From a virus: a stretch of DNA of 52,972 bases. A program made the position numbers and the translations under genes. Where the stretch lies: the IMG/VR virus record IMGVR_UViG_3300029373_000006. One strand, written 5' to 3'. The notes under the pieces were generated by a model. It was not told where the DNA came from, did no database searches, and saw only the letters and a list, made by a program, of their open reading frames with translations. This document shows positions 1 through 52,972 of the stretch, one piece after another (position 1 is the stretch's first letter; the number at the start of each line of letters is the position of its first letter).

Positions 1-1370
1 TGGCACGTGGCGCAGCCAAGACCATGTTCGCCGAATTCGTCCAGGCATATTTCCTCATCATGGACACGTCGACGACCTCGCAGATCGTCGTGGCTCCGAC
101 GATGAAGCAGGCTGAGGAAACCATGGCGCCGTTCCGAACCGCGATCATTCGATCACCCGGTCCGCTCATCAAGTTCCTATCCGAGGGATCGCTTCCCGGA
201 AACGGACCGAAATCTGCTCAGGCCAAGCTCGCCTCGACCAAGAAAGGCATCGAGAATTTCCTCACAGGCTCGCTTCTTGAGGTCCGTCCTATGTCGATCG
301 ATAAGCTTCAGGGTCTTCGTCCAAAGGTATCTACCGTTGACGAATGGCTGTCCGGTGATATTCGTGAGGATGTCATCGGCGCCATCGAACAGGGCGCGTC
401 AAAACTCGACGACTATCTCATCGTGGCGACCTCGTCCGAGGGCACCGTCCGAAACTCAGTAGGCGATACCATCAAGATGGAGTTGACGGACATTCTCAAA
501 GGAGAATACGTCAATCCTCATGTCGCCATATTCTATTATCGGCTTGACGATACCAAGGAAGTTGCCAATCCGGATATGTGGGTCAAGGCAAATCCTAATC
601 TTGGACAAACGGTTACCTATGAGACCTATCAGCTTGACGTCGAACGTGCAGAGAAGGCCCCGGCCACACGTAATGATATTCTCGCCAAACGTTTCGGTAT
701 TCCGATGGAGGGTTACACCTACTTCTTCACCTATGAGGAGACTCTTCCACATCGGAAGAAGGATTTTTGGGGGATGCCGTGCGCCCTTGGCGCCGATCTG
801 TCGCAGGGAGACGACTTCTGCTCATTCACGTTCCTCTTCCCATTACCAGATGAGACCTTCGGCGTCAAGACGAGGAACTATATTTCATCATATACCATGC
901 AGCATCTTCCTTCGGCGGCTCGTCAGAAGTACGAGGATTTCCTGAATGAGGGATCATTGTTCGTCATGGATGGCACAGTGCTCGATATGGTGCAGGTGTA
1001 TGAGGATCTCGACAAGTACATCACCGAGTCGGAGTATGATGTCCGTTGCCTCGGTTACGATCCCTATAACGCCAAGGACTTCGTGACTCGATACACCATG
1101 GACTATGGAGAGTTCGGCATCGAGAAAGTGATTCAGGGTGCCAAGACCGAATCCGTTCCGTTGGGCGAATTGAAGAAGCTGGCCGAGGATCGTCGTTTGC
1201 TCTTCGACGAGGAACTCATGTCGTTCACCATGGGCAACTGCATCGTCCTTCAGGACACGAACAACAACAAGAAGCTGTATAAGGCCAAGCGCGAGGACAA
1301 GATCGACGCCGTGGCGGCCATGATGGACGCCTTTGTCGCCTACAAGAACAACCGTGACCTCTTTGACTGA
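1..1370 (+). CDS. terL: Terminase large subunit, 3' portion. The gene begins at 52477 and wraps through the window end because nt 1-123 equal 52850-52972.
   Basis: The ORF reaches position 1 with no start (24..1370 in the track). It is in frame with the ORF opened at 52477, so the joined product is about 580 aa. Size and position fit TerL, and the 'VARGAAKT' region reads as the ATPase site. Confidence 0.75.
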   Translation, partial: ARGAAKTMFAEFVQAYFLIMDTSTTSQIVVAPTMKQAEETMAPFRTAIIRSPGPLIKFLSEGSLPGNGPKSAQAKLASTKKGIENFLTGSLLEVRPMSIDKLQGLRPKVSTVDEWLSGDIREDVIGAIEQGASKLDDYLIVATSSEGTVRNSVGDTIKMELTDILKGEYVNPHVAIFYYRLDDTKEVANPDMWVKANPNLGQTVTYETYQLDVERAEKAPATRNDILAKRFGIPMEGYTYFFTYEETLPHRKKDFWGMPCALGADLSQGDDFCSFTFLFPLPDETFGVKTRNYISSYTMQHLPSAARQKYEDFLNEGSLFVMDGTVLDMVQVYEDLDKYITESEYDVRCLGYDPYNAKDFVTRYTMDYGEFGIEKVIQGAKTESVPLGELKKLAEDRRLLFDEELMSFTMGNCIVLQDTNNNKKLYKAKREDKIDAVAAMMDAFVAYKNNRDLFD

Positions 1371-1383
1371 TTGGAGATTCAAA

Positions 1384-2079
1384 ATGGTGGATTTTTCCGA
1401 TAAGCAACGGGCAATGCTGGCCAAACGAGGTCTTGCGATGCCCGACGGCGGCTATCCCATCAGGAATCGCAAGGATCTTCGCAACGCCATTCAGGCCTAT
1501 GGTCGCGGCAATAGCAAGGACAATGTTCAACGGTGGATCAAGAGGCGTGCCAAGCAACTTGACGCCGAGGACATGCTTCCAGAAAATTGGAGAACTTTGA
1601 TGAACCATAGTGAAGAACTTTATCACTTCGGTGTAAAAGGCATGAAGTGGGGCGTTCGTAAAAAGCGTGACAAACCGAGCAAAGCCGAACTTAATAAACA
1701 GAACGCTAGATATGGTTCTAGGCAAAGAATAGTAGATCGAGCCAGTTACGGCAAGAAAGGCGTTGAGCGCATCAATCGCCGTATGAATAAAGGCCAATCC
1801 CATTTTCGGGCATCTACGACTGAGATGATCCAAAGGGCCACAAAGCAAACAGTTGCGTCTTTGGCTGTGGGTGGTTTAGCGATTGCATCAACTAGAGAAG
1901 GTCAAGCCTTTATGAAAGCAAGTGTTGGAGCTCTTAAGAATGCAATCGGGCATAGCGCCCCATATATAAATTATCTTAGGAGACGATATGGAAAAGGATA
2001 TTCATGGGCTTCTCCGGCTAACGAGGCTTTGAAAGCGATTGGCAATAAGATCATTATCGATAGTGTGACAACAATGTAG
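1384..2079 (+). CDS. GMKWG-family paralog 1. The N-terminal 'AMPDGGYPIRNRKDLRNAIQAYGR' domain is followed by the 'EELYHFGVKGMKWGVRKKR' motif, a basic tract and an Ala/Gly-rich hydrophobic helix.
   Basis: ATG at 1384 lies 14 nt after the TerL stop, with 'ggag' upstream. The motif and its 23-nt core (1636-1658) are shared with five other genes. The 'AMPDG.YPI...DL.NAI.A.GR' motif recalls the N-termini of actinophage scaffold and protease proteins. Confidence 0.6.
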   Translation: MVDFSDKQRAMLAKRGLAMPDGGYPIRNRKDLRNAIQAYGRGNSKDNVQRWIKRRAKQLDAEDMLPENWRTLMNHSEELYHFGVKGMKWGVRKKRDKPSKAELNKQNARYGSRQRIVDRASYGKKGVERINRRMNKGQSHFRASTTEMIQRATKQTVASLAVGGLAIASTREGQAFMKASVGALKNAIGHSAPYINYLRRRYGKGYSWASPANEALKAIGNKIIIDSVTTM

Positions 2080-2087
2080 GAGTAATC

Positions 2088-2609
2088 ATGACTGATGAAT
2101 TGTGGCATTATGGCGTCAAAGGCATGAAGTGGGGCGTTCGACGAGCCGAGCGTAAGACTCGCAAACAGGCCCGTAAAGACGCCCAGGAGACCGCTCAATC
2201 CAAGATGTATTACGGTGAAGGAGCCGGCGTTCGTCGACGCAACATCAATTCCGTGGTCAGGCAGCGTTCAAAAGATCCAACCTACAAGAAGGCTTTTGAC
2301 GAAGAGTACTCAAAACAGGATATGGGCAAGGCTCGCCGTGACGCTGAACGACAGCGCAAACGTACCGATCGCACCGAACCGGTAAAGACCGGAATCGGTC
2401 GTGGTGTGAAGAAGGCTGTTCGTGCAGGAACCAAGGCTGTAACGTTCGCTGCGACGACCGCCGCAGGTGTGGCCGTTTCATACTATATTTCCCATCCGGA
2501 TGAAGCCAAGCGAATGGTTAACACCATTGCCAAGAAGGCATCCAGTACGGTAAATAGGGCTCGGAACGTAGCCCGTGGCGCCCAGTTCCTTCGTAAGATG
2601 GGTCTGTGA
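2088..2609 (+). CDS. GMKWG-family paralog 2, a basic protein with an Ala-rich hydrophobic helix.
   Basis: The N-terminus is 'MTDELWHYGVKGMKWGVRRAERKTRKQARK' with an 'aggag' RBS. The conserved 23-nt core is at 2118-2140. Confidence 0.6.
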   Translation: MTDELWHYGVKGMKWGVRRAERKTRKQARKDAQETAQSKMYYGEGAGVRRRNINSVVRQRSKDPTYKKAFDEEYSKQDMGKARRDAERQRKRTDRTEPVKTGIGRGVKKAVRAGTKAVTFAATTAAGVAVSYYISHPDEAKRMVNTIAKKASSTVNRARNVARGAQFLRKMGL

Positions 2610-2764
2610 TGCGATCCTATCACGAGCTCATCCGGTATTCAGATTTTCTCGACCGGTTCCATTACCTGCAATGTCACGGATCCGTCGGACGTCCGACATT
2701 CGGTTCCGAACGTTGGATGAACCAGCGGTTCTATCGATCACCCGAATGAAAACATGTTCGTGAT

Positions 2765-3013
2765 TTGGTGATCGCTCGGGACAATGGTTTCGATCTCGGG
2801 TGCCCCGATCATCCCATCGCCGGAAAGATCATGATCCATCACATCGAGCCGTTGACTCCGGATTTCATCGAACATGGTGACGATCTGCTGCTCGATCCGG
2901 ACAATCTTATCAGTTGTTCGTTGGCGACACACAACGACCTGCACTTCGGAACCGACGAACGAGCTCGCCCATGGGTCGAACGGAAACCCAATGACACCTG
3001 TCCATGGAGGTAA
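2765..3013 (+). CDS. HNH endonuclease, packaging-associated.
   Basis: The 82-aa ORF reads 'IMIHHIEPL...ATHNDLH', a His-Me finger pattern. Its likely start is TTG or GTG at 2765/2768. It sits next to terminase, as in cos-type phages. Confidence 0.6.
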   Translation: MVIARDNGFDLGCPDHPIAGKIMIHHIEPLTPDFIEHGDDLLLDPDNLISCSLATHNDLHFGTDERARPWVERKPNDTCPWR

Positions 3014-3049
3014 CTTCAAAATGATGGAATTTTATCGGATTGGAGGACC

Positions 3050-3400
3050 GTGATGGATGAAAGCATTCTCAAATCGGTCAAGAAGGTACTCGGACTTGAT
3101 CCCGAATCATCCGATTTCGATGAGGATCTTGTCATATTCATCAATTCGGCGTTCTTCAATCTCAGACAATTGGGAGTTGGTCCCTCGGAGGGATACTCGA
3201 TCACCGGAATCGAAGACACGTGGAGTGAATTCACTGATGACGATCAACTTCTTACTGGCGTAAAGCCATATATTCAGCAAAAGGTTCGTCTTCAGTTCGA
3301 TCCGCCGATCAATTCGTCCCTTGGGCAATCGATCCGGAAGAACATCGAGGAGTATGAATGGCGTCTCAACATCCAAGGGGAAGGAGGTTTCAATGAATGA
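3050..3400 (+). CDS. gp6-like head-tail connector / QLRG-family DNA-packaging protein.
   Basis: 'LKSVKKVLGLDPESSDFDEDLVIFINSA' and 'NLRQLGVG' match the gp6/QLRG pattern. The protein is 116 aa. Confidence 0.5.
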   Translation: MMDESILKSVKKVLGLDPESSDFDEDLVIFINSAFFNLRQLGVGPSEGYSITGIEDTWSEFTDDDQLLTGVKPYIQQKVRLQFDPPINSSLGQSIRKNIEEYEWRLNIQGEGGFNE

Positions 3401-3812
3401 GCTCTATCACTTCGGCGTCAAAGGCATGAAATGGGGCGTCCGTAAGGACCGTAAACGATCCGTAAGTTCCAAGCGTTCGCGATCGGACAGCAAGGATTAC
3501 ACGGAAAGCCGAGACCTTCTCAAGAAGTCCCCGAACAAGTTGTCCAACGCCGAGATCCGTAAGATCAATGAACGACTCAATCTCGAACAACAGTATTCGA
3601 ATCTGACGACAAGTCAGAAGCAGAAAGGCAACCGGTTCATCGACAAGGTTGGTAACCAGATGAAGCAGACCGCGGCCAACGAGGTGTCGAAGCAGTTGAT
3701 GAATGTCGGCAAGATCGTTCTTGGAGCCGGAATCGCCTATGCAGCCAGCAGGGCCCGTGGGAACGGACAGTCATATTCATTCGACTTCGCTCGCAGGCAG
3801 ATCGGTCGGTGA
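3393..3812 (+). CDS. GMKWG-family paralog 3.
   Basis: ATG at 3393 follows an AAGGAGG RBS and overlaps the upstream stop. The N-terminus is 'MNELYHFGVKGMKWGVRKDRKRSVSSKRSRSDSK', with the core at 3419-3441 (2 synonymous changes). A hydrophobic 'VGKIVLGAGIAYAAS' segment follows. Confidence 0.6.
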   Translation: MNELYHFGVKGMKWGVRKDRKRSVSSKRSRSDSKDYTESRDLLKKSPNKLSNAEIRKINERLNLEQQYSNLTTSQKQKGNRFIDKVGNQMKQTAANEVSKQLMNVGKIVLGAGIAYAASRARGNGQSYSFDFARRQIGR

Positions 3813-3818
3813 TGCCTA

Positions 3819-5126
3819 ATGAATGTCGTTACCGATGCATTGGCGCACGCATGGAATGCGTTCGTCAACCCGTCATCCAACTTCCGTCCGTCCGTCGGAT
3901 ATTCCTCGGCGCGTCGTCCGGATACGCGGGTCTTCACCCGAGGCGTCGACCGATCGATCATATCCTCGCTGTACAACCGCATCGCCATCGATGTGAGCGC
4001 CATCGAGATCAGACATTGCCGTATCGACAAGACGACGCAGCAATATCTTGAGACGATCGATGACGGGCTCAACCAGTGTCTGAATGTTGAGGCCAATATC
4101 GACCAATCAGGCCGTGATTTTATCATGAACGTCGTGATGACGATGTGCGATGACGGGACCGCGGCTATGGTGCCGATCGATACCACGGTCGACCCGATGA
4201 ATTCGAATTCGTTCGATATTCAGACCATGCGCGTCGGTCGTGTGGTCGAGTGGTATCCGAGGGCCGTGAAACTGTCGGTATACAACGACGCTCCGAATGC
4301 CGGACAGCGTGAGGAGATCATCATGCCGAAGCGCAAGGTGGCGATCGTCCAGAACCCACTGTACCAGGTGATGAACGAGCCGAACTCTACCTTGCAGCGT
4401 CTGATCAGTAAGCTTAATCAGCTTGACGCAATCGACGACAAGGCCGCCTCTGGAAAGCTCGATCTCATCATCCAGTTCCCATACCAGATCCGGACCGAGG
4501 AGAAGAAGCGTCAGGCCGAAATCAGGCGACAGCAGCTTGAGGATCAGCTTAAGGACTCCGCTTATGGTGTGACCTACATTGACGGTTCCGAGAAGGTTAC
4601 CCAGCTCAACCGAAGCCTCGACAACCACATGCTTCAGCAGATCCAGAACCTGACGACCCAGCTCTACGGTCAGCTTGGCCTTTCCGAGGCCGTGGTGAAT
4701 GGCACCGCCTCTCAGGAGGAGATGCTCAACTACCATAACCGCACCTTGGAGCCGATGATCTCGGCCATCTGTGACGCGCTGAAGCGAACCTTTCTGACCA
4801 AAACCGCCCGAAGTCAAGGACAGAGCATCGAGTTCTTCCGCGATCCGTTCAGGTTGGTTCCGGTCACCGATCTGGCGAACATCGCCGCGGCATTCACGTC
4901 GAACGAGATCATGTCGTCGAACGAGTTCCGTTCGATCCTTGGTTTCGCCCGTTCCGAAGAACCTCAGGCGGATCAGTTGCGCAACGCCAATATCAACCCA
5001 CTCGGTACCGACGTGACCGCGCAGCAGCCAGAATCCACAGAAGAACCAACCCAAGATTCAGCACAGCCGTCTATTCAGGATGTGCTGAACTCCCCCATGG
5101 AAGGAGACAGTCAAAATGGGGTATGA
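3819..5126 (+). CDS. Portal protein (HK97-family-like), putative.
   Basis: The 435-aa product has an acidic C-terminal tail and an 'NEFRSILGF' region like HK97-type portals. It lies between the connector and the protease/capsid gene. Confidence 0.5.
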   Translation: MNVVTDALAHAWNAFVNPSSNFRPSVGYSSARRPDTRVFTRGVDRSIISSLYNRIAIDVSAIEIRHCRIDKTTQQYLETIDDGLNQCLNVEANIDQSGRDFIMNVVMTMCDDGTAAMVPIDTTVDPMNSNSFDIQTMRVGRVVEWYPRAVKLSVYNDAPNAGQREEIIMPKRKVAIVQNPLYQVMNEPNSTLQRLISKLNQLDAIDDKAASGKLDLIIQFPYQIRTEEKKRQAEIRRQQLEDQLKDSAYGVTYIDGSEKVTQLNRSLDNHMLQQIQNLTTQLYGQLGLSEAVVNGTASQEEMLNYHNRTLEPMISAICDALKRTFLTKTARSQGQSIEFFRDPFRLVPVTDLANIAAAFTSNEIMSSNEFRSILGFARSEEPQADQLRNANINPLGTDVTAQQPESTEEPTQDSAQPSIQDVLNSPMEGDSQNGV

Positions 5127-7062
5127 TTTCAGTGGCTACGCCACACGGAACGACATTCGTTGCTCTGATGGACGAACCATCATGAAGGACGCCTTCGCCG
5201 ATCAGGATGGTCAGAAGGTGCCGCTGGTCTACCAGCATAACCATAGCGACATCGACAACGTGCTTGGTCACGCGGTCCTTGAGAATCGCAATGACGGTGT
5301 ATATTGCTACGGCACGTTCAACAACACACCGATGGGCCGTGACGCCAAGGAGCTCGTCAAGCACGGCGACATCACGGCGTTGTCGATCTACGCCAACCAT
5401 TTGACCGAACGTAACAAGAACGTCATGCACGGCAACATCCGAGAGGTGAGTCTGGTCCTTGCCGGTGCCAATCCCGGCGCCTACATCGACAACGTCACGC
5501 TCCAGCATTCGGATGGAACTCAGGACCTCCTTGACGATGAGGCTGTGATCTACTCCGGCGAGGAGATCGTCGTCAAGCACGGCGATGAGGAAAGCGAGGA
5601 TGACATGCAGCATGCCGACGATTCCAAAACGTCGACCGCCAAGACCGAGGACGATTCGTCCGCGAAAGTTTCGGACAAAACGGTCCAGCAGGTCTGGGAC
5701 ACTTTTACCGACAAGCAGAAGGACGCTGTATATGCTCTTATCGGCGCGGCCATTGGTGGTGCCGAGGAGAGTGTTGCGCAGTCCGATATTTCGCACGCCG
5801 ACGAGGAGTCCGGTGATTCCTCTGATTCCGGCGAGACCGTTCAGGACGTCTTCGATACGCTGAACGAGGAACAAAAGAATGTCGCCTATGCTCTGATCGG
5901 CCTCGCCGTGGAGCAGGGTGATTCCGACAGTGAGGACACTGACGGAGAGAACAACAATAGCGCCTCCCATTCGGAGGAAGAAGGAGATATTATGTATATG
6001 AACGCCTTCGAACAGGCCGGTGCCGAGGATGAAGCTCCGGTCCTGTCCCACGACGACATGAAGGAATTCCTTACCGAGGCTAAGGACTACGGCTCATTCC
6101 GTGATTATTCCGAGAAGTGGATGAAGCACAGTGGTCAGACCTACGGCATCGAGAACATCGAGGTGCTCTTCCCGGATGCGCGTCAGGTCGGTGATGAGCC
6201 GTATCTGTACAAGCGTGATACTGACTGGGTCGACATCGTGCTCAACGGCACCCGTCACACCCCGTTCGCCCGCATCAAGACCTCGTACGCGGATCTGACC
6301 GAGGACGAGGCCCGTGCGAAGGGCTTTACGCTTGACCGCAACAACAACAAGCGCAAGATGGACGAGGTGTTTAAGGTCTATAAGCGCGTCACCACCCCGC
6401 AGACGGTCTACAAGAGGCAGCGTCTCGACCGCGACGACGAGATCGACATCACCGATTTCAATGTGGTCAACTTCCTGTGGAACGAGATGAAGGTCATGAT
6501 CCGTGAGGAGATGGCCCGTGATATTCTCATCGGTGACGGCCGCGCCGCCTCCGCCGAGGATCATGTGAATACCGAGAACGTCCGTCCGATCGTCGGTGAT
6601 GACGATCTGTATGTCATCTACAACGATGGTACCAATCCGGCCACTGATCCGACCGCATTCGTCGATCGCGCCCGTAAGGCGAAGGTGGGCTACATGGGCT
6701 CCGGCATGCCGACCCTGTTCCTGTCCCCGAGCCTGCATGGCGAGCTCATGGTGCAGCGCGACAAGGTCGGCCGGCGTCTGTACGATACCGACGCTTCGCT
6801 GGCGGCCGCCATGGGTGTTTCCGCCATCGTTGAGGTCCCGGTTCTCGAGGGCTTCGAGATGACCGAGAAGAGCAAGGTCGTTGACGGCGTGATGGTGAAT
6901 CTGCGTGACTACACCATCGGTACGGATCGCGGTGGTGAGCTGACCCAGTTCTCCGATTTCGACATCGACTACAACCAGCATAAGTACCTCATCGAGGCCC
7001 GCCTGTCCGGTGCATTGACCATGCCGAAGTCCGCCATTGTTCTGACCCACCCAAAAGCGTGA
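5116..7062 (+). CDS. Fused prohead protease, acidic scaffold-like linker and HK97-fold major capsid protein.
   Basis: The N-terminus 'VPLVYQHNHSDIDNVLGHAVLENRNDGVYCYGTF...ALSIYA' is the HK97 prohead-protease pattern. The middle is D/E/S-rich with an internal duplication ('VQQVWDTFTDKQKDAVYALIGAAIGG' / 'VQDVFDTLNEEQKNVAYALIGLAVEQG'). The C-terminal ~330 aa with 'ARDILIGDGRAASAEDH' is HK97 MCP-like. Confidence 0.7.
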   Translation: MGYDFSGYATRNDIRCSDGRTIMKDAFADQDGQKVPLVYQHNHSDIDNVLGHAVLENRNDGVYCYGTFNNTPMGRDAKELVKHGDITALSIYANHLTERNKNVMHGNIREVSLVLAGANPGAYIDNVTLQHSDGTQDLLDDEAVIYSGEEIVVKHGDEESEDDMQHADDSKTSTAKTEDDSSAKVSDKTVQQVWDTFTDKQKDAVYALIGAAIGGAEESVAQSDISHADEESGDSSDSGETVQDVFDTLNEEQKNVAYALIGLAVEQGDSDSEDTDGENNNSASHSEEEGDIMYMNAFEQAGAEDEAPVLSHDDMKEFLTEAKDYGSFRDYSEKWMKHSGQTYGIENIEVLFPDARQVGDEPYLYKRDTDWVDIVLNGTRHTPFARIKTSYADLTEDEARAKGFTLDRNNNKRKMDEVFKVYKRVTTPQTVYKRQRLDRDDEIDITDFNVVNFLWNEMKVMIREEMARDILIGDGRAASAEDHVNTENVRPIVGDDDLYVIYNDGTNPATDPTAFVDRARKAKVGYMGSGMPTLFLSPSLHGELMVQRDKVGRRLYDTDASLAAAMGVSAIVEVPVLEGFEMTEKSKVVDGVMVNLRDYTIGTDRGGELTQFSDFDIDYNQHKYLIEARLSGALTMPKSAIVLTHPKA

Positions 7063-7484
7063 GCCCGTCGGGTCCGACGATCTTAGTCGAGCCTGTGGCG
7101 GGCACCGAGACCAAGTATGGTAAGAAGGTCTCCGATCTTCAGGATGATGTTGTCATCAACACCAATCGGAAGATCGATGGCACGCTCCATTACGTGACCG
7201 GATATACCGAATTCAATAGCTCCGAGCCAACCGAGCAGGAAGGTAATTACCTGGCGTTGGATTTCGCCGACAACTGGCTCGGCGATACCGATCCGACGAC
7301 GTTCACGGTCGAGCTCAAGGGCGGGACCAAGGGACCGGTGACGTTGATGGATAGCGATGCCTTCTACGTCTTCCGCGTGACCAATCCTAACACTCAGAGC
7401 ATCGAGGTGGTATCCACCGATTCCACCGGAACGACCACGGTCAAGTATTCTCTGAAGGGTCTTACCTTGGAGCCCAAGAAGTGA
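7059..7484 (+). CDS. Hypothetical head-associated protein, possibly a decoration or Ig-like protein.
   Basis: A GTG/ATG start overlaps the capsid stop. The 141-aa product is beta-rich and Thr/Ser-rich. Confidence 0.3.
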   Translation: MSPSGPTILVEPVAGTETKYGKKVSDLQDDVVINTNRKIDGTLHYVTGYTEFNSSEPTEQEGNYLALDFADNWLGDTDPTTFTVELKGGTKGPVTLMDSDAFYVFRVTNPNTQSIEVVSTDSTGTTTVKYSLKGLTLEPKK

Positions 7485-7491
7485 CGCGGCC

Positions 7492-7830
7492 ATGGCGAGG
7501 TTCTGCGGAAAGATAGGATATTCCCGTCAACAGGTGGAGACCTCGCCTGGCGTCTACGAGGATCGGATCAATGAGCGGACATATTATGGTGATGTGACGA
7601 GGAACACCCGTCGTCTTGAGGGTTCCGACTCTGTCAACATGGATATTCTCGCGAACAACACGATCTCGATCCTTGCCGACGCGTATGCCTATGACCATTT
7701 CTTCGATATGAAGTACGTATGGTGGATGGGGACCCGCTGGATCATCACCAATGTCGAGGTCCAGCGGCCCCGTCTCATCCTTACCCTTGGAGGCGTATAC
7801 AACGATGGGGACGAGGCTGCAACTCCATGA
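7492..7830 (+). CDS. Head-tail adaptor / head-closure protein, putative.
   Basis: 112 aa. Position and size fit SPP1 gp16-like adaptors; the similarity is weak. Confidence 0.35.
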   Translation: MARFCGKIGYSRQQVETSPGVYEDRINERTYYGDVTRNTRRLEGSDSVNMDILANNTISILADAYAYDHFFDMKYVWWMGTRWIITNVEVQRPRLILTLGGVYNDGDEAATP

Positions 7831-7846
7831 TATTCTGGTGGGGATC

Positions 7847-8131
7847 ATGACCGATACCGATCCATCCTATGCAACCGGTCATGTATATTTTCAACCCCCG
7901 TCGAATATCCAGATGAAGTATCCGTGTATTGTGTATGAACGGGACACCGGCGATACGCAATTCGCGGATAACAATCCGTATATTTTCAAACTTCGGTATC
8001 AGATCACCGTGATCGATAGAAATCCGGACAGTCCGATACCAGCGAAGGTTGCCGAACTCCCGATGTGCACGATGGATCGGCATTTCGTCAGCGACAACCT
8101 TCATCACGACGTGTTCAATTGCTATTTTTAA
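7847..8131 (+). CDS. Tail-completion / neck component, putative (DUF806-like).
   Basis: ATG at 7847 follows 'ggtgggg'; an alternative ATG at 7805 would overlap the upstream gene. The 'HVYFQPPSNIQMKYPCIVYERDTGDTQFADNNPY' pattern is seen in Gram-positive siphophage neck proteins. Confidence 0.35.
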   Translation: MTDTDPSYATGHVYFQPPSNIQMKYPCIVYERDTGDTQFADNNPYIFKLRYQITVIDRNPDSPIPAKVAELPMCTMDRHFVSDNLHHDVFNCYF

Positions 8132-8140
8132 GGAGCTAGA

Positions 8141-8809
8141 ATGGTAGCACTTACTTGGGATAATACCGGCAAGCGCCAGTATGAGATGGGTACGGACCAT
8201 GGCGTATTGTACCCGATGGAGACCGGTGGCACTTATGGCACCGGCGTGGCTTGGAACGGCCTGACCGCCGTCACCGAGTCCCCTGATGGCGCCGAGGCAA
8301 ACGACATGTACGCCGACAACATCAAGTACGCCTCACTGCGTTCCGCCGAGACGTTTGGCGCGACGATCGAGGCCTATACCTTCCCTGACGAGTTCATTCC
8401 GTGCGATGGCGGCGTCGAGGTCACTGATGGAGTGGTCTTCGGCCAGCAGTCGAGGAGCAAGTTCGGTTTCTCGTACCGCACCCAGATCGGCGACGACGTC
8501 AGTCAGAATACCGGCTACAAGCTGCATCTGATCTATGGCGCGACCGCCTCCCCGTCGGAGAAGTCGTACGAGAGCATCAACGATTCTCCGGAGGGCATGA
8601 CCTTCAGCTGGGAGATCGACACCGATCCGGTCGCCGTGGAAGGCCATCCGGAACTCAAGCCGGTGGCGTCGATCACCATCGATTCGACCAAGGTCGACAA
8701 GAGTAAGCTTGCCGCGCTTGAGAAGAAGTTGTATGGCGACACTGACGGCGAGCCGACTCTGCCCCTTCCTAGTGAGGTCTATACCACGATGAACTCGTCA
8801 GGGATGTGA
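8141..8809 (+). CDS. Major tail protein.
   Basis: 'GTDHGVLYP...GVAWNGLTAVTESPDG...TIEAYTFPDEF' matches TP901-1/Sfi-type major tail proteins. An 'aggagctagaatg' RBS precedes it. Confidence 0.65.
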   Translation: MVALTWDNTGKRQYEMGTDHGVLYPMETGGTYGTGVAWNGLTAVTESPDGAEANDMYADNIKYASLRSAETFGATIEAYTFPDEFIPCDGGVEVTDGVVFGQQSRSKFGFSYRTQIGDDVSQNTGYKLHLIYGATASPSEKSYESINDSPEGMTFSWEIDTDPVAVEGHPELKPVASITIDSTKVDKSKLAALEKKLYGDTDGEPTLPLPSEVYTTMNSSGM

Positions 8810-8827
8810 CGGAAGTGAGATGTGTGA

Positions 8828-9367
8828 ATGCTCGAATTGACGGTTGAAGGTGAACTCTACGACGAGTCGGAGAACGAATTTATCACTGTAGGACCGCGAA
8901 TCGTTCGATTCGAGCATTCGCTTCTTTCCGTTTCAAAATGGGAGTCGATCTGGAGAAAACCGTTCCTTGACGACGAATCAAAAAGCATCAAGGAAACGCG
9001 GTCATATGTTCGTTGTATGGCGATCGATGATATTTCGGATACCGAACTCGATCTGATCATGCTCAATCATTTTTCCGAACTTAATCATTACATCGAATCG
9101 TCGCAAACGGCGACCACGATCAATCACATGTCCAAAGGGCGTCGTTCATCATCCAAGGTGACGTCCGAACTTATCTATTATTGGATGTTTTCCGCTGGAA
9201 TACCCGCGCAACCATGCGAGACGTGGCATCTCAGCCGTCTTATCGCCCTGATCGAGATATTCGGCGTCAAGAACTCGCCGAAAAAGAAGATGGCAAAGTC
9301 TGATGTTTCGAGGATGTACAGGGAGATGAATGCCCGACGTCGAGCAGAGACTGGGAGCAAGGGATGA
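8828..9367 (+). CDS. Tail assembly chaperone, putative.
   Basis: 179 aa with a Lys-rich C-terminus, located between the major tail and tape-measure genes. Confidence 0.4.
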
Positions 9368-10422
9368 AAGGAATACTCATGGCATTGAATGGTATTGATA
9401 TTGCCAGCTATCAGGCGGGTCTTGATTTTTCTAAGGTTCCTTGTGATTTTGCCATCATCAAGGCGACACAGGGCGCCGGTTACACCAACCCGGATTGTGT
9501 CCGAGCGGTTGAACAGGCCATGTCTCTCGGTAAGGGAGTTGGCGTCTATCATTATATTTCCGGCGGCAATGCAGTCGCCGAAGCAAATTTCTTCATTAAT
9601 TCGATCCTTAACTGGATCGGCAAGGTGATGATCTGTCTTGACTGGGAATTCGACCAGAATTCGGCATGGGGCAATGAGTCCTATCTCGAGCAGGTGATCA
9701 ATCAGGTTATCGCACGAACCGGTGTTCCTCCGATGATCTATGCGTCGGCATCCCGTTACAATCAGGTCGCTGAGGTCGCCAAACGTCATAACTGCGGCCT
9801 GTGGATCGCGCAGTACGCCGACACGAATCCGACCGGGTATCAGAACACGCCATGGAACGAAGGTGCTTATGCCTGTGCCATCCGTCAGTATTCGCCCGCT
9901 GGTCGATTGAACGGTTGGAACGGCGATCTTGATCTTGATAAGTTCTACGGATCTCTTGACGACTTCAAGAAGTATTATGGGAAGTCCTCTTCGAAGCCTT
10001 CGAAGCCGTCCGTTCCATCCTCTTCCGCTCCTTCGGGAACCACGCTTCAGCTGGCGACGTGGACGATGGAAGGCAAGTATGGCAATGGTGCGGATCGTAA
10101 GAAGAATCTCGGATCCCGATACGATGAGGTGCAGAACTTCATCAATCACATCGCTTCCGCCGATGTCAACGCCCTTGCGAAGGAAGTTTGGAGCGGCAAG
10201 TACGGCGATGGCAATACCCGTAAGGTCGTGCTCGGAAGCCGATATGATGAAGTGCAGAAGATCGTGAATGGTAATGGTGTCACCAGGTATACTGTTCGGC
10301 CTAACGACACGCTTGGTGCCATCGCGCAGCGGTATGGTACCACGGTCAATCAGCTCGTGGCATGGAACAACATCGCCAACCCCAATCTCATTTACGTCGG
10401 TCAAACCATTCGAGTCAAGTAG
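9364..10422 (+). CDS. Endolysin: GH25 muramidase + 2x CW_7 repeats + C-terminal LysM.
   Basis: '[16 protein letters not shown]...[15 protein letters not shown]...GVYHYISG' is the GH25 pattern. Two repeats 'GKYG(N/D)[12 protein letters not shown]' follow, and the C-terminus '[43 protein letters not shown]' is LysM. Confidence 0.75.
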
Positions 10423-10428
10423 GTCAAA

Positions 10429-10809
10429 ATGAGGGTGAATTTCGAAGTGTCTGGCGGTTTCACGAAGACCGAGCGGTTTCTCAACCGCATGAAGCGTCGT
10501 GAATACCTGAACGTGCTCGATGAGTTCGGCCGTGACGGCGTTCAGGCACTTCGAAATGCCACCCCGGTCGATTCCGGTGCCACGGCCGAGGCGTGGGATT
10601 ACGAGATCAAACGCACCCGTGATTGCACCGAGATCGTTTGGATCAATTCCAACATCAACGACGGCGTTCCGATTGCTGTCATCCTCCAGTACGGTCACGG
10701 CACCGGTACCGGAGGCTATGTCCAGGGTCGTGATTACATCAACCCGGCGATCCGACCCATATTCGATAAGATAGCCGAGAAGGCTTGGAAGGTGGTGACT
10801 TCTGCATGA
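10429..10809 (+). CDS. HK97 gp10-family protein (neck / tail completion).
   Basis: 'ATPVDSGATAEAWDYEI...VILQYGHGT' matches the gp10 'PVDTG...YA..VE.G' pattern. Confidence 0.45.
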   Translation: MRVNFEVSGGFTKTERFLNRMKRREYLNVLDEFGRDGVQALRNATPVDSGATAEAWDYEIKRTRDCTEIVWINSNINDGVPIAVILQYGHGTGTGGYVQGRDYINPAIRPIFDKIAEKAWKVVTSA

Positions 10810-13800
10810 GCAGCATCGACGAACGCGTCGTAAAGATGCGTCTTGATAATAGCCAATTCGAGCAGGGTGTCAATAAGACCTCCGGTCTTCTCGGTAAGCT
10901 CAAGCAGGCATTAAACCTCGACAAGTCGGTCGAATCGATCAGCAATGTCGATAAGGCCGTAAACGGTGTCAGCTTCAATCCGCTGACCTCCGGTCTTCAG
11001 GGAGTCCAGTCCGGCTTTAACGCCATGGGCGCCGTGGCGTTCTCTGTGCTCAACCGCATGACCAATGCGGCCATTGATGCCGGGAAGAGTATCACCAACG
11101 CCCTGACGGCCTCGGTACGTGACGGTTTCGCCGAATACGAGACCCAGATGAATGCCGTGCAGACGATTCTGGCGAATACCCAGTCAAAAGGATCGACGAT
11201 CGACGACGTCAATTCGGCACTCGACACGCTGAACACCTACGCCGACAAGACCATCTATAACTTCACGGAGATGACGAGGAACATCGGCACCTTTACGGCT
11301 GCCGGTGTGGACCTTCAGACATCGGTGGATTCGATCAAGGGCATCGCCAACCTTGCGGCTGTTTCCGGTTCGAGTTCCGCTCAGGCCTCTCAGGCCATGT
11401 ATCAGCTGTCCCAGGCAATCGCCGCGGGAAAGGTCCAGCTTATGGACTGGAACTCGGTGGTCAACGCTGGTATGGGCGGCGAAGTCTTCCAGAATGCCCT
11501 GAAGCGCACCGCCGAGCACTTCGGCACTAACGTCGACGGCATGATCAAGAAGTACGGATCATTCCGCGAATCGCTGACCAAGGGCGAATGGCTCACCACC
11601 GATGTCCTTACGGAGACGTTGAAGCAACTTTCCGGAGCATATACAGAAGCCGATCTGGTTTCTCAGGGCTACACCGAGGAACAGGCCAAGCAGATCGTCC
11701 AGTTGGCCAATACGGCCGAAGGCGCCGCAACCGACGTCAAGACGTTCTCTCAGTTGATCGATACGACAAAAGAAGCGTTGGCGTCTGGTTGGACTAATAC
11801 TTTCGAAATCATATTTGGCGACTTCGAAGAAGCCAAGGAGCTATGGTCTGGTGTTGCAGACGTTATTTCCGATGTCGTCAACCGATCATCGGAATCGAGA
11901 AACAATCTTCTCCAGGGATGGAAGGATCTCGGTGGAAGAACTAAGCTGATCGAAGGCCTTACCAACGTTTTCAAATCCCTCGGTAAGGTGGTATCAACCG
12001 TCGGTAACGCGTTTCGGAAGGTGTTTCCTCCGACGACGTCTCGGCAACTTATGGATATTACCGAGGCGTTCACTTCGTTCACAGAAAGCCTCATTCCTTC
12101 CGAATCGACGCTAAATAAGATCGGTCGAGTCGCTGAAGGCGTCTTCTCAGTCTTTGATATCGGCGTGCAGGCCGTTAAAGCCGTCGGAACTGCTTTCGCC
12201 ACGGCATTCGGATCCGACAGCATGGGCGGTTTGCTTGATAATCTGCTCGATATCGCCGCCGGATTCGGAGATTGGCTTGTCGGACTTGATAATTCGATCA
12301 AGCAGTTCGGTATATTCGAGGGTGCGGCCAAGGCGGTCGGTTCCGCCATCAGCGGTGTGCTTGGGGTCTTCAGCTCCTTCACTGATGGAATCTCCTCAAT
12401 GGGATCGGCCGTCGGATCGATCGCTTCGACAATTGGTAATACTCTTGGCGGAGCGTTCGAACGGGTCAAGAACGTCATCAGTGATGTCTTGACGTGGATC
12501 ACCGACAACATCTCCGGTGGTGATATTTTCGCTGGCCTCGCCGGAGGTGGCATCTTCCTGGCCGCACAGAAGATCGGCGGGGCGTTCGATAAGATCAAGA
12601 AGGTCTTTGAGGACCTCTTCGGTAATGGGGCTGAAAAGCTCAAGAAGGGTGCTGGCGTATTCGATGAGATCCTAGGCGGTCTTCAAGAATCGTTGAACGC
12701 ATTCACGGGAAGCGTCAAGGCTTTTACTCTTGTAGAGATCGCCGGATCCATCGCGCTGCTTGTTGACTCGATGGAGAAGATCGCTGCCCTCAGTGGTGGC
12801 GAAGTCGTTGGCGGCGTCTCGGCCATCGGCGGCCTGATGACCGAGCTTAACATTAGTCTTAAATCGATCACGAAGACGATGAAGGGCGCTAAGACCACCG
12901 ATCTCATCAAGACCGGTGCGGCCCTCATAGAATTCGCGAAGGCTGTGGACATGTTGGCCAACGCCATGTCCACGATCGGTAATCTCAATTGGGACGAGAT
13001 CGCCAAGGGTCTCACCGGCATGGGCGGCGCCATGACGGAGCTCGTCGCTGCCGCCAAGGGTCTGAGCTACGCCAAGGTCGACCTCAAGACGGCAGGCTCG
13101 CTCATCGCCATGGCCCAAGCGGTCAAAATGGTGGCAGATCCGCTCAAGAAGCTCGGTAACATGAGCTGGGATCAGGTCGGCAAAGGCCTATCCGCCATGG
13201 GTGGAGCCCTGACGGAGATGGGCACGGTCACCGGTCTGCTCGGCCGATTCGGCAAGCACAACATTTCCGCTGCTGTCAGCATGGTCATTACGGCCAAATC
13301 CCTTGGTGATATCGCAGATGCATTCGGGTCGTTCTCTAGCTATGACTGGGGCGAGATCGGACGCGGTCTTACCGCCATGGGCGGCGCTTTGGGCGAAGTC
13401 GGGCTCGTTACCGGCGCCTTGGGCAAGATTGCAGGATTCTCTGGAATTCTAGGTAGCGGTTCCATTTTCATTACAGTGCAGTCCCTTGGTGATATTGCCG
13501 AAGTATTCGGTGAATTCACTCAATACGACTGGGGTGAAATCGGACGTGGTCTGACGGCCATGGGCGGTGCTCTCGGCGAGGTCGGACTCGTCACTGGGGC
13601 CCTTGGAAAGCTCGCGGGCTTCTCAGGCATCATCGGTGGCGGATCGATCCTTATCACTGCTCGGGGTCTTGGTGACATCGCATCGGCGTTCGGATCGTTC
13701 ACTCAATACGACTGGGGCGAGATCGGACGCGGTCTTACCGCCATGGGCGGCGCTTTGGGCGAAGTTGGCGTCATATCCGGCGCTTTGGGTAAACTCGCGA

Positions 13801-16388
13801 GTTTGTCCGGAATCATCGGATCTGGCTCCATAGTTCTTACTGCTAAGGGTCTTGGGGATATCGCCAAGGCGTTCAATTCATTCTCTCGGTATAGCTGGGA
13901 TGAGATCGGACGCGGCCTGGTTGCCATGGGCGGTGCTCTTGGCGAAGTCGGGCTCGTTAGCGGTGCATTGGGTAAACTCGCGGGTTTGTCCGGAATCATC
14001 GGATCTGGCACGATCATCCTCGCCGTGCAAGGTCTTGACGAGATTGCCCGAACGTTCAATTCATTCACTCAGTATAATTGGGATGAGATCGGACGCGGCC
14101 TTGTTGCCATGGGCGGTGCCATGGGCGAGGTCGCCGTCATATCAGGAGCGACAGGTGCCCTGACCGGAATCGCCGGCCTTATGGGCGCGGGAACGATCAC
14201 TCTTGCCTCTCAGGGTCTTACCGATATCGCGACGGCATTCGGTAAATTCACCAAATTCAATTGGGATGAGATTGGGCGCGGCCTCGCCGCCATGGCCGGT
14301 GCCTTGGGCGCAACAGCCCTTGGTTCATTGCTGAATACGCTTTCCGGTCTCGGCGCAGGAGCCATATCCACGGTTGCCGTTCCTCTTGGTCAGTTGGCCG
14401 ATTCGGTCAAGAAATGGTCTGGGGTTACCGTTCCCAGCGATTTGGCGACCAGTCTCGGATCTTTGGCATCCGGGGTCATGAAATTCACGCTCGGCGGTAT
14501 TGGAGCAGGAGCGTTGTCGACCGCAGCCCCGGGCATGGTCCAGATGGCCAACGCGGTCGCGAAGTGGTCGACCATCAAATTCCCTTCTGAGATCGAAGGG
14601 AATCTCAAAGCTCTCGCCAATGGTGTGAAGGCGTTCACGTTCGCTTTCGCCGGTGGATGGTCGATGGACGCGGTTGTTGGCCCCTTGGGACAATTGGCAT
14701 CCGCGGTGAATAAGTGGAAGGGCGTGACGATTCCCGCTGGAATCGAGAGCAATCTCACCGGTCTCGCGAACGGCGTGAAGGCGTTCACGTTCGCTTTCGC
14801 CGGTGGATGGTCGATGGACGCGGTTGTTGGCCCCTTGGGAAAATTGGCCGGAACCGTCAAGAAGTGGAATGGCGTGACGATTCCCGGTGGAATCGAGAGC
14901 AATCTCGCCGGTCTCGCGAACGGCGTAAAGGCGTTCTCGCTTGCGTTCGTCGGTGGATGGTCGTTGGGCGCCATTACCGGACCTCTCGGAAATTTGGCAG
15001 GTGCCGTCAAGAAGTGGAATGGCGTGAAGATTCCCGGTGGTATCCAGGGTAATCTCACCGGTCTCGCGAACGGCGTGAAGTCGTTCACGGGTATTGGTTC
15101 CGGGATCACGGAATCCATGTCGAATGCCGCTTCCGGGGTTCGAGCCATTGCCACAGCGGCTACCAATCTGTCGTCGGCGAACCTTTCCGGAGTCTCGACC
15201 CAGATTTCGACGTTCGTAAGTTCGTTGAACACCACGCAGTCGATTACCAGCACATTACCGGCTGATATTTCGGCGTTCGCAACTCAGTTGAGTTCTGCCA
15301 TGGTCACGTTGGGTAATGTGGTGTTGACCAATGCCGCCACTATCGGATCGGCTTTCTCGTCGCTTCGTACCCAGATAAGCACTGCGACTTTCGGACTCGG
15401 ATTGATCGTTTCTTTGAATATGAGTTCCGCATCAAACGCGGTATCCTCTGGAGCGAACATGATCTCGAGTGGATCAAGCGCCATCGGAGCTGCATTCAAT
15501 CGAATGACGTCGATCGCAAGAAGCCAGATGACGGTATTTTCCAATACCGTTCGTTCGTCCCTCACTCGGGGGGCTTCTTCGGTCCGATCCTCTGTGCCTA
15601 AATTCCTTTCGTCTGGCAAGCAGGTAACTGAATCGTTGATCAATGGTATGAGGAATGGACTCGATCGTATTCCAACCATGTTCAATTCGTCAATCAATTC
15701 CGCGGCTTCAAACCTTCGATCGTTTAGAAGTTCGTTCTATTCGGCCGGATCCTATGTCGCCGAAGGATTTGCATCAGGCATCAATTCTCAGGTAACTGTC
15801 GCAGCCGAAGCTGCCGCACGACTCGCAAACGCAGCGTCCTTAGCGGCAAAGAAATCGCTCGACATTCATTCGCCTTCGAAGGTGTTTGGATGGATCGGTG
15901 AAATGACGGTTGATGGATTTGTTAACACGGTTGACGGAATGGCAACCGATGTTAGAAAGTCCGGATACGGAATGGCCGAGTCGGTTATCAATGGATTCAA
16001 TGAACTCGACATGTCAAATATTTCGGATCCGTCAATTCGTCCGGTGATGGATCTATCCATGGTTAGACGTCAGGCATCCGACTTGTCTTCCATGCTGAGC
16101 ACTTCGACGAATCCGATCAAGGCCGACATTGATTTCATTGGTCGTTTGGATCGTCAAAATGGTGGAGATCATCAGGCAAAGATGTTCGATCGTTTGATTT
16201 CCGCAACCGATAAGAACGCAAAGGAACTATCGGATCTTCGTGGGGATCTTTCGCGATACAACGATTCGATTGCCGGCCAGGAAACGGCCGTGTATGTCGA
16301 TGGCAAGAAACTAGCCAGTAGCATCGCCAAACCGATGAATCAGCAGCTTGGCATTCGATTGAAGAGAGGAAGTCTGTCTCGAATATGA
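10806..16388 (+). CDS. Tail tape measure protein.
   Basis: 1861 aa from the ATG at 10806. It is Gly/Ala-rich and helical with two internal tandem-repeat arrays, in the expected position. Confidence 0.8.
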   Translation: MSSIDERVVKMRLDNSQFEQGVNKTSGLLGKLKQALNLDKSVESISNVDKAVNGVSFNPLTSGLQGVQSGFNAMGAVAFSVLNRMTNAAIDAGKSITNALTASVRDGFAEYETQMNAVQTILANTQSKGSTIDDVNSALDTLNTYADKTIYNFTEMTRNIGTFTAAGVDLQTSVDSIKGIANLAAVSGSSSAQASQAMYQLSQAIAAGKVQLMDWNSVVNAGMGGEVFQNALKRTAEHFGTNVDGMIKKYGSFRESLTKGEWLTTDVLTETLKQLSGAYTEADLVSQGYTEEQAKQIVQLANTAEGAATDVKTFSQLIDTTKEALASGWTNTFEIIFGDFEEAKELWSGVADVISDVVNRSSESRNNLLQGWKDLGGRTKLIEGLTNVFKSLGKVVSTVGNAFRKVFPPTTSRQLMDITEAFTSFTESLIPSESTLNKIGRVAEGVFSVFDIGVQAVKAVGTAFATAFGSDSMGGLLDNLLDIAAGFGDWLVGLDNSIKQFGIFEGAAKAVGSAISGVLGVFSSFTDGISSMGSAVGSIASTIGNTLGGAFERVKNVISDVLTWITDNISGGDIFAGLAGGGIFLAAQKIGGAFDKIKKVFEDLFGNGAEKLKKGAGVFDEILGGLQESLNAFTGSVKAFTLVEIAGSIALLVDSMEKIAALSGGEVVGGVSAIGGLMTELNISLKSITKTMKGAKTTDLIKTGAALIEFAKAVDMLANAMSTIGNLNWDEIAKGLTGMGGAMTELVAAAKGLSYAKVDLKTAGSLIAMAQAVKMVADPLKKLGNMSWDQVGKGLSAMGGALTEMGTVTGLLGRFGKHNISAAVSMVITAKSLGDIADAFGSFSSYDWGEIGRGLTAMGGALGEVGLVTGALGKIAGFSGILGSGSIFITVQSLGDIAEVFGEFTQYDWGEIGRGLTAMGGALGEVGLVTGALGKLAGFSGIIGGGSILITARGLGDIASAFGSFTQYDWGEIGRGLTAMGGALGEVGVISGALGKLASLSGIIGSGSIVLTAKGLGDIAKAFNSFSRYSWDEIGRGLVAMGGALGEVGLVSGALGKLAGLSGIIGSGTIILAVQGLDEIARTFNSFTQYNWDEIGRGLVAMGGAMGEVAVISGATGALTGIAGLMGAGTITLASQGLTDIATAFGKFTKFNWDEIGRGLAAMAGALGATALGSLLNTLSGLGAGAISTVAVPLGQLADSVKKWSGVTVPSDLATSLGSLASGVMKFTLGGIGAGALSTAAPGMVQMANAVAKWSTIKFPSEIEGNLKALANGVKAFTFAFAGGWSMDAVVGPLGQLASAVNKWKGVTIPAGIESNLTGLANGVKAFTFAFAGGWSMDAVVGPLGKLAGTVKKWNGVTIPGGIESNLAGLANGVKAFSLAFVGGWSLGAITGPLGNLAGAVKKWNGVKIPGGIQGNLTGLANGVKSFTGIGSGITESMSNAASGVRAIATAATNLSSANLSGVSTQISTFVSSLNTTQSITSTLPADISAFATQLSSAMVTLGNVVLTNAATIGSAFSSLRTQISTATFGLGLIVSLNMSSASNAVSSGANMISSGSSAIGAAFNRMTSIARSQMTVFSNTVRSSLTRGASSVRSSVPKFLSSGKQVTESLINGMRNGLDRIPTMFNSSINSAASNLRSFRSSFYSAGSYVAEGFASGINSQVTVAAEAAARLANAASLAAKKSLDIHSPSKVFGWIGEMTVDGFVNTVDGMATDVRKSGYGMAESVINGFNELDMSNISDPSIRPVMDLSMVRRQASDLSSMLSTSTNPIKADIDFIGRLDRQNGGDHQAKMFDRLISATDKNAKELSDLRGDLSRYNDSIAGQETAVYVDGKKLASSIAKPMNQQLGIRLKRGSLSRI
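12960..14340 (+). repeat. About 8 tandem ~180-nt (60-aa) repeats inside the tape measure gene ('..Y.WGEIGRGLTAMGGALGEVGLV.GALGKLAG.SGIIGSGSI.IT..GLGDIA.AFG.F..').
   Basis: Near-identical nucleotide blocks recur, for example 'gactggggcgagatcggacgcggtcttaccgccatgggcggcgctttgggcgaagt' at ~13345 and ~13710. Confidence 0.8.
14380..15110 (+). repeat. About 5.5 tandem ~129-nt (43-aa) repeats inside the tape measure gene ('GPLG.LA.AVKKW.GVTIPGGIE.NL.GLANGVKAF.FAFAGGWSMDAVV').
   Basis: A ~90-nt stretch is nearly exactly duplicated at 14610-14700 and 14745-14835. Confidence 0.8.
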
Positions 16389-17278
16389 GTTATCCGGATT
16401 ATCCCAATAATCGGCTCATCGTTGACGGAGTCGATCTTACGATCCGGTTTCAGATGGCCCTGCTTGATGGATATACACTATCCCCTCCGGAACCAAAGAT
16501 CTATACGGTCGATATTCCCGGTGGGGATGGTGTTATCGATCTGACGCAGTCATTGACCGGAGACGTCACTTATGAGAATCGTCAACAGGAATTCTCGTTC
16601 ATGGTTGTCAATCCCGATTCATTTGAACGGGTGAAAACCGATGTCAGTAACTTCTTGCATGGCAAGTCGTTTGATTATCAGATGACTATGGATCCAGGAT
16701 ACACATATCATGGCCGGTTTACCGTCACCGAATACAGTCATACATTATATTCGTATCCGGGATTGGTCGGTATATTTTCGATAAAAATCGATGCCGATCC
16801 CTACAAGTCCAAGGGTCTCCAGACCTACCATCTCAATCCCACCGGAGGCATGATGTTCCGTTTCGAATCCGGCAGGAAGCCCGTGCATCCGGTCATCAAG
16901 TGCACGCAGCCCTGTCGGGTCTATTGGAAGGATGTCGTCACCGTCGTCCCGGTCGGAACCTATCGCCTCAATGACGTGATATTCACTCAGGGTTTTAATG
17001 AGATCTACATCAACAGCCACGAGCTGTTCAATACGAGCTGGGCCGATCTCGGCTCCGACGGCACCTATGCCATGACTTGGGATTCGGCCTCCTCGTACCG
17101 ATGGGATGACATCCAACGACTAGATGGCAACACCATAGATGTTCCGAGGCAATGGTCCGAGATCTCCGATCTGCGGTGGAAGGAGCTCGCTGGCAAGACA
17201 TGGGCCGACCTCGATTTCAAAATCGAGGGGGCACCGGACGCCTTCGTATATTTGTCCTACGATTGGAAGGAACTGTAA
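16385..17278 (+). CDS. Distal tail protein (Dit), putative.
   Basis: 297 aa immediately after the tape measure gene, with overlapping stop/start. Confidence 0.5.
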   Translation: MSYPDYPNNRLIVDGVDLTIRFQMALLDGYTLSPPEPKIYTVDIPGGDGVIDLTQSLTGDVTYENRQQEFSFMVVNPDSFERVKTDVSNFLHGKSFDYQMTMDPGYTYHGRFTVTEYSHTLYSYPGLVGIFSIKIDADPYKSKGLQTYHLNPTGGMMFRFESGRKPVHPVIKCTQPCRVYWKDVVTVVPVGTYRLNDVIFTQGFNEIYINSHELFNTSWADLGSDGTYAMTWDSASSYRWDDIQRLDGNTIDVPRQWSEISDLRWKELAGKTWADLDFKIEGAPDAFVYLSYDWKEL

Positions 17279-17736
17279 TGATTACCAATAACCTAGGTCT
17301 CGAATCCGTTGATCCGTCGGATTACGTCTCCCCAACTCCGTTCAACGCCAATTTCGAGAAGCTCGATGCCCTCGGACTGGACTACGTCACTGCATCCGGA
17401 AAGTCCGGTGAATGGTGGTATCGCAAGTGGAAGTCGGGTCGTATGGAGTGCGGTATCGACGACAAGAACTTCGGCGACGTGTCTATTGCTCAGCCATGGG
17501 GCGGTATGTATGTCAGCGGCTCGATGGATTTCGGCGCCTACCCGTTTGCATTCGCTTCCCGTCCGTTCACCGCGATCGTGTTCCAGAGCACCACCGGAGG
17601 CAAACACTATGGCTATGTTTCTTACGTCTCGTCGACTTCGATGAGCACGGCGCCAAAGTTCGTGCTCGTCGAAGTGCACTCCGGAACGGAGAAGTCAGCC
17701 CATTTTGGCTTCTACGCATGCGGAAGGTATATGTAA
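17278..17736 (+). CDS. Small tail-associated protein.
   Basis: Its ATG overlaps the Dit stop (TAATG). The N-terminus 'ITNNLGLESVDPSDYVSPTPFNANFEKLD' resembles conserved N-terminal modules of Gram-positive phage fibre and RBP proteins. Confidence 0.35.
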   Translation: MITNNLGLESVDPSDYVSPTPFNANFEKLDALGLDYVTASGKSGEWWYRKWKSGRMECGIDDKNFGDVSIAQPWGGMYVSGSMDFGAYPFAFASRPFTAIVFQSTTGGKHYGYVSYVSSTSMSTAPKFVLVEVHSGTEKSAHFGFYACGRYM

Positions 17737-17738
17737 TC

Positions 17739-19769
17739 ATGTATCATATCACGTATGACGGTCTGACCATATTCGATCCCTACGGCAACGCCGACGAGGT
17801 GGTATCCGATGCGAGCATGAGCGTCGAGGTCAATGCGTCGGCTTATCTGGACTTCGCCATGGCCATCACGCACCCGTTGTACGATACGATACGTGAACGG
17901 GCGGGCGTGGTCACCCTGACCTGGGACTCCACGGTGCTGTTCGAGGGGATCATCGAGTCCATCGAGATGGATATCCAGGGCAACAAGTCCATCAGCTGCG
18001 TGTCGGCGATGGACTATCTCAACGACACTCACGTTCGCCCGTACTCCACGGTTGCCGGCAAGGCCGATCTCACGGCCCCGAGCTCCGTGGACGGATATTT
18101 CCAGTGGCTGATCGATCGGCACAACGATCACGTCCTGGACACCTCCAAGATGTTCGACGTCGGGATCAACCAGGGCGCGAACCTCCAGCAGAACAACTTC
18201 ATCTATCGGTCCTCTGAGTCCGAACCAACCACGGCCTCCGAGATCGCCGATCAGATCCTCGACAGCCTCGGCGGATATCTGACCATGCGCTACGAGGACG
18301 GCCGCAAGGTCCTCGATCTGTACGCCGATCTGCATACCATGAACGCGCAGATCGTCGACTTCGGCGTCAACGTCACTGATTTCACCAAGACCATCGATAC
18401 GACCGACCAGTACACGGCGATCCTCCTGCATGGCGGTTCACCGACGTTCGAGGGAGGAGATCTCGAGGGTGGCGACTGGTCGCATTGGGAGACCCATCCG
18501 AACACGCCGCTGGTCGGGGATAAGACCCACGGCGGAAGTGTGGCGTCATATTTCGTCTCGGGAACCGGAGAATACATCAACGACAGCTTCTTCTATTCGC
18601 GTCCGGGACGTCGCTACAAGGCCACGGTCTATGTTAAGAATGAACGCGGGTCGAACGTCACGATCCGGGGAAGCTACCAGTACGAGCAGGCCGTCGGCTG
18701 GACGACGGTGAACGTCAACTCCTCGCTGGCCGTGAAGAACAATGGCGACCAGTGGACTGAGTTCTCCTTCGACTTCCAGCCGAATCTATCGGAGTACACG
18801 AAGATCCGTCCGAGGTGGTACTTCGACAACGTCGGTAATGATGGAAACCGCCGCGTCTATCTGGACGACTTCTCGTTCTCCCAGATCGAGGGCGACACCG
18901 AGGTCTCCGAGGACCCAATAGGACTGAAACAGGTTCCGGACGGCGTCAGTTCGTTCGATGCTGACGTCTTCAAGTCCGGCGATACGCTCTACTCCACCTC
19001 CGCCGTGAGACGCTACGGCTACAAGGAGGAGGTCTTCGAGGACACCACCATCACGAACATCGACGATCTCGTGCAGGCCGGCATCAAGGAGCTCAGCAAG
19101 TCCAAGGACCCGCAGATCACGCTGGACATCAAGGCCGTGGATCTCTCGATGTTCATGGAAGGGTATACCCATCTTAATGTGGGCGACGCCGTGCGTGTCC
19201 GTTCGGCCATCCACGACACCGACGAGTTTTTCATGGTTAATTCGATCACCCTAGACCTTCAGGATCCAGGGCAAAGCGAGTACGTCATCGGCGAGGCCCC
19301 CGACAACCTGACCGGCCAACAGTCTGGTTTCCTGAGAAGCCTGAACTCCGGAATCAATTCCTCGCTTGGCGCGGTGATGTCGCTCGACCAGACGACCAAG
19401 GATCAGGCGATTCGGATCAGCAAGGTCGAGGACGTCGCCAACGATGCCTCCGACGAGGTCACGCAGCTGAAGACGGACATCCCCGCCACCTACGTCACCA
19501 AGACCGAGGTCCAGCAGACCACGGACTCGATCAAGTCATCAGTCTCGGAGGTCGCCACGACGGCGAACAGCGCCCTGAGCAAGGCCACGATCGTCGAGCA
19601 GACCGCGAATGGTCTTCAGACCACGATCTCCCGGTTCTCCCGGAAGGTCAACTCGTTGTTGAGCACCATCACGCAGGTACAGGGTGATGTGGCAAATAAT
19701 ATCGCCAGTCTGTCCACGCAAGTGCAAGCATTGGAGGCTCGCATCAAGTCTTTGAAAACCAATCAGTAA
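17739..19769 (+). CDS. Tal-like tail-associated / tail-fibre protein with an internal carbohydrate-binding module and a C-terminal coiled coil.
   Basis: The N-terminus 'MYHITYDGLTIFDPYG...' is Tal/prophage-tail-like. Residues ~250-400 ('RRYKATVYVKNERGSNVTIRG...VYLDDFSF') look CBM_4_9-like. The C-terminal ~130 aa are heptad-rich. Confidence 0.5.
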   Translation: MYHITYDGLTIFDPYGNADEVVSDASMSVEVNASAYLDFAMAITHPLYDTIRERAGVVTLTWDSTVLFEGIIESIEMDIQGNKSISCVSAMDYLNDTHVRPYSTVAGKADLTAPSSVDGYFQWLIDRHNDHVLDTSKMFDVGINQGANLQQNNFIYRSSESEPTTASEIADQILDSLGGYLTMRYEDGRKVLDLYADLHTMNAQIVDFGVNVTDFTKTIDTTDQYTAILLHGGSPTFEGGDLEGGDWSHWETHPNTPLVGDKTHGGSVASYFVSGTGEYINDSFFYSRPGRRYKATVYVKNERGSNVTIRGSYQYEQAVGWTTVNVNSSLAVKNNGDQWTEFSFDFQPNLSEYTKIRPRWYFDNVGNDGNRRVYLDDFSFSQIEGDTEVSEDPIGLKQVPDGVSSFDADVFKSGDTLYSTSAVRRYGYKEEVFEDTTITNIDDLVQAGIKELSKSKDPQITLDIKAVDLSMFMEGYTHLNVGDAVRVRSAIHDTDEFFMVNSITLDLQDPGQSEYVIGEAPDNLTGQQSGFLRSLNSGINSSLGAVMSLDQTTKDQAIRISKVEDVANDASDEVTQLKTDIPATYVTKTEVQQTTDSIKSSVSEVATTANSALSKATIVEQTANGLQTTISRFSRKVNSLLSTITQVQGDVANNIASLSTQVQALEARIKSLKTNQ

Positions 19770-19780
19770 GGAGAGTTATC

Positions 19781-20224
19781 GTGTTCGCAACGTTCCAGAC
19801 CATCATTAACGCCGGAGGCTACGACCTCTCAGACCTCACCGAACGCATCAAGACCTTGTATGCAATGGGCGAGCTCACCGAGGACGAGATGAAGCAGCTT
19901 CTCGAACAGGCGCAGCATAACGCCAAGCCCGACGATTCCTACGCCCCGTTGGCCGACCGTGTGAAGACCATCGAGGAATGGGAGACGACCGTCGAGGAGC
20001 GTTTGAGCAAGCTGGAAACCGGCTCGTCGACCAACCTCGGTGAACCCGAGGAACCAGCCGACGAGTGGCCCGAGTACGTGCAGCCGACCGGTGCACATGA
20101 CGCCTACCACAATGGCGACCAGATCACCTGGAACAGCCAGCACTACCGTTGCGTTGCTCCGGTCGGCACGGCGTGCGTGTGGAATCCGGACACGTATCCG
20201 GCGTACTGGACACTCGTCGAATGA
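19781..20224 (+). CDS. XkdX-like N-terminal module fused to a CBM5/12-like C-terminal domain.
   Basis: The C-terminus 'YHNGDQITWNSQHYRCVAPVGTACVWNPDTYPAYW' fits the W...Y..GD.V.Y.G..Y.C motif. Confidence 0.35.
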   Translation: MFATFQTIINAGGYDLSDLTERIKTLYAMGELTEDEMKQLLEQAQHNAKPDDSYAPLADRVKTIEEWETTVEERLSKLETGSSTNLGEPEEPADEWPEYVQPTGAHDAYHNGDQITWNSQHYRCVAPVGTACVWNPDTYPAYWTLVE

Positions 20225-20228
20225 TATT

Positions 20229-20304
20229 TCCTCCTCCGGATGCTTCGATGACGGGTTTCCCATCCTTTTACCGTCGTCATTGGCCCGGAGGAGGGTTCTT
20301 TTGT
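20229..20304 (+). terminator. Intrinsic terminator after the tail module.
   Basis: 'cctcctccgg' (20230-20239) pairs with 'ccggaggagg' (20285-20294). A large structured loop lies between, and 'ttcttttgt' follows. Confidence 0.45.
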
Positions 20305-20336
20305 ACACATAAAGGATGCATCGAAAGGAGTCCATC

Positions 20337-20756
20337 ATGCCCATGCCTCAATACAACGGTCCCACCTACGGATACAACCCGTACCAGACCTATCTGCCGC
20401 AGTCTCCGTGGCAGGGCCCGCAGCCGTACATGCAACCGCAGACGGCGCAGTCGCCCGTCCAGCAGGTCCAGACGCAGGCCAGCCAGTCTCTGGTAGGTCA
20501 TATTGTCACGGCGAACGACCAGATTCCCGTCTCTGAGGTCCCTCAGAACGGCACTCCCGCATATTTCCCCATGCAGGATGGTTCGTCGATCCTCGCCAAG
20601 TCGTGGCAACCGGATGGCACCATCGCCACGGTCCGCTATATTCCGGAGGTCCAGCAGTCCCAGCCTCAGGAACCCTCGCAGCAGGACGAGATCCTCAGGA
20701 GGCTCGAATCCTTGGAGGGCAAGATTACGCAACTTACGGAATCCTTGACGAACTGA
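20337..20756 (+). CDS. Pro/Gln-rich hypothetical protein.
   Basis: An AAAGGAG RBS sits 7 nt upstream of the ATG. The product has a low-complexity PQ-rich N-terminal half. Confidence 0.4.
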   Translation: MPMPQYNGPTYGYNPYQTYLPQSPWQGPQPYMQPQTAQSPVQQVQTQASQSLVGHIVTANDQIPVSEVPQNGTPAYFPMQDGSSILAKSWQPDGTIATVRYIPEVQQSQPQEPSQQDEILRRLESLEGKITQLTESLTN

Positions 20757-20974
20757 TGGAGAACGTCATGCCTGGACCCGATGATATTCTTCAACGGATG
20801 TTGCAGCAGAATCCTGTCGTGCGCAACAACCCCAACAACGCGCCAATTCTCAACGCCTTGGAGCGTAGGGATGCCCAATCAGGGCAACAACTGGCGCAAA
20901 ACTATATCAACACTTTGGGGATGGACTGGAACACCGCGCTCCAGCAAGCCAAGGCCTTCCTTGGACTTCCCTAA
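20756..20974 (+). CDS. Small hypothetical protein.
   Basis: Its start overlaps the upstream stop (TGATG). Confidence 0.3.
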   Translation: MENVMPGPDDILQRMLQQNPVVRNNPNNAPILNALERRDAQSGQQLAQNYINTLGMDWNTALQQAKAFLGLP

Positions 20975-21018
20975 GGACACAAATAACAACCAACAAAACA
21001 ACATAAGGAGGAACTCTC

Positions 21019-21783
21019 ATGTTCGCTTCGAATAACCTCAGCGCCGCCGACGTTGCGGCAGTCACCGGCGGGAACCGCAACAACGGTTTCGGTGACGGTG
21101 ATGGCTGGTGGATCATCCTGCTGGCCCTGCTGTTCGGCTGGGGACGCAACGGCGCGTTCGGCGGAGGCTACGGCTCCGGTAATGGCAGCTGTTGCGCCCC
21201 TGCGACCTGTGCCGGGCTTCAGGCGGGCTTCAACAACCAGTCCGTCAACACCATGCTTAACGGCATCAACTCGGGTATCTGTTCCCTCGGATATGATGTG
21301 GCCAGCCAGATCAACGGCGTGAACACCAACATCATGCAGAATAGCTACAATACCGCGAACGCGATCACCCAGGCCCAGTTCGCCCAGCAGCAGTCCGCAG
21401 CCGCCCTTCAGGCGCAGCTGGCCGATTGCTGCTGCCAGAACCGCGAGGCCATTTCAGGCGTGAACTACAACATGGCGACCAGCACCAACGCGGTCACCAC
21501 GGCGATCTCCAACGCGGCTCGCGATATCACCGAGAATCAAAATACCAACTACCGTCAGCTGCATGACGAACTGGTGGCCTACCGTATGGAGGATAAGGAC
21601 AACACCATCGCGGAGCTGCGTTCCCAGGTGAACGCCCTTAACCTGTCAGCCTCCCAGTCCAACCAGAACGCATATCTGGTGGCCCAGCTGAAGACCCCGG
21701 CTCCGGTTCCGGCCTACACGGTGCCGAACCCGAACGGCTACTACGGTGGCCAGCAGAACTGCTATCAGTCCTGCGGCTGCTGA
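21019..21783 (+). CDS. Cys-cluster, N/Q-rich membrane-anchored protein.
   Basis: A strong 'aaggaggaactctcatg' RBS precedes it. One TM helix ('WWIILLALLFGW') is followed by a Gly-rich tract and three Cys clusters (CCAP..C, DCCCQ, CYQSCGC). Confidence 0.45.
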   Translation: MFASNNLSAADVAAVTGGNRNNGFGDGDGWWIILLALLFGWGRNGAFGGGYGSGNGSCCAPATCAGLQAGFNNQSVNTMLNGINSGICSLGYDVASQINGVNTNIMQNSYNTANAITQAQFAQQQSAAALQAQLADCCCQNREAISGVNYNMATSTNAVTTAISNAARDITENQNTNYRQLHDELVAYRMEDKDNTIAELRSQVNALNLSASQSNQNAYLVAQLKTPAPVPAYTVPNPNGYYGGQQNCYQSCGC

Positions 21784-21806
21784 GCCACGGAAAGAAGGCA
21801 TAACCG

Positions 21807-22253
21807 ATGATTGTTCTGTCGAATTCCGCCGTGGAGGTTATCCCCGTCGGCGGGACTGTTACCTTCAACCTGACGGTGATCCACACCGGATGCGACCGCA
21901 ACGGCTGCGGCGGGTCCGAGTATCATCGTCAGGGATCCGGAGCCGTTCGGTTGCGTGGCCGAGGGAACCGATGCGGCCAGGCGAGCATCTTCGATCTGAG
22001 CTTCAACGGCAACGTCACCAGCGGCACCGCGGGAACCGAGGTCCAGCTGGCGATGACCATCGACGGCACCCCGTTGGCCGAGACGACGATGATCGAGACC
22101 ATCGATACCGCCAATTCATACCAGAACCTCGCAGCCCGGACATATCTTAAGGTATGCCCAGGCGAGGACGTCACGCTGTCCGTGACCAACACCGGAACCG
22201 AACCGGTGACCGTCGACGCGAACGCGGCATTCACCGCTCGCAGGATCGCATAA
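21807..22253 (+). CDS. Hypothetical beta-rich protein.
   Basis: A 148-aa ORF on the same strand with appropriate spacing. Confidence 0.35.
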   Translation: MIVLSNSAVEVIPVGGTVTFNLTVIHTGCDRNGCGGSEYHRQGSGAVRLRGRGNRCGQASIFDLSFNGNVTSGTAGTEVQLAMTIDGTPLAETTMIETIDTANSYQNLAARTYLKVCPGEDVTLSVTNTGTEPVTVDANAAFTARRIA

Positions 22254-22263
22254 GGAGGCTGCC

Positions 22264-22824
22264 ATGACGCATATGACTAAGGATCTCGACGGCATCTGCG
22301 ACATGAAGGACTCCCTCATGCGCAAGGTCCGCGGGAAGATGGACGATCTCGACGTCGAACGCAGCACCATCCAGGACGTCCAGGGCATGGACATGATGAT
22401 CAACATGATCCATCACCTGGCCGAAGCGGAGAAGTGTTGCTGGGAGGCCTGCTACTACAAGACCGTCGTCAAGGCCATGAAGGAAGGCGACGATCGAGAA
22501 GGCCGCGATGAGGACGATGACGAGTACGAGGAATGGATCGAGCATGGCGACATGCCGAACCGTAATCGTACGTCATCCGGGCGTTTTCGTCGCAGGAACA
22601 CGGTCGGCCGCCGATATCCCGGCAATGAGCGCCGCGACTGGGACGGCGATATGAGCTCCGATGGCGGCACGCTCCAGCATGGCGACATGTCGACCATGAC
22701 GCCGGACGAGAAGCTCAACCGCCTCAAGACCGACGTCGAGACCATGTGGAAGGACGCCACTCCCGAGCAGCGCAAGCGCATCAAGGAGAGCCTTACCAAG
22801 TGGTCGACGACGTTGACCGTTTGA
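22264..22824 (+). CDS. Hypothetical acidic protein.
   Basis: It follows an 'aaggaggctgccatg' RBS. Confidence 0.4.
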   Translation: MTHMTKDLDGICDMKDSLMRKVRGKMDDLDVERSTIQDVQGMDMMINMIHHLAEAEKCCWEACYYKTVVKAMKEGDDREGRDEDDDEYEEWIEHGDMPNRNRTSSGRFRRRNTVGRRYPGNERRDWDGDMSSDGGTLQHGDMSTMTPDEKLNRLKTDVETMWKDATPEQRKRIKESLTKWSTTLTV

Positions 22825-22845
22825 TGCGGAGGTGACTGAATCGAT

Positions 22846-23202
22846 ATGAACCCATGGGTTCAGACGATCGTCACCGTCGTATGCTCAGTGTTCGCTTCGT
22901 CTGGACTCTGGGCGTTCGTCACCACGGTCATCAACAATCGCAAGAAGAAAGACGATTCGGAGGACGAACGCATCGAGGCCATCGAGAAGATGGTGCGGGG
23001 ACTCGCTCACGCCAAGATCGTGGAGGTCGGCAAGCATTATCTGGAGCAGAACCGCATCACTCTCGATGACCTCGATGAATTCAATCACTACCTCTATTAC
23101 CCATACAGCGCCATGGGCGGCAACGGCTACGCCAAGAAGGTCGCCGAAGAGGTCAACAAGCTTCCGCTCGATATCGTTGAAACAAGAAAGGAGGAGAAAT
23201 GA
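22846..23202 (+). CDS. Single-TM membrane protein, BhlA/holin-like architecture.
   Basis: An N-terminal TM helix is followed by a charged coiled region. It lies directly upstream of the holin. Confidence 0.35.
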   Translation: MNPWVQTIVTVVCSVFASSGLWAFVTTVINNRKKKDDSEDERIEAIEKMVRGLAHAKIVEVGKHYLEQNRITLDDLDEFNHYLYYPYSAMGGNGYAKKVAEEVNKLPLDIVETRKEEK

Positions 23203-23501
23203 CCGATCAGAACACCGAACCGGCTCCCGAGGAACCGACCGACGAGGTCTTCAATCCCGATTTCGTTCAACAGGAGATCATCCCGCTGCTCATGTCGGAC
23301 AAGACGTACGACATCATGAAGTGGATCGTGCAGTATATTCTGCCCGGTCTCGGCGTGCTGTACGCCATCATCGCCGGCGCAATCGGACTTCCGTACGCGG
23401 AGGTCGTGCTGGCGGTCGTGATGGCCGTGGACTGGTTCCTTGGTATCATCCTCGGCATCTCCACGAAGCAGTACAACAAGTATATTGCCAATAAGCAGTG
23501 A
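23199..23501 (+). CDS. Holin, two TM helices, putative.
   Basis: 'KTYDIMKWIVQYILPGLGVLYAIIAGAIGLPYAEVVLAVVMAVDWFLGIILGISTKQYNK' resembles Gram-positive phage holins. Confidence 0.5.
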   Translation: MTDQNTEPAPEEPTDEVFNPDFVQQEIIPLLMSDKTYDIMKWIVQYILPGLGVLYAIIAGAIGLPYAEVVLAVVMAVDWFLGIILGISTKQYNKYIANKQ

Positions 23502-23511
23502 TGTTTATAAG

Positions 23512-23551
23512 AATTAAGAGGTCGTGACCATATCATGGCCTCTTAATTTTT
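23512..23551 (+). terminator. Intrinsic terminator after the holin.
   Basis: 'aattaagagg...cctcttaatt' followed by 'ttttt'. Confidence 0.5.
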
Positions 23552-23608
23552 GGCCTTTCGCGCCCAAAACATGTCTTATAGTGAAGCAACCGAACAAAGG
23601 AGAACACT

Positions 23609-23902
23609 ATGAAGTTCGAATCACAGCATCGGAACATCAACAAGGCGTTCGATGATAATATCGACGCGGCGTTGGCCAATATTTACGGAGCGGTCGATGA
23701 CAATCACGCCCGTATGGCCGTCGATGACCTCAAGGTCTTGGTGGAAGCGAAGAAGACGTATAACGAAGATCGCAATGCCATGATCGCGAAGGTCGTCGGG
23801 GTCGGAGGGACGCTGCTTTGTCTGGGACTGATGTTCGCATTCGAGACCGACCACGTCATTACGACAAAGGCGCTGAGTTTCGTTCCGAAGCCGAAGATCT
23901 GA
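23609..23902 (+). CDS. Small protein with a C-terminal TM helix.
   Basis: 97 aa preceded by a 'caaaggagaacactatg' RBS. Confidence 0.4.
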   Translation: MKFESQHRNINKAFDDNIDAALANIYGAVDDNHARMAVDDLKVLVEAKKTYNEDRNAMIAKVVGVGGTLLCLGLMFAFETDHVITTKALSFVPKPKI

Positions 23903-24025
23903 CGACAGACGTTCATATTTGAACGGAGATTCAGGATAAGGGTCCATGGAAACATGGGCTCTTATTTTCTCGCGTTCGAAACATGGATTATAGTGAAGGA
24001 TAATTCATCATAGTAAGGAGTTACC

Positions 24026-24292
24026 ATGAACGACAATGAAAACAAGACGAACTGTATCAAGAAGTTCATCAACGAGCACAAAACCGGCTTGATTATCGGC
24101 GCTTGCGGAATCGTTACACTTGCGTTCGGTGGGTACTGTTATTTCTCCGGAAGGATCGATCAGTATGACGCCGATGGAATAGGATTCGGAAGGCAATTTA
24201 ATGAAGCCTTGAAGACGCTCGATGATGAAACGAAATTGACTGTCGTCGAAGCTTTCAATGCCGCTGCATCGACCACTTCAAACAATCAATGA
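24026..24292 (+). CDS. Small single-TM protein.
   Basis: It follows a 'taaggagttaccatg' RBS and a hairpin/promoter-like module. Confidence 0.4.
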   Translation: MNDNENKTNCIKKFINEHKTGLIIGACGIVTLAFGGYCYFSGRIDQYDADGIGFGRQFNEALKTLDDETKLTVVEAFNAAASTTSNNQ

Positions 24293-24305
24293 TAATCGCA
24301 ACCAT

Positions 24306-24345
24306 ATAAGTGTCATGGAAACATGGCACTTATATTTTTCTCGCG
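24306..24345 (+). terminator. 'catg-GAAA-catg' hairpin + U-tract. Similar hairpins occur at 23945-23972 and 27096-27125.
   Basis: 'ataagtgtcatggaaacatggcacttat' followed by 'atttttctc'. Confidence 0.5.
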
Positions 24346-24402
24346 TTCGAAACATGGATTATAGTGAAGGTTCAACATATTCGATTCAGGAAAGGAACCA
24401 AC

Positions 24403-24744
24403 ATGAACAAGAACGAATCTGAGAAGAAGCCGAACCGTATTCGGAAGTTCTGCTCCGATCATCCTTGGCTCGTCATTGGAGGAGTAGCTGCACTTGGCGT
24501 CGTCTCCACGGTTGTTGCCATTCAGATCACAAAGCCGGATTCGGTCCAAAAGGACTATATTTGGCTTGGCAAGAAGACTGCAAACGCGCTGAAGAAGGAC
24601 GGCATTGCAATATACTACACCGATGACAAACTCAAGGAAACGATCGAAAAGACGAAGGAACACGGTGTCAACCTCAGCCAGACGATGTTTGACTACATGA
24701 AAGCCGCAACTGAACATGCGACAATCGTCGAACCTGAACAATGA
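24403..24744 (+). CDS. Small single-TM protein.
   Basis: It follows a 'gaaaggaaccaacatg' RBS. Confidence 0.4.
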   Translation: MNKNESEKKPNRIRKFCSDHPWLVIGGVAALGVVSTVVAIQITKPDSVQKDYIWLGKKTANALKKDGIAIYYTDDKLKETIEKTKEHGVNLSQTMFDYMKAATEHATIVEPEQ

Positions 24745-24751
24745 CCCATAT

Positions 24752-24795
24752 AGGCGCTGCGAAAACGTGGCGCCTATATTTTTTTTTTCGAAAGG
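24752..24795 (+). terminator. GNRA-loop hairpin + T10 tract; the same hairpin recurs at 25979-26012.
   Basis: 'taggcgctgcgaaaacgtggcgccta' followed by 'tattttttttttcg'. Confidence 0.5.
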
Positions 24796-24803
24796 ATAGA
24801 ATT

Positions 24804-24917
24804 ATGAAAAAGAAATACGGTATTCTCAATTTTCTGCTTGACCTGGTCCTGACCGGTCTCACAGGAGGGTTGTGGCTTATCTGGATCGTGTTCCGTTTTC
24901 TTAGAAGAAACTCATGA
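24804..24917 (+). CDS. 37-aa hydrophobic micro-protein (MKKKYGILNFLLDLVLTGLTGGLWLIWIVFRFLRRNS).
   Basis: It follows a hairpin, a T10 tract and a 'gaaaggatagaattatg' RBS. Its stop overlaps the next start (ATGA). Confidence 0.35.
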   Translation: MKKKYGILNFLLDLVLTGLTGGLWLIWIVFRFLRRNS

Positions 24918-25747
24918 CACCATGCATGTATAGGATCGACTATATCTTCGAACGATATTTTCCGCAATATTGGAGCGAGCGTCTGTGTTTCCAGATTGAT
25001 GGATGGAACCATATGGTGGTCGGGACAAAATCCGGACTGCTATGTCATTTCACCGTCAACCATTATTACGGTGGGACGGATGCAGACTTCGATTTTTTCG
25101 TACACACCGGATCGACAAGAAAGAAGGCGATCATGAGCGATTGCGTCCATATTTTCCTCATCGGTCCCCAGGGATCGGGAAAGACCACGCTCGCCAGGGA
25201 ATTGGAACGTCGTGGGTATGAACAGATCCTTGCGTATACGACCAGGCCTCCACGGGACAACGAGATCGAAGGTATAGACTATCATTTCGTCACTGACGCC
25301 GAATTCGATAATACGTTTCTTGATGGGGAACTGACCTGCGTTAGGACATATTCCACCGTCTTTGGCGTGTGGAGTTATGCGTTCGCTTGGTCGGATCTCT
25401 ATCGCGCGGTGGATAGCGTCGCCGTCATCGATCCGGAATCATATTTACGCATTTATGACCAGATCGAGAACGTTTTCGGCGTCTATCTCGATATTCCCGA
25501 CGATGTGCGCAAGGCGCGGCTGCTCGTCCGAGGCGACGACCCCGATGAGATCAATCGACGCATGGAGGCCGATGCGATGGATTTCTCATCGATCGACATG
25601 TGTTTTCGAGATGTCTGCAAGATGCGGATCGGCATGGTCAGGCGACCGGACATTGAGGCCGATCGGATCGAGGGCCATGTCCGGGCCTTCAGAAGCGCCA
25701 TCCTTCGCGGCGAAAACATGGCATATGATGAAGAGTCAAACCTCTAG
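24914..25747 (+). CDS. Guanylate-kinase-like nucleotide kinase with a 73-aa N-terminal extension.
   Basis: P-loop 'IGPQGSGKTT' plus 'YTTRPPRDNEIEGIDYHFV' is the Gmk signature. The core may alternatively start at the ATG at 25133. Confidence 0.6.
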   Translation: MTPCMYRIDYIFERYFPQYWSERLCFQIDGWNHMVVGTKSGLLCHFTVNHYYGGTDADFDFFVHTGSTRKKAIMSDCVHIFLIGPQGSGKTTLARELERRGYEQILAYTTRPPRDNEIEGIDYHFVTDAEFDNTFLDGELTCVRTYSTVFGVWSYAFAWSDLYRAVDSVAVIDPESYLRIYDQIENVFGVYLDIPDDVRKARLLVRGDDPDEINRRMEADAMDFSSIDMCFRDVCKMRIGMVRRPDIEADRIEGHVRAFRSAILRGENMAYDEESNL

Positions 25748-25761
25748 GAAAGGATAATACC

Positions 25762-25965
25762 ATGAAAGAACAGTTCGAGAAGACCAAGAAGTTCGTGGTC
25801 GATCATAAGTACGAGTTCACCGTTGGTGCGATCGTCGTCGGAGCCGTTGCGGCTTTGGCGGTTGTCAAGTTCATCGGCGAACCGGATGAACTGATCGATG
25901 TCACCGAACCGGAGGCCATCGAGGACTCTTCCGACGATGTGGATTCCACGTCCGTCGAGGAGTGA
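25762..25965 (+). CDS. Small single-TM protein with an acidic tail.
   Basis: It follows a 'ggaaaggataataccatg' RBS. Confidence 0.4.
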   Translation: MKEQFEKTKKFVVDHKYEFTVGAIVVGAVAALAVVKFIGEPDELIDVTEPEAIEDSSDDVDSTSVEE

Positions 25966-26030
25966 CATTTTTCAATGCCGTAAAGGCGCTGCGGAAACGT
26001 GGCGCCTTTATTTTCTGAAAGGAGCAACCA

Positions 26031-26777
26031 ATGAATCTCGAATCCGTCAAGGATTTCGTCAAACACAACGCGGGTACGATTCTGACCGTCATATCCTGTG
26101 CTGGTGTTGTGGGCACGGCCGTATGTGCAGCCCATGATGCCGTCAAGGCCCGTGACGTCATTCTGGAGATTGAGATGGAGCATGATGATATGCCGAAGAG
26201 CGAGGTCGTCAAGCGTGTCGTGCCGTGCTATATTTCCACGGTGCTTATGGCCGGAACGACCATTGCATGCGTCATCGGCCATCATCAGATCTCGGCCGGA
26301 AAGATCGCCGCCTATGCATCGGCATACACCATGGCCACCAAGGCCGCGTCGGAATACCGGACCAAGATCATCGAGGAACTCGGAAAGGAGAAGGCGCAGG
26401 AAATCGACGATGAGATCTCCAAGGAACATATTCGCAAGAACCCGCCATCCGATCAGGATCTGATTCCGGGAATCGGTGATGTTCTGTGCTACGATCAGCT
26501 CATGGACCGATATTTCCATTCCAATCCGGAATCCATTCGCAGGGCCGTGAATGATCTCAACTATGAGCTCATCAATGGCCCGGGTATGTGGGTCGGTCTC
26601 AACGAGTTCTATGACAAACTTGGTCTCGATCCGGCTCCGATCGGCGAGGAACTCGGATGGGCCATCGATAATCGCATCGACGTATCTTTTTCATCGATGC
26701 TTTCCGATAACAACATCCCGTGTCTGGTCATGCGGTTCTCCACAAGTCCCGTTGCCGATACGGCGCGTAGGTACTGA
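26031..26777 (+). CDS. Two-TM membrane protein; paralog of the 28746..29666 gene.
   Basis: It aligns by eye with the 28746 product in the TM1, TM2 and C-terminal 'LGW.I.' regions. Confidence 0.45.
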   Translation: MNLESVKDFVKHNAGTILTVISCAGVVGTAVCAAHDAVKARDVILEIEMEHDDMPKSEVVKRVVPCYISTVLMAGTTIACVIGHHQISAGKIAAYASAYTMATKAASEYRTKIIEELGKEKAQEIDDEISKEHIRKNPPSDQDLIPGIGDVLCYDQLMDRYFHSNPESIRRAVNDLNYELINGPGMWVGLNEFYDKLGLDPAPIGEELGWAIDNRIDVSFSSMLSDNNIPCLVMRFSTSPVADTARRY

Positions 26778-26832
26778 TTCGTGATGAAAACATGTCATAT
26801 AATGAAGTAATTCATCAACGAAAGGAACTGCA

Positions 26833-27090
26833 ATGAAGGAATCATTTGGTGAGGCTCTTGGTAATGCCATCGTCAAGAACCTTGCGAAGAACGCTGAAGT
26901 CGATCCGAAGAAGATCGCCGTTGGTTTGGTAGTTACGGTAGCCGGAAGCGCGCTGACCGTAGTAACTAAATCGGTGACTCAGAAGGTCGTAGGTAACGCG
27001 ATCCGCAAGGCGAATGAACGAAAGGCAGAAGCCGAGAGTGAAGCCGAGGATATTCTAGAATTGGACGACAAACCGTCCGATGAAGACTGA
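26833..27090 (+). CDS. Small single-TM protein.
   Basis: It follows a 'gaaaggaactgcaatg' RBS. Confidence 0.4.
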   Translation: MKESFGEALGNAIVKNLAKNAEVDPKKIAVGLVVTVAGSALTVVTKSVTQKVVGNAIRKANERKAEAESEAEDILELDDKPSDED

Positions 27091-27165
27091 TAGACGTATA
27101 GGCTCATGGAAACATGGGCCTATATTTTCAACCAATAACAATATATTCCAGAAAGGAACCATATC

Positions 27166-27561
27166 ATGATCAAGAAGACTGTCACCTACACCGACATCGA
27201 CGGCATCGAGCAGAGCGAGGATCTGCTCTTCCATCTCGACAATAACATTATCATCGATATGCTAAAGAACAATAAGCTCCAGAAACTATCGGACGATCTT
27301 TCCTCCGACGACATGTCGACGAAGATCACGGCTTTTGAGAACTTCGTCGACATGACGTATGGCTTCCGTTATGAGGAGGAAAAGATCGACAAGAAGACCG
27401 GAGAACGTCGCATGGTGCCTCGATTCCGTCACGCCACGCCCGAGGAGATCGAAGAGTTCCACAAGAGCGAAGCCCATGGCAAACTCATGCTTGCCATGTA
27501 TACCACGCAGGGCGAAGCCGATAATTTCGTGAGCGCTCTGTTGCCGAACATCAAGGGCTGA
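27166..27561 (+). CDS. Hypothetical protein.
   Basis: It follows a 'gaaaggaaccatatcatg' RBS. Confidence 0.4.
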   Translation: MIKKTVTYTDIDGIEQSEDLLFHLDNNIIIDMLKNNKLQKLSDDLSSDDMSTKITAFENFVDMTYGFRYEEEKIDKKTGERRMVPRFRHATPEEIEEFHKSEAHGKLMLAMYTTQGEADNFVSALLPNIKG

Positions 27562-27640
27562 TCGCGATATTCTCATACTCTATAGTGAGGAGGGGATCCG
27601 CATGAGATCCTCTCCTCATATTTTTCGAAAGGAGTTCCAT

Positions 27641-28255
27641 ATGGCGGAAGTTGATAAGGAGACCTTCGACGTTTCGAGAGAAGCGTTGGGAATCGAACCG
27701 AATGCCGATAAACCGAACGACGTCGATAAGGTTGTGCAAGGAGAAGTCGTTCGCAAAAAGAAAAACAAGGTCCAGAAGGTCGCCGAGACATTTTTCGGTG
27801 GCGATTTTCGCGATGTGGTATCATATGTCGTCAAAGACGTCATGATTCCAAACGCCAAGGACATGCTATACGATACCGTATCCCAGGGATTCAGTCGTCT
27901 GCTGTTCGGTGAGGTTCGTCCAAGAAACAACTCTACAAATCGAGGATATACCAGCTATTCATCGATGAGTCGGGATCGTTCCACAGGACGACGTGATATT
28001 GAAGTCCGAAACCGTAATGACTTCGATGATATTACATTCCGCGATCGTCGTGATGCCGAGGCAGTCATGGATACGTTGCGGGATACCATTGATCATTATG
28101 GTCAATGCAGCGTGGCCGATCTGCTCAAGGCATCCGGTATATCCCCAAGATATACCGATTATGATATCGGATGGACTGATCTGGCACGGGCAACCATAGC
28201 GCGATATCGCGATGGCTATGTCCTCAATATGCCGAGAACCGAGAGCTTGCGATGA
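27641..28255 (+). CDS. Hypothetical protein.
   Basis: It follows a 'gaaaggagttccatatg' RBS after a hairpin. Confidence 0.4.
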   Translation: MAEVDKETFDVSREALGIEPNADKPNDVDKVVQGEVVRKKKNKVQKVAETFFGGDFRDVVSYVVKDVMIPNAKDMLYDTVSQGFSRLLFGEVRPRNNSTNRGYTSYSSMSRDRSTGRRDIEVRNRNDFDDITFRDRRDAEAVMDTLRDTIDHYGQCSVADLLKASGISPRYTDYDIGWTDLARATIARYRDGYVLNMPRTESLR

Positions 28256-28745
28256 GCGCATCCGAAGAGCGGCATATTCTGGGAGCGTGGCATTCCAATC
28301 CTTTGTGGAAGATGAAGGTCGATAAGATGAGTGACGAACAGGTCGTCGTAAAACTCAACCTTCTCCGCAGAGCCAGAGAATACAGGAGGACTCACCATGG
28401 CTGAGTTCAGCGCCTTCGAAAAGACGGGTCTGTTTCCCATCGACAAAACGCGATGTATTTCGGATGAGGATCGTAAATCGCTTCGTGTCTGGAAGGATCG
28501 CGTCCGTCGATATTTTCCAAGATCGATCAGGAAGCTCTCGACTATCGAGTAAACGATGACAATACCGGCGTCAAGGTGCTGGAAGATGATGGAACGATCT
28601 TCGAGATCACCATCGACAAAAGCACCAGTGTGGCCGTGGCGCGTCTCTGTCCAAGCGACGAACCGTGGTCGTTCAAATACTGAATGATATTCTCGGAGAC
28701 GTTCCGGAGATCCCCGAGATCGTATTTCAATGTAAAGGAATAAAC

Positions 28746-29666
28746 ATGAGTGTAAAGGAAACCATCGTACGTTTCGGTAACAAGGCGTTGCTGCAACTTG
28801 ACAAGCATTCTCCGCAGATTCTCGTCGGCGTGGGCATCGTCGCAGGTGTGGCTGCCACGGGCTTCGCGGTATATTCCACGATGAAGCTGGATACCGTCAT
28901 GAATCATCATCAGGACAAGATGGTGGATATTTCCAAGAAGGCCAAGGAGGCCGAAAACGACGACGAGATCGTCTACGATGACAAGGCACAGAAGCATGAC
29001 AAGGCCATGGTCTATGTCGAGACCGGCGCCGAGATCGCTCGTCTGTATTTGCCGACGATCGCACTGACCGGAGTGAGCATCGCCTGTGTGCTGTCCGCGC
29101 ATCATATTCTGGACGGACGATACATGGCGGCTGCCTCGGCGTTCACGGCCGTATCCAAGGAGTTCTCCGACTATCGAGGTCGTGTTCGCAAGCAATTCGG
29201 CGAAGACAAGGAGCGCGATATCTATCAGGGCATCGTCGAAGAGGAAATCGTCGACGAAAAGACCGGAGAGACAAAGACCGTTCGCCATTACGACAAGGAC
29301 ACGATCGACCGTGACGGACTGTCCCGATATTTCGACGAATACTCGATGTACTGGGATAAAACAAATCCTGATCAGAACATCGCGCATCTTCGTTCGGTCC
29401 TGCATCAGGCGAATGACCAGCTGTATGCCAATGGTCATCTGTTCCTTAATGATGTATATCGCATGCTTGGTATCAATGATACCAAGGAAGGTGCAATCCT
29501 GGGATGGATCGTCGATGATAAGCATCAGAACACCTACGTCGATTTCGGCGTGTATGGAGTGAACAGCGACGATCCATGGGATTACAACAACGCCGAACCA
29601 TGGGATGGCAAGCTTGGCATCCTGCTGACGTTCAACGTGGATGGCATCATCTACGACAAGATCTGA
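28746..29666 (+). CDS. Two-TM membrane protein; paralog of the 26031..26777 gene.
   Basis: The ATG at 28746 follows 'aaagga'. The two products are visibly similar. Confidence 0.45.
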   Translation: MSVKETIVRFGNKALLQLDKHSPQILVGVGIVAGVAATGFAVYSTMKLDTVMNHHQDKMVDISKKAKEAENDDEIVYDDKAQKHDKAMVYVETGAEIARLYLPTIALTGVSIACVLSAHHILDGRYMAAASAFTAVSKEFSDYRGRVRKQFGEDKERDIYQGIVEEEIVDEKTGETKTVRHYDKDTIDRDGLSRYFDEYSMYWDKTNPDQNIAHLRSVLHQANDQLYANGHLFLNDVYRMLGINDTKEGAILGWIVDDKHQNTYVDFGVYGVNSDDPWDYNNAEPWDGKLGILLTFNVDGIIYDKI

Positions 29667-29734
29667 TCCGGTGATATTTTTCGGGACGGTCATCTTCGTG
29701 ATGGCCGTCCCATTCGTTCAATCAAGGAGCATCC

Positions 29735-30670
29735 ATGAATATCAAGACCATTGGGTTCATAGCGGGCGGATTCGCCGCAGGAGCCGCGACGGCGACCGCC
29801 ATATTCTACTTCGGGGTGTACAAGCGTTATATTCCGCTGAAGGACCTCGAGCAAGAGATCGCCGGTCTGGAACGCAAGAAGTATGAGCTCAATCGGCAGT
29901 TCAAAGACAACCACGAGAAGTTCGTCAACGTCAAGCGGTCGACCGACGAGGCCATTAGGCGCAAGGAGCAGGAGCTTGACTTCTATGACGATCAGATCAT
30001 CGAGGTGAAGAAGGAATGGGAGGCCGTCAAGGCTGCCAAGACGTATGGCGATCCCAAAGTCACCGAACAAAAGGATATTCCAGACGATCCCGATGACGAA
30101 CGTGGTGATGAGCTCGATGATGACCCTGTGGACATCGACGCCGACGAACCGGATCGGGATAATTTTATCATCGATGACGGTGTTCCGCGATGGGATGGTC
30201 CCCTTACCGATGACGAACAGCGTCAGTATGACGAGGCGAACGGGGACGAGCGCGTCGAGCAATCAATCCTCATGACGATCAAGGCGCGTCGCTGGCATCA
30301 GTCCATCGACCATGACGATCCGAGCTACCAGATCTCCGAGGAGGATCACGAGAATGCCCCGTGGTTCATCGATACGGAGAATCTCGATTACTGGGAGGAC
30401 GATGACGTGCTTGCCCGAGGAATGGAGATCGTTCAGGACCCGGATGCCATCATCAACACTATCGTGCTCAACAAGTTCGGAAGATCGTCGCAGACTGGTG
30501 ATCCTAACGTCGTGTGGTGCAGAAATGATATTCTGGAGACCGACTACGAGATCACCCGGCATGACGGATCGTACCAGCACGAGGTGCTAGGCATTCCTGA
30601 AGAGGAGTTATACCGACCAAAAAAAGCGGTTCAATTCAACTATAGCGGCCGAAATGGAGGAGGTCAATGA
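29735..30670 (+). CDS. N-terminal TM, coiled-coil, highly acidic protein.
   Basis: 311 aa preceded by a 'caaggagcatccatg' RBS. Confidence 0.4.
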   Translation: MNIKTIGFIAGGFAAGAATATAIFYFGVYKRYIPLKDLEQEIAGLERKKYELNRQFKDNHEKFVNVKRSTDEAIRRKEQELDFYDDQIIEVKKEWEAVKAAKTYGDPKVTEQKDIPDDPDDERGDELDDDPVDIDADEPDRDNFIIDDGVPRWDGPLTDDEQRQYDEANGDERVEQSILMTIKARRWHQSIDHDDPSYQISEEDHENAPWFIDTENLDYWEDDDVLARGMEIVQDPDAIINTIVLNKFGRSSQTGDPNVVWCRNDILETDYEITRHDGSYQHEVLGIPEEELYRPKKAVQFNYSGRNGGGQ

Positions 30671-31203
30671 CCAGTAATTCATCGCCATTTTTCAACGCAT
30701 CGTATATTCAATGGCTACGTCGTCGTGTGAATTTCGATGAATACGTCGATCTCAGCATGTCTCTTGCGGCCATACCATTCCATTCCAGTGTCATGATGGA
30801 TCGGAATCGGATATCCGACGGCGAGTCGTTACGTGATGTATACACACGCCGAACCGGATATTCGTTGGTTAGCGGTATTCGAAGATGCTCGGTCCTTGAG
30901 TTCCTCGTCGCCTTGGCCGAACGGGTCAACGATGTACTGGCCATCGTCCCGGTCGACGCGGCGTTCTCCATGTTCCTCGAAAACATGGATCTGACACGAT
31001 GCTCGGATGACTGGTTTCTCAACCAGAGAGATCCTGAGTGTTATATTCAGGACCGATGCGACATCATGATGGATCGACAGTACCGACCTGACGGATCGGG
31101 CGGCGGACTCTTCATCGTTCATGATGACAAGGATATCCGCCCATCCGAATGGTGGTGGCAAATGCAATATTGGCTCAACGAACAGTATATCCCCGATATG
31201 TAA
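30667..31203 (+). CDS. Hypothetical protein.
   Basis: It overlaps the upstream stop. 178 aa. Confidence 0.35.
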   Translation: MTSNSSPFFNASYIQWLRRRVNFDEYVDLSMSLAAIPFHSSVMMDRNRISDGESLRDVYTRRTGYSLVSGIRRCSVLEFLVALAERVNDVLAIVPVDAAFSMFLENMDLTRCSDDWFLNQRDPECYIQDRCDIMMDRQYRPDGSGGGLFIVHDDKDIRPSEWWWQMQYWLNEQYIPDM

Positions 31204-31214
31204 AGGAGGCGAAG

Positions 31215-34097
31215 ATGGATCAAGTGCAGGTGCGTGTCAAAAAGACAAACAAGGGCCATGAATCCATATTCGCCGATCCGAAGATGCGAGGGTATCGCGA
31301 TCTGCTCGTCAAAGGCGGGTCGTTTTATGCGGTGTTCGATCCGGATAGTCATCTCTGGTCACAGAACCTTCAACGCCTTGGCGAGCTGATCGACCGTGAT
31401 ATTCAGGAGTTCGCCGACTCGTATGAGTCTCCAGACGGTAATGAAGCGACCTGCATGCTTATGCAGAACACCTCCAATGGTTGCTGGAACAGGTATATTT
31501 CCGGACTGCGCAATCTGGCCGACAGTGATGCGGTGCTCAATCAGCGAATCATATTCGCCAATGACACTCCGAAGCGCGAGGACTACGCCACCGTGCAACT
31601 GGAATACGCGATATCCGAGGGAGACACCTCGGCATACGACCGGCTCATGAATACGCTGTATGCCCCATCCGAACGCGAAAAGCTCGAATGGGGCATCGGC
31701 GCCTTGGTCGACGGTAATGATATTCAACGCATCCAGAAGATGTTCGTCATCTACGGTGATCCAGGAACCGGAAAGTCGACGATTCTCAATATCATCGAGA
31801 TGCTCTTCCCTGGATACATCGCATATTTCAATGCAGAGGAACTCGGCAAGGGATACCAATTCAGTACCGCGTCCTTCAAGAACTCTCCGCTCATCGGTAT
31901 CCAGACCGATGGCGATCTGAGTCACATGTGGGACAACACCCTGCTTAATCAGATCGCTGCGCATGAGAAGATCGTGGTCAACGAAAAAGGTGTCAAACAG
32001 TACACCGTTCCGCTGAAGACGATGCTATTCATGGCAACGAATAAGCCGGTGAAGATCACTGACGCCAAGTCGGGCATCACAAGGAGACTGATTGATATTT
32101 ATCCGACTGGCAACACGTTGAAACCGGATGATTATTTCGACTGCATGAAACAGATCGGATTCGAATTGGGTGCCATTGCCTATCATTGTCGTGAGGTCTA
32201 CAGGAAGCTCGGGGTCAACCGATATTCCCAGTATCGTCCAACGGAGATGATCGCCAAGACGAATGATATTTACACATTCGTTCAGGACAACATCGACCTC
32301 ATGGACATCGATGAGCCAGTGCGTCTGACCGATCTGTGGCGTGCATACAAGGAATGGTGCGAGGAAGCCCACATCACCGACGTCATGAAACGCTCCGAGT
32401 TCATGTTCGAACTGGCTTCATATTTCGAGAGCATGGATCGAGGGGCGAGCAAGGCAGTTACCTATCATGGATTTCAACGAGACAAATTCGAATCGAGAAT
32501 CGTTGACTCTTCTGACCGACATGCTCGAACATCTGACGACCATGTCTCGTGGCTTCGACTTGCTAAAACGGACAGTCGATTCGACGAACTCTGTCATGAT
32601 TGCCCTGCGCAATATGCTAGAGACGACGAAAGCGGATCCCCGGTTGCCAAATGGGCCCAAGTCAGCACCACACTCAAAGACCTCGACACCAGTCGACTTC
32701 ATTGGGTTAAGGTCCCGGAAAACCACATCGTCATCGACTTCGATATTCGAGGAGAGGATGGCGAGAAATCGCTTCAGGCCAATCTCGAGGCGGCCCGCAA
32801 GTTCCCTCCGACCTATGCCGAGGTGTCCAAGAGCGGACAGGGATTACACCTCCACTATATTTACGATGGAGATGTATCCCGACTCAAAAACCTTTACGAC
32901 ATCCATGTCGAGATCAAGGTTTTCCGAGGCAATTCGTCGCTACGGCGTCTGCTCTCACGGTGCAACGATCATGAGATCTCCCATATTTCAAGCGGCCTTC
33001 CGTTGAAAGGAGAAAAGTCCGTGATCAATCAGAAGGAACTCAAGGACGAACAGCATCTACGCAATGTCATCAAGAAGGCTTTGCGCAAGGAATGTTGTCC
33101 TGGGACCAAGCCGAGCGTCGAGTTCATCAAGAAGCTCATGGACGAGATGTATGAGTCGGGTAAACCATACGACGTCACCGACATGCGCAATGAGATATTT
33201 GATTTCGCTTTGCGGTCGACGCATTGGTCGGATTATTGCATCGTTCTGGTGAACGAGATGAAGTTCAAGTCCGATGATATTCCGAAAGGAAGTGATCCGA
33301 AGAACGCCGATATTCTCACCTTCTTCGATGTCGAGGTCTTTCCGAACCTCTTCATGGTCTGCTTCATGAAAAGCGATTCGGACGTCGTCAAGACATGGAT
33401 CAATCCTCAGCGGCAGAACATCATGACACTACTCGATGAGAATCTGGTGGGATTCAACAACCGCAAGTACGACAATCATATTCTCTGGGCGTGGGGTGTC
33501 ATGGGATACAACAACGCCCAGTTGTATGATCTGTCGATGCGGATCGTCAGCGGAAACAAGAACGCCATGTTCGGTCAGGCATACAATGCATCCTACACGG
33601 ATATTTACGACTTCTCCGCCAAGAAGCAGTCGTTGAAGAAGTGGGAGATCGAATTAGGTATCGACCATCATGAGTTAGGCATGCCATGGGACCAACCGGT
33701 TCCCGAGGACAAATGGCCGTTGGTGCAATCATATTGCGAGGATGACGTCAGGGCCACCAAGGCCGTGTTCGAGCACCTCAAGGAGGATTTCACCGCACGC
33801 CAGATGCTGGCCATGCTCAGTGGCCTGACGGTCAACGACACCACCAACACCCATACCGCACAGATCATATTCGGGAACAACAAGCATCCGCAGTCGGAAT
33901 TCAACTTCACCGACCTTTCGGATATTTTCCCGGGATACACCTTCGACCGATATGCGTCAAAGGACAAGAAGTCCCAATACATGGGCGAGTATCCTGGAGA
34001 AGGCGGATACGTCTGGGTGAACGGCATGGAGAACGGTGATGTCGATCAAGATTACAATAATATTCCGCATCCATGGGAAGTGAGAAGCAATGGGTAG
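31215..34097 (+). CDS. Replication polyprotein: P4-type SF3 helicase + AEP primase-polymerase-like domain + DEDDy 3'-5' exonuclease. It ends at an in-frame TAG.
   Basis: Walker A 'VIYGDPGTGKST', Walker B 'IGIQTDGD' and motif C 'LFMATNKP' are present, as is 'LWRAYKEWCEE'. The PrimPol-like region reads 'HIVIDFDIRGEDGE...SGQGLHLHYIY'. Exo motifs are I 'FFDVEVF', II 'YDNHILW' and III 'YCEDD'. Confidence 0.6.
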   Translation: MDQVQVRVKKTNKGHESIFADPKMRGYRDLLVKGGSFYAVFDPDSHLWSQNLQRLGELIDRDIQEFADSYESPDGNEATCMLMQNTSNGCWNRYISGLRNLADSDAVLNQRIIFANDTPKREDYATVQLEYAISEGDTSAYDRLMNTLYAPSEREKLEWGIGALVDGNDIQRIQKMFVIYGDPGTGKSTILNIIEMLFPGYIAYFNAEELGKGYQFSTASFKNSPLIGIQTDGDLSHMWDNTLLNQIAAHEKIVVNEKGVKQYTVPLKTMLFMATNKPVKITDAKSGITRRLIDIYPTGNTLKPDDYFDCMKQIGFELGAIAYHCREVYRKLGVNRYSQYRPTEMIAKTNDIYTFVQDNIDLMDIDEPVRLTDLWRAYKEWCEEAHITDVMKRSEFMFELASYFESMDRGASKAVTYHGFQRDKFESRIVDSSDRHARTSDDHVSWLRLAKTDSRFDELCHDCPAQYARDDESGSPVAKWAQVSTTLKDLDTSRLHWVKVPENHIVIDFDIRGEDGEKSLQANLEAARKFPPTYAEVSKSGQGLHLHYIYDGDVSRLKNLYDIHVEIKVFRGNSSLRRLLSRCNDHEISHISSGLPLKGEKSVINQKELKDEQHLRNVIKKALRKECCPGTKPSVEFIKKLMDEMYESGKPYDVTDMRNEIFDFALRSTHWSDYCIVLVNEMKFKSDDIPKGSDPKNADILTFFDVEVFPNLFMVCFMKSDSDVVKTWINPQRQNIMTLLDENLVGFNNRKYDNHILWAWGVMGYNNAQLYDLSMRIVSGNKNAMFGQAYNASYTDIYDFSAKKQSLKKWEIELGIDHHELGMPWDQPVPEDKWPLVQSYCEDDVRATKAVFEHLKEDFTARQMLAMLSGLTVNDTTNTHTAQIIFGNNKHPQSEFNFTDLSDIFPGYTFDRYASKDKKSQYMGEYPGEGGYVWVNGMENGDVDQDYNNIPHPWEVRSNG

Positions 34098-34145
34098 AGT
34101 TTTGAATTCCGAATCGCTGAAGATATTTGGAAAGGAGCATGCGCA

Positions 34146-35243
34146 ATGGTCGTAAAAGAAGAACATCTCGGAGGCATGTTCGGAAATGTCGGACTGCTCG
34201 ATGTCTCATCCATGCATCCTAGTTCGATCGTGGCCATGAATCTCTTCGGTCCATATACCGAACGGTTCGACGCCATCCGACAGGCCCGTATCGCCATCAA
34301 GCATAAAGACTTCGATCGATGCCTTGATATTTTCAGGAAATTCGTTCCCGAGGAACGCATCAAGGATCTCGAACCTGTGCTCAAGGGTGAGGATTCCAAG
34401 GCGCTGGCTCAGGCTCTGAAAATCGCCATCAACGCGGTCTATGGCCTGACCAGCGCCTCGTTCCCCACCCGGTTCAACGATGCGGCCAATCCGAACAACC
34501 GCAATCTCGACAACAAAGTCGCCAAACGAGGCGCCTTGTTCATGATTGCGCTCAAGCACAAGGTACAGGAGCTCGGATATACCGTGGTCCACATCAAAAC
34601 CGATTCGATCAAGATCGCCGATGTGGACCACGATATCATCGACTTTGTTACGGCAATGGGCAAGCAATACGGGTACAACTTCGAATTGGAATCCATTTAT
34701 GACAAGATGTGCATCGTCAACAAGTCCACCTACATCGCTCATTCGGCCTACGGCGAGCACTGTGGTGAGTGGACCGCTACTGGGTTGCAGTTCCAGGTTC
34801 CTTATGTCTTTAAGACCCTGTTTACCAAAGAGCCCGTCGGTCTGGAGGATTTCCGAGAGACCAAGTCGGCTCAGTCCAATATTTTCCTCGATTTCAACGA
34901 GGGACTTGGACCGGACGAGCATCATTATAGCTTTGTTGGTAAGGTTTCGGCTTTTTCCCCCGTCAAATCGGGATGCGGAGGAGGTCTACTGGTACGTGAG
35001 AACAGCCGAGGCGGTTACGATGCGGTATCTGGAACAAAAGGGTATCGCTGGAAGGAACATTCGATCATCCGAGACAATGGCCTTTCTTCAGAGATTGACC
35101 GACGATATTATGAGCGATTGGCCGATGATGCCATCGACACCATCGAACAATACGGATCGTACGAATGGCTGATCGACGAGAGTAGTCCATATTCCTCGCC
35201 GAATCCGGCATCGAACGATCTCATGAAGGAGCTGGCTGCATGA
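34146..35243 (+). CDS. Family-B DNA polymerase polymerase domain, in frame with the upstream exonuclease ORF.
   Basis: Motif A 'LLDVSSMHPSSI' (DxxSLYPS-like), motif B 'KIAINAVYG' (KxxxNSxYG), motif C 'VHIKTDSI' (DTDS) and KxY 'NKSTY'. It has its own 'gatatttggaaaggagca' RBS. Confidence 0.65.
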   Translation: MVVKEEHLGGMFGNVGLLDVSSMHPSSIVAMNLFGPYTERFDAIRQARIAIKHKDFDRCLDIFRKFVPEERIKDLEPVLKGEDSKALAQALKIAINAVYGLTSASFPTRFNDAANPNNRNLDNKVAKRGALFMIALKHKVQELGYTVVHIKTDSIKIADVDHDIIDFVTAMGKQYGYNFELESIYDKMCIVNKSTYIAHSAYGEHCGEWTATGLQFQVPYVFKTLFTKEPVGLEDFRETKSAQSNIFLDFNEGLGPDEHHYSFVGKVSAFSPVKSGCGGGLLVRENSRGGYDAVSGTKGYRWKEHSIIRDNGLSSEIDRRYYERLADDAIDTIEQYGSYEWLIDESSPYSSPNPASNDLMKELAA

Positions 35244-35326
35244 CCTGGTCTGAGGCGATCATCGTTATATTTCTGCTCGCTCTCATGCTGGTCATCAGCT
35301 GGTTCTGCGATCACCATCATTTCTAA
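35240..35326 (+). CDS. 28-aa hydrophobic micro-protein (MTWSEAIIVIFLLALMLVISWFCDHHHF).
   Basis: It overlaps the polymerase stop in an ATGA arrangement. Confidence 0.25.
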   Translation: MTWSEAIIVIFLLALMLVISWFCDHHHF

Positions 35327-35347
35327 ACACTATAAAGGAGTTCATCC

Positions 35348-35788
35348 ATGAGTATCAATTTTATTTTCGGACTGATTCTAGCCATGGTCATCGGAACGAT
35401 CATCAGTTATCTGGCAACCCAAGGAGCTGACTTTTTAATCCGTTATATTCGCAAAAGGAATCACTGTGAAAAGAACACCTATCTCAAGGATTGGCGTATC
35501 GTTGACTTTGATCCATATATTCCTGCGGTTCAGATCAACGCCGAGGAGTTAAGCGATGGTGAAGTGATGCTCGATGCGCGAGACTGGTGCAAGGAGGACG
35601 ATCGAATCGTCTTCATCATGGTCAAAACCGCTGATAAGGCGAATCTGGTGACCAAGAACGGTGTGTTTGACGCCACTGACATTTACAACAAGTTCCACAA
35701 GGAGGAGAACAATGGGCAGGAAGATGAAGACACTGATCGGACTGACGATGGCGACGATGTTGATTCTGCTGATGAAGATCGTCAATAG
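35348..35788 (+). CDS. N-terminal TM protein with an acidic C-terminus.
   Basis: It follows an AAAGGAG RBS. Confidence 0.4.
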   Translation: MSINFIFGLILAMVIGTIISYLATQGADFLIRYIRKRNHCEKNTYLKDWRIVDFDPYIPAVQINAEELSDGEVMLDARDWCKEDDRIVFIMVKTADKANLVTKNGVFDATDIYNKFHKEENNGQEDEDTDRTDDGDDVDSADEDRQ

Positions 35789-35987
35789 CATCACCTGGAT
35801 CCAAAATCATATCCTTCAGATACATGACGAATACAACAAGCTCCGCAGAATCAGCGATGATATTTACACACAAGGGTTGAGGATCACAGCATCGATCGAT
35901 GAAATCGGTGACGATCCCAATGCCGAGAAAGCTCCCGAGTTGGACGACGATCCGAACTTCTCCGACATGGATGGTTGCAATGATTGA
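35712..35987 (+). CDS. Small single-TM protein.
   Basis: It follows an 'aaggaggagaacaatg' RBS and overlaps the upstream gene in another frame. Confidence 0.3.
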   Translation: MGRKMKTLIGLTMATMLILLMKIVNSITWIQNHILQIHDEYNKLRRISDDIYTQGLRITASIDEIGDDPNAEKAPELDDDPNFSDMDGCND

Positions 35988-36242
35988 TCTGATGATTTGT
36001 TTGGGCTGTTTATACACAGCGGCTTTCATCCTTGTCGGGCTTCTGGTTTATTGGCTGGTCACGCCAACCGGCGAATGCGTCAATGACGCACCGTATCGAC
36101 ATCTGCTGTGGATCATCGAAAACCGGATTCATCGAGGCAAGCACGCCCATAGATGGACGCATCCGACCATCTGGTGGGCGGAGTATCCGCGACAGAAACA
36201 CATGCTATAATGAAGAGTTATAGTATATGAAAGGAGTCCACC

Positions 36243-36443
36243 ATGGACAAGAAAGATATGTTCACCATCGCCAGCGATGTTCTCGCGGGTACTGCCAGTG
36301 TGATCGTGATCGTTCTCGCCTATAAGGAATACAAGACGACCATGAACGATCACGAACGCATCGAGCATCTGGAGGATACCGTAAAGTGGATGGTCCAGAA
36401 CGATCTCAATCTCCAGAAGGAATCCGATCAGAGCAAGAACTGA
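36243..36443 (+). CDS. Small single-TM protein.
   Basis: It follows a 'gaaaggagtccaccatg' RBS. Confidence 0.4.
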   Translation: MDKKDMFTIASDVLAGTASVIVIVLAYKEYKTTMNDHERIEHLEDTVKWMVQNDLNLQKESDQSKN

Positions 36444-36503
36444 TCAACACTATAGGCCCGTGCATCAACGCATGGGCCTATATTTTTATGAAAGGATTGC
36501 TAA

Positions 36504-37058
36504 ATGAACATCATTGACACTATGATCAGCAACGTGGATCATCACAATGATTGTCAAGAGCCTCAGTATAGTGCCCGTATGTTTTACGATCGTTCTGGGG
36601 ACGGAATCATCACGTTCGGATGTGACATATGCTGTTCTTATACGAAATATCAATCCAGCAAAGCTGAGATCTTTGATATTCTGGATGGCACATCTCTGAA
36701 AAACGTATCGTTTGCGAGTACCGAACTCTTAACCAAAGACCAACTCGAACGTCGAAAGGTAAACATTCAGCCTATATTCGAAAGGAATAGCACCATGAGC
36801 AACCTTAGCTTTGAAATTCGCTATCGTCATGATGATTCCGTAGATCGTTTCGATGTGATCTTCCACAACGGCTCCGATGAAGCGGCACAACGACGATTCT
36901 TCGAATGCGCTGTGTCGGAAAAGGGTATTGACTTTAGTCAGAGACTCTATTATGCACAGGGAGTTTACAGGGCTCAGATCTCTTACCACTTCGAGATAAA
37001 AGATTTTGCAGAAGTGATGACTGTACTGGATACCATGAGCAAACACGAAATCCATTGA
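36504..37058 (+). CDS. Hypothetical protein.
   Basis: It follows a hairpin, 'tatattttt' and a 'gaaaggattgctaaatg' RBS. Confidence 0.4.
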   Translation: MNIIDTMISNVDHHNDCQEPQYSARMFYDRSGDGIITFGCDICCSYTKYQSSKAEIFDILDGTSLKNVSFASTELLTKDQLERRKVNIQPIFERNSTMSNLSFEIRYRHDDSVDRFDVIFHNGSDEAAQRRFFECAVSEKGIDFSQRLYYAQGVYRAQISYHFEIKDFAEVMTVLDTMSKHEIH

Positions 37059-37079
37059 TATTTTCGAAAGGAGCAAACC

Positions 37080-37247
37080 ATGAAACAACGTACTATCGAC
37101 ACCGCTCGCGAGGCGAGACTCTGGATCAGGGACATCATCGTCCCTGCGGTTGGGGTCATCGCGTTCGTCGCTCTGAACGCAGGAGCCGACGAGCGGTTCA
37201 GGTCCGTGATGGATCATATTCGCAACAGGAAGCCGGGCCGGCCATGA
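37080..37247 (+). CDS. 55-aa single-TM micro-protein.
   Basis: It follows a 'gatattttcgaaaggagcaaaccatg' RBS module. Confidence 0.35.
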   Translation: MKQRTIDTAREARLWIRDIIVPAVGVIAFVALNAGADERFRSVMDHIRNRKPGRP

Positions 37248-37438
37248 TGATGAGTCTGTATCGTGTTGTCATCAAAACCGGTCAAGATACGATCTATAGC
37301 AGTTATTCGCAGAAAGCTCCATCCGCATACGAAGCGATCCGCATTGCAGGATCGATCGTTCCCAATCTCGATGATCTTTATTTGAAATCGATAACTGTGG
37401 AACGAACGGAGTGGTGCCAATTGTTGGGAGAATGCTGA
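37244..37438 (+). CDS. Small hypothetical protein.
   Basis: It overlaps the upstream stop. Confidence 0.3.
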   Translation: MMMSLYRVVIKTGQDTIYSSYSQKAPSAYEAIRIAGSIVPNLDDLYLKSITVERTEWCQLLGEC

Positions 37439-37632
37439 TGCGTGAGGACGAACTCAACGAACTCATGGGATGCGATTGCGACTACGACGTCCATCCCCAT
37501 GATGTATATTTCAAGGACCATATGATCGTCGCCGTGTTCATCTGCACTGGTTGTGGACGGCAGGTCATGGTCGAAGGTCCCATTGAAGTCATCTACGACA
37601 TCACCGTAACCCGACACAAGCGCAAGGATTGA
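37432..37632 (+). CDS. Small CxxC...CxxC zinc-ribbon protein.
   Basis: 'GCDCDYD...CTGCGRQ'. Confidence 0.3.
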   Translation: MLMREDELNELMGCDCDYDVHPHDVYFKDHMIVAVFICTGCGRQVMVEGPIEVIYDITVTRHKRKD

Positions 37633-37691
37633 TCATGGACTTCAACATTCATATTTCACCGAAATTCCGAAAGAACAAGAAGGAGACAACC

Positions 37692-37877
37692 ATGGAAGAT
37701 AAGACCATCAACGTCAATGACGAGATTGACAAGGCGGGCAATACCGTCATGGACTTTATCGAGAAGCACCCGGAGTCGCTGATCATCGCCGCCGGTGCCA
37801 TTTTCTACGTCGGCTACAACATCGGACGTAATAAGTCGATGATGGACGTCATGCGCATCGCGGCGATGAGTGACTGA
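37692..37877 (+). CDS. Small single-TM protein.
   Basis: It follows an 'aaggagacaaccatg' RBS. Confidence 0.35.
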   Translation: MEDKTINVNDEIDKAGNTVMDFIEKHPESLIIAAGAIFYVGYNIGRNKSMMDVMRIAAMSD

Positions 37878-37887
37878 GGAGGACATC

Positions 37888-38163
37888 ATGGACCAGATTG
37901 TAACACTGCACCGGTTCATCGTGACCTATACTGAGACTTTTCTTGGAAGTTCTCCAGAGAAGGAGGAGATCTCCCATTGGTTCACGGATCTAGCCGATGA
38001 TATCGAAAACCTGAACAACCTCTTGACCGAGATTGACAACAACAATCGCAACGTAACGATCATCAGTGTCATTCGTCAGGAAGTGGACGTGCCGATCAAC
38101 GAGAACGAGATCGTGACGCTACTTCGTCATAACGACAAAGACCACTCCCGATATTCGCGATAA
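37888..38163 (+). CDS. Hypothetical protein.
   Basis: It follows a 'tgaggaggacatcatg' RBS. Confidence 0.35.
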   Translation: MDQIVTLHRFIVTYTETFLGSSPEKEEISHWFTDLADDIENLNNLLTEIDNNNRNVTIISVIRQEVDVPINENEIVTLLRHNDKDHSRYSR

Positions 38164-38207
38164 GGTCATCGCCTATAATGAAGGATATTCATAGGAAAGG
38201 AGCAACG

Positions 38208-38420
38208 ATGACTATCGAATTGCTCGACTATCAGGTCGTGGCCCTCATCCTGATCGGCGCATGTATCGGTGCGCTCGTCTGGTATATTCTCGATCTCAGG
38301 TCCGAACACAAGGACATGAGCCGAAGGGAATTCACCAAGCGGGTGTTCCGTGAATTCGCCGGTCTCAGATTCGAAGACCGCGTCGTGAAGTCGAACGACC
38401 ATAGAATCAATCTCGACTGA
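38208..38420 (+). CDS. Small single-TM protein.
   Basis: It follows a 'gaaaggagcaacgatg' RBS. Confidence 0.35.
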   Translation: MTIELLDYQVVALILIGACIGALVWYILDLRSEHKDMSRREFTKRVFREFAGLRFEDRVVKSNDHRINLD

Positions 38421-38621
38421 TTTGTCCATTAAACCATATGGGCCTGTGCGACCGACGCATGGGCCCATATTTTTCAGAAAGGAATGCCATGATCCAAGGA
38501 GCGATGCCTGCAAAAGAACATCGATCACGGCCACATCACCGATCCTAGGCCATTCGTCGATCGGGTGACCACCTTCATCACCAAGTGATATTTTAACCAA
38601 GCAAATGAAAGGAACAAAGCA

Positions 38622-39209
38622 ATGGCAGTCGAAAAGTATGTGGATTCCCGTGGTCGTGTGTCGTACCGCATTCGTGGAGCCAAGCTCCTCTATCCGAACT
38701 TCGCCGGTAACGGAGGTCAGTTCAATGACGAGGGCAATCGAAACTTCAACATCGAGCTGACTCAAGATGAATTCGATTTCCTGACCGACGAGGGGTTCCG
38801 TCCCCGAATGCGCGAGAAGATCGACGCCGACCCTCAGCTCCTGCTCAAGGTCAACGTGAAATTCAAGGACGATCCGGCCGATACGAGGAATCCGAAGATC
38901 CTGTTCAAGACCCAGTACGGCAACAAGCGCCTGTGGGCCGAACATAGGAAGGCCGTGGTGCAGGGCGAGGAGGTCGACCTCAGCCCGGTTGATATTCTGG
39001 ACTGGGCTGATATCGAGAACATCAATCTGTCGTTCTCCGCTTACCGCGGTAAGATGTCGGATCACAACACCGCATATTTGCAGATGCTCATCGCAACCAA
39101 GCATGAGGATCCGTTCGAGGACGAGTTCTATGACAACGACGAACCGGATACGGCCCTCAACACCATGACCTTCCAGAAGGTCGACGCGGACCTGAAGTCC
39201 ATCGAGTAA
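38622..39209 (+). CDS. Phage SSB-like protein (DUF2815-type OB fold), putative.
   Basis: 'RVSYRIRGAKLLYPNFAG' recalls the 'rlSYanvfeP' pattern of DUF2815 SSBs. It has an acidic C-terminus. Confidence 0.4.
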   Translation: MAVEKYVDSRGRVSYRIRGAKLLYPNFAGNGGQFNDEGNRNFNIELTQDEFDFLTDEGFRPRMREKIDADPQLLLKVNVKFKDDPADTRNPKILFKTQYGNKRLWAEHRKAVVQGEEVDLSPVDILDWADIENINLSFSAYRGKMSDHNTAYLQMLIATKHEDPFEDEFYDNDEPDTALNTMTFQKVDADLKSIE

Positions 39210-39283
39210 ACCATATTTCCATCCAAGGGCATGACTGGCGTCATCGCGCGTCGGTCATGCCCTCTTATTTTTAGGAGCGTATT

Positions 39284-39517
39284 ATGGCACCAGCGAATGT
39301 ATTCGATCGGGCAAGACAATATCTTGGGTGCCACCCAAATGCATCGCTGATCATCACCGACGCATGGGAGATCACGCCGGATCACCATGAATGTGAAGTG
39401 ATGTGCTGTCGATGCGGACGATCGACACAATTCGATATTTCCAGGAACGAGTATCGACAAATGGACAATCGCAAGCAATGGACCTTTAAACAGGAGGGCG
39501 AACATGGACGATATTGA
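39284..39517 (+). CDS. Small Cys-rich protein.
   Basis: 77 aa with a CHEC..CC.C cluster. Confidence 0.3.
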   Translation: MAPANVFDRARQYLGCHPNASLIITDAWEITPDHHECEVMCCRCGRSTQFDISRNEYRQMDNRKQWTFKQEGEHGRY

Positions 39518-39752
39518 CGTCGACACGATTGAAATCGCGCTGATCGCCAACTCAACCGTGTCACTATTGATTACATTTCTTTTCACCCTATTCACGCTGC
39601 CGCCCGATGATTCGATGATGCCTATTTATGTTGGCATCATTACATTCGTGGTATTGGTCGTGGCCGAGATTCTGTGTTGGCTGTTCCATATTCCCGCATG
39701 GATTTGCAAAGGGTTGACGTGGATCCGTGACAAGACAGAACCAAAGGAGTAA
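39504..39752 (+). CDS. Small two-TM protein.
   Basis: It contains hydrophobic segments. Confidence 0.3.
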   Translation: MDDIDVDTIEIALIANSTVSLLITFLFTLFTLPPDDSMMPIYVGIITFVVLVVAEILCWLFHIPAWICKGLTWIRDKTEPKE

Positions 39753-39755
39753 ATC

Positions 39756-40049
39756 GTGACCGACAACCATATTTCCGCAGGTCTGATGATGGAAATCCAT
39801 GATGCGGACTTCGAAGCCATCCGCAAGGAGCTGCACGACGAGCACAAACTTCATTGCGAATCGGAATATGATCCGTATATTTGGATCGATACGACCCATG
39901 CGTGGAGTGATGGACGCAACATCTATGTCAATGCGGGATGTCAGAACTGCATGAAGGGATCGGATAGGACGCCAGTCAGGGAAGACCCGAAGTTTCATAT
40001 TCGGGCCAAAACGACCAGAAGGAGGCGCTCAAATGATCGGTCTCATTGA
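39756..40049 (+). CDS. Hypothetical protein.
   Basis: It follows 'aaaggagtaaatcgtg'. The start is GTG. Confidence 0.3.
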   Translation: MTDNHISAGLMMEIHDADFEAIRKELHDEHKLHCESEYDPYIWIDTTHAWSDGRNIYVNAGCQNCMKGSDRTPVREDPKFHIRAKTTRRRRSNDRSH

Positions 40050-40203
40050 CGCTATAATCACCGTTTTCCCGGCCCTTCTGGTCATATCCATAGTTTTAAG
40101 CGTTCCGATCGCGTTCGCCTCTCTATGGGCCCTTAAAATGGCTCACAAGGCCGAAAATCGGCGTATCCAGAATCTACAAGGCCGACATATTCGGAGGTGA
40201 ATC

Positions 40204-40419
40204 ATGGACCCCAATAGAAAACCAACAATCTGGCAATACGCACGACGGAAATTCGTCGATTGCCAGTGTCTCTGCGTGCTTATGACAAGCATGCCGATCG
40301 TCAGGGATGGATGCGTCAGTTACATGGCCATCTGTCCGGAATGCAATGAACGGAAGTATATTTGCGTGAAGGTCGAGGATATAGATCTCGATCGTCTCTA
40401 TCTGAAAGTTGGTGAATAA
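40204..40419 (+). CDS. Small Cys-rich (zinc-binding) protein.
   Basis: 'CQCLC...CPECNERKYIC'. Confidence 0.3.
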   Translation: MDPNRKPTIWQYARRKFVDCQCLCVLMTSMPIVRDGCVSYMAICPECNERKYICVKVEDIDLDRLYLKVGE

Positions 40420-40676
40420 TGAGCTCGACAACGACACTTTACGTATTGACCATCAGCTATCGCGAGGGGTTTACCATCAACGGAGCCGTGGACTATTCCA
40501 TCGTCCCCAGAGACACAACCCTCGAACGATATTTCCCATACAAACCGACGCTTTCCGAAATCAAAGAGGCCATTCCGGACCTCAACGGCGACGTCAATTG
40601 GATCGCCCTCGACGAACGGGAGGTCGAGATCAAGAAGACCACGCTACTCGGCATCACCAATCCAAAGAATATCTGA
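40419..40676 (+). CDS. Hypothetical protein.
   Basis: It overlaps the upstream stop. Confidence 0.3.
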   Translation: MSSTTTLYVLTISYREGFTINGAVDYSIVPRDTTLERYFPYKPTLSEIKEAIPDLNGDVNWIALDEREVEIKKTTLLGITNPKNI

Positions 40677-40732
40677 TATTTTCGAAAGGAGACAACCATG
40701 AATGATTCCGTCGAAACTGAGAAATCGGTGAT

Positions 40733-41233
40733 GTGACCATGCCAACGCCTGATCAATTTCGAGCCGCACGAACACTGCTCGGTCTTACACAGTATCGTTG
40801 TCGGGAAATGATGGGTATCAGCGCCCAGGCAATACGCGACATCGAGAGCATCTACGGCAAGCATCAGCCCGAGCGTCCATACGCCCAGTACTACAACCTC
40901 TGGTTGCGAGAGTACGCCAGGATGGTCAAGCCGGAACTGCTCGGTGCCGTGGATAGCATTCTCGGCAACGACAACTTCGCCAGAATGTTCCGTGTGGTCG
41001 AGCCGACACTTCGCACCGAGAATCGGACCGTGATCAACGAACTCGACCTGACGTTCCCGACGACAGCCGACTGTGCGCGATGGCTTATCGAACATGGGCA
41101 TAGCAACGGACGAGTAGAGAACGTAGCCCAACGAATCAGGAATGCCATTAATGGTACGGCGTCCCCAACCTATCTCGGGTTCACGTACCATTACGACAAT
41201 CCACCACAAAACGAAACCACGTTGGATATTTAG
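40733..41233 (+). CDS. XRE-family HTH transcriptional regulator.
   Basis: 'FRAARTLLGLTQYRCREMMGISAQAIRDIES' is the XRE pattern. A 12-aa uORF (40698-40736) with a perfect RBS precedes it, overlapping as 'gtgatgtga'. Confidence 0.55.
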   Translation: MTMPTPDQFRAARTLLGLTQYRCREMMGISAQAIRDIESIYGKHQPERPYAQYYNLWLREYARMVKPELLGAVDSILGNDNFARMFRVVEPTLRTENRTVINELDLTFPTTADCARWLIEHGHSNGRVENVAQRIRNAINGTASPTYLGFTYHYDNPPQNETTLDI

Positions 41234-41412
41234 GAACAATAATGATTGAAGCCATCATGACGATATTTGTATGGATGCGATTGCTGCTGATTGGCCTGCT
41301 GCTCATCACCGGCTATATCGCCATAGGATATCTGGTGGTGTTGCTGGCTGATCATATTCGGCATCGTAACGCCAAACTTGAAACCGGAAAACACGCAAGG
41401 AAAGGATAAATC

Positions 41413-41736
41413 ATGTTCCCGAATAGCGAACAACTCATCGGCATAGCCGTTAGCAACGGATTGAGTCCGGACGCCTCGATCGCCATGGAGGGATGGCTTC
41501 ATGGTCTACGGTGGTCGGCGTGCGATAAGGAACGATCGACGCTCAGATCCGATCACGTCGACAATGTCATATTCTATTGGGACCGGACGCATAATTTCAC
41601 CAAGGAAGAACTCGACGCTCTGAAAGCATATCTGGAACGGTTCTTCGAGGAGGATGATCCGATACCGTATCTCTGCGACATGGTACGGAGTTCCGCATAT
41701 CTGTATGAGGGCTCACATAAGGAGGCGAAGGCATGA
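41413..41736 (+). CDS. Hypothetical protein.
   Basis: 107 aa preceded by an 'aaggaaaggataaatcatg' RBS. Confidence 0.35.
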   Translation: MFPNSEQLIGIAVSNGLSPDASIAMEGWLHGLRWSACDKERSTLRSDHVDNVIFYWDRTHNFTKEELDALKAYLERFFEEDDPIPYLCDMVRSSAYLYEGSHKEAKA

Positions 41737-41981
41737 AACGAATCATTGCCGGACTCGGATGTGCGGCATTGCTGATATTTGGTCTGTCTTCATGCGGATC
41801 GGGGGATCGAGATCAAGACCAGATTGGCGTGGATTGCATCTCAAATGGCGATTTCCTCAACAACATGAAGCAATGCCAGATCACGATGACCGATACACGA
41901 CGAGTCACCTGCCTGGTGTATAACGACAAGACCATCGATTGCGATTGGCTGCATGCCGATGGAACCGACGCCATGATGTGA
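41733..41981 (+). CDS. Small lipoprotein, a candidate superinfection-exclusion protein.
   Basis: Signal peptide plus lipobox 'LLIFGLSSC'. The mature 60-aa domain is Cys-containing. Confidence 0.5.
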   Translation: MKRIIAGLGCAALLIFGLSSCGSGDRDQDQIGVDCISNGDFLNNMKQCQITMTDTRRVTCLVYNDKTIDCDWLHADGTDAMM

Positions 41982-42001
41982 TATTTTCGAAAGGAGAAAT
42001 C

Positions 42002-42412
42002 ATGACATTCTATCTGGACCATATCTCATACGACAACGTCAACGATCTCATCGGAGGAATCCGGAGGCTGGTCGCCAAAGGCTACCGCATTGTCGACGTC
42101 TCGTCGGGCATTGAGATGCATCATCCGGACACCGATGTTTCGATTGAACTATATCTGCTGATCAACCCGCTTGACCAGCAGGAGGATGAGAACAAGAGAT
42201 TCAATCATGGCCTCTTCAACCATGTCCGTGGCGGCGTCCACGACCTCGCAATGGCATTTATTGACCATTGGACCGATTACGGAACCGACAATCATATTTC
42301 TGACGAAGGAATAGCTCAATGGTATTCATTGACCATTGGACCGATTACGGAACCGACAATCATATTTCTGACGAAGGAACAAGTTAATGAAATACTACGA
42401 TATTCCCGATGA
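42002..42412 (+). CDS. Hypothetical protein whose 3' end carries a 50-bp direct duplication.
   Basis: It follows a 'gatattttcgaaaggagaaatcatg' RBS. The duplication spans 42261-42310 and 42329-42378. Confidence 0.35.
   Translation: MTFYLDHISYDNVNDLIGGIRRLVAKGYRIVDVSSGIEMHHPDTDVSIELYLLINPLDQQEDENKRFNHGLFNHVRGGVHDLAMAFIDHWTDYGTDNHISDEGIAQWYSLTIGPITEPTIIFLTKEQVNEILRYSR
42261..42378 (+). repeat. Exact 50-bp direct repeat (ttgaccattggaccgattacggaaccgacaatcatatttctgacgaagga), two copies 18 nt apart.
   Basis: The copies are identical and lie 68 nt apart (not a multiple of 3). Each ends in a 'gaagga' RBS followed by ATG 8-9 nt downstream (42319 and 42387). Confidence 0.85.
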
Positions 42413-42617
42413 AGCTACGTGGAACTCGGTCGTCGGATCTCTCGGCGAGATACGGATTCGCGAGATCGTGGTCGACCTCCGATATCACGAGCACTGCGTC
42501 ACCGGCGATACGGCATCGAACCCGGATGAACGAATCATATTCTGCATCAGAGACGATGGCATATTCGCCAATCTCCTCAAGGCCACGCTCAAATCCTCCG
42601 AGGAGGTAAGCGAGTAA
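42387..42617 (+). CDS. Hypothetical protein.
   Basis: Its start follows the second repeat copy's 'gaagga'. Confidence 0.35.
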   Translation: MKYYDIPDEATWNSVVGSLGEIRIREIVVDLRYHEHCVTGDTASNPDERIIFCIRDDGIFANLLKATLKSSEEVSE

Positions 42618-43873
42618 TGGCTGTCACGCTGGAACCGTTTCAGGAACGGGCGTTGAGCCAACTGCGATCCGGAAACGTTCTGGTCGGCGAGGTCGGGTCC
42701 GGCAAATCGATCGTGGCCATCATGTGGTGGCTTCGGACGTGCTGCCGGACCCGTTCGGGCGAGTCTGGCAGCGGAAGGACGCTCATGCCGCTCAAAGGCT
42801 CGTCCGATCTGCTCATCATCACCGAGGCGAAGAAGCGCGATAAAGCCGAATGGGGCGATGATCTCGTCAAATTCGGCCTGCATATCGGGACGAACAAGCC
42901 GTCCGGCGTGGAGATCACCGTGGATAGCTGGCAGCGCATCAAAGCCCATCACGATTTCCATGGCGTGATCATATTCGATGAGCAGCATGCGACCGGAACC
43001 GGGGTCTGGAGCAAGGAATTCATCCATATCGCCAAGGCACAAGGCAATCAATGGATCCTGCTGTCGGCGACACCTGCGGATTCGTACGAGGATCTCATTC
43101 CCATATTCGTGGCGAATGGGTTCTACAAGAACAAGACCCAATTCATGACCATGCATGCCGTGTACGATCGATGGGCGAAGTATCCGAAGGTCAACGACTG
43201 GAGGCATACTGATATTCTGGAGAAGCTCAAACGACGGATCATGGTGCCGATGAAACGTCCGAAGGACCGTGGCCCCAGTCGCAATCCCGTCTACCAAATC
43301 GTCGTGGATCACGACAAACAGGCCCTGAAGACCCTGAGAAGGGAACGGAAGGATCCATGGACGGGGGAGCCGCTCAAGAACGTATCACAGTACTGCTTCA
43401 CCCAGAGGAAACTGGTGAATTCGGATCCGAGTAGGATTAAGGAAGCGACAGATATCTGCATCCGTCATCCGAGGATCGTGATATTCTACAACTACGATTT
43501 CGAACTGGAGGAGCTGCTGAGCCTGCGGAGGCGGACGGGCATTCCGGTGTACCAGTACAACGGGCATCGTCATGATGATATTCCGCAGGACGGCGATTGG
43601 ATCTATCTGGTGAACTATGGATCCGGGGCCGCAGGGTGGAACTGCACGCAGACCGATACCATGCTGTTCTATTCGCTCAACTACTCCTATCGGATCATGG
43701 AACAGGCGGCAGGGCGCATCGACAGGATCAACTCGCCGTTCAAGGAACTCAACTATTATATTCTGCGCAGCTTCGCCCCGATCGATTCGGCGATCCTGCG
43801 GGCGCTTGCGAACAAGGAGACCTTCAACGAGCGGACGTTCGCCTCGAAGGATATTTCCGGGAAGGAGGGTTAG
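42617..43873 (+). CDS. SF2 DEAD/DEAH (SNF2-like) helicase.
   Basis: Motif I 'GEVGSGKS', motif II 'IIFDEQH', motif III 'LSATP' and motif VI 'QAAGRIDR'. Confidence 0.65.
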   Translation: MAVTLEPFQERALSQLRSGNVLVGEVGSGKSIVAIMWWLRTCCRTRSGESGSGRTLMPLKGSSDLLIITEAKKRDKAEWGDDLVKFGLHIGTNKPSGVEITVDSWQRIKAHHDFHGVIIFDEQHATGTGVWSKEFIHIAKAQGNQWILLSATPADSYEDLIPIFVANGFYKNKTQFMTMHAVYDRWAKYPKVNDWRHTDILEKLKRRIMVPMKRPKDRGPSRNPVYQIVVDHDKQALKTLRRERKDPWTGEPLKNVSQYCFTQRKLVNSDPSRIKEATDICIRHPRIVIFYNYDFELEELLSLRRRTGIPVYQYNGHRHDDIPQDGDWIYLVNYGSGAAGWNCTQTDTMLFYSLNYSYRIMEQAAGRIDRINSPFKELNYYILRSFAPIDSAILRALANKETFNERTFASKDISGKEG

Positions 43874-43874
43874 G

Positions 43875-44315
43875 ATGACCTATGTGATGGATGGAGGCGA
43901 TCCGGACAGGATCGACGTCTATGATCTGGCGAGACGAATGAGCCCATGCGACTGCGATTCGGAGGTTCCGATCGCAGTTCAGATCGAGACATCGGGAAGG
44001 CCATTGCGTGATTTCTACGGTAATGAGGTCCCTTTCGAACTCGGGACGTATTGCATACGATGCCAGAAGCGAGGTCTTGTGCAGGCATATTTCGACGATC
44101 TGGTTCAGATTCCGCCAAGTGCAATGGTTCAGATTCGGTCGATCATGCCGTGCGAGCACTATCATTCGTGGGAGATCACGGCTGCTTTGTGCAGGAAGGG
44201 AGAGCGGATGGCCGCATATTCACGCGTCCAACGCCTTCATCTGCTCTATTGTCGGACATGCAGAAGGGTCTATAGGATCCCGTTGGCATACGATCTTGCG
44301 GTGTTTCGGACATGA
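43875..44315 (+). CDS. Cys-rich zinc-ribbon protein.
   Basis: It follows a 'gaaggagggttaggatg' RBS and carries several CxxC/CxxH pairs. Confidence 0.4.
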   Translation: MTYVMDGGDPDRIDVYDLARRMSPCDCDSEVPIAVQIETSGRPLRDFYGNEVPFELGTYCIRCQKRGLVQAYFDDLVQIPPSAMVQIRSIMPCEHYHSWEITAALCRKGERMAAYSRVQRLHLLYCRTCRRVYRIPLAYDLAVFRT

Positions 44316-44319
44316 CGAC

Positions 44320-44665
44320 AAGGCAAAAGTATGCAGGAAAGAAGGCTGCCTGCATACTTTTTATGTCCGAGCCTGCATACTTTTTTAAAAACTATGCAGG
44401 TTTGGACCTGCATAGTTTTGATGTAAACTATGCAGGTTTTCCGGAAAAGTATGCAGAAAAACCTGCATACTTTTTTGAGGGTCGATGTGCCCTGAGGCCT
44501 TGGAATCATTGGGTTTTCGGGGTGCCTGCATACTTTCGCGCGTTTTTTTTATCTCCTTATTATTTTGAAAAAGAAAAAAAAAGTAATAATACAAAGAAAC
44601 GCTGGCGAAGAAAACGCGCGAAAGTATGCAGCGGCCTGATACCTGCATACTTTTTTAGAAAGGAA
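44320..44665. promoter_or_regulatory. Repeat and hairpin array, a candidate replication origin or operator cluster. There are at least 11 copies of CTGCATA(C/G)TTTT in both orientations flanking a ~75-bp AT-rich core.
   Basis: Forward copies are at 44325, 44391, 44426, 44445 and 44615; reverse copies at 44349, 44372, 44407, 44462, 44524 and 44642. A 17-bp inverted repeat 'ctgcatactttcgcgcg'/'cgcgcgaaagtatgcag' brackets the AT-rich stretch 44542-44614. Confidence 0.6.
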
Positions 44666-44671
44666 TGAAAC

Positions 44672-45043
44672 ATGTCACATCATGACAAGAACCAGGAAGT
44701 CTATATTTACGAACTTAACGAGATCCATCCGTCTCCAGAGCGGGTTGCTATCTTCCTCGAAACGAGCGTCGACGATGTCCTGAAGGCTCTTGGCCATCCA
44801 AGAAACCACGGCGTATGTCGAGGCATGCATATTTGCTGGAATGACGCCCGCAACATCAAAGCCTACAAACCGGTCCGCATTATCGAGAAGGATCTTATAT
44901 TTCCCAGTGTGACCCATATGGCCTTCTATTATGGATGCAAGGATCAGGAGATCTACAATGCACTTAAGCGTCCTGACGGATTCTGGTATGGATGGCACCT
45001 CGAGCATGTCGATTCAGTTCCGGAACCGACTTATGTCGAGTAG
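44672..45043 (+). CDS. Hypothetical protein.
   Basis: It follows a 'tagaaaggaatgaaacatg' RBS. Confidence 0.4.
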   Translation: MSHHDKNQEVYIYELNEIHPSPERVAIFLETSVDDVLKALGHPRNHGVCRGMHICWNDARNIKAYKPVRIIEKDLIFPSVTHMAFYYGCKDQEIYNALKRPDGFWYGWHLEHVDSVPEPTYVE

Positions 45044-45173
45044 GTGTAGGCTCGCGACAAAAACATCGCGAATAGAGGTAAGAGTGGGGAAGAGTTTGCC
45101 TTATTTTCCGAGCAATCCTTTCTACGGGCGGTACCGTTCCCCACTCTTATTTTTCTCTGTCGAAAGGAGAACC

Positions 45174-45494
45174 ATGAGTTTGGAACGCGACTTCCAACGA
45201 AAGGTCATCAAGGAGATCGGAAAACGTCTTCCAGGATCGCATGTGCTGAAGAACGATCCTAACTATATTCAGGGAATCCCCGATCTTCTTGTTTTATATA
45301 AGGATCGATGGGCCGCCCTTGAGGTCAAGAAGAGTGCTGACGCTAAGCATCAGCCGAATCAGGATGACTACGTGGCACAGATGAATGACGATTCGTTCGC
45401 GGCGTTTATCTATCCCGAGAACGAGGAATACATTCTCGACAAGCTTCAACAGCACATGACCAAGTCCCATATTTCCACGGAGGTTGCATCATGA
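45174..45494 (+). CDS. VRR-NUC domain nuclease.
   Basis: 'GIPDLLVLYKDRWAALEVKK' is a PD-(D/E)xK core in the VRR-NUC arrangement. It lies near the SNF2-like helicase, a typical pairing. Confidence 0.5.
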   Translation: MSLERDFQRKVIKEIGKRLPGSHVLKNDPNYIQGIPDLLVLYKDRWAALEVKKSADAKHQPNQDDYVAQMNDDSFAAFIYPENEEYILDKLQQHMTKSHISTEVAS

Positions 45495-46123
45495 TGCGTT
45501 TCAATGATCATCACAATCTTGAGGGCCTTCATGCCTTCATGGGAGCCAGCAAGCATTCCTGGCTTCGTTACGATGACGATCATATGGCCGATATGTTCCG
45601 ATCGTCCCTTGCGGCACAACGCGGAACCGAGCTGCATGCCCTTGCGGCTGATCTCAATAAACATCGTGTGGCTCTGCCAAAGACCCATCTGACGTTGAAC
45701 GACTTTGTCAATGATGGCCTGCACTATCGCATGTCGCCCGAAGTGGTGTTATATTTCTCACCGAATTGTTTTGGCACCGCAGACCTCATCGGATACGACG
45801 ACAAGAAGAAGCTGTTGCGCATCTTCGACCTCAAGACCGGAAGCGGCGAAGTCAAGCACTTCGATCAGTTGTACATCTACGCTTCGCTGTTCTGTCTTGA
45901 ATACAAAGTCAAGCCGATGAACCTTCAGTTCGACCTTCGTCTCTATCAGAACGATCACATCAAGATCGCCACCAACGCCGATCCAAAGTACATCAAGCTT
46001 GGACCGAACACTGATATTTATGAAGAGGTCAGCCCGGATGAGATTGCACACATCATGGATCGAATCCAGCACTTCGATCAATTGATCAACAAGCTGCGTG
46101 CCGAGGAATCGGAGCAGTGGTGA
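45491..46123 (+). CDS. PD-(D/E)xK (RecB/Cas4-like) exonuclease.
   Basis: 'TADLIGYDD...LRIFDLKTG' plus the 'QLYIYA' QxxxY motif. Confidence 0.5.
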   Translation: MMRFNDHHNLEGLHAFMGASKHSWLRYDDDHMADMFRSSLAAQRGTELHALAADLNKHRVALPKTHLTLNDFVNDGLHYRMSPEVVLYFSPNCFGTADLIGYDDKKKLLRIFDLKTGSGEVKHFDQLYIYASLFCLEYKVKPMNLQFDLRLYQNDHIKIATNADPKYIKLGPNTDIYEEVSPDEIAHIMDRIQHFDQLINKLRAEESEQW

Positions 46124-46148
46124 TGATATTTTCAGGAAAGGCAACGTC

Positions 46149-48932
46149 ATGGTCGTGTTAATGGAAGACGAGCCCAACTCGTTGTCCCACATCGGCGTCA
46201 AGCGCCGTTCCGGAAGGTGGCCGTATGGATCTGGCGAGGACCCTTACCAGCACGAGGACTTCTACAAGCGATATTTGGATCTCAAGAATTCCGGTCTCAC
46301 CGAGAAAGAGATCGCCGATTCCATGGGGATCACCACGACGAAGGTTCGTGCTCGTAGGACCATTGTCTATAACGAGCAGCTTGCCCAGCGCCAGCATCGC
46401 GCCTACGAGCTCAAGCAGAAGGGATATTCCAACACCAAGATCGGCGAGATCATGGGTGTGAACGAATCCACTGTTCGATCCCTTCTCAATCCTTCCAGTC
46501 GTGCCCGAGCCAATGCGTCAACCATCATCGCCAACAATCTCAAGGAGACTATTGGTAAGGACGGAGCCGTCGACATTGGCAAAGGCGTGGAGCAGTATCT
46601 GGGATATTCTCAGGACAAACTCAAGGTTGCTGTGGCCATGCTTGAGGAGGAAGGCTACACCACCCATTATATTTACACCAAGATGGGTGGTCCAAATCAC
46701 ACCACGGTCAAGGTCCTTGCTGCTCCTGGTGTGACTGTTCGAGATCTGGTCAATGACCGAAGTAAGATCAAGAATATCGGTATGTCCCTTGACGAGCCTC
46801 ACGAAGGTGGCGTTGGAATCAAGAAGCCGGTATCCATCGATTCTAAGCGTCTTGGCGTTGTGTACGCTGAGGACGGAGGAACCGAACGTGATGGTGTCAT
46901 GCTTATTCGTCCAGGAGCAGCTGATCTCGAACTTGGCGGTTCACATTACGCGCAGGTCCGCATCAACGTTGACAACAGCCATTACCTAAAAGGTATGGCC
47001 ATGTACGGTGATCCGGATCAGTTCCCGGATGGTGTAGACATCATATTCAACACGAACAAGAAACGGGGAACCCCGATCGAGGGAACCGGCGATAATTCGG
47101 TATTGAAGCCGCTCAAGCGACTGACCAATCCGGATGGAACGAAAGGCGATGTCGATTGGAGCAATCCATTCGGCGCCACCATAGATCCGATCAAAGGTCA
47201 GTATGAGTATGACGATCCAAAGACCGGGAAGAAGAAACAGTCATTGATCAATAAGGTCAATGATGAAGGCGACTGGGATGACTGGTCGAGAAGCCTTCCT
47301 TCCCAGATGCTTTCCAAGCAGGATATTTCTTTGGCCAAACGTCAACTTGGCATTGATCTTGATCGTCGTCAGCGAGACTACGATGAGATCATGGCGTTGG
47401 ATAATCCAGTAGTCAAGGCCAATCTTCTCAAGTCATTTTCTGATGAGTGCGATTCAGCGGCAATTCATATGAAGGCTGCGGCGATGCCTCGTCAGAGGAC
47501 TCAGGTTATTTTGCCGATCCCTTCCTTGAAGGACAATGAGATCTATGCTCCGAACTTCAGACCTGGCGAGAAGGTGATTCTTATTCGCTTCCCGCATGGC
47601 GGAAAGTTCGAAATCCCTGAGCTCACGGTCAACAATAACAACAAGGAAGCCCGGGCGGCTCTTAGCGGATCCAAGGATTGCGTCGGTATCAATGCCAAGG
47701 TGGCCGAACGACTCTCTGGCGCCGATTTCGATGGCGATAACGTTCTGGTTATTCCAAACAACCGAGGCGAGATCAAGACTCGATCTGCTCTTGACGGTCT
47801 GAAGAACTTCGATCCCAAGACCGCATATCCTAAGTATGAAGGTATGCGAGTCATGACGAAGCGTGAAAAGGGAAGAGAGATGGGTATCGTCTCCAACCTT
47901 ATTACGGACATGACCATCAAGGGTGCTCCTTGGGAGGATATCGAGAAGGCGGTCCGCCATTCGATGGTGGTCATCGATGCTGAGAAGCATGAGCTGAACT
48001 GGAAACAGTCCGAACGTGACAATCAGATCGATCTTCTCAAGCAGAAGTGGCAGAGTCGAGGAGATGGAAAATATGGTGGAGCATCCACTCTTATTTCCAG
48101 ATCCAAGTCCACCGAACGCGTTCCAGAACGTAAGCTTCGTTCGGCCAAGGAAGGCGGATGGATCGACCCGGAAACGGGCGAGAAGGTCTACGTCAAAACC
48201 GGTCGAGAGAAAGTCGTTCCCGCCAAGAAGGACAAGGACGGAAAGGTTATTTCTTGGAAGAAGGTTCCAGCCGAATCGGTAACGGTGAAGATGGACCTTG
48301 CCAAGGATGCCTACAAACTTTCGTCCGGAACGGCGATGGAAGGTGTCTATGCTGACTATGCAAATTCTCTGAAGTCCCTGGCAAACCAAGCCCGAAAATC
48401 GTATTTGAATTCTGGTTCGTTCAAGTATGATCCCCAAGCTGCGAAAACATACTCGTCAGAGGTCAGTTCCTTGAAAGCCAAACTCAATACGGCTCTCAAG
48501 AACGCCCCTTTGGAACGCAAGGCCGAGCTTCTTTCGGACAGTTTGTACGAAGCCAAGAAGGCGGCTCATCCAGAATATGAAAAGGATGATCTGAAAAAGC
48601 TTTCCAACAGGTGCCTTAATGAGGCCCGTATTGCAGTGGGCGCCAAGAAGCAATTGGTCGACATCACTGATAAGGAATGGGAAGCCATTCAGCATAGGGC
48701 CGTTAGCAAGAATACCCTTCAGCAGATCCTGCAAAACGCGGATCCTGACAGAGTCAAGCAATTGGCCACTCCGAAACAGGGTGTTGCTATGTCGGCGTCC
48801 CTTGTTGCGAGGGCCAAGTCCATGCTCAATCGTGGTTACACACAGGCTGAAGTAGCTGATAGACTTGGCGTATCAATAGATACACTGAAGCGTAATGTGA
48901 CTACTAAGACTAAGGTGGCAGACAATGGCTAG
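46149..48932 (+). CDS. Putative single-chain two-barrel (YonO-like) RNA polymerase with sigma-region-4-like HTH modules.
   Basis: The beta'-type signature 'IRFPHGG...SGADFDGDNVLVIP' (nt ~47670-47760) compares with 'NADFDGDQMAVHVP'. The beta-type signature 'KGMAMYGDPDQFPDGVDIIFNTN' (nt ~46990-47057) compares with 'GDKMAGRHGNKG...DGTPVDIVLNP'. HTHs are 'LTEKEIADSMGITTTKVRARR', 'YSNTKIGEIMGVNESTVRSLL' and the C-terminal 'YTQAEVADRLGVSIDTLKRNV'. Confidence 0.45.
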   Translation: MVVLMEDEPNSLSHIGVKRRSGRWPYGSGEDPYQHEDFYKRYLDLKNSGLTEKEIADSMGITTTKVRARRTIVYNEQLAQRQHRAYELKQKGYSNTKIGEIMGVNESTVRSLLNPSSRARANASTIIANNLKETIGKDGAVDIGKGVEQYLGYSQDKLKVAVAMLEEEGYTTHYIYTKMGGPNHTTVKVLAAPGVTVRDLVNDRSKIKNIGMSLDEPHEGGVGIKKPVSIDSKRLGVVYAEDGGTERDGVMLIRPGAADLELGGSHYAQVRINVDNSHYLKGMAMYGDPDQFPDGVDIIFNTNKKRGTPIEGTGDNSVLKPLKRLTNPDGTKGDVDWSNPFGATIDPIKGQYEYDDPKTGKKKQSLINKVNDEGDWDDWSRSLPSQMLSKQDISLAKRQLGIDLDRRQRDYDEIMALDNPVVKANLLKSFSDECDSAAIHMKAAAMPRQRTQVILPIPSLKDNEIYAPNFRPGEKVILIRFPHGGKFEIPELTVNNNNKEARAALSGSKDCVGINAKVAERLSGADFDGDNVLVIPNNRGEIKTRSALDGLKNFDPKTAYPKYEGMRVMTKREKGREMGIVSNLITDMTIKGAPWEDIEKAVRHSMVVIDAEKHELNWKQSERDNQIDLLKQKWQSRGDGKYGGASTLISRSKSTERVPERKLRSAKEGGWIDPETGEKVYVKTGREKVVPAKKDKDGKVISWKKVPAESVTVKMDLAKDAYKLSSGTAMEGVYADYANSLKSLANQARKSYLNSGSFKYDPQAAKTYSSEVSSLKAKLNTALKNAPLERKAELLSDSLYEAKKAAHPEYEKDDLKKLSNRCLNEARIAVGAKKQLVDITDKEWEAIQHRAVSKNTLQQILQNADPDRVKQLATPKQGVAMSASLVARAKSMLNRGYTQAEVADRLGVSIDTLKRNVTTKTKVADNG

Positions 48933-49197
48933 TACCAAAGACTATCTGCTTACCACGATTGACAACCCATACAACCCATGGACCAATTGGGATCAATGGT
49001 ATGACTATGATCAGCGTATGGGCTATTGCACATGCTCCTATCTAGCACGCATCATGTCAGTCACTGATGCGATGACTGATGTTGAACTAGATCGTGAGTA
49101 TGAGTTTGCAATGGACGAGATCATCGAGTACGATGTGATCGGTCAATACGCAAAGATCAAGAAGAATAATCCTACACCAATGGGAAAACTCAACTGA
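48925..49197 (+). CDS. Hypothetical protein.
   Basis: A 90-aa ORF overlapping the upstream stop. Confidence 0.35.
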   Translation: MASTKDYLLTTIDNPYNPWTNWDQWYDYDQRMGYCTCSYLARIMSVTDAMTDVELDREYEFAMDEIIEYDVIGQYAKIKKNNPTPMGKLN

Positions 49198-49563
49198 AAA
49201 GTACCGATTTCGTTGCGATCTCTCGCTCTTCATCGATAAAACAATATGATTCGAGCCAAGGAGTCATATTGTTTTGATGGAGGGGGAGGGGTCGCGACGA
49301 ACCGGCACCCTCCCGCATCGCCCGACTCCTTATTTTTTCTCCGACGGGATATTTTTCGAGAAGTCGATTACCCAGACCACGTGTTTTGGGGCTTCAAATG
49401 GGAGCGCCGCTTGGGTCCGAAACAAAATTCCTCGCTCATGGCGGTTGCGAAAACCGGAGGAAACTCCTTTCGACATTAGGGACAACCATTCGGCACTCTC
49501 TTTTGGGGAACCAAAACCAATCAGAACTCCTCGAAACCATTACAGAACTGGAGGCGATATTTC
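49198..49563 (+). promoter_or_regulatory. A 366-nt noncoding region at the early/late boundary; a candidate late promoter, leader, or cos/pac region.
   Basis: No ORF longer than 60 aa. It contains a GC hairpin 'ggaggggtcgcgacgaaccggcaccctcc' and 'ggaggaaactcct'. It lies upstream of the putative terminase small subunit. Confidence 0.4.
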
Positions 49564-49911
49564 ATGGGGCGACGTAAGAAGCTCGACGGATCGTCTTCCT
49601 CTCAGTTCTCGCCCGCTTCCAATCCGGAGGAACGCGAGAATCAGATGATTTCGCTCGCCGTCAACCTTGCCGAGCAACAGCTTCGCGAGGGGACGGCTTC
49701 ATCTCAGGTCATCGTGCACTATCTCAAGCTTGCTTCGACTCGAAACAAGCTTGAAGAGGAGAAGATCAAGTATGAGACGGCCATGCTTCAGGCCAAGAAG
49801 GATGCGCTGAACAAATCTGGTCAGCTCCAGGAGCTCATGGCCAATGCTTTGGATGCATTCCGTTCATATTCCGGAAACACAGAAGAGAGCGAGGTATCAA
49901 ATGGAAGATGA
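49564..49911 (+). CDS. Terminase small subunit, putative.
   Basis: A basic N-terminus 'MGRRKKLDG' and a 115-aa helical body, at the head of the packaging and structural gene block. Confidence 0.35.
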   Translation: MGRRKKLDGSSSSQFSPASNPEERENQMISLAVNLAEQQLREGTASSQVIVHYLKLASTRNKLEEEKIKYETAMLQAKKDALNKSGQLQELMANALDAFRSYSGNTEESEVSNGR

Positions 49912-51124
49912 ACTTTATCACTTCGGTGTAAAAGGCATGAAGTGGGGCGTTCGAAGGTATCGGAACGAAGATGGATCACTTACCTCGCTCGGTAAGAAGC
50001 GCGATAAGATGCTTTCTGATCGGAAAGTCGCAAAAAGGAACTCAACCACTTCCAATATCGTTAACGCGGAATATTCCCGTCGCGAATTTGAGGACGCCAA
50101 GACTCGACTGAAACTTGAAAACCAGACGAAAAAGTCAAAGCGTCAGCAGGATCTTGAGAAAAAGTATCTGAAGCAAGGATTCACCAAAGACGAGGCCGAG
50201 ATCAAAGCTTATAATCGAGCTAAGACAGAAACAATCCTTAAGGTTGCCGGAGGTATTGCTTTAGCATCCGCAGCGGCCTATGTTGCGTACAAGCATTACG
50301 ATAAAGTCACCGATCAGGTATTCAAAAAGGGAAGTAAGATCGGTCGTTTGACGAACGACGGATCGGAACCGACCAATAGGGCGTTTTATGGCTTCGTCAA
50401 CAAGCACGACAAAGATCGGTATGAAGGTCTTTATGGCAAGACGCTTGGCGCGAATGGAACCGTGTATCGTAAGGCCATGCGAGCCGCAGGAGATATTAAT
50501 ATTGCCTCTCCTGAATCCGCTCGAAAGGTTCTTAAGAATATGTTTGACACTGATAAGCAATCTTTCGATGGTTTTAAGAGGACCATAGACGAGTTGACCT
50601 CCGTTGTTCCTCCTATAGGGAAACAAGGACAACTTTGGCAAAAGGCCAAACGGGAACTTGATTCCGGGAAGATCGGTGATAATACCTATAAGGCATTCAA
50701 CACACTGCTTGTTAATCACACCAAGGAGCAACAGCCGATCAATGATAAATTCTATTCGGCCATGAAGAAGGCCGGATATGGTGCGATCCGCGATGTGAAC
50801 GATAAAGAGAATTCCGGATATTTTGCCAGGAATCCGTTGATTGTATTCGATACCGACAAGATCGATGTAGAGGGATTCACGAAGCTCGGGAGTGATCATA
50901 TCAATTTCATGTTCACTAAAGAGCATGGAAAGATCGCTGCTCATGCGTTGGCAAACGAGTACGGTCCTATCGGAGCCGTATTTGCGACTTCTATGGGAGC
51001 GATGAAACTTGTTAAGCGATCCAGTGAGACAAAATTCGTTGAAAACTATCGCAAGCAACATCCTGAGAGCACATTGTCTAATAATGAAATTCTGAAGATG
51101 AGAGATCGGATTGTCAATGCTTAA
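49901..51124 (+). CDS. GMKWG-family paralog 4 (408 aa, large variable C-terminal domain).
   Basis: 'MEDELYHFGVKGMKWGVRRYRNEDGSLTSLGKKRDK', with the core at 49931-49953. A hydrophobic 'VAGGIALASAAAYVAY' segment follows. Confidence 0.6.
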   Translation: MEDELYHFGVKGMKWGVRRYRNEDGSLTSLGKKRDKMLSDRKVAKRNSTTSNIVNAEYSRREFEDAKTRLKLENQTKKSKRQQDLEKKYLKQGFTKDEAEIKAYNRAKTETILKVAGGIALASAAAYVAYKHYDKVTDQVFKKGSKIGRLTNDGSEPTNRAFYGFVNKHDKDRYEGLYGKTLGANGTVYRKAMRAAGDINIASPESARKVLKNMFDTDKQSFDGFKRTIDELTSVVPPIGKQGQLWQKAKRELDSGKIGDNTYKAFNTLLVNHTKEQQPINDKFYSAMKKAGYGAIRDVNDKENSGYFARNPLIVFDTDKIDVEGFTKLGSDHINFMFTKEHGKIAAHALANEYGPIGAVFATSMGAMKLVKRSSETKFVENYRKQHPESTLSNNEILKMRDRIVNA

Positions 51125-51668
51125 CGATACCGAAATCAAAGATCTTTGTATTACCCGGCATATGATCACGCCATTCGATGAGCCCCAACTTCAGCCATGC
51201 AGTTACGACGTCACGCTCTCTAAGAGCATCGTACGATATTTCGGTCGTGGTGAGATCAATGCCATGGATTACACCCTTCATGATCTGGAGTATATTCGTT
51301 TCGCCATGAACGATGACGGTTTCGTTCTCGATCCAAATGAATTTATCCTCGGATCAACAAATGAGGGCGTGACCATTCCGAAGAACATCGCGGCGCGCTT
51401 CGAAGGTAAATCGTCACTCGGTCGTCTTGGACTCGCCACTCATGTGTCTGCGGGATTCATTGATCCTGGGTTCGCCGGTGACATTACTCTTGAGATCAAG
51501 AATCTTAACAACCATCCCATTCGTATATTTGCCGGTATGAGGATCGGTCAGTTGTGCTTCTTCGACCTTCATGACGATGTCGATCGCGCCTACGGATCCA
51601 ACGGGCTCGGATCACATTACCAGAACCAGTCCGGCCCAACTCCTTCGCGAGGTGATGGCGATGCGTGA
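51111..51668 (+). CDS. dcd: dCTP deaminase (Dcd/dUTPase fold).
   Basis: 'PCSYDVTL...GKSSLGRLGLATHVSAGFIDPGFAGDITLEIKNL...GMRIGQLCFF' is the Dcd family pattern. Confidence 0.65.
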   Translation: MSMLNDTEIKDLCITRHMITPFDEPQLQPCSYDVTLSKSIVRYFGRGEINAMDYTLHDLEYIRFAMNDDGFVLDPNEFILGSTNEGVTIPKNIAARFEGKSSLGRLGLATHVSAGFIDPGFAGDITLEIKNLNNHPIRIFAGMRIGQLCFFDLHDDVDRAYGSNGLGSHYQNQSGPTPSRGDGDA

Positions 51669-52098
51669 GCTTTATCATTACGGCGTCAAAGGCATGAAGT
51701 GGGGCGTTCGGCGCTATCAGAACGCCGATGGCACACTCACCTCCAAAGGCAAGGCCCGTCAGGCCAAACAGACCAAGAAGGCCCAGAAGAAGTGGGACAA
51801 GAACGCTAGTCGACATTGGATTGAAGGTTATAACAAAGCAGTCGATTATTCCAATAACAATTTCATCGACAAACTCAACGAGAAGTACAAAGATTACGAT
51901 TTCTCGGATCCAACCGATAAGAAGATCCAGAAGGTCTATAAGCGCTATGTCGAGGAGTACGTAAATGGCTTCAACAGCATTCTCGAAAAGAGCTATCGCG
52001 AGGTTCTCGGCGATCGCCCGGACGATCCAAGAGCTATTCGATCTCTTCCGTTCTATAACGATGCCAATTCGTTGTATCAAGCATGGCTGAATGATTAG
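51661..52098 (+). CDS. GMKWG-family paralog 5.
   Basis: 'MRELYHYGVKGMKWGVRRYQNADGTLTSKGKARQAKQTKKAQKK', with the core at 51688-51710. Confidence 0.6.
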   Translation: MRELYHYGVKGMKWGVRRYQNADGTLTSKGKARQAKQTKKAQKKWDKNASRHWIEGYNKAVDYSNNNFIDKLNEKYKDYDFSDPTDKKIQKVYKRYVEEYVNGFNSILEKSYREVLGDRPDDPRAIRSLPFYNDANSLYQAWLND

Positions 52099-52106
52099 GA
52101 GATATC

Positions 52107-52460
52107 ATGGCCGATGAACTTTATCATCATGGAGTTAAAGGCATGAAGTGGGGCGTTCGACGAGCCCGAAAGAAGTATTCTAATAAGTCTCTTCGTCAGT
52201 ATAATGCGAATCAGAGGAACGCCAAAAGTCTCAAAAGAGATCTTGATTCGAACTTTGATTCCTCGACCGGTCTGAAATTGGATCCCGAGACACGGAGCGC
52301 CTACAAACATGAGTACAACAGAGCTGTGGAAACCGGACGACAATGGCTTCAGACGAGGCAGGATATTTTAAACATGCCAGTGAATTCCACCACGGTTTCC
52401 GACATCAAGAACCGATATAATAAGACCCGTCGCGGAAACGTGTATTATCCTTTCGCGTGA
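52107..52460 (+). CDS. GMKWG-family paralog 6.
   Basis: 'MADELYHHGVKGMKWGVRRARKKYSNKS', with the core at 52137-52159. It follows an 'aggagatatcatg' RBS. Confidence 0.6.
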   Translation: MADELYHHGVKGMKWGVRRARKKYSNKSLRQYNANQRNAKSLKRDLDSNFDSSTGLKLDPETRSAYKHEYNRAVETGRQWLQTRQDILNMPVNSTTVSDIKNRYNKTRRGNVYYPFA

Positions 52461-52476
52461 ACGACAAGGAGGAACC

Positions 52477-52972
52477 ATGACCCTATCGAGCACAGCCGTT
52501 CCGAAATACTACGGTCAGTTCCGTGACAGGGTCATGGCCGGAGAGATCCCGGTATGTCATGAGATCGAGATGGAGATGAACAGAATCGATGATCTCATCC
52601 GCAATCCCGGGATCTACTATGACACCGATAAAGTCGAAGGATGGGTATATTTCTGCGAGAAGGAACTCACCCTGACTGACGGATCTCCGGTTCATCTTCT
52701 CGATAGTTTCAAACTCTGGGGCGAGCAGATATTTGGTTGGTACTACTTCGTCGAACGATCGGTCTATATTCCGAATCCACATGGAGGTCCGGGTCGATAC
52801 GAGAATCGTCGGATCTGCAAACGTCTGATCAACAAACTATATTTGATCGTGGCACGTGGCGCAGCCAAGACCATGTTCGCCGAATTCGTCCAGGCATATT
52901 TCCTCATCATGGACACGTCGACGACCTCGCAGATCGTCGTGGCTCCGACGATGAAGCAGGCTGAGGAAACCA
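52477..52972 (+). CDS. terL: Terminase large subunit, 5' portion (continues at window position 1).
   Basis: AAGGAGG sits 5 nt upstream of the ATG. The window end 'LIVARGAAKTMFAEFVQ...' is identical to the window start. Confidence 0.75.
   Translation, partial: MTLSSTAVPKYYGQFRDRVMAGEIPVCHEIEMEMNRIDDLIRNPGIYYDTDKVEGWVYFCEKELTLTDGSPVHLLDSFKLWGEQIFGWYYFVERSVYIPNPHGGPGRYENRRICKRLINKLYLIVARGAAKTMFAEFVQAYFLIMDTSTTSQIVVAPTMKQAEET

Follow-up and report, generated by a model that had tools for sequence, protein, structure and literature searches.

Peptide constraint, codon preference and recombination among copies probably account for the near-identical DNA of the DUF7211 motif in a phage gene cluster

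Introduction

Why would six neighbouring phage genes with mostly unalignable bodies share a short stretch of DNA down to its synonymous sites? The question is raised by the IMG/VR virus record IMGVR_UViG_3300029373_000006, a stretch of 52,972 nucleotides that is here called the window. The 23-nt sequence AAAGGCATGAAGTGGGGCGTTCG occurs in it in five exact copies, and a pattern search matched all five positions (1636, 2118, 49931, 51688 and 52137) that had been given in an earlier note on this DNA. There were no matches to the 23-mer in 100 dinucleotide-preserving shuffles of the window. The earlier note took the conservation as a sign of either ongoing gene conversion or a role at the level of the nucleic acid. 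It named a recombination site for cassette shuffling, an RNA structure, and an internal initiation site as candidates.

The gene cluster

The window closes into a circle of 52,849 bp. Its ends overlap by 123 nt and hence the six copies of the core, five exact and one near-exact, form one cluster of ~6.5 kb around the terL gene. The order within the cluster is b4, a dCTP-deaminase-like ORF, b5, b6, terL, b1, b2, an HNH gene, a homologue of a small structural protein, b3, the portal gene, and a protease-capsid fusion, where b1 to b6 are the genes that carry the core. The six b genes, terL and the portal gene are on the + strand. The 5' part of terL (52477-52972) crosses the circular junction to 1370 and its 3' part (24-1370) completes a protein of 580 aa, which matches cluster members of the same length that bear the name terminase large subunit. 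The portal gene (3819-5126) has homologous modules in phages ReqiPoco6 and 1706, and it served as the anchor for fetching relatives.

The starts of the b genes are preceded by GGAG-type ribosome-binding sites 5-8 nt upstream, and five of the proteins, b2-b6, have the shared motif within residues 2-22. The b1 gene (1384-2079, 231 aa) has GGAG 7 nt before its ATG. It encodes a 77-residue N-terminal extension (1384-1614), then the motif, and then the body; in a longer ORF form of b1 the motif is at residues 94-112. The exact b1 protein is present on 43 contigs. The b2 protein (2088-2609, 173 aa) carries the motif at residues 2-21, matches phrog_6291 over its full length (E 5e-41) and is present on 23 contigs. 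The b3 gene (3393-3812, 139 aa, N-terminal motif) has GGAGG before its ATG, adjoins the portal gene on its upstream side, and is present in all 24 genomes of the clade. The b4 protein (49901-51124, 407 aa, motif at residues 4-22) is homologous to ReqiPoco6 gp021. A search with full-length b4 returned homologues that were all at least 89% identical, a sequence search of b4 against the PDB gave no match, and its AF2 model is poor (mean pLDDT 50.7, below 50 in the tag). The start of b5 (51661-52098, 145 aa) overlaps the stop of the dCTP-deaminase-like ORF (51111-51668). The b6 gene (52107-52460, 117 aa) is found only in the window and in two relatives, L122 and L142.

The earlier note had described the coding sequence around the copies as otherwise unrelated. 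This holds for most of it, as the bodies are mostly unalignable and the six proteins belong to different PHROGs, one of which (phrog_35934) is annotated as a family of virion structural proteins. It does not hold for b4 and b5, which are 82% identical across 78 nt at the cores 49931 and 51688. A megablast search of a phage collection matched terL alone, at 72-75% identity. Genome contigs scanned with the portal contained no relative above 55%, and the distant relatives were mostly in Clostridia MAGs.

The shared motif and its DNA

The exact core copies are located at 1636-1658 (b1), 2118-2140 (b2), 49931-49953 (b4), 51688-51710 (b5) and 52137-52159 (b6). The sixth copy, in b3, has two mismatches (AAG to AAA and GTT to GTC), both synonymous as previously described, but its position is 3420-3442 and not 3419, which was off by one. 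Read in frame on the + strand, all six copies code for KGMKWGVR within a longer motif, (D/E)ELYH(F/Y/H)GVKGMKWGVR(R/K). Each of the six proteins matches the Pfam family DUF7211 (PF23847), a 25-position profile with a gathering score of 27 bits, at 40.9-42.7 bits (E 4e-11 to 1.3e-10). DUF7211 is a family without an assigned function, and we found no relevant paper on it or on its GMKWG motif.

The peptide dictates 18 of the 23 core bases through its Met, Trp, two Lys, two Gly, Val and Arg. The codons directly 5' of the core vary among the copies, as had been observed before, with GGT, GGC or GGA for Gly and GTA, GTC or GTT for Val. The longest exact runs between copies are 44 nt for b1 and b4 (1615-1658 in b1), 30 nt for b2 and b6, and 29 nt for b2 and b5. 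Under the codon usage of the genome (AAA 26%, GGC 37%, GTT 22%), the probability that five copies agree at all six degenerate positions is 2.6e-8, and two of the codons used in the 23-mer, AAA and GTT, are minor codons of the window genome. The identity of the five copies exceeds what codon usage predicts, and it is real and non-random.

Part of this excess is a matter of codon context. In the window, Lys is encoded by AAA in 52% of cases before GG, against 17-37% in other contexts, and by AAG in 80% of cases before TG, while GTT is used for Val in 34-38% of cases before C or CG, against 14-24% elsewhere. As a result of these context biases, the 23-mer is the modal form in the whole family. 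A degenerate scan of IMG/VR gave 178 motif matches with widely varying synonymous sites; the majority base at each site reproduces the 23-mer of the window, and with 14 of 178 copies this 23-mer is also more frequent than any other variant. Among 130 distinct GVKGMKWGV copies from outside the close clade, the first Lys is AAA and the second AAG in 62 copies, and the reverse is seen in 8. The 58 copies from high-GC genomes use GTC for the first Val in 52 cases and GTT for the second in 37, that is 64% where 37% is expected. Context bias explains the size of these preferences only partly, in low- and high-GC genomes alike. Since the position-specific preference exceeds what context bias predicts, weak selection on the motif codons at the nucleotide or translation level is possible.

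Could codon context or translational selection, acting on each copy independently, be the whole explanation? Codon usage in the window agrees with the motif at all three context-dependent choices and the 23-mer is the per-site consensus of the family, which is what such a reading needs. But from context frequencies, with GGC taken as ~0.4, a single copy would be the 23-mer only about 2% of the time, and sister genomes are split about 50:50 at the second Gly and at the second Val. Independent selection also leaves the junctions, the divergence step and the conversion patch described below unexplained, while exchange between copies is already seen in relatives. We therefore consider context alone an unlikely explanation.

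The core does not behave as a selected DNA or RNA element

A portal search retrieved 23 related genomes (L121-L143) with portals 92-98% identical, and 103 motif copies of the clade were sorted into orthologue groups by their gene bodies. The exact 23-mer is present in 19 of the 103 copies: five of six in the window, three of five in L122, and zero to two in each of the other genomes. For the second Gly, 55 copies use GGC and 47 use GGT; for the second Val, 49 use GTT, 32 GTC and 12 GTA. Between orthologues from different genomes, the core has a synonymous-codon difference of 0.21-0.22 and the seven leader codons one of 0.21. The same measure for the portal is 0.167 over all codons and 0.21 over Gly and Val codons. 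Judged from these sequence comparisons, the synonymous sites of the core appear to drift at the background rate between orthologues, which argues against a sequence-specific DNA or RNA function of the core itself, and the nucleic-acid-level role suggested earlier finds no support here.

Specific forms of such a function fared no better. A structured RNA element was rejected because the six regions fold no better than shuffled sequences (z -1.2 to +0.9) into structures that differ from one another, the alignment fold has 0 compensatory or covarying pairs, and the window has no match in Rfam. The internal start proposed from AAAGG followed by an in-frame ATG is implausible. The AAAGG is 1 nt from the motif ATG, and a spacing of 1 nt is too short for a Shine-Dalgarno site; the real starts are 9-10 codons upstream with their own GGAG-type sites, and the motif Met is invariant in the peptide regardless of the neighbouring codons. 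Sister phages vary in how many copies they carry, in where these are and in their synonymous sites, and a pac site was rejected for this reason. A shufflon or invertase-type site fails on the background-rate synonymous drift and because a scan of 20 ORFs revealed neither an integrase nor an invertase; the motif repeats are in direct orientation, and a junction can lie at any point of a shared stretch of ~29 nt.

The broader proposal that the core is a selected sequence-specific element of any kind, whether an RNA structure, an internal start, a protein-binding or pac site, or a target of site-specific recombination, can point to the five identical copies with their two minor codons and to the clustering of the copies around terL. 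It can also draw on the 62:8 asymmetry of the two Lys codons and on the second-Val GTT that persists even at high GC, both of which context explains only partly. Against it stand the background-rate synonymous difference, the small share of exact copies in the clade, the variation in copy number and position among sister phages, and the failure of each specific candidate above. We regard such an element as very unlikely.

Recombination junctions at the motif in sister phages

Related phages were checked for recombinant junctions at the core, as the earlier note had recommended, and the check was positive. In L133 and L124 an in-frame deletion of 482 bp joins the core at 1636 in b1 to the core at 2118 in b2. 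The b1 extension and leader (...GAAGAACTTTATCACTTC) run into the b2 sequence GG(C/T)GTCAAAGGCATGAAGTGGGGCGT(T/A)CGACGAGCC. The junction has ...CACTTC on the b1 side and CGACGAGCC on the b2 side, and it is thus located within GGNGTNAAAGGCATGAAGTGGGGCGTNCG. The crossover falls inside the shared stretch of ~29 nt, and L133 keeps an intact fusion ORF of 247 aa. In L122 there is a tandem duplication with a 449-bp unit that extends from the b5 core to the b6 core. The blastn matches of relatives to the window end at 1658, 1666 and 2140 and restart at 2084-2112, where the cassettes differ.

Whole cassettes come and go in two slots, A and B, each of which has at least seven architectures among about 20 genomes. 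Behind the shared b1 extension, slot B contains bX, b1 and b2 in L138; b1 and b2 in the window; bX and b2 in L125; b2 alone in L133; b1, bKAQ and b2 in L134; and b1 with a b2 remnant in L123 and L129. Junctions of deletion, duplication, insertion and replacement all fall in the motif. This bears out the proposal that the motif is a site of recombination for cassette shuffling.

Assembly artefacts at short repeats might produce similar junctions. All of the relatives are assembled contigs, the L122 duplication is at a contig end and stops at a motif, and L124 has a frameshift. However, three sources (JGI/IMG, Logan and ENA) together supply 8 contigs with the exact L133 fusion protein, and additional contigs encode other variants of 247 aa; the deletion is hence not an assembly artefact. 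It is also shared by two genomes that are ~7% apart, and the rearranged ORFs remain in frame. Repeats of 23-44 nt are shorter than the usual final assembly k-mers. An artefactual origin of the junctions is highly improbable.

Sequence divergence changes abruptly at the motif. The divergence per nt was compared in 95 orthologue pairs with at most three differences per 237 nt of body. It is 0.002-0.008 on the downstream side of the core and 0.016 within the core, rises to 0.061 across the 21 nt that precede the core, and reaches 0.21-0.35 further upstream. In 37 of the 95 pairs, a different leader is attached to the same body. This step means that the two sides of the motif have different histories, with the boundary inside the ORFs. 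The motif thus has what is expected of a joint for homologous recombination, namely rearrangements that join within the shared sequence and flanks that differ in their history. The earlier note had named synonymous divergence without recombination breakpoints as the outcome that would tell against it; the divergence is indeed present in related phages, but so are the breakpoints.

Traces of gene conversion were found as well. Paralogues of the same genome differ by 0.390 per core codon, against 0.423 across genomes, a contrast reached in 2 of 2000 label permutations, although these counts are not exact probabilities and the metagenomic contigs are related and non-independent. The same permutation of labels gave no effect of same-genome paralogue similarity in the leader. 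This concerted evolution is small across the clade, where orthologues remain much closer to each other than paralogues (0.19 vs 0.35). A more local trace is found in b1. The b1 bodies of the window and L122 have 0 differences in 240 positions, and two changes 3 nt apart precede the core, with GGC GTT in L122 and GGT GTA in the window. Both changes match b4 of the window and extend the identity of b1 and b4 to 44 nt, and within the b1 group GGT at that Gly is seen in the window only. From its sequence, this patch of two substitutions is probably a micro-conversion with b4 as the donor. The suggestion of gene conversion is thus upheld, on the scale of short patches. The scan of 20 ORFs recognised an exonuclease (45491-46123) and an endonuclease, but no recombinase.

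How the copies came to be identical

The near-identical DNA of the tag is likely explained by peptide constraint, codon preferences and recombination among copies acting together. The tag peptide fixes 18 of the 23 bases. The remaining choices follow the preferences for AAA before GG, AAG before TG, and GTT before C; both of these layers are seen in the data above. As a third layer, the direct repeats would recombine by homologous recombination or gene conversion, which was observed in the relatives and which we infer for the window. In the lineage of the window and L122, exchange would have homogenised the last polymorphic sites of the core, while in sister phages it deletes, duplicates, inserts and replaces whole cassettes in frame. 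The exchange itself may proceed by general homologous recombination on identities of 23-44 nt, driven by the host RecA or by an unrecognised phage annealing protein. A length of 23-44 nt is about the minimum for efficient homologous recombination.

The distribution of exact copies shows how much exchange is needed. The exact 23-mer is found in 22% of b2, 33% of b4 and 40% of b5 orthologues, never in the orthologues of b3, in b1 only in the lineage of the window and L122, and in b6 only in the window. Paralogues of the window differ by 0.13 per codon in the core and 0.55 in the leader, while the core value in other genomes is 0.23-0.47. One to three short conversions acting on modal variants are enough to reach the state of the window, and retention of an ancestral state is a possible alternative source of its identical copies. 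Since so few conversions suffice, the five-fold identity is real but less remarkable than at first look. The window is an outlier among its relatives, and the pattern was noticed for that reason.

Recent duplication would offer a simpler origin, in which the copies are young and their core sites have yet to diverge. The similarity of b4 and b5 and the 30-nt exact run of b2 and b6 fit such an origin. Yet the bodies are mostly unalignable and fall in different PHROGs, divergent relatives hold the same set of paralogues, and the contrast between leader and core in the window contradicts it. As with the artefact, we give recent duplication very little credence, and retain the combination of peptide constraint, codon preference and exchange.

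The DUF7211 family at large

Motif genes are widespread in phages. Many phages in IMG/VR hold 3-8 of them. Across 239 records of cultured phages the motif was located 786 times, with a hypothetical annotation in almost all cases, and the carriers include phages of Arthrobacter, Gordonia, Streptomyces, Rhodococcus, Curtobacterium, Microbacterium and Faecalibacterium, as well as 1706-like phages of Lactococcus. Across 76 diverse DUF7211 members, the residues H, G, G, M, W and G are invariant. A homologue search with a 48-aa tag query retrieved short fragments only, which do not reveal domain architecture. Family-wide, a median of 24 residues separates the motif His from the stop codon before it. 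The stretch of 30 residues that follows the motif is strongly basic (median net charge +6). Some phages have the motif at an internal position or more than once in a single ORF.

The genes keep a constant neighbourhood. Among loci found via a 47-58% identical portal, the motif is upstream of the portal in 51 of 68. A homologue of terL, the portal or the protease-capsid protein is present in 58 of the 64 loci found via the motif, and 99% of the motifs are upstream of the portal, within about 6.5 kb. ReqiPoco6 has seven motif copies between terL and the portal gene, and its gp020 is annotated as a virion structural protein. Gp07 of Lactococcus phage 1706 has two motifs in one ORF and is annotated as a structural protein. 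Of the 76 diverse longer members, four carry the Gln_amidase papain-fold toxin domain, one an ADP-ribosyltransferase domain (ADPrib_exo_Tox), and one a GNAT domain; no toxin domain was recognised in the six proteins of the window.

Discussion

The DUF7211 array of the window behaves like several known systems, though it is not a homologous member of any of them; it is a member of Pfam DUF7211. One likeness is with the internal proteins of T4 and other T-even phages and their capsid targeting sequence (CTS). In both cases, small basic proteins that are otherwise unrelated share only a short N-terminal peptide, and the genes are in the head module and encode a highly diverse set between related phages. 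Here that diversity reaches at least seven architectures per slot in genomes with 92-98% identical portals. T4 Alt carries an enzyme or toxin-like domain, as some DUF7211 relatives do. The two peptides have no sequence similarity by eye, and no membership by homology is claimed. The CTS is known for cleavage by the prohead protease and for encapsidation, whereas the DUF7211 side is known from genes and annotations. The DUF7211 motif is also longer, far more conserved, and sometimes internal or repeated in one ORF, and, unlike T4, the window has a 1706-type head module that includes a protease-capsid fusion.

By this analogy, and from gene position and the annotations of ReqiPoco6 gp020 and 1706 gp07, the tag may direct variable cargo, in some family members with toxin or enzyme domains, into the procapsid or virion. 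We hold this to be plausible, at slightly under an even chance. If so, the array would amount to a repertoire of accessory proteins that are carried in the virion and reshuffled rapidly. A docking site or a site of protease processing fits as well as an N-terminal tag does, given that some ORFs have the motif at an internal position or repeated. A wider proposal is that DUF7211 is a virion-targeting or processing tag of a supergroup comprising 1706, ReqiPoco6, Streptomyces-BI and FP_oengus phages that loads a hypervariable set of injected accessory or effector proteins, with its DNA kept near one preferred version that serves as a portable recombination joint. In that proposal, the AAA...AAG...GTT pattern would reflect selection for exchangeability or against spurious out-of-frame starts, beyond context bias. 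Taken as a whole, this proposal is possible but doubtful.

Other systems resemble the array in how their DNA is exchanged. The His boxes of T-even tail-fibre adhesins are conserved coding motifs that recombine, according to the passage of PMC3012670 that refers to this work (Tetart et al., 1998). Like the DUF7211 motif, they are short conserved coding motifs that act as homologous-recombination joints and swap the variable segments between them. The His boxes are found within one gene and swap adhesin domains, while the DUF7211 motif heads separate genes and whole cassettes are exchanged. Polymorphic toxins, such as CdiA with its VENN motif, Rhs proteins with their core and the MuF-toxins of temperate phages, combine a conserved N-terminal module with variable C-termini and recombine at the junction. 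The Gln_amidase and ADP-ribosyltransferase domains on some DUF7211 proteins recall these loci, but the proteins of the window have no recognisable toxin domain and the conserved part is only about 20 residues. The concerted evolution of tuf and of pilE/pilS is alike in its within-genome similarity of paralogues and its short conversion patches; in DUF7211 the tract is limited to 20-45 nt and the effect is weak clade-wide.

The striking repeat of the window can be explained without a new element, and it offers a concrete example of how phages reshuffle accessory genes. A tag of 20 residues with codons of low degeneracy leads to identities of 23-44 nt. The junctions and divergence steps in sister phages are new, direct comparative evidence for DUF7211 arrays as recombination-driven cassette loci, and they bring with them a new lead, DUF7211 as a candidate virion-associated tag. 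If the tag does load proteins into capsids, it would offer a way to package foreign proteins into these phages and a route to finding injected anti-defence or toxin proteins.

Genome Ends, terL and the First Motif Gene

The same 123 nt stand at positions 1-123 and 52850-52972, the two ends of the window; the assembly is therefore circularly closed, with a length of 52,849 bp, and has been cut within terL. The terL gene encodes 580 aa and runs from 52477 across the junction to 1370. Beside it lies b1 (1384-2079), one of the six DUF7211 genes of the window. The 231-aa b1 protein was grouped with 580-aa terL proteins in one 90% cluster. This may be a clustering artefact or, in some genomes, a read-through fusion. 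Part of the N-terminal extension of b1 (1409-1551) is missing in five genomes of the close clade of sister phages (L126, L128, L132, L139, and L143), and this indel is unconnected with the motif.

Replication and Transcription Genes

A 944-aa protein encoded on the plus strand at 46098-48932 matches phrog_4291, annotated as "RNA-dependent RNA polymerase" (E = 0). It contains GADFDGDNVLV, which carries the DxDGD motif, and has helix-turn-helix-like matches at its N-terminus. It looks like a single-subunit two-barrel RNA polymerase of the YonO/QDE-1 type. The DNA polymerase of family phrog_4210 is divided between two neighbouring plus-strand ORFs, of which the first (31149-34097) covers profile positions 1-950 and is also matched by primase families, and the second (34146-35243) covers positions 953-1291.

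Other Repeats

A tape-measure-sized ORF of 1867 aa (10785-16388) contains about eight tandem repeats of 183 nt at 12990-14310 and three repeats of 150 nt at 14592-15089. The leader TGATATTTTCGAAAGGAGCAAACCATGAA precedes several genes (37056, 40674, and 41979), with weaker copies at 24780 and 26007. A hairpin-plus-T-run element, CCATATAGGCGCTGCGAAAACGTGGCGCCTATATTTT, is present in three copies (24302, 24746, and 25978). Additionally, there is a 35-nt exact repeat in two copies (23965 and 24336) and a tandem duplication of 68 nt at 42249-42384.

Codon Preference and Decay of the Motif

Among loci L001-L238 outside the close clade, AAA at the first motif Lys with AAG at the second outnumbers the reverse arrangement by 62 to 8, and GTT encodes the second Val even where a high-GC genome has GTC at the first. 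Codon-context bias accounts for this position-specific preference only partly. Decaying copies of the motif are found in relatives: L121 (b1, about 5160), L122 (905), L124 (about 8100), L128 (4211), L123 (5563), and L129 (7131). Their substitutions include motif Trp to Arg (GMKRG) and motif Met to Ile (ATA), and the motif genes in L124 and L128 are frameshifted. In L123 and L129, a remnant of the second motif gene, b2, lacks the equivalent of window 2137-2576, and one end of the deletion falls in the 23-nt core.

Domain Partners and Multi-Motif Proteins

A Gln_amidase toxin, ADP-ribosyltransferase or GNAT domain is present in some DUF7211 proteins. In Gordonia phages, the motif is found in Aflac gene 16 and Tanis gene 12, both of which have the annotation RNA ligase. 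ORFs with two or three motifs, or with an internal motif, are found in L011 (6126-7784), L045 (2668-4755), L158, L074, and L036, as well as in gp07 of Lactococcus phage 1706 (L239, 2501-3889) and gp015 of L201. They look as if formed by in-frame fusion of cassettes. Such ORFs fit a docking or protease-processing site equally well as an N-terminal tag.

Follow-up and report, generated by a model that had tools for sequence, protein, structure and literature searches.

A split helicase–primase–family-B DNA polymerase gene in a viral genome: evidence for a two-cistron enzyme with an ordinary TAG stop codon between its parts

Family-B DNA polymerases (PolB) made in two pieces are found in archaea, namely Methanothermobacter PolB1, which consists of two subunits, and Nanoarchaeum PolB, which carries a split intein; in these cases, the halves form one active polymerase. 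Among phage genes, the splitting of Aeromonas phage Aeh1 nrdA by the homing endonuclease mobE was reportedly described by Friedrich in 2007. In Aeh1, where mobE splits nrdA, the tails derived from the insertion are essential for activity (PMC3045599; Crona et al., 2011). A replicative polymerase is affected in the T4-related Aeromonas phages 25 and 44RR, in which gene 43 falls into 43A and 43B, separated in one phage by a seg endonuclease gene and in the other by a short untranslated spacer; the 43A and 43B products co-purify and are active, and related phages contain a contiguous gene 43 (PMC2988022).

The window analyzed here is the whole 52,972-nt stretch of virus record IMGVR_UViG_3300029373_000006, and all features described below lie on its forward strand. 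It contains what is very probably a stable "gene in pieces": a two-cistron exonuclease/polymerase enzyme, each part with its own translation and an ordinary TAG between them. The N-half gene (31215..34097) encodes 960 aa according to public gene calls, and the C-half gene (34146..35243) encodes 365 aa comprising the PolB palm, fingers, and thumb. A mechanical ORF call placed the N-half start at 31149, but a start at 31215, as given by public gene calls and as indicated by the PHROG match, is favored and yields the 960-aa product. As stated in the initial annotation, the N-half ORF is closed by TAG at 34095–34097, and the C-half ATG (34146–34148) lies in the same frame, 48 nt past the TAG, with sense codons across the spacer (translation SFEFRIAEDIWKGACA). 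Against phrog_4210 (1304 positions), the N half covers positions 1–950 and the C half positions 953–1291; against phrog_1252 "DNA polymerase" (663 positions), the corresponding ranges are 46–267 and 349–507. Because the two ORFs match successive stretches of single-polypeptide polymerase profiles, the interruption of the gene is genuine, not an ORF pattern produced by chance. The junction region is covered whole, at one place, in 254 of 266 phage records. The break had been described as lying between the exonuclease and polymerase domains, which is roughly right, but it actually falls within the first palm β-hairpin, 16 residues ahead of the LLD of motif A.

The N half contains a D5/DUF5906-type helicase with a P-loop at 31755–31781 (Pfam DUF5906 and Pox_D5 matches) and a primase–polymerase-like block marked by VIDFDIRG (32730–32753) and GQGLHLHY (32835–32858). 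The Exo I, II, and III motifs expected upstream of the TAG are present as FFDVEVFPN (33321–33347), FNNRKYDNH (33453–33479), and YCEDDV (33732–33749), respectively, conforming to the DxE, Nx2-3[FY]D, and Yx3D patterns of PolB 3′–5′ exonucleases, and their residues D, E, N, Y, D, Y, and D show no variation across 15 diverse homologs. Searches of the PDB with phmmer and with a profile gave no meaningful match between this exonuclease part and a solved PolB exonuclease. The first palm strand, GEGGYV, is retained in the N half and followed by a lineage-specific junction tail, GEGGYVWVNGMENGDVDQDYNNIPHPWEVRSNG (33996..34094), delimited by comparing split and fused junctions. This tail resembles a degenerated version of the strand preceding motif A in the hairpin—that is, of the equivalent strand GEGGYVYAEPGMYGNVALLD in fused relatives—plus ~20 extra residues, and is conserved both in Bifidobacterium phage BitterVaud1 and in a fused sister clade.

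On the 3′ side of the TAG, PolB motifs A, B, and C were found where the initial annotation had placed them, but its KxY motif was not, the actual sequence (NKSTY) being only KxY-like. Motif A (DxxSLYPS-type, containing the catalytic Asp) reads LLDVSSMHPSS from 34194, motif B reads KIAINAVYG (34419–34445), and motif C reads HIKTDSI (KTDS; 34590–34610). Residues D19, S22, H24, and P25 of motif A are invariant across 33 homologs, and K92, N96, Y99, G100, T152, D153, and S154 of motifs B and C are likewise invariant among homologs. A profile search against the PDB retrieved E. coli Pol II (5.7e-6, with the motif B/C region aligned), S. solfataricus PolB1, and Pol alpha. The AF2 model of the C half has a pLDDT of 84.2, and its best 50 Foldseek matches in the PDB are all family-B polymerases (E from 4.5e-8 to 1.2e-5, prob 1.00), with modest TM scores of 0.30–0.45. 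Pfam DNA_pol_B was not matched, nor was any other Pfam family at E ≤ 0.01. The C half is a divergent PolB lineage, recognized only via PHROG profiles, PDB profile search, and fold. On at least 38 contigs, the identical protein has been called as a 365-aa gene standing alone, and clustering at 90% places it in a group of 859 members. Its homologs in ~27 clusters, at 58–97% identity, are stand-alone proteins, mostly of 354–368 aa; such homologs begin 3–8 residues ahead of LGGMFGNV, on contigs of up to 56 kb.

The position of the break is constant among relatives and the content of the gap is not. All 22 close viral contigs are split at the same residue as the window; L001, L003–L024, and L042–45 show this split. 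In the 22 close relatives, the N half ends at TAA (14), TGA (5), or TAG (3), and gap lengths of 48, 251–269, 350–363, 831, 945, and 976–977 nt were observed. The gap in relatives is occupied by one or more of the following: a ~100-aa ORF, a hydrophobic mini-ORF of 32 aa, and a gene for an I-HmuI-like HNH homing endonuclease. The endonucleases, with HNH_3 and I-HmuI NUMOD-like matches, lie in the gaps of L012, L013, L017, L024, and L043–45. These gap ORFs are free-standing, and their starts and stops overlap the flanking cistrons. The nearest deposited genome, that of BitterVaud1 (MT006236, CDS 00050/00051/00052; about 66–68% aa identity), shares the break point, the tail and head sequences, and the flanking gene order with the window, but differs in having a 213-aa ORF without a family match in the gap and three ORFs in three frames. 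The three CDSs are annotated in that record as hypothetical proteins only, and the split is unrecorded there. BitterVaud1 and L042–45, whose dS to the window is saturated, have the split too. In comparisons made at dS from 0.2 to saturation, dN/dS was 0.03–0.09 for the C half and 0.07–0.15 for the last 300 N-half codons; for the last 33 codons, it was 0.14–0.38. Purifying selection on both halves is strong (dN/dS 0.03–0.15).

Within the window, the TAG at 34095..34097 is an ordinary terminator, in a place where relatives carry TAA, TGA, or TAG. In DNA alignment with relatives, the 48-nt intercistronic spacer (34098..34145) consists of ~25 nt from the 5′ end of the small ORF fused to the 3′ segment CTGAAGATATTTGGAAAGGAGCATGCGCAATGG of that ORF, and the small ORF of L006 finds 34105–34149 by tblastn (E = 3e-4). 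The spacer is a double-deletion relic of the cassette, a ~100-aa ORF plus a 32-aa mini-ORF, that fills the gap in most relatives. Translation and DNA alignment also delimit a relic 21-codon ORF, MGRVLNSESLKIFGKEHAQWS followed by a stop (34090..34155), which overlaps both the N-half stop (ATGGGTAG) and the C-half start (ATGGTCGTAA); it may serve translational coupling or may be inert. In L089, L090, and L092, the N half continues through the frame of this relic ORF and ends at a TAA overlapping the C-half start codon. The ribosome-binding module reported ahead of the ATG at 34146 is borne out by a Shine-Dalgarno sequence, AAGGAG (34132..34137), 8 nt ahead of that ATG; it derives, by inheritance, from the lost hydrophobic mini-ORF. 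The C-half ATG is conserved in all split loci. The frame shared by the two halves is not: just 5 of the 22 close relatives have them co-framed, and runs of A8 to A11 in the short-spacer alleles shift the N-half end into all three frames. Four further neighboring forward-strand ORF pairs within the window also share a frame across one stop. Frame sharing between the N and C halves is no more than expected by chance, an incidental accident of spacer deletions.

In most actinophage-like relatives, helicase–primase–PolB is one polypeptide of ~1250–1300 aa, and the more distant relatives L002 and L046–L082 are fused without an insert at the junction. In the sister clade L025–L041, the junction tails persist as an insert inside a single 1370-aa ORF; since this ORF contains the same tails, the tail and head are compatible with an assembled enzyme. 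Further lineages are broken at two other nearby sites, L086/87 with an HNH gene in the gap and L084 with a 12-nt spacer, and these splits arose independently. As in described "genes in pieces," the gene is contiguous in relatives and split at a defined point here, and both fragments are under selection with their own translation signals (dN/dS 0.03–0.15; Shine-Dalgarno sequence and ATG). A free-standing homing endonuclease occupies the gap in several relatives, including L086/87; the gap of the window holds none, and no homologs of the relatives' gap endonucleases were found anywhere in the window. The suggestion in the initial annotation of a genuinely split exo/pol enzyme is thus strongly supported by the conserved split, varying gap, purifying selection, and C-half signals.

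In the mechanism proposed for the two-cistron enzyme, the N cistron would supply the helicase/primase, proofreading exonuclease, first palm strand, and lineage-specific tail, with normal termination at the TAG, and translation of the C cistron would start independently at its own ATG, behind its own AAGGAG, to supply the catalytic palm (motifs A and C), fingers (motif B), and thumb. The N and C proteins would then come together again without a covalent bond, meeting at the N tail and C head, and we infer that the two halves constitute an active heterodimer. Judging from the relatives, the split probably originated by homing-endonuclease insertion. The junction would be a polymorphic site at which small ORFs and free-standing homing-endonuclease genes of the I-HmuI-like HNH type land, and the window would represent an emptied allele, with 48 nt remaining after two deletions.

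An alternative raised at the outset is programmed readthrough or suppression of the TAG, giving a functional ~1340-aa helicase–primase–PolB fusion, with the stop as a valve on the ratio of N-half to full-length protein. The window, L003, L004, L088, and L093 are indeed co-framed across one TAG with 16 sense codons between, and the viable fused protein of the sister clade, with a long linker at the same site, suggests tolerance of a fused product. However, frame, stop, and gap length are not conserved even among 95–99% identical relatives; most relatives have TAA and off-frame halves separated by whole genes, all three frames occur among the A-run variants of the short allele, and the C half is preceded by a strong Shine-Dalgarno sequence and begins with an ATG of its own. 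Within this clade, the homologs consistently comprise two genes with an unrelated linker, the outcome that the initial annotation had named as a refutation. Furthermore, no significant RNA structure was predicted at the junction (z = −0.05), and ARAGORN found no suppressor tRNA(CUA), or any tRNA, in the window. The use of TAG as an ordinary stop elsewhere (2079, 10422, and 25747) was confirmed; it terminates about 15 of the 71 crude ORFs in the window, where TAA, TGA, and TAG all occur as single in-frame stops separating long ORFs. With stop identity, spacer length, and frame all varying in relatives, a programmed polyprotein is not supported and is very improbable, whereas low-level TAG readthrough may occur in the window's allele. 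A readthrough product would carry ...EVRSNG-X-SFEFRIAEDIWK... across the TAG. Reassignment of TAG, as in a recoded phage, was considered separately and rejected, there being no tRNA and TAG being a common terminator.

One stop codon in an otherwise continuous frame could also result from recent nonsense mutation, from an error in sequencing or assembly, or from pseudogene decay in a defective phage. Such a lesion has a vanishingly small probability, given that L003, L088, and L093, assembled independently from different samples, carry the identical TAG allele (L004 likewise has TAG at the matching position), that BitterVaud1 and L042–45 share the split at saturated dS, that both halves show dN/dS < 0.15, and that the stand-alone C half forms the large 90% cluster noted above; the independent assemblies and dS-saturated lineages exclude both the recent nonsense mutation listed as an option in the initial annotation and a sequencing error. 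Group I introns encoding HNH endonucleases classically sit in phage DNA polymerase genes (e.g., I-HmuI, SPO1), and the relatives' gap endonucleases are I-HmuI-like, as they would be if a group I/II intron or an intein removed the interruption and restored a single polymerase chain. Yet the gap is just 48 nt and, with a cutoff as loose as E ≤ 10, matches no Rfam family except for chance miRNA hits; the relatives' gap ORFs stand as genes of their own whose ends overlap the neighboring cistrons, both flanks have extra conserved coding tails with no clean exon junction, and an intein is ruled out because a stop codon opens the gap, so that removal by splicing is hardly conceivable. It is also unlikely, if less extremely so, that the halves form no stable complex, the C half being a minimal stand-alone polymerase and the N half a helicase–primase with an exonuclease acting in trans, as in Pol III alpha/epsilon. 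Separate translation signals, the confident model of the C half alone (pLDDT 84), and the separation of the halves by whole genes in many relatives would fit such an arrangement, but the break lies within the palm β-hairpin with the conserved GEGGYV strand left on the N half, the tails are conserved and are joined in the sister clade, and split gp43A/B and NrdA-a/b assemble (PMC2988022, PMC3045599).

Taken as a two-cistron enzyme, the locus should be annotated as two genes for subunits of one polymerase and not as a pseudogene, recoding, or sequencing error; hundreds of metagenomic relatives, like BitterVaud1, label both halves only "hypothetical protein." On sequence grounds, it would be an independent, population-scale example of an essential two-piece family-B polymerase. 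Its relatives provide a natural series of alleles—endonuclease-occupied, small-ORF-occupied, emptied, fused with insert, and fused without insert—that could map both the reassembly needs of a split polymerase and the target site of the I-HmuI-like endonucleases. A full natural cycle, in which an endonuclease split the palm hairpin, the duplicated tails became interaction modules holding the exonuclease and polymerase halves together, the endonuclease was later lost to leave the window's 48-nt relic, a sister clade re-fused to 1370 aa with the tails retained as an internal loop, and the family was independently broken at no fewer than three nearby sites, is possible but rather doubtful; if true, it would make this a natural allele series for studying the reassembly of split polymerases.

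The locus belongs to an already known type of "gene in pieces" and reveals no new mechanism. The archaeal split PolBs are unlike it in being cellular and broken elsewhere in the polymerase domain, and Nanoarchaeum PolB is re-ligated by protein trans-splicing, of which no sign was seen in the window. Aeh1 nrdA is similar in that a free-standing endonuclease of the HNH family has broken up an essential gene related to replication, with unique C- and N-terminal tails flanking the break, and by analogy the N tail and C head of the window look like insertion-derived tails of the Aeh1 NrdA type; Aeh1 nrdA differs in encoding a ribonucleotide reductase, whereas the window has only a relic spacer, without an endonuclease, and a function for the window's tails is a prediction. 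The likeness to gp43A/43B is that of a phage family-B replicative polymerase made from two adjacent cistrons with an endonuclease gene or short spacer in the gap, the window's allele resembling the spacer-only 44RR type. Unlike gp43, the window's polymerase is a helicase–primase–PolB fusion with siphovirus-like actinophage relatives and is missed by Pfam DNA_pol_B, the endonuclease of its relatives is I-HmuI-like HNH rather than the GIY-YIG seg type, and its lineage has both a re-fused or pre-split sister clade and at least three independent break sites.

The N half of the polymerase gene (ORF 31149/31215-34097) closes with a TAG at 34095-34097, and the C half, an ORF of 365 codons, starts at an ATG at 34146, in the same frame and 48 nt past the TAG. 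The break is real and was correctly observed in the initial annotation, as were the spacer (34098-34145) composed of sense codons, with the translation SFEFRIAEDIWKGACA, and the RBS preceding the C half (AAGGAG at 34132-34137, with the ATG 8 nt further on). The exonuclease motifs (FFDVEVFPN, FNNRKYDNH, and YCEDDV) lie upstream of the break as described, and the polymerase motifs (LLDVSSMHPSS, KIAINAVYG, and HIKTDSI) downstream; the proposed KxY motif is only KxY-like, the actual residues being NKSTY. Pfam and PHROG searches further identified a D5/DUF5906-type helicase in the N half, along with a block resembling a primase. In PHROG profile searches, the N and C halves cover positions 1-950 and 953-1291, respectively, of phrog_4210 (1304 positions), and positions 46-267 and 349-507 of phrog_1252 (663 positions). 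Since both ORFs are consecutive pieces of two polymerase profiles, a single ancestral gene has been interrupted at the TAG site. The break falls in the beta-hairpin leading to motif A, 16 residues ahead of its LLD.

The C half matches zero Pfam families, and is thus missed by standard domain annotation and recorded as a "hypothetical protein" in public records. A profile built from 33 C-half homologs and searched against the PDB nevertheless matched E. coli Pol II (5.7e-6), Sulfolobus PolB1, and Pol alpha, spanning motifs A-C, and the top 50 PDB fold matches of an AF2 model (pLDDT 84) were exclusively family-B polymerases. The lineage is widespread, with 3826 C-half homologs at E <= 1e-10. Sequence and profile searches of the exonuclease region against the PDB matched nothing meaningful; the catalytic residues of Exo I-III show no variation across 15 diverse homologs.

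The option of a genuinely split exo/pol enzyme, one of three put forward in the initial annotation, is the one borne out by close relatives: a viral-contig scan yielded 22 loci (L003-L024, 86-100% identity), and all 22, together with Bifidobacterium phage BitterVaud1, are split at the same residue. BitterVaud1 is the closest deposited genome and the only phage in GenBank that megablast matched to the junction (at 77%, covering 25% of the query); no paper mentioning it was found in a literature search. A 213-aa ORF (L001 4782-5423) lies between its two halves, and all three occupy different frames. Stand-alone C halves form approximately 27 protein-database clusters (58-97% identity, mostly 354-368 aa) that open 3-8 residues ahead of LGGMFGNV. 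The exact C half of the window was called on at least 38 contigs, and its 90% cluster holds 859 members, nearly all of 365-366 aa. Truncation at contig ends was rejected as the origin of the 360-380-aa homologs, because these are internal to contigs of 50-96 kb and have the N half upstream. In the comparison of homologous polymerases that had been proposed, most relatives, namely Arthrobacter, Gordonia, Streptomyces, and Rhodococcus phages, have one continuous "DNA primase/polymerase", and 254 of 266 phage records span the junction (GEGGYVYAEPGMYGNVALLD) in a single piece. A sister clade (L025-L041, ~62% identity) likewise has a single 1370-aa ORF, with an insert of ~75 aa at the break point (~4290-4560 in each) consisting of homologs of the window's N-half tail and C-half head connected by a linker.

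The gaps between the halves vary widely among the 22 loci (48, 251-269, 350-363, 831, 945, and 976-977 nt). Usually, the gap contains an ORF of 95-106 aa whose start overlaps the N-half stop (104 aa in L006, 4131-4445), followed by a 32-aa hydrophobic mini-ORF (4409-4507 in L006); the stop codon of this mini-ORF and the ATG of the C half overlap (ATGGTAG). Neither the 104-aa ORF nor the 213-aa ORF of BitterVaud1 matched a family in Pfam or PHROGs, and no family match was obtained for the mini-ORF or for a 61-aa hydrophobic ORF in the gap of L042 (4319-4504). Membrane-like small peptides are encoded between the polymerase halves in some relatives. In three loci (L012, L013, and L017), an additional 166-aa endonuclease is inserted in the final N-half codons (3509-4138 in L012), giving the N half a new tail, HPWDTN; the old tail, HPWEVKNNG, survives downstream, where it closes a relic ORF of 42 codons, a footprint of the insertion. 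A 164-aa paralog immediately precedes the C half in L024, and a 155-aa endonuclease alone fills the gap in L043-45; the three proteins share 43-52% mutual identity and are HNH_3 and I-HmuI NUMOD-like (Pfam; phrog_59).

The spacer of the window aligns to the two ends of the cassette made up of the small ORF and the mini-ORF: ~25 nt from the start of the small ORF are followed by its 3' segment CTGAAGATATTTGGAAAGGAGCATGCGCAATGG, which includes the mini-ORF's SD and ATG and runs directly into the C-half ATGG. The spacer, the "full RBS module", and the shared frame are therefore all products of two deletions, one of ~225 nt and the other of ~90 nt. A relic ORF of 21 codons (MGRVLNSESLKIFGKEHAQWS; 34090-34155), bridging the N-half stop and C-half start and overlapping both, is a fusion of 9 codons from the start of the ~100-aa gap ORF with ~11 from its end.

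Two additional break sites, slightly upstream of that in the window, occur in other lineages. In L084/85, the N half ends ...TDLATGEQYEWPNTNR at a TAG, followed by 12 nt with GGAGG and an ATG (MINSFPGY); L086/87 share this break site, and their gap holds an HNH gene of 196 aa. In L083, the N half ends in DLGKPVRP, and four small ORFs precede the C half. The exo/pol boundary of this family has thus been hit repeatedly by fragmentation associated with endonucleases. One gap ORF of L083 (4145-4345) partly duplicates, in diverged form, the N-half sequence ahead of it (...FNARQILLDVEDAIANDTTNNLTVRIIFGK...), which suggests duplication at an insertion event.

Measured against relatives at dS from 0.2 to saturation, dN/dS was 0.03-0.09 in the C half, 0.07-0.15 across the final 300 N-half codons, and 0.14-0.38 in the 33-codon N-half tail; the split is old, with both halves functional. 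In the tail, a sequence resembling a degenerate copy of the hairpin's second strand (GMENGDVDQD vs GMYGNVALLD) is followed by ~20 conserved residues. Synonymous divergence is much higher in the tail (dS 0.5-2.0) than elsewhere in the gene (0.2-0.3). Among L003-L024, the last ~30 N-half codons occur as two sharply distinct alleles, WV(Y/N)GMENG(N/D)VDQDY(K/N)DIPHPW and FVYGMDNGYGDYSYMEMKHPW, which adjoin the endonuclease insertion point and are mosaic across genomes 93-99% identical elsewhere; such a tract could reflect co-conversion or immunity to cleavage.

Programmed readthrough or suppression of the TAG, by which the in-frame sense spacer would yield a fusion, is very unlikely. The halves share a frame in only 5 of the 22 close loci, about what chance would give (one-third); the N halves of these loci end in TAA (14 loci), TGA (5), or TAG (3); and the C half has its own SD and ATG. 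Furthermore, in a short-spacer sub-lineage (L004, L005, L089, L090, and L092), an A-run of A8, A9, A10, or A11 located ~10-20 nt ahead of the N-half stop (~4437-4446 in L005) puts the N-half end of otherwise near-identical alleles in all three frames: ...KKTMDRVLNSESLKIFGKEHAQWS (stop TAA, which overlaps the C-half ATG), ...KKNNG (stop TAG), and ...KKKQWIGF (stop TGA). C-half translation must therefore be independent of the N-half frame. The length variation itself could be either real, slippage-prone variation or homopolymer assembly error. The RNA fold of 34085-34185 was not better than that of shuffled sequence, a permissive Rfam search of 33700-34500 gave only chance miRNA matches, and no tRNA, suppressor or otherwise, was found in the whole window. 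The earlier point that TAG serves as an ordinary stop holds, with ~15 of 71 crude ORFs ending in it, and same-frame neighboring ORFs across one stop are seen in the window with all three stop codons. One such pair (9364-10422 and 10429-10809) also spans a TAG (10420) and lies directly upstream of an 1867-aa ORF with a TTG start (10785-16388), a layout resembling the tail-protein, chaperone, and tape-measure region, where programmed frameshifting is common.

A recent nonsense mutation, the remaining option, is excluded: the window is JGI 3300029419 Ga0243913_100654 (L091), and the identical TAG allele occurs in assemblies from other samples (L003, L088, and L093), with L004 carrying a TAG at the equivalent position; the split is old, and both halves are under purifying selection. 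An intron was also rejected, 48 nt being too short to hold one and Rfam giving no match, as was an intein, which the stop codon excludes.

Under the favored reading of a split enzyme, two cistrons would give an N subunit (helicase-primase, exonuclease, first palm strand, and tail) and a C subunit (palm, fingers, and thumb), with translation of the latter starting from the SD and ATG that precede it, perhaps aided by coupling through the relic ORF 34090-34155. The two subunits would assemble, as suggested by conservation of the tails, by the sister clade with its fused protein, and by precedent.

A literature search on split DNA polymerases yielded nothing beyond cases of jumbo-phage Pol III and RNA polymerase, not directly relevant here. 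The closest precedent is gene 43 of the T4-related Aeromonas phages 25 and 44RR, which is split into 43A and 43B with a seg endonuclease gene or an untranslated spacer between them, and whose products co-purify and are active (PMC2988022). The second is nrdA of Aeh1, split by mobE, in which insertion-derived tails are essential for activity (PMC3045599). The split polymerase is a further case of this known type and of modest interest. Compared with such systems, the window carries a spacer-only allele, its PolB lineage is different and divergent, and the endonucleases of its relatives are I-HmuI-like HNH enzymes.

What the first reader, a model, noticed from the sequence alone, without database searches (positions are those of the whole stretch)
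49901..52460. Six-member paralogous family with an invariant N-terminal 'ELYH(F/Y)GVKGMKWGVRR' motif flanking the terminase gene
Six + strand genes carry the same 16-aa motif at or near the N-terminus: 1384 (motif internal, after an extra domain), 2088, 3393, 49901, 51661 and 52107. Each motif is followed by an extremely Lys/Arg-rich ~30-100-aa tract. In four of six (1384, 2088, 3393, 49901) an Ala/Gly-rich hydrophobic helix follows; 51661 and 52107 lack it. The C-termini are unrelated and range from 117 to 408 aa. All six cluster on both sides of terminase in the circular map, interleaved with HNH, connector and dCTP-deaminase genes. The architecture of conserved leader plus basic tract plus membrane helix plus variable cargo suggests a capsid-targeting or ejection signal, analogous to T4 CTS internal proteins or MuF-linked polymorphic cargo, for proteins co-injected with DNA. 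I do not recognise this motif as a described family.
Basis: seen in the sequence. Interest (0 to 1): 0.8.

Follow-up and report, generated by a model that had tools for sequence, protein, structure and literature searches.

The report
Shared leader on phage head-module proteins
Six genes around the DNA-packaging gene of this gut phage start with the same 16-residue tag (Pfam DUF7211, function unknown); indirect evidence suggests it marks very basic proteins, and in variant form the phage's own RNA polymerase, for loading into the phage head and delivery into the host.

Summary
Exactly six + strand genes (1384, 2088, 3393, 49901, 51661, 52107) carry E-L-[YW]-H-x-G-V-K-G-M-K-W-G-V-R-[RK]. They flank the large terminase on a circular 52,849-bp genome.

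The motif is already catalogued as Pfam DUF7211 (PF23847), but no function is assigned and no searchable paper mentions it. It is not confined to this phage:
- about 28,900 protein clusters carry it;
- all examined copies lie in one phage lineage (Lactococcus 1706, Rhodococcus ReqiPoco6, Streptomyces BI and relatives);
- they always sit between connector, terminase and portal, on the coding strand, at 1-7 copies per locus.

Family members are almost all basic (95% pI > 9). Some are polyproteins of 2-5 units, and some carry 2H-phosphoesterase, GNAT or glutamine-deamidase toxin domains.

Phage 1706 ORF7 has two motifs and is deposited as a structural protein, as is the lineage's YonO-like RNA polymerase. 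That polymerase has an N-terminus sharing the first half of the motif.

Best reading (confidence about 0.55): a docking tag for internal head proteins that leave with the DNA. No experiment shows this directly. Novelty: a new variant of a known kind.

The parts
49901..51124 (+). D4. DUF7211 protein of 407 aa. Motif codons 49910-49957, then YRNEDGSLTSLGKKR, a basic helix, a hydrophobic helix (aa 111-129) and a conserved C-terminal domain (about aa 150-407).
   Evidence: The C-terminal domain is conserved in at least 25 related loci, including ReqiPoco6 gp019/gp021 and Fazel gp16. It has no PDB relative by profile search.
51661..52098 (+). D5. DUF7211 protein of 145 aa. Motif codons 51667-51714. 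No hydrophobic helix.
52107..52460 (+). D6. DUF7211 protein of 117 aa. Motif codons 52116-52163. No hydrophobic helix.
1384..2079 (+). D1. DUF7211 protein of 231 aa. The motif is internal (codons 1615-1662), after a 76-aa N-terminal domain of unknown kind.
   Evidence: the N-terminal domain has no PHROG hit
2088..2609 (+). D2. DUF7211 protein of 173 aa (phrog_6291). Motif codons 2097-2144. Hydrophobic segment at aa 117-135.
3393..3812 (+). D3. DUF7211 protein of 139 aa. It has the canonical small-unit layout: motif (3399-3446), basic tract, the LSNAEIRKINERLNLEQQY helix and an Ala/Gly hydrophobic helix.
46098..48932 (+). YonO/QDE-1-like single-subunit RNA polymerase (phrog_4291). Its N-terminus SLSHIGVKRRSGRWPYGSG (about 46176-46235) shares the first half of the DUF7211 motif.
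   Evidence: The homologue in phage 1706 (ORF75) is deposited as a structural protein.
52477..52972 (+). Large terminase, 5' part. It continues at 1-1370 across the circular junction; bases 52850-52972 repeat 1-123.
1..1370 (+). Large terminase, 3' part.
3819..5126 (+). Portal protein. It marks the downstream boundary of the DUF7211 gene zone.
5116..7062 (+). Prohead protease - acidic linker - major capsid fusion. Linker aa 141-300 (about 5536-6015) has net charge -36 and an internal repeat. It is a candidate docking partner; this is inference only.
3050..3400 (+). Connector-like virion structural protein (phrog_4247, homologue of 1706 ORF6).
51111..51668 (+). dCTP deaminase, lying between D4 and D5 only in this sub-lineage. 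It is not part of the family.
49564..49911 (+). Conserved 115-aa protein (phrog_4259). It is the first gene of the head module in the whole lineage. A small-terminase role is possible but was not tested.

Best explanation
The six genes encode internal head proteins of a 1706/ReqiPoco6-type siphovirus.

The DUF7211 motif ((D/E)xLxH(Y/F)G(V/I)KGMKWGVR(R/K)) is read here as a short docking peptide with no fold of its own. It would recruit each unit to a conserved component of the procapsid. The rest of each unit is very basic and would lie against the packaged DNA or the acidic scaffold-like linker of the protease-capsid fusion.

At infection the proteins would leave the capsid with the DNA. Units with a hydrophobic helix would insert into the membrane. 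Units with enzyme or toxin domains (seen in relatives, not in this window) would act in the cell. The phage's RNA polymerase carries a variant of the same tag and would travel the same way to start transcription.

Shown here:
- the motif, its copy number and the gene order;
- the basic charge of the proteins;
- the multi-unit layout in relatives;
- the cargo domains in relatives;
- the similarity to the polymerase N-terminus;
- the database labels 'structural protein'.

Inferred:
- packaging of these six proteins;
- the docking role of the motif and the identity of its partner;
- ejection.
For: 1. Position. In 79 IMG/VR loci, 23 genome loci and 5 cultured phages, every motif gene lies on the coding strand between connector, terminase and portal, at 1-7 per locus. 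None lies in the replication module (0 of 41 loci).

2. Virion evidence. Lactococcus phage 1706 ORF7 lies directly upstream of TerL, carries two motifs, and is deposited as 'structural protein'. phrog_35934, which shares the motif, is named 'virion structural protein'.

3. The polymerase. The lineage's RNA polymerase is deposited as structural in 1706 and ReqiPoco6.
- In an independent RNAP-selected set, 71 of 80 polymerases start with xLxHYG..SGRYPWGSG.
- The DUF7211 profile matches that N-terminus at 6-17 bits.
- hhalign gives probability 92.6% and E = 4.6e-7.
- Intermediate variants exist.
- 18 of 20 RNAP loci with enough downstream DNA carry DUF7211 genes.

4. Cargo. 2H phosphoesterase, GNAT and papain-fold glutamine-deamidase toxin domains are attached in relatives.

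5. Charge. 95% of 237 family members have pI > 9. The protease-capsid linker is strongly acidic across the lineage.

6. Structure. AlphaFold2 with 125 sequences gives no autonomous fold for the motif: an extended segment followed by one long helix.

7. Level of selection. Synonymous sites vary across 112 copies, so the constraint is on the protein.
Against: - There is no direct virion proteomics for this phage or for any small DUF7211 unit.
- The 1706 label comes from a GenBank record whose paper could not be read here. The ReqiPoco6 labels are copied from it by similarity.
- The motif is internal or repeated in many proteins. It is therefore not a classical N-terminal signal and could mark unit boundaries instead.
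- The similarity to the polymerase N-terminus covers only about 10-11 residues.
- No docking partner was identified.
- The charge complementarity is unspecific.
- 40% of members lack any hydrophobic helix, so membrane insertion cannot be general.
Confidence: 0.55

Rival explanations
1. Assembly or DNA-condensing proteins. The units would be internal scaffold-like or histone-like proteins that help build the head or neutralise DNA charge. They would stay in the capsid or be expelled before maturation, and would have no role in the next host.
For: Nearly all members are basic and have long helices. They sit in the head module. The capsid fusion has an acidic linker.
Against: The lineage already has a scaffold-like segment fused to the capsid protein. 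Toxin and enzyme domains and a tag shared with an RNA polymerase make little sense for pure assembly factors. 1706 ORF7 is reported in mature virions.
Confidence: 0.2
2. Unit-boundary or processing signal. The motif would be recognised by the prohead protease or another factor, so that polyproteins are cut into units. It would mark the new N-terminus rather than target anything.
For: Many relatives are polyproteins of 2-5 units, each unit starting with the motif, spaced 150-300 aa apart. An acidic stretch and a recurrent (K/R)H(S/M/E) lie 4-14 residues upstream of internal motifs. In this window D1 reads NHSEELYH.
Against: Most copies are already at the N-terminus of separate genes (229 of 268). 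No sharply conserved cleavage site was found. The polymerase has only one copy, at its N-terminus. This rival could be true together with the main explanation.
Confidence: 0.12
3. Membrane-directed late proteins that are not in the virion, such as lysis regulators or superinfection-exclusion factors. The motif would be a membrane- or wall-associated tag.
For: There is a hydrophobic helix near the C-terminus in part of the family. In ReqiPoco6 and Fazel the lysin and holin genes lie just upstream.
Against: 40% of members have no hydrophobic segment. D5 and D6 have none. A soluble 944-aa RNA polymerase shares the half-motif. There is a structural label in 1706. In this window the endolysin is elsewhere, at 9364-10422.
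Confidence: 0.08
4. A nucleotide-level repeat, such as a recombination or regulatory site, that merely happens to be translated. Alternatively, recent gene conversion without a shared protein function.
For: The seven core codons AAA GGC ATG AAG TGG GGC GTT are almost identical in the six copies, although AAA and GTT are minority codons in this genome.
Against: Across 112 distinct copies from other phages the synonymous positions vary while the residues stay fixed. Flanking motif codons differ among the six copies. The motif is found in tens of thousands of divergent proteins.
Confidence: 0.02

Closest known systems
Pfam PF23847 (DUF7211) and the PHROGs that share it (7502, 6291, 7021, 34327, 32444, 11022 and others)
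   Same: All six proteins match the 25-residue model above its cut-off. The PHROG hits cover motif plus cargo.
   Different: These entries only catalogue the sequence. No function, context or link to the RNA polymerase is recorded, and no searchable paper mentions the family.
T4 internal proteins (IPI, IPII, IPIII, Alt) with the capsid targeting sequence
   Same: A short N-terminal tag on otherwise unrelated, basic proteins that are packed in the head and injected, some acting against host defence (established knowledge, recalled from memory).
   Different: There is no sequence similarity. The T4 tag is about 10 residues, binds a separate scaffold core and is cut off by gp21 at LxxE. Here the tag is 16 residues, can be internal or repeated, and removal is unknown. 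The capsid has a fused protease-scaffold-capsid protein.
MuF (SPP1 gp7-like) polymorphic toxins of temperate phages
   Same: A conserved head-associated module is fused to exchangeable toxin domains. Papain-fold glutamine deamidase occurs in DUF7211 relatives.
   Different: There is no MuF domain in any of the six proteins, and none was seen in the head module ORFs tested. DUF7211 is a peptide, not a domain, and most units carry no recognisable toxin.
phiKZ-type inner-body proteins
   Same: Several paralogous internal head proteins per genome, processed and ejected (established knowledge, recalled from memory).
   Different: That is a jumbo myovirus system with a different protease and cleavage rule (S/A/G-X-E). 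No homology was tested or seen.
Virion RNA polymerases and ejection proteins of N4-like phages, crassviruses and Thermus phage P23-45
   Same: A phage RNA polymerase is carried in the particle and delivered with accessory ejection or cargo proteins (PMC13434306, PMC11445570, PMC10172136, PMC10770324).
   Different: Those polymerases are giant, multi-protein or fused to the tape measure. None is reported with an N-terminal tag shared with a family of small head-module proteins. PMC10770324 does not mention this lineage.

Membership tests
Pfam DUF7211 (PF23847) | Match to the 25-residue profile above the gathering score of 27 bits | tested here: met
   All six proteins score 40.7-41.6 bits, E about 1e-10.
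1706 / ReqiPoco6 / Streptomyces BI phage supercluster | Conserved module RNAP - p90 - p115 - HNH - connector - TerL - portal - protease/capsid fusion, all on one strand | tested here: met
   tblastn synteny in 85 loci plus the window. The lineage is described in bioRxiv 10.1101/842583. The window shows a local rearrangement, shared with L007-L010, L019 and L034.
T4-type capsid-targeting-sequence proteins | N-terminal tag of about 10 residues, removed by the prohead protease at a defined site, with proven presence in heads | not testable with these tools
   There is no sequence similarity to compare. Cleavage and packaging need proteomics.
MuF polymorphic toxins | Presence of a Phage_Mu_F domain N-terminal to the cargo | tested here: not met
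   No such Pfam hit in the six proteins at E up to 1, nor in 205 relatives at E up to 1e-4.
Virion (structural) proteins | Detected in purified particles | tested here: inconclusive
   Only database labels are available: 1706 ORF7 and ORF75 'structural protein' and phrog_35934. The source paper could not be read. There are no data for this phage.
Membrane-spanning ejection proteins | At least one transmembrane-grade hydrophobic helix | tested here: inconclusive
   Kyte-Doolittle 19-residue maxima are 1.58, 1.26, 1.05 and 0.93 in D4, D2, D3 and D1, with none in D5 or D6. In the family, 18% reach 1.6.
RNAP N-terminal leader as a DUF7211 variant | Significant profile similarity at a conserved position | tested here: met
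   hmmsearch gives 6-17 bits on 17 of 19 distinct N-termini. hhalign gives probability 92.6% and E = 4.6e-7 over 11 columns. 71 of 80 independent polymerases carry it. Only the first half of the motif aligns.

The most novel reading that the evidence does not exclude
One peptide tag ((D/E)xLxHYG...WG) would serve as the loading and delivery address of a whole phage lineage spanning Actinobacteria and Firmicutes. It would put a YonO-like RNA polymerase into the capsid, together with an exchangeable set of basic proteins. Some of these would be membrane-inserting units and some enzymes or toxins (2H phosphoesterase, GNAT, glutamine deamidase). All would be co-injected with the DNA. The same tag could then be used to load foreign proteins into phage heads.
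Probability: 0.4. Interest if true: 0.8.

Novelty: new variant of a known kind. Interest (0 to 1): 0.66.

Why it matters
The family is very large: about 28,900 clusters at 50% identity, 1,704 of them at E up to 1e-10. It is common in gut and soil phages and has no assigned function.

If the tag is a head-loading and delivery address, three things would follow:
- It would explain how a siphovirus carries its own RNA polymerase into the cell.
- It would point to a catalogue of injected effectors, including possible anti-defence enzymes, in uncultured gut phages.
- It would offer a short, portable tag for packing chosen proteins into phage particles.

It is directly testable in cultured relatives (1706, ReqiPoco6, the Gordonia and Streptomyces phages, BitterVaud1).

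Tried and rejected
- **First protein search.** Searching the protein database with the 45-residue motif profile returned only 30-77-aa fragments and said nothing about cargo.
- **Second and third protein searches.** Both (D4 alone, then a profile of 15 diverse cargo domains) returned almost only relatives at least 85% identical (one at 72%), because this phage is abundant in metagenomes. No deep alignment could be built.
- **AlphaFold2 of D4.** The model was therefore poor (pLDDT 54, pTM 0.41). Foldseek against viral structures gave nothing usable. The AlphaFold database library was not available.
- **PDB profile search.** The D4 cargo domain matched only a de novo designed protein.
- **Other libraries.** NCBIfam has no model for any of the six proteins.
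- **Literature.** Searches for DUF7211, PF23847, the motif strings and BitterVaud1 found nothing. One search on ReqiPoco6 terms was too broad to use. The 1706 and ReqiPoco6 papers are not held. Papers on Streptomyces phage Scarif, Rhodococcus phage WC1 and the Microbacterium phages contain no virion proteomics for these genes.
- **Rejected ideas.**
  - A DNA-level repeat.
  - A conserved cleavage site upstream of internal motifs; only a weak acidic or (K/R)HS tendency was found.
  - 1706 ORF71, another 'structural' protein, does not carry the tag.
  - A cell-wall-binding repeat; the resemblance was only an impression, and no such Pfam hit appeared.
Full report
**What is in the window.**
A pattern scan of all six frames finds G[VIL]KG[ML][KR]WG exactly six times. 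All six are on the + strand, in ORFs starting at 1384, 2088, 3393, 49901, 51661 and 52107. The aligned motif is E-L-[YW]-H-[FYH]-G-V-K-G-M-K-W-G-V-R-[RK].

Five genes start 1-3 codons before the motif, behind a Shine-Dalgarno-like sequence. In the 1384 gene the motif follows a 76-residue domain.

The window is a circular assembly: its last 123 bases repeat its first 123. The large terminase therefore runs from 52477 across the junction to 1370. The gene order on the circle is:
- RNA polymerase (46098-48932)
- a 90-aa gene
- a 366-bp non-coding gap
- a 115-aa gene
- D4
- dCTP deaminase
- D5
- D6
- TerL
- D1
- D2
- HNH
- connector-like protein
- D3
- portal
- protease-capsid fusion

The rest of the module is an ordinary siphovirus tail set.

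**Properties of the six proteins.**
- They have pI 9.5-10.8 and net charge +9 to +28. K+R make up 15-18 of the 60 residues after the motif.
- A hydrophobic Ala/Gly helix is present in D4, D2, D3 and weakly in D1, but not in D5 or D6. Only D4 approaches transmembrane grade.
- D1, D3 and D4 are not unrelated beyond the motif. They fall into one similarity cluster.
- That cluster shares three further elements:
  - YxNxDG(S/T)LTxxGKKRY;
  - a helix of the type LSxxELRxxINRLxLEQQY;
  - a hydrophobic helix near the C-terminus.

**The motif is catalogued but unexplained.**
All six proteins match Pfam PF23847, DUF7211, above its cut-off. They also match a dozen PHROGs of unknown function, one of which is named 'virion structural protein'. 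NCBIfam has nothing. No paper in the searchable library contains the family name, the accession or the motif strings.

A full HMMER scan of 1.84 billion representatives finds 28,859 clusters at E up to 0.001 and 1,704 at E up to 1e-10.

**Where the family lives.**
The nearest cultured phage is Bifidobacterium phage BitterVaud1. Among cultured phages the motif occurs in Gordonia, Streptomyces, Arthrobacter, Curtobacterium, Microbacterium, Rhodococcus, Faecalibacterium, Bifidobacterium and Lactococcus 1706-type phages. This is the supercluster described in bioRxiv 10.1101/842583, whose signature gene is a YonO-like RNA polymerase.

In 79 IMG/VR loci fetched by the motif I counted 270 copies across 84 loci in all (the fetched loci plus the window). 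All are on the strand of the head genes, at 1-7 per locus. Of 268 copies, 229 lie within 40 codons of the upstream stop.

The synteny is constant: p115 - HNH - connector - D (1-4) - TerL - D (0-4) - portal - protease/capsid, with the polymerase and a 90-aa gene just upstream. The window's sub-lineage is locally rearranged.

The same module surrounds 22 of 23 hits in bacterial genome and MAG contigs. Copy numbers in cultured phages are seven in ReqiPoco6, four in Fazel, two in BitterVaud1, and two motifs in one gene in 1706.

**Architecture across the family.**
- Of 237 distinct complete proteins, 95% have pI above 9. 18% have a transmembrane-grade helix and 40% have none.
- Outside the motif, the 256 complete genes scanned split into 82 similarity groups.
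- The best-scoring proteins in the large scan are chains of 2-5 units spaced 150-300 residues apart, each unit starting with the motif. So the motif is not strictly an N-terminal signal.
- Upstream of internal copies the sequence is acidic. Leu at -2 is present in 88%. A (K/R)H(S/M/E) tends to lie 4-14 residues upstream, but no sharp cleavage site appears.
- Domain censuses of 127 and 78 relatives find 2H phosphoesterase (2'-5' RNA ligase superfamily), GNAT acetyltransferase, papain-fold glutamine-deamidase toxin and, once, a CW_7 repeat.
- In Gordonia phage Fazel the 2H domain lies N-terminal to the motif, in the gene directly before TerL.
- None of these domains is present in the six window proteins.
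- D4 carries a conserved C-terminal domain with invariant D, G, D, D, P and I residues. It is found in at least 25 loci and has no relative in the PDB.

**Link to the virion and to the polymerase.**
In the GenBank record of Lactococcus phage 1706, ORF7 is labelled 'structural protein'. It is the gene before TerL and has two motif copies. The polymerase homologue ORF75 carries the same label. From memory these labels rest on virion mass spectrometry by Garneau and colleagues (2008), but the paper is not held. The ReqiPoco6 labels are by similarity.

The polymerases of this lineage begin with (D/E)xLxHYG(V/T/M)(K/P)R(R/H)SGRYPWGSG. In the window this reads SLSHIGVKRRSGRWPYGSG. Four results tie this to DUF7211:
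- A DUF7211 profile matches the first half of that N-terminus at 6-17 bits in 17 of 19 distinct sequences. The window's own polymerase is at the weak end, at 6.8 bits.
- hhalign gives probability 92.6% and E = 4.6e-7 over 11 columns.
- Variants such as ELxHHGILKQKWGVRNGPPYPLRGGDY bridge the two forms.
- In an independent set of 80 loci chosen by the catalytic motifs of the polymerase, 71 have this N-terminus. 18 of 20 loci with enough downstream DNA carry DUF7211 genes. None of 41 loci has one upstream.

**Structure and level of selection.**
AlphaFold2 on D4 residues 1-75 with 125 sequences gives pLDDT 85. The motif is an extended, non-regular segment and residues 29-73 form one long helix. 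This fits a peptide that folds on a partner.

The full D4 model was poor and fold search was uninformative.

The seven core codons are nearly identical in the six copies, although two of them are minority codons in this genome. Across 112 copies from other phages the synonymous sites vary while the residues stay fixed. The constraint is therefore on the protein.

The linker of the protease-capsid fusion is strongly acidic here (net -36 over aa 141-300), and likewise in ReqiPoco6, 1706, Fazel and BitterVaud1. It is a possible partner, but this is inference only.

**Interpretation.**
The most economical reading is that DUF7211 is a docking tag for internal head proteins of this lineage, and that these proteins, together with the tagged polymerase, leave with the DNA. 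It accounts for:
- the fixed position in the head module;
- the extreme conservation of a short peptide next to free variation of the rest;
- the basic charge;
- the enzyme and toxin cargo;
- the structural labels;
- the co-occurring tag on the polymerase.

What it does not have is direct proof of packaging, a partner, or evidence of ejection.

Rivals are a pure assembly or DNA-condensing role, a unit-boundary or processing signal (which may hold in addition), non-virion membrane proteins, and a DNA-level repeat (largely excluded).

**Comparison and novelty.**
Functionally the closest systems are:
- T4 internal proteins with their capsid targeting sequence;
- MuF-linked polymorphic toxins;
- phiKZ inner-body paralogues;
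- the ejection or cargo proteins that accompany virion polymerases in N4-like phages, crassviruses and P23-45 (PMC13434306, PMC11445570, PMC10172136, PMC10770324).

There is no sequence membership in any of them, and the MuF domain is absent. The family itself is already in Pfam. What appears new is the context, the multi-unit layout, the cargo repertoire and the link to the polymerase N-terminus. I rate it a new variant of a known kind, with interest 0.66.

Noticed in passing
window 52850-52972 and 1-123: The last 123 bases repeat the first 123 exactly. The window is therefore a circular (or circularly closed) assembly of 52,849 bp, and the large terminase gene spans the junction.
   Followed up: yes
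window 2606-3013 (stop at 2747-2749): The HNH endonuclease gene has an in-frame TGA. Four close relatives (L008, L009, L034, L111) have TGG (Trp) there. This genome therefore carries a nonsense change or an assembly error in a gene conserved across the lineage.
   Followed up: partly
window 46176-46235: The N-terminus of the YonO-like RNA polymerase (SLSHIGVKRRSGRWPYGSGEDPYQH) is conserved in 71 of 80 independent homologues. It shares its first half with DUF7211. Neither of the two papers on related polymerases that I checked mentions it.
   Followed up: yes
window 49198-49563: This is a 366-bp non-coding gap between the polymerase operon and the head module. By synteny with ReqiPoco6 (3' cos ends after the p90 homologue), and because 55 of 80 related contigs end here, it probably holds the cos site. 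It contains a 15-nt inverted repeat (49238-49275) and a G-rich hairpin followed by a T run, both terminator-like.
   Followed up: partly
window 5116-7062 (aa 190-219 and 242-271): The acidic linker of the protease-capsid fusion contains an internal repeat (VQQVWDTFTDKQKDAVYALIGAAIGG / VQDVFDTLNEEQKNVAYALIGLAVEQG). Its net charge is -36 over 160 residues.
   Followed up: partly
window 1384-1614: The N-terminal 76 residues of D1 (…GLAMPDGGYPIRNRKDLRNAIQAYGRG…) form a separate small domain with no Pfam or PHROG hit. I recall the motif as one seen in other phage head proteins, but this was not checked.
   Followed up: no
window 9364-10422: An endolysin gene sits inside the tail module, between the major tail protein region and the tape measure. 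This is an unusual place, shared in kind with LysB of ReqiPoco6.
   Followed up: no
window 1636-1656, 2118-2138, 3420-3440, 49931-49951, 51688-51708, 52137-52157: The 21-nt core AAAGGCATGAAGTGGGGCGTT is nearly identical in all six copies, despite using minority codons (AAA 23% of Lys, GTT 19% of Val). A milder AAA-GGC preference is seen family-wide (77% and 59%). The cause is unknown; gene conversion or a codon-level effect are possibilities.
   Followed up: partly
L020:1885-5151, P0297-P0446: Relatives encode polyproteins of up to 1,335 aa made of 2-5 DUF7211 units. In other phages the same units are separate adjacent genes, which is a fusion/fission pattern.
   Followed up: partly
window 51111-51668: A dCTP deaminase gene is inserted between DUF7211 genes in the head module. 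This occurs only in this sub-lineage (L001, L007-L010, L019, L032) and is an odd location for a nucleotide-metabolism gene.
   Followed up: no
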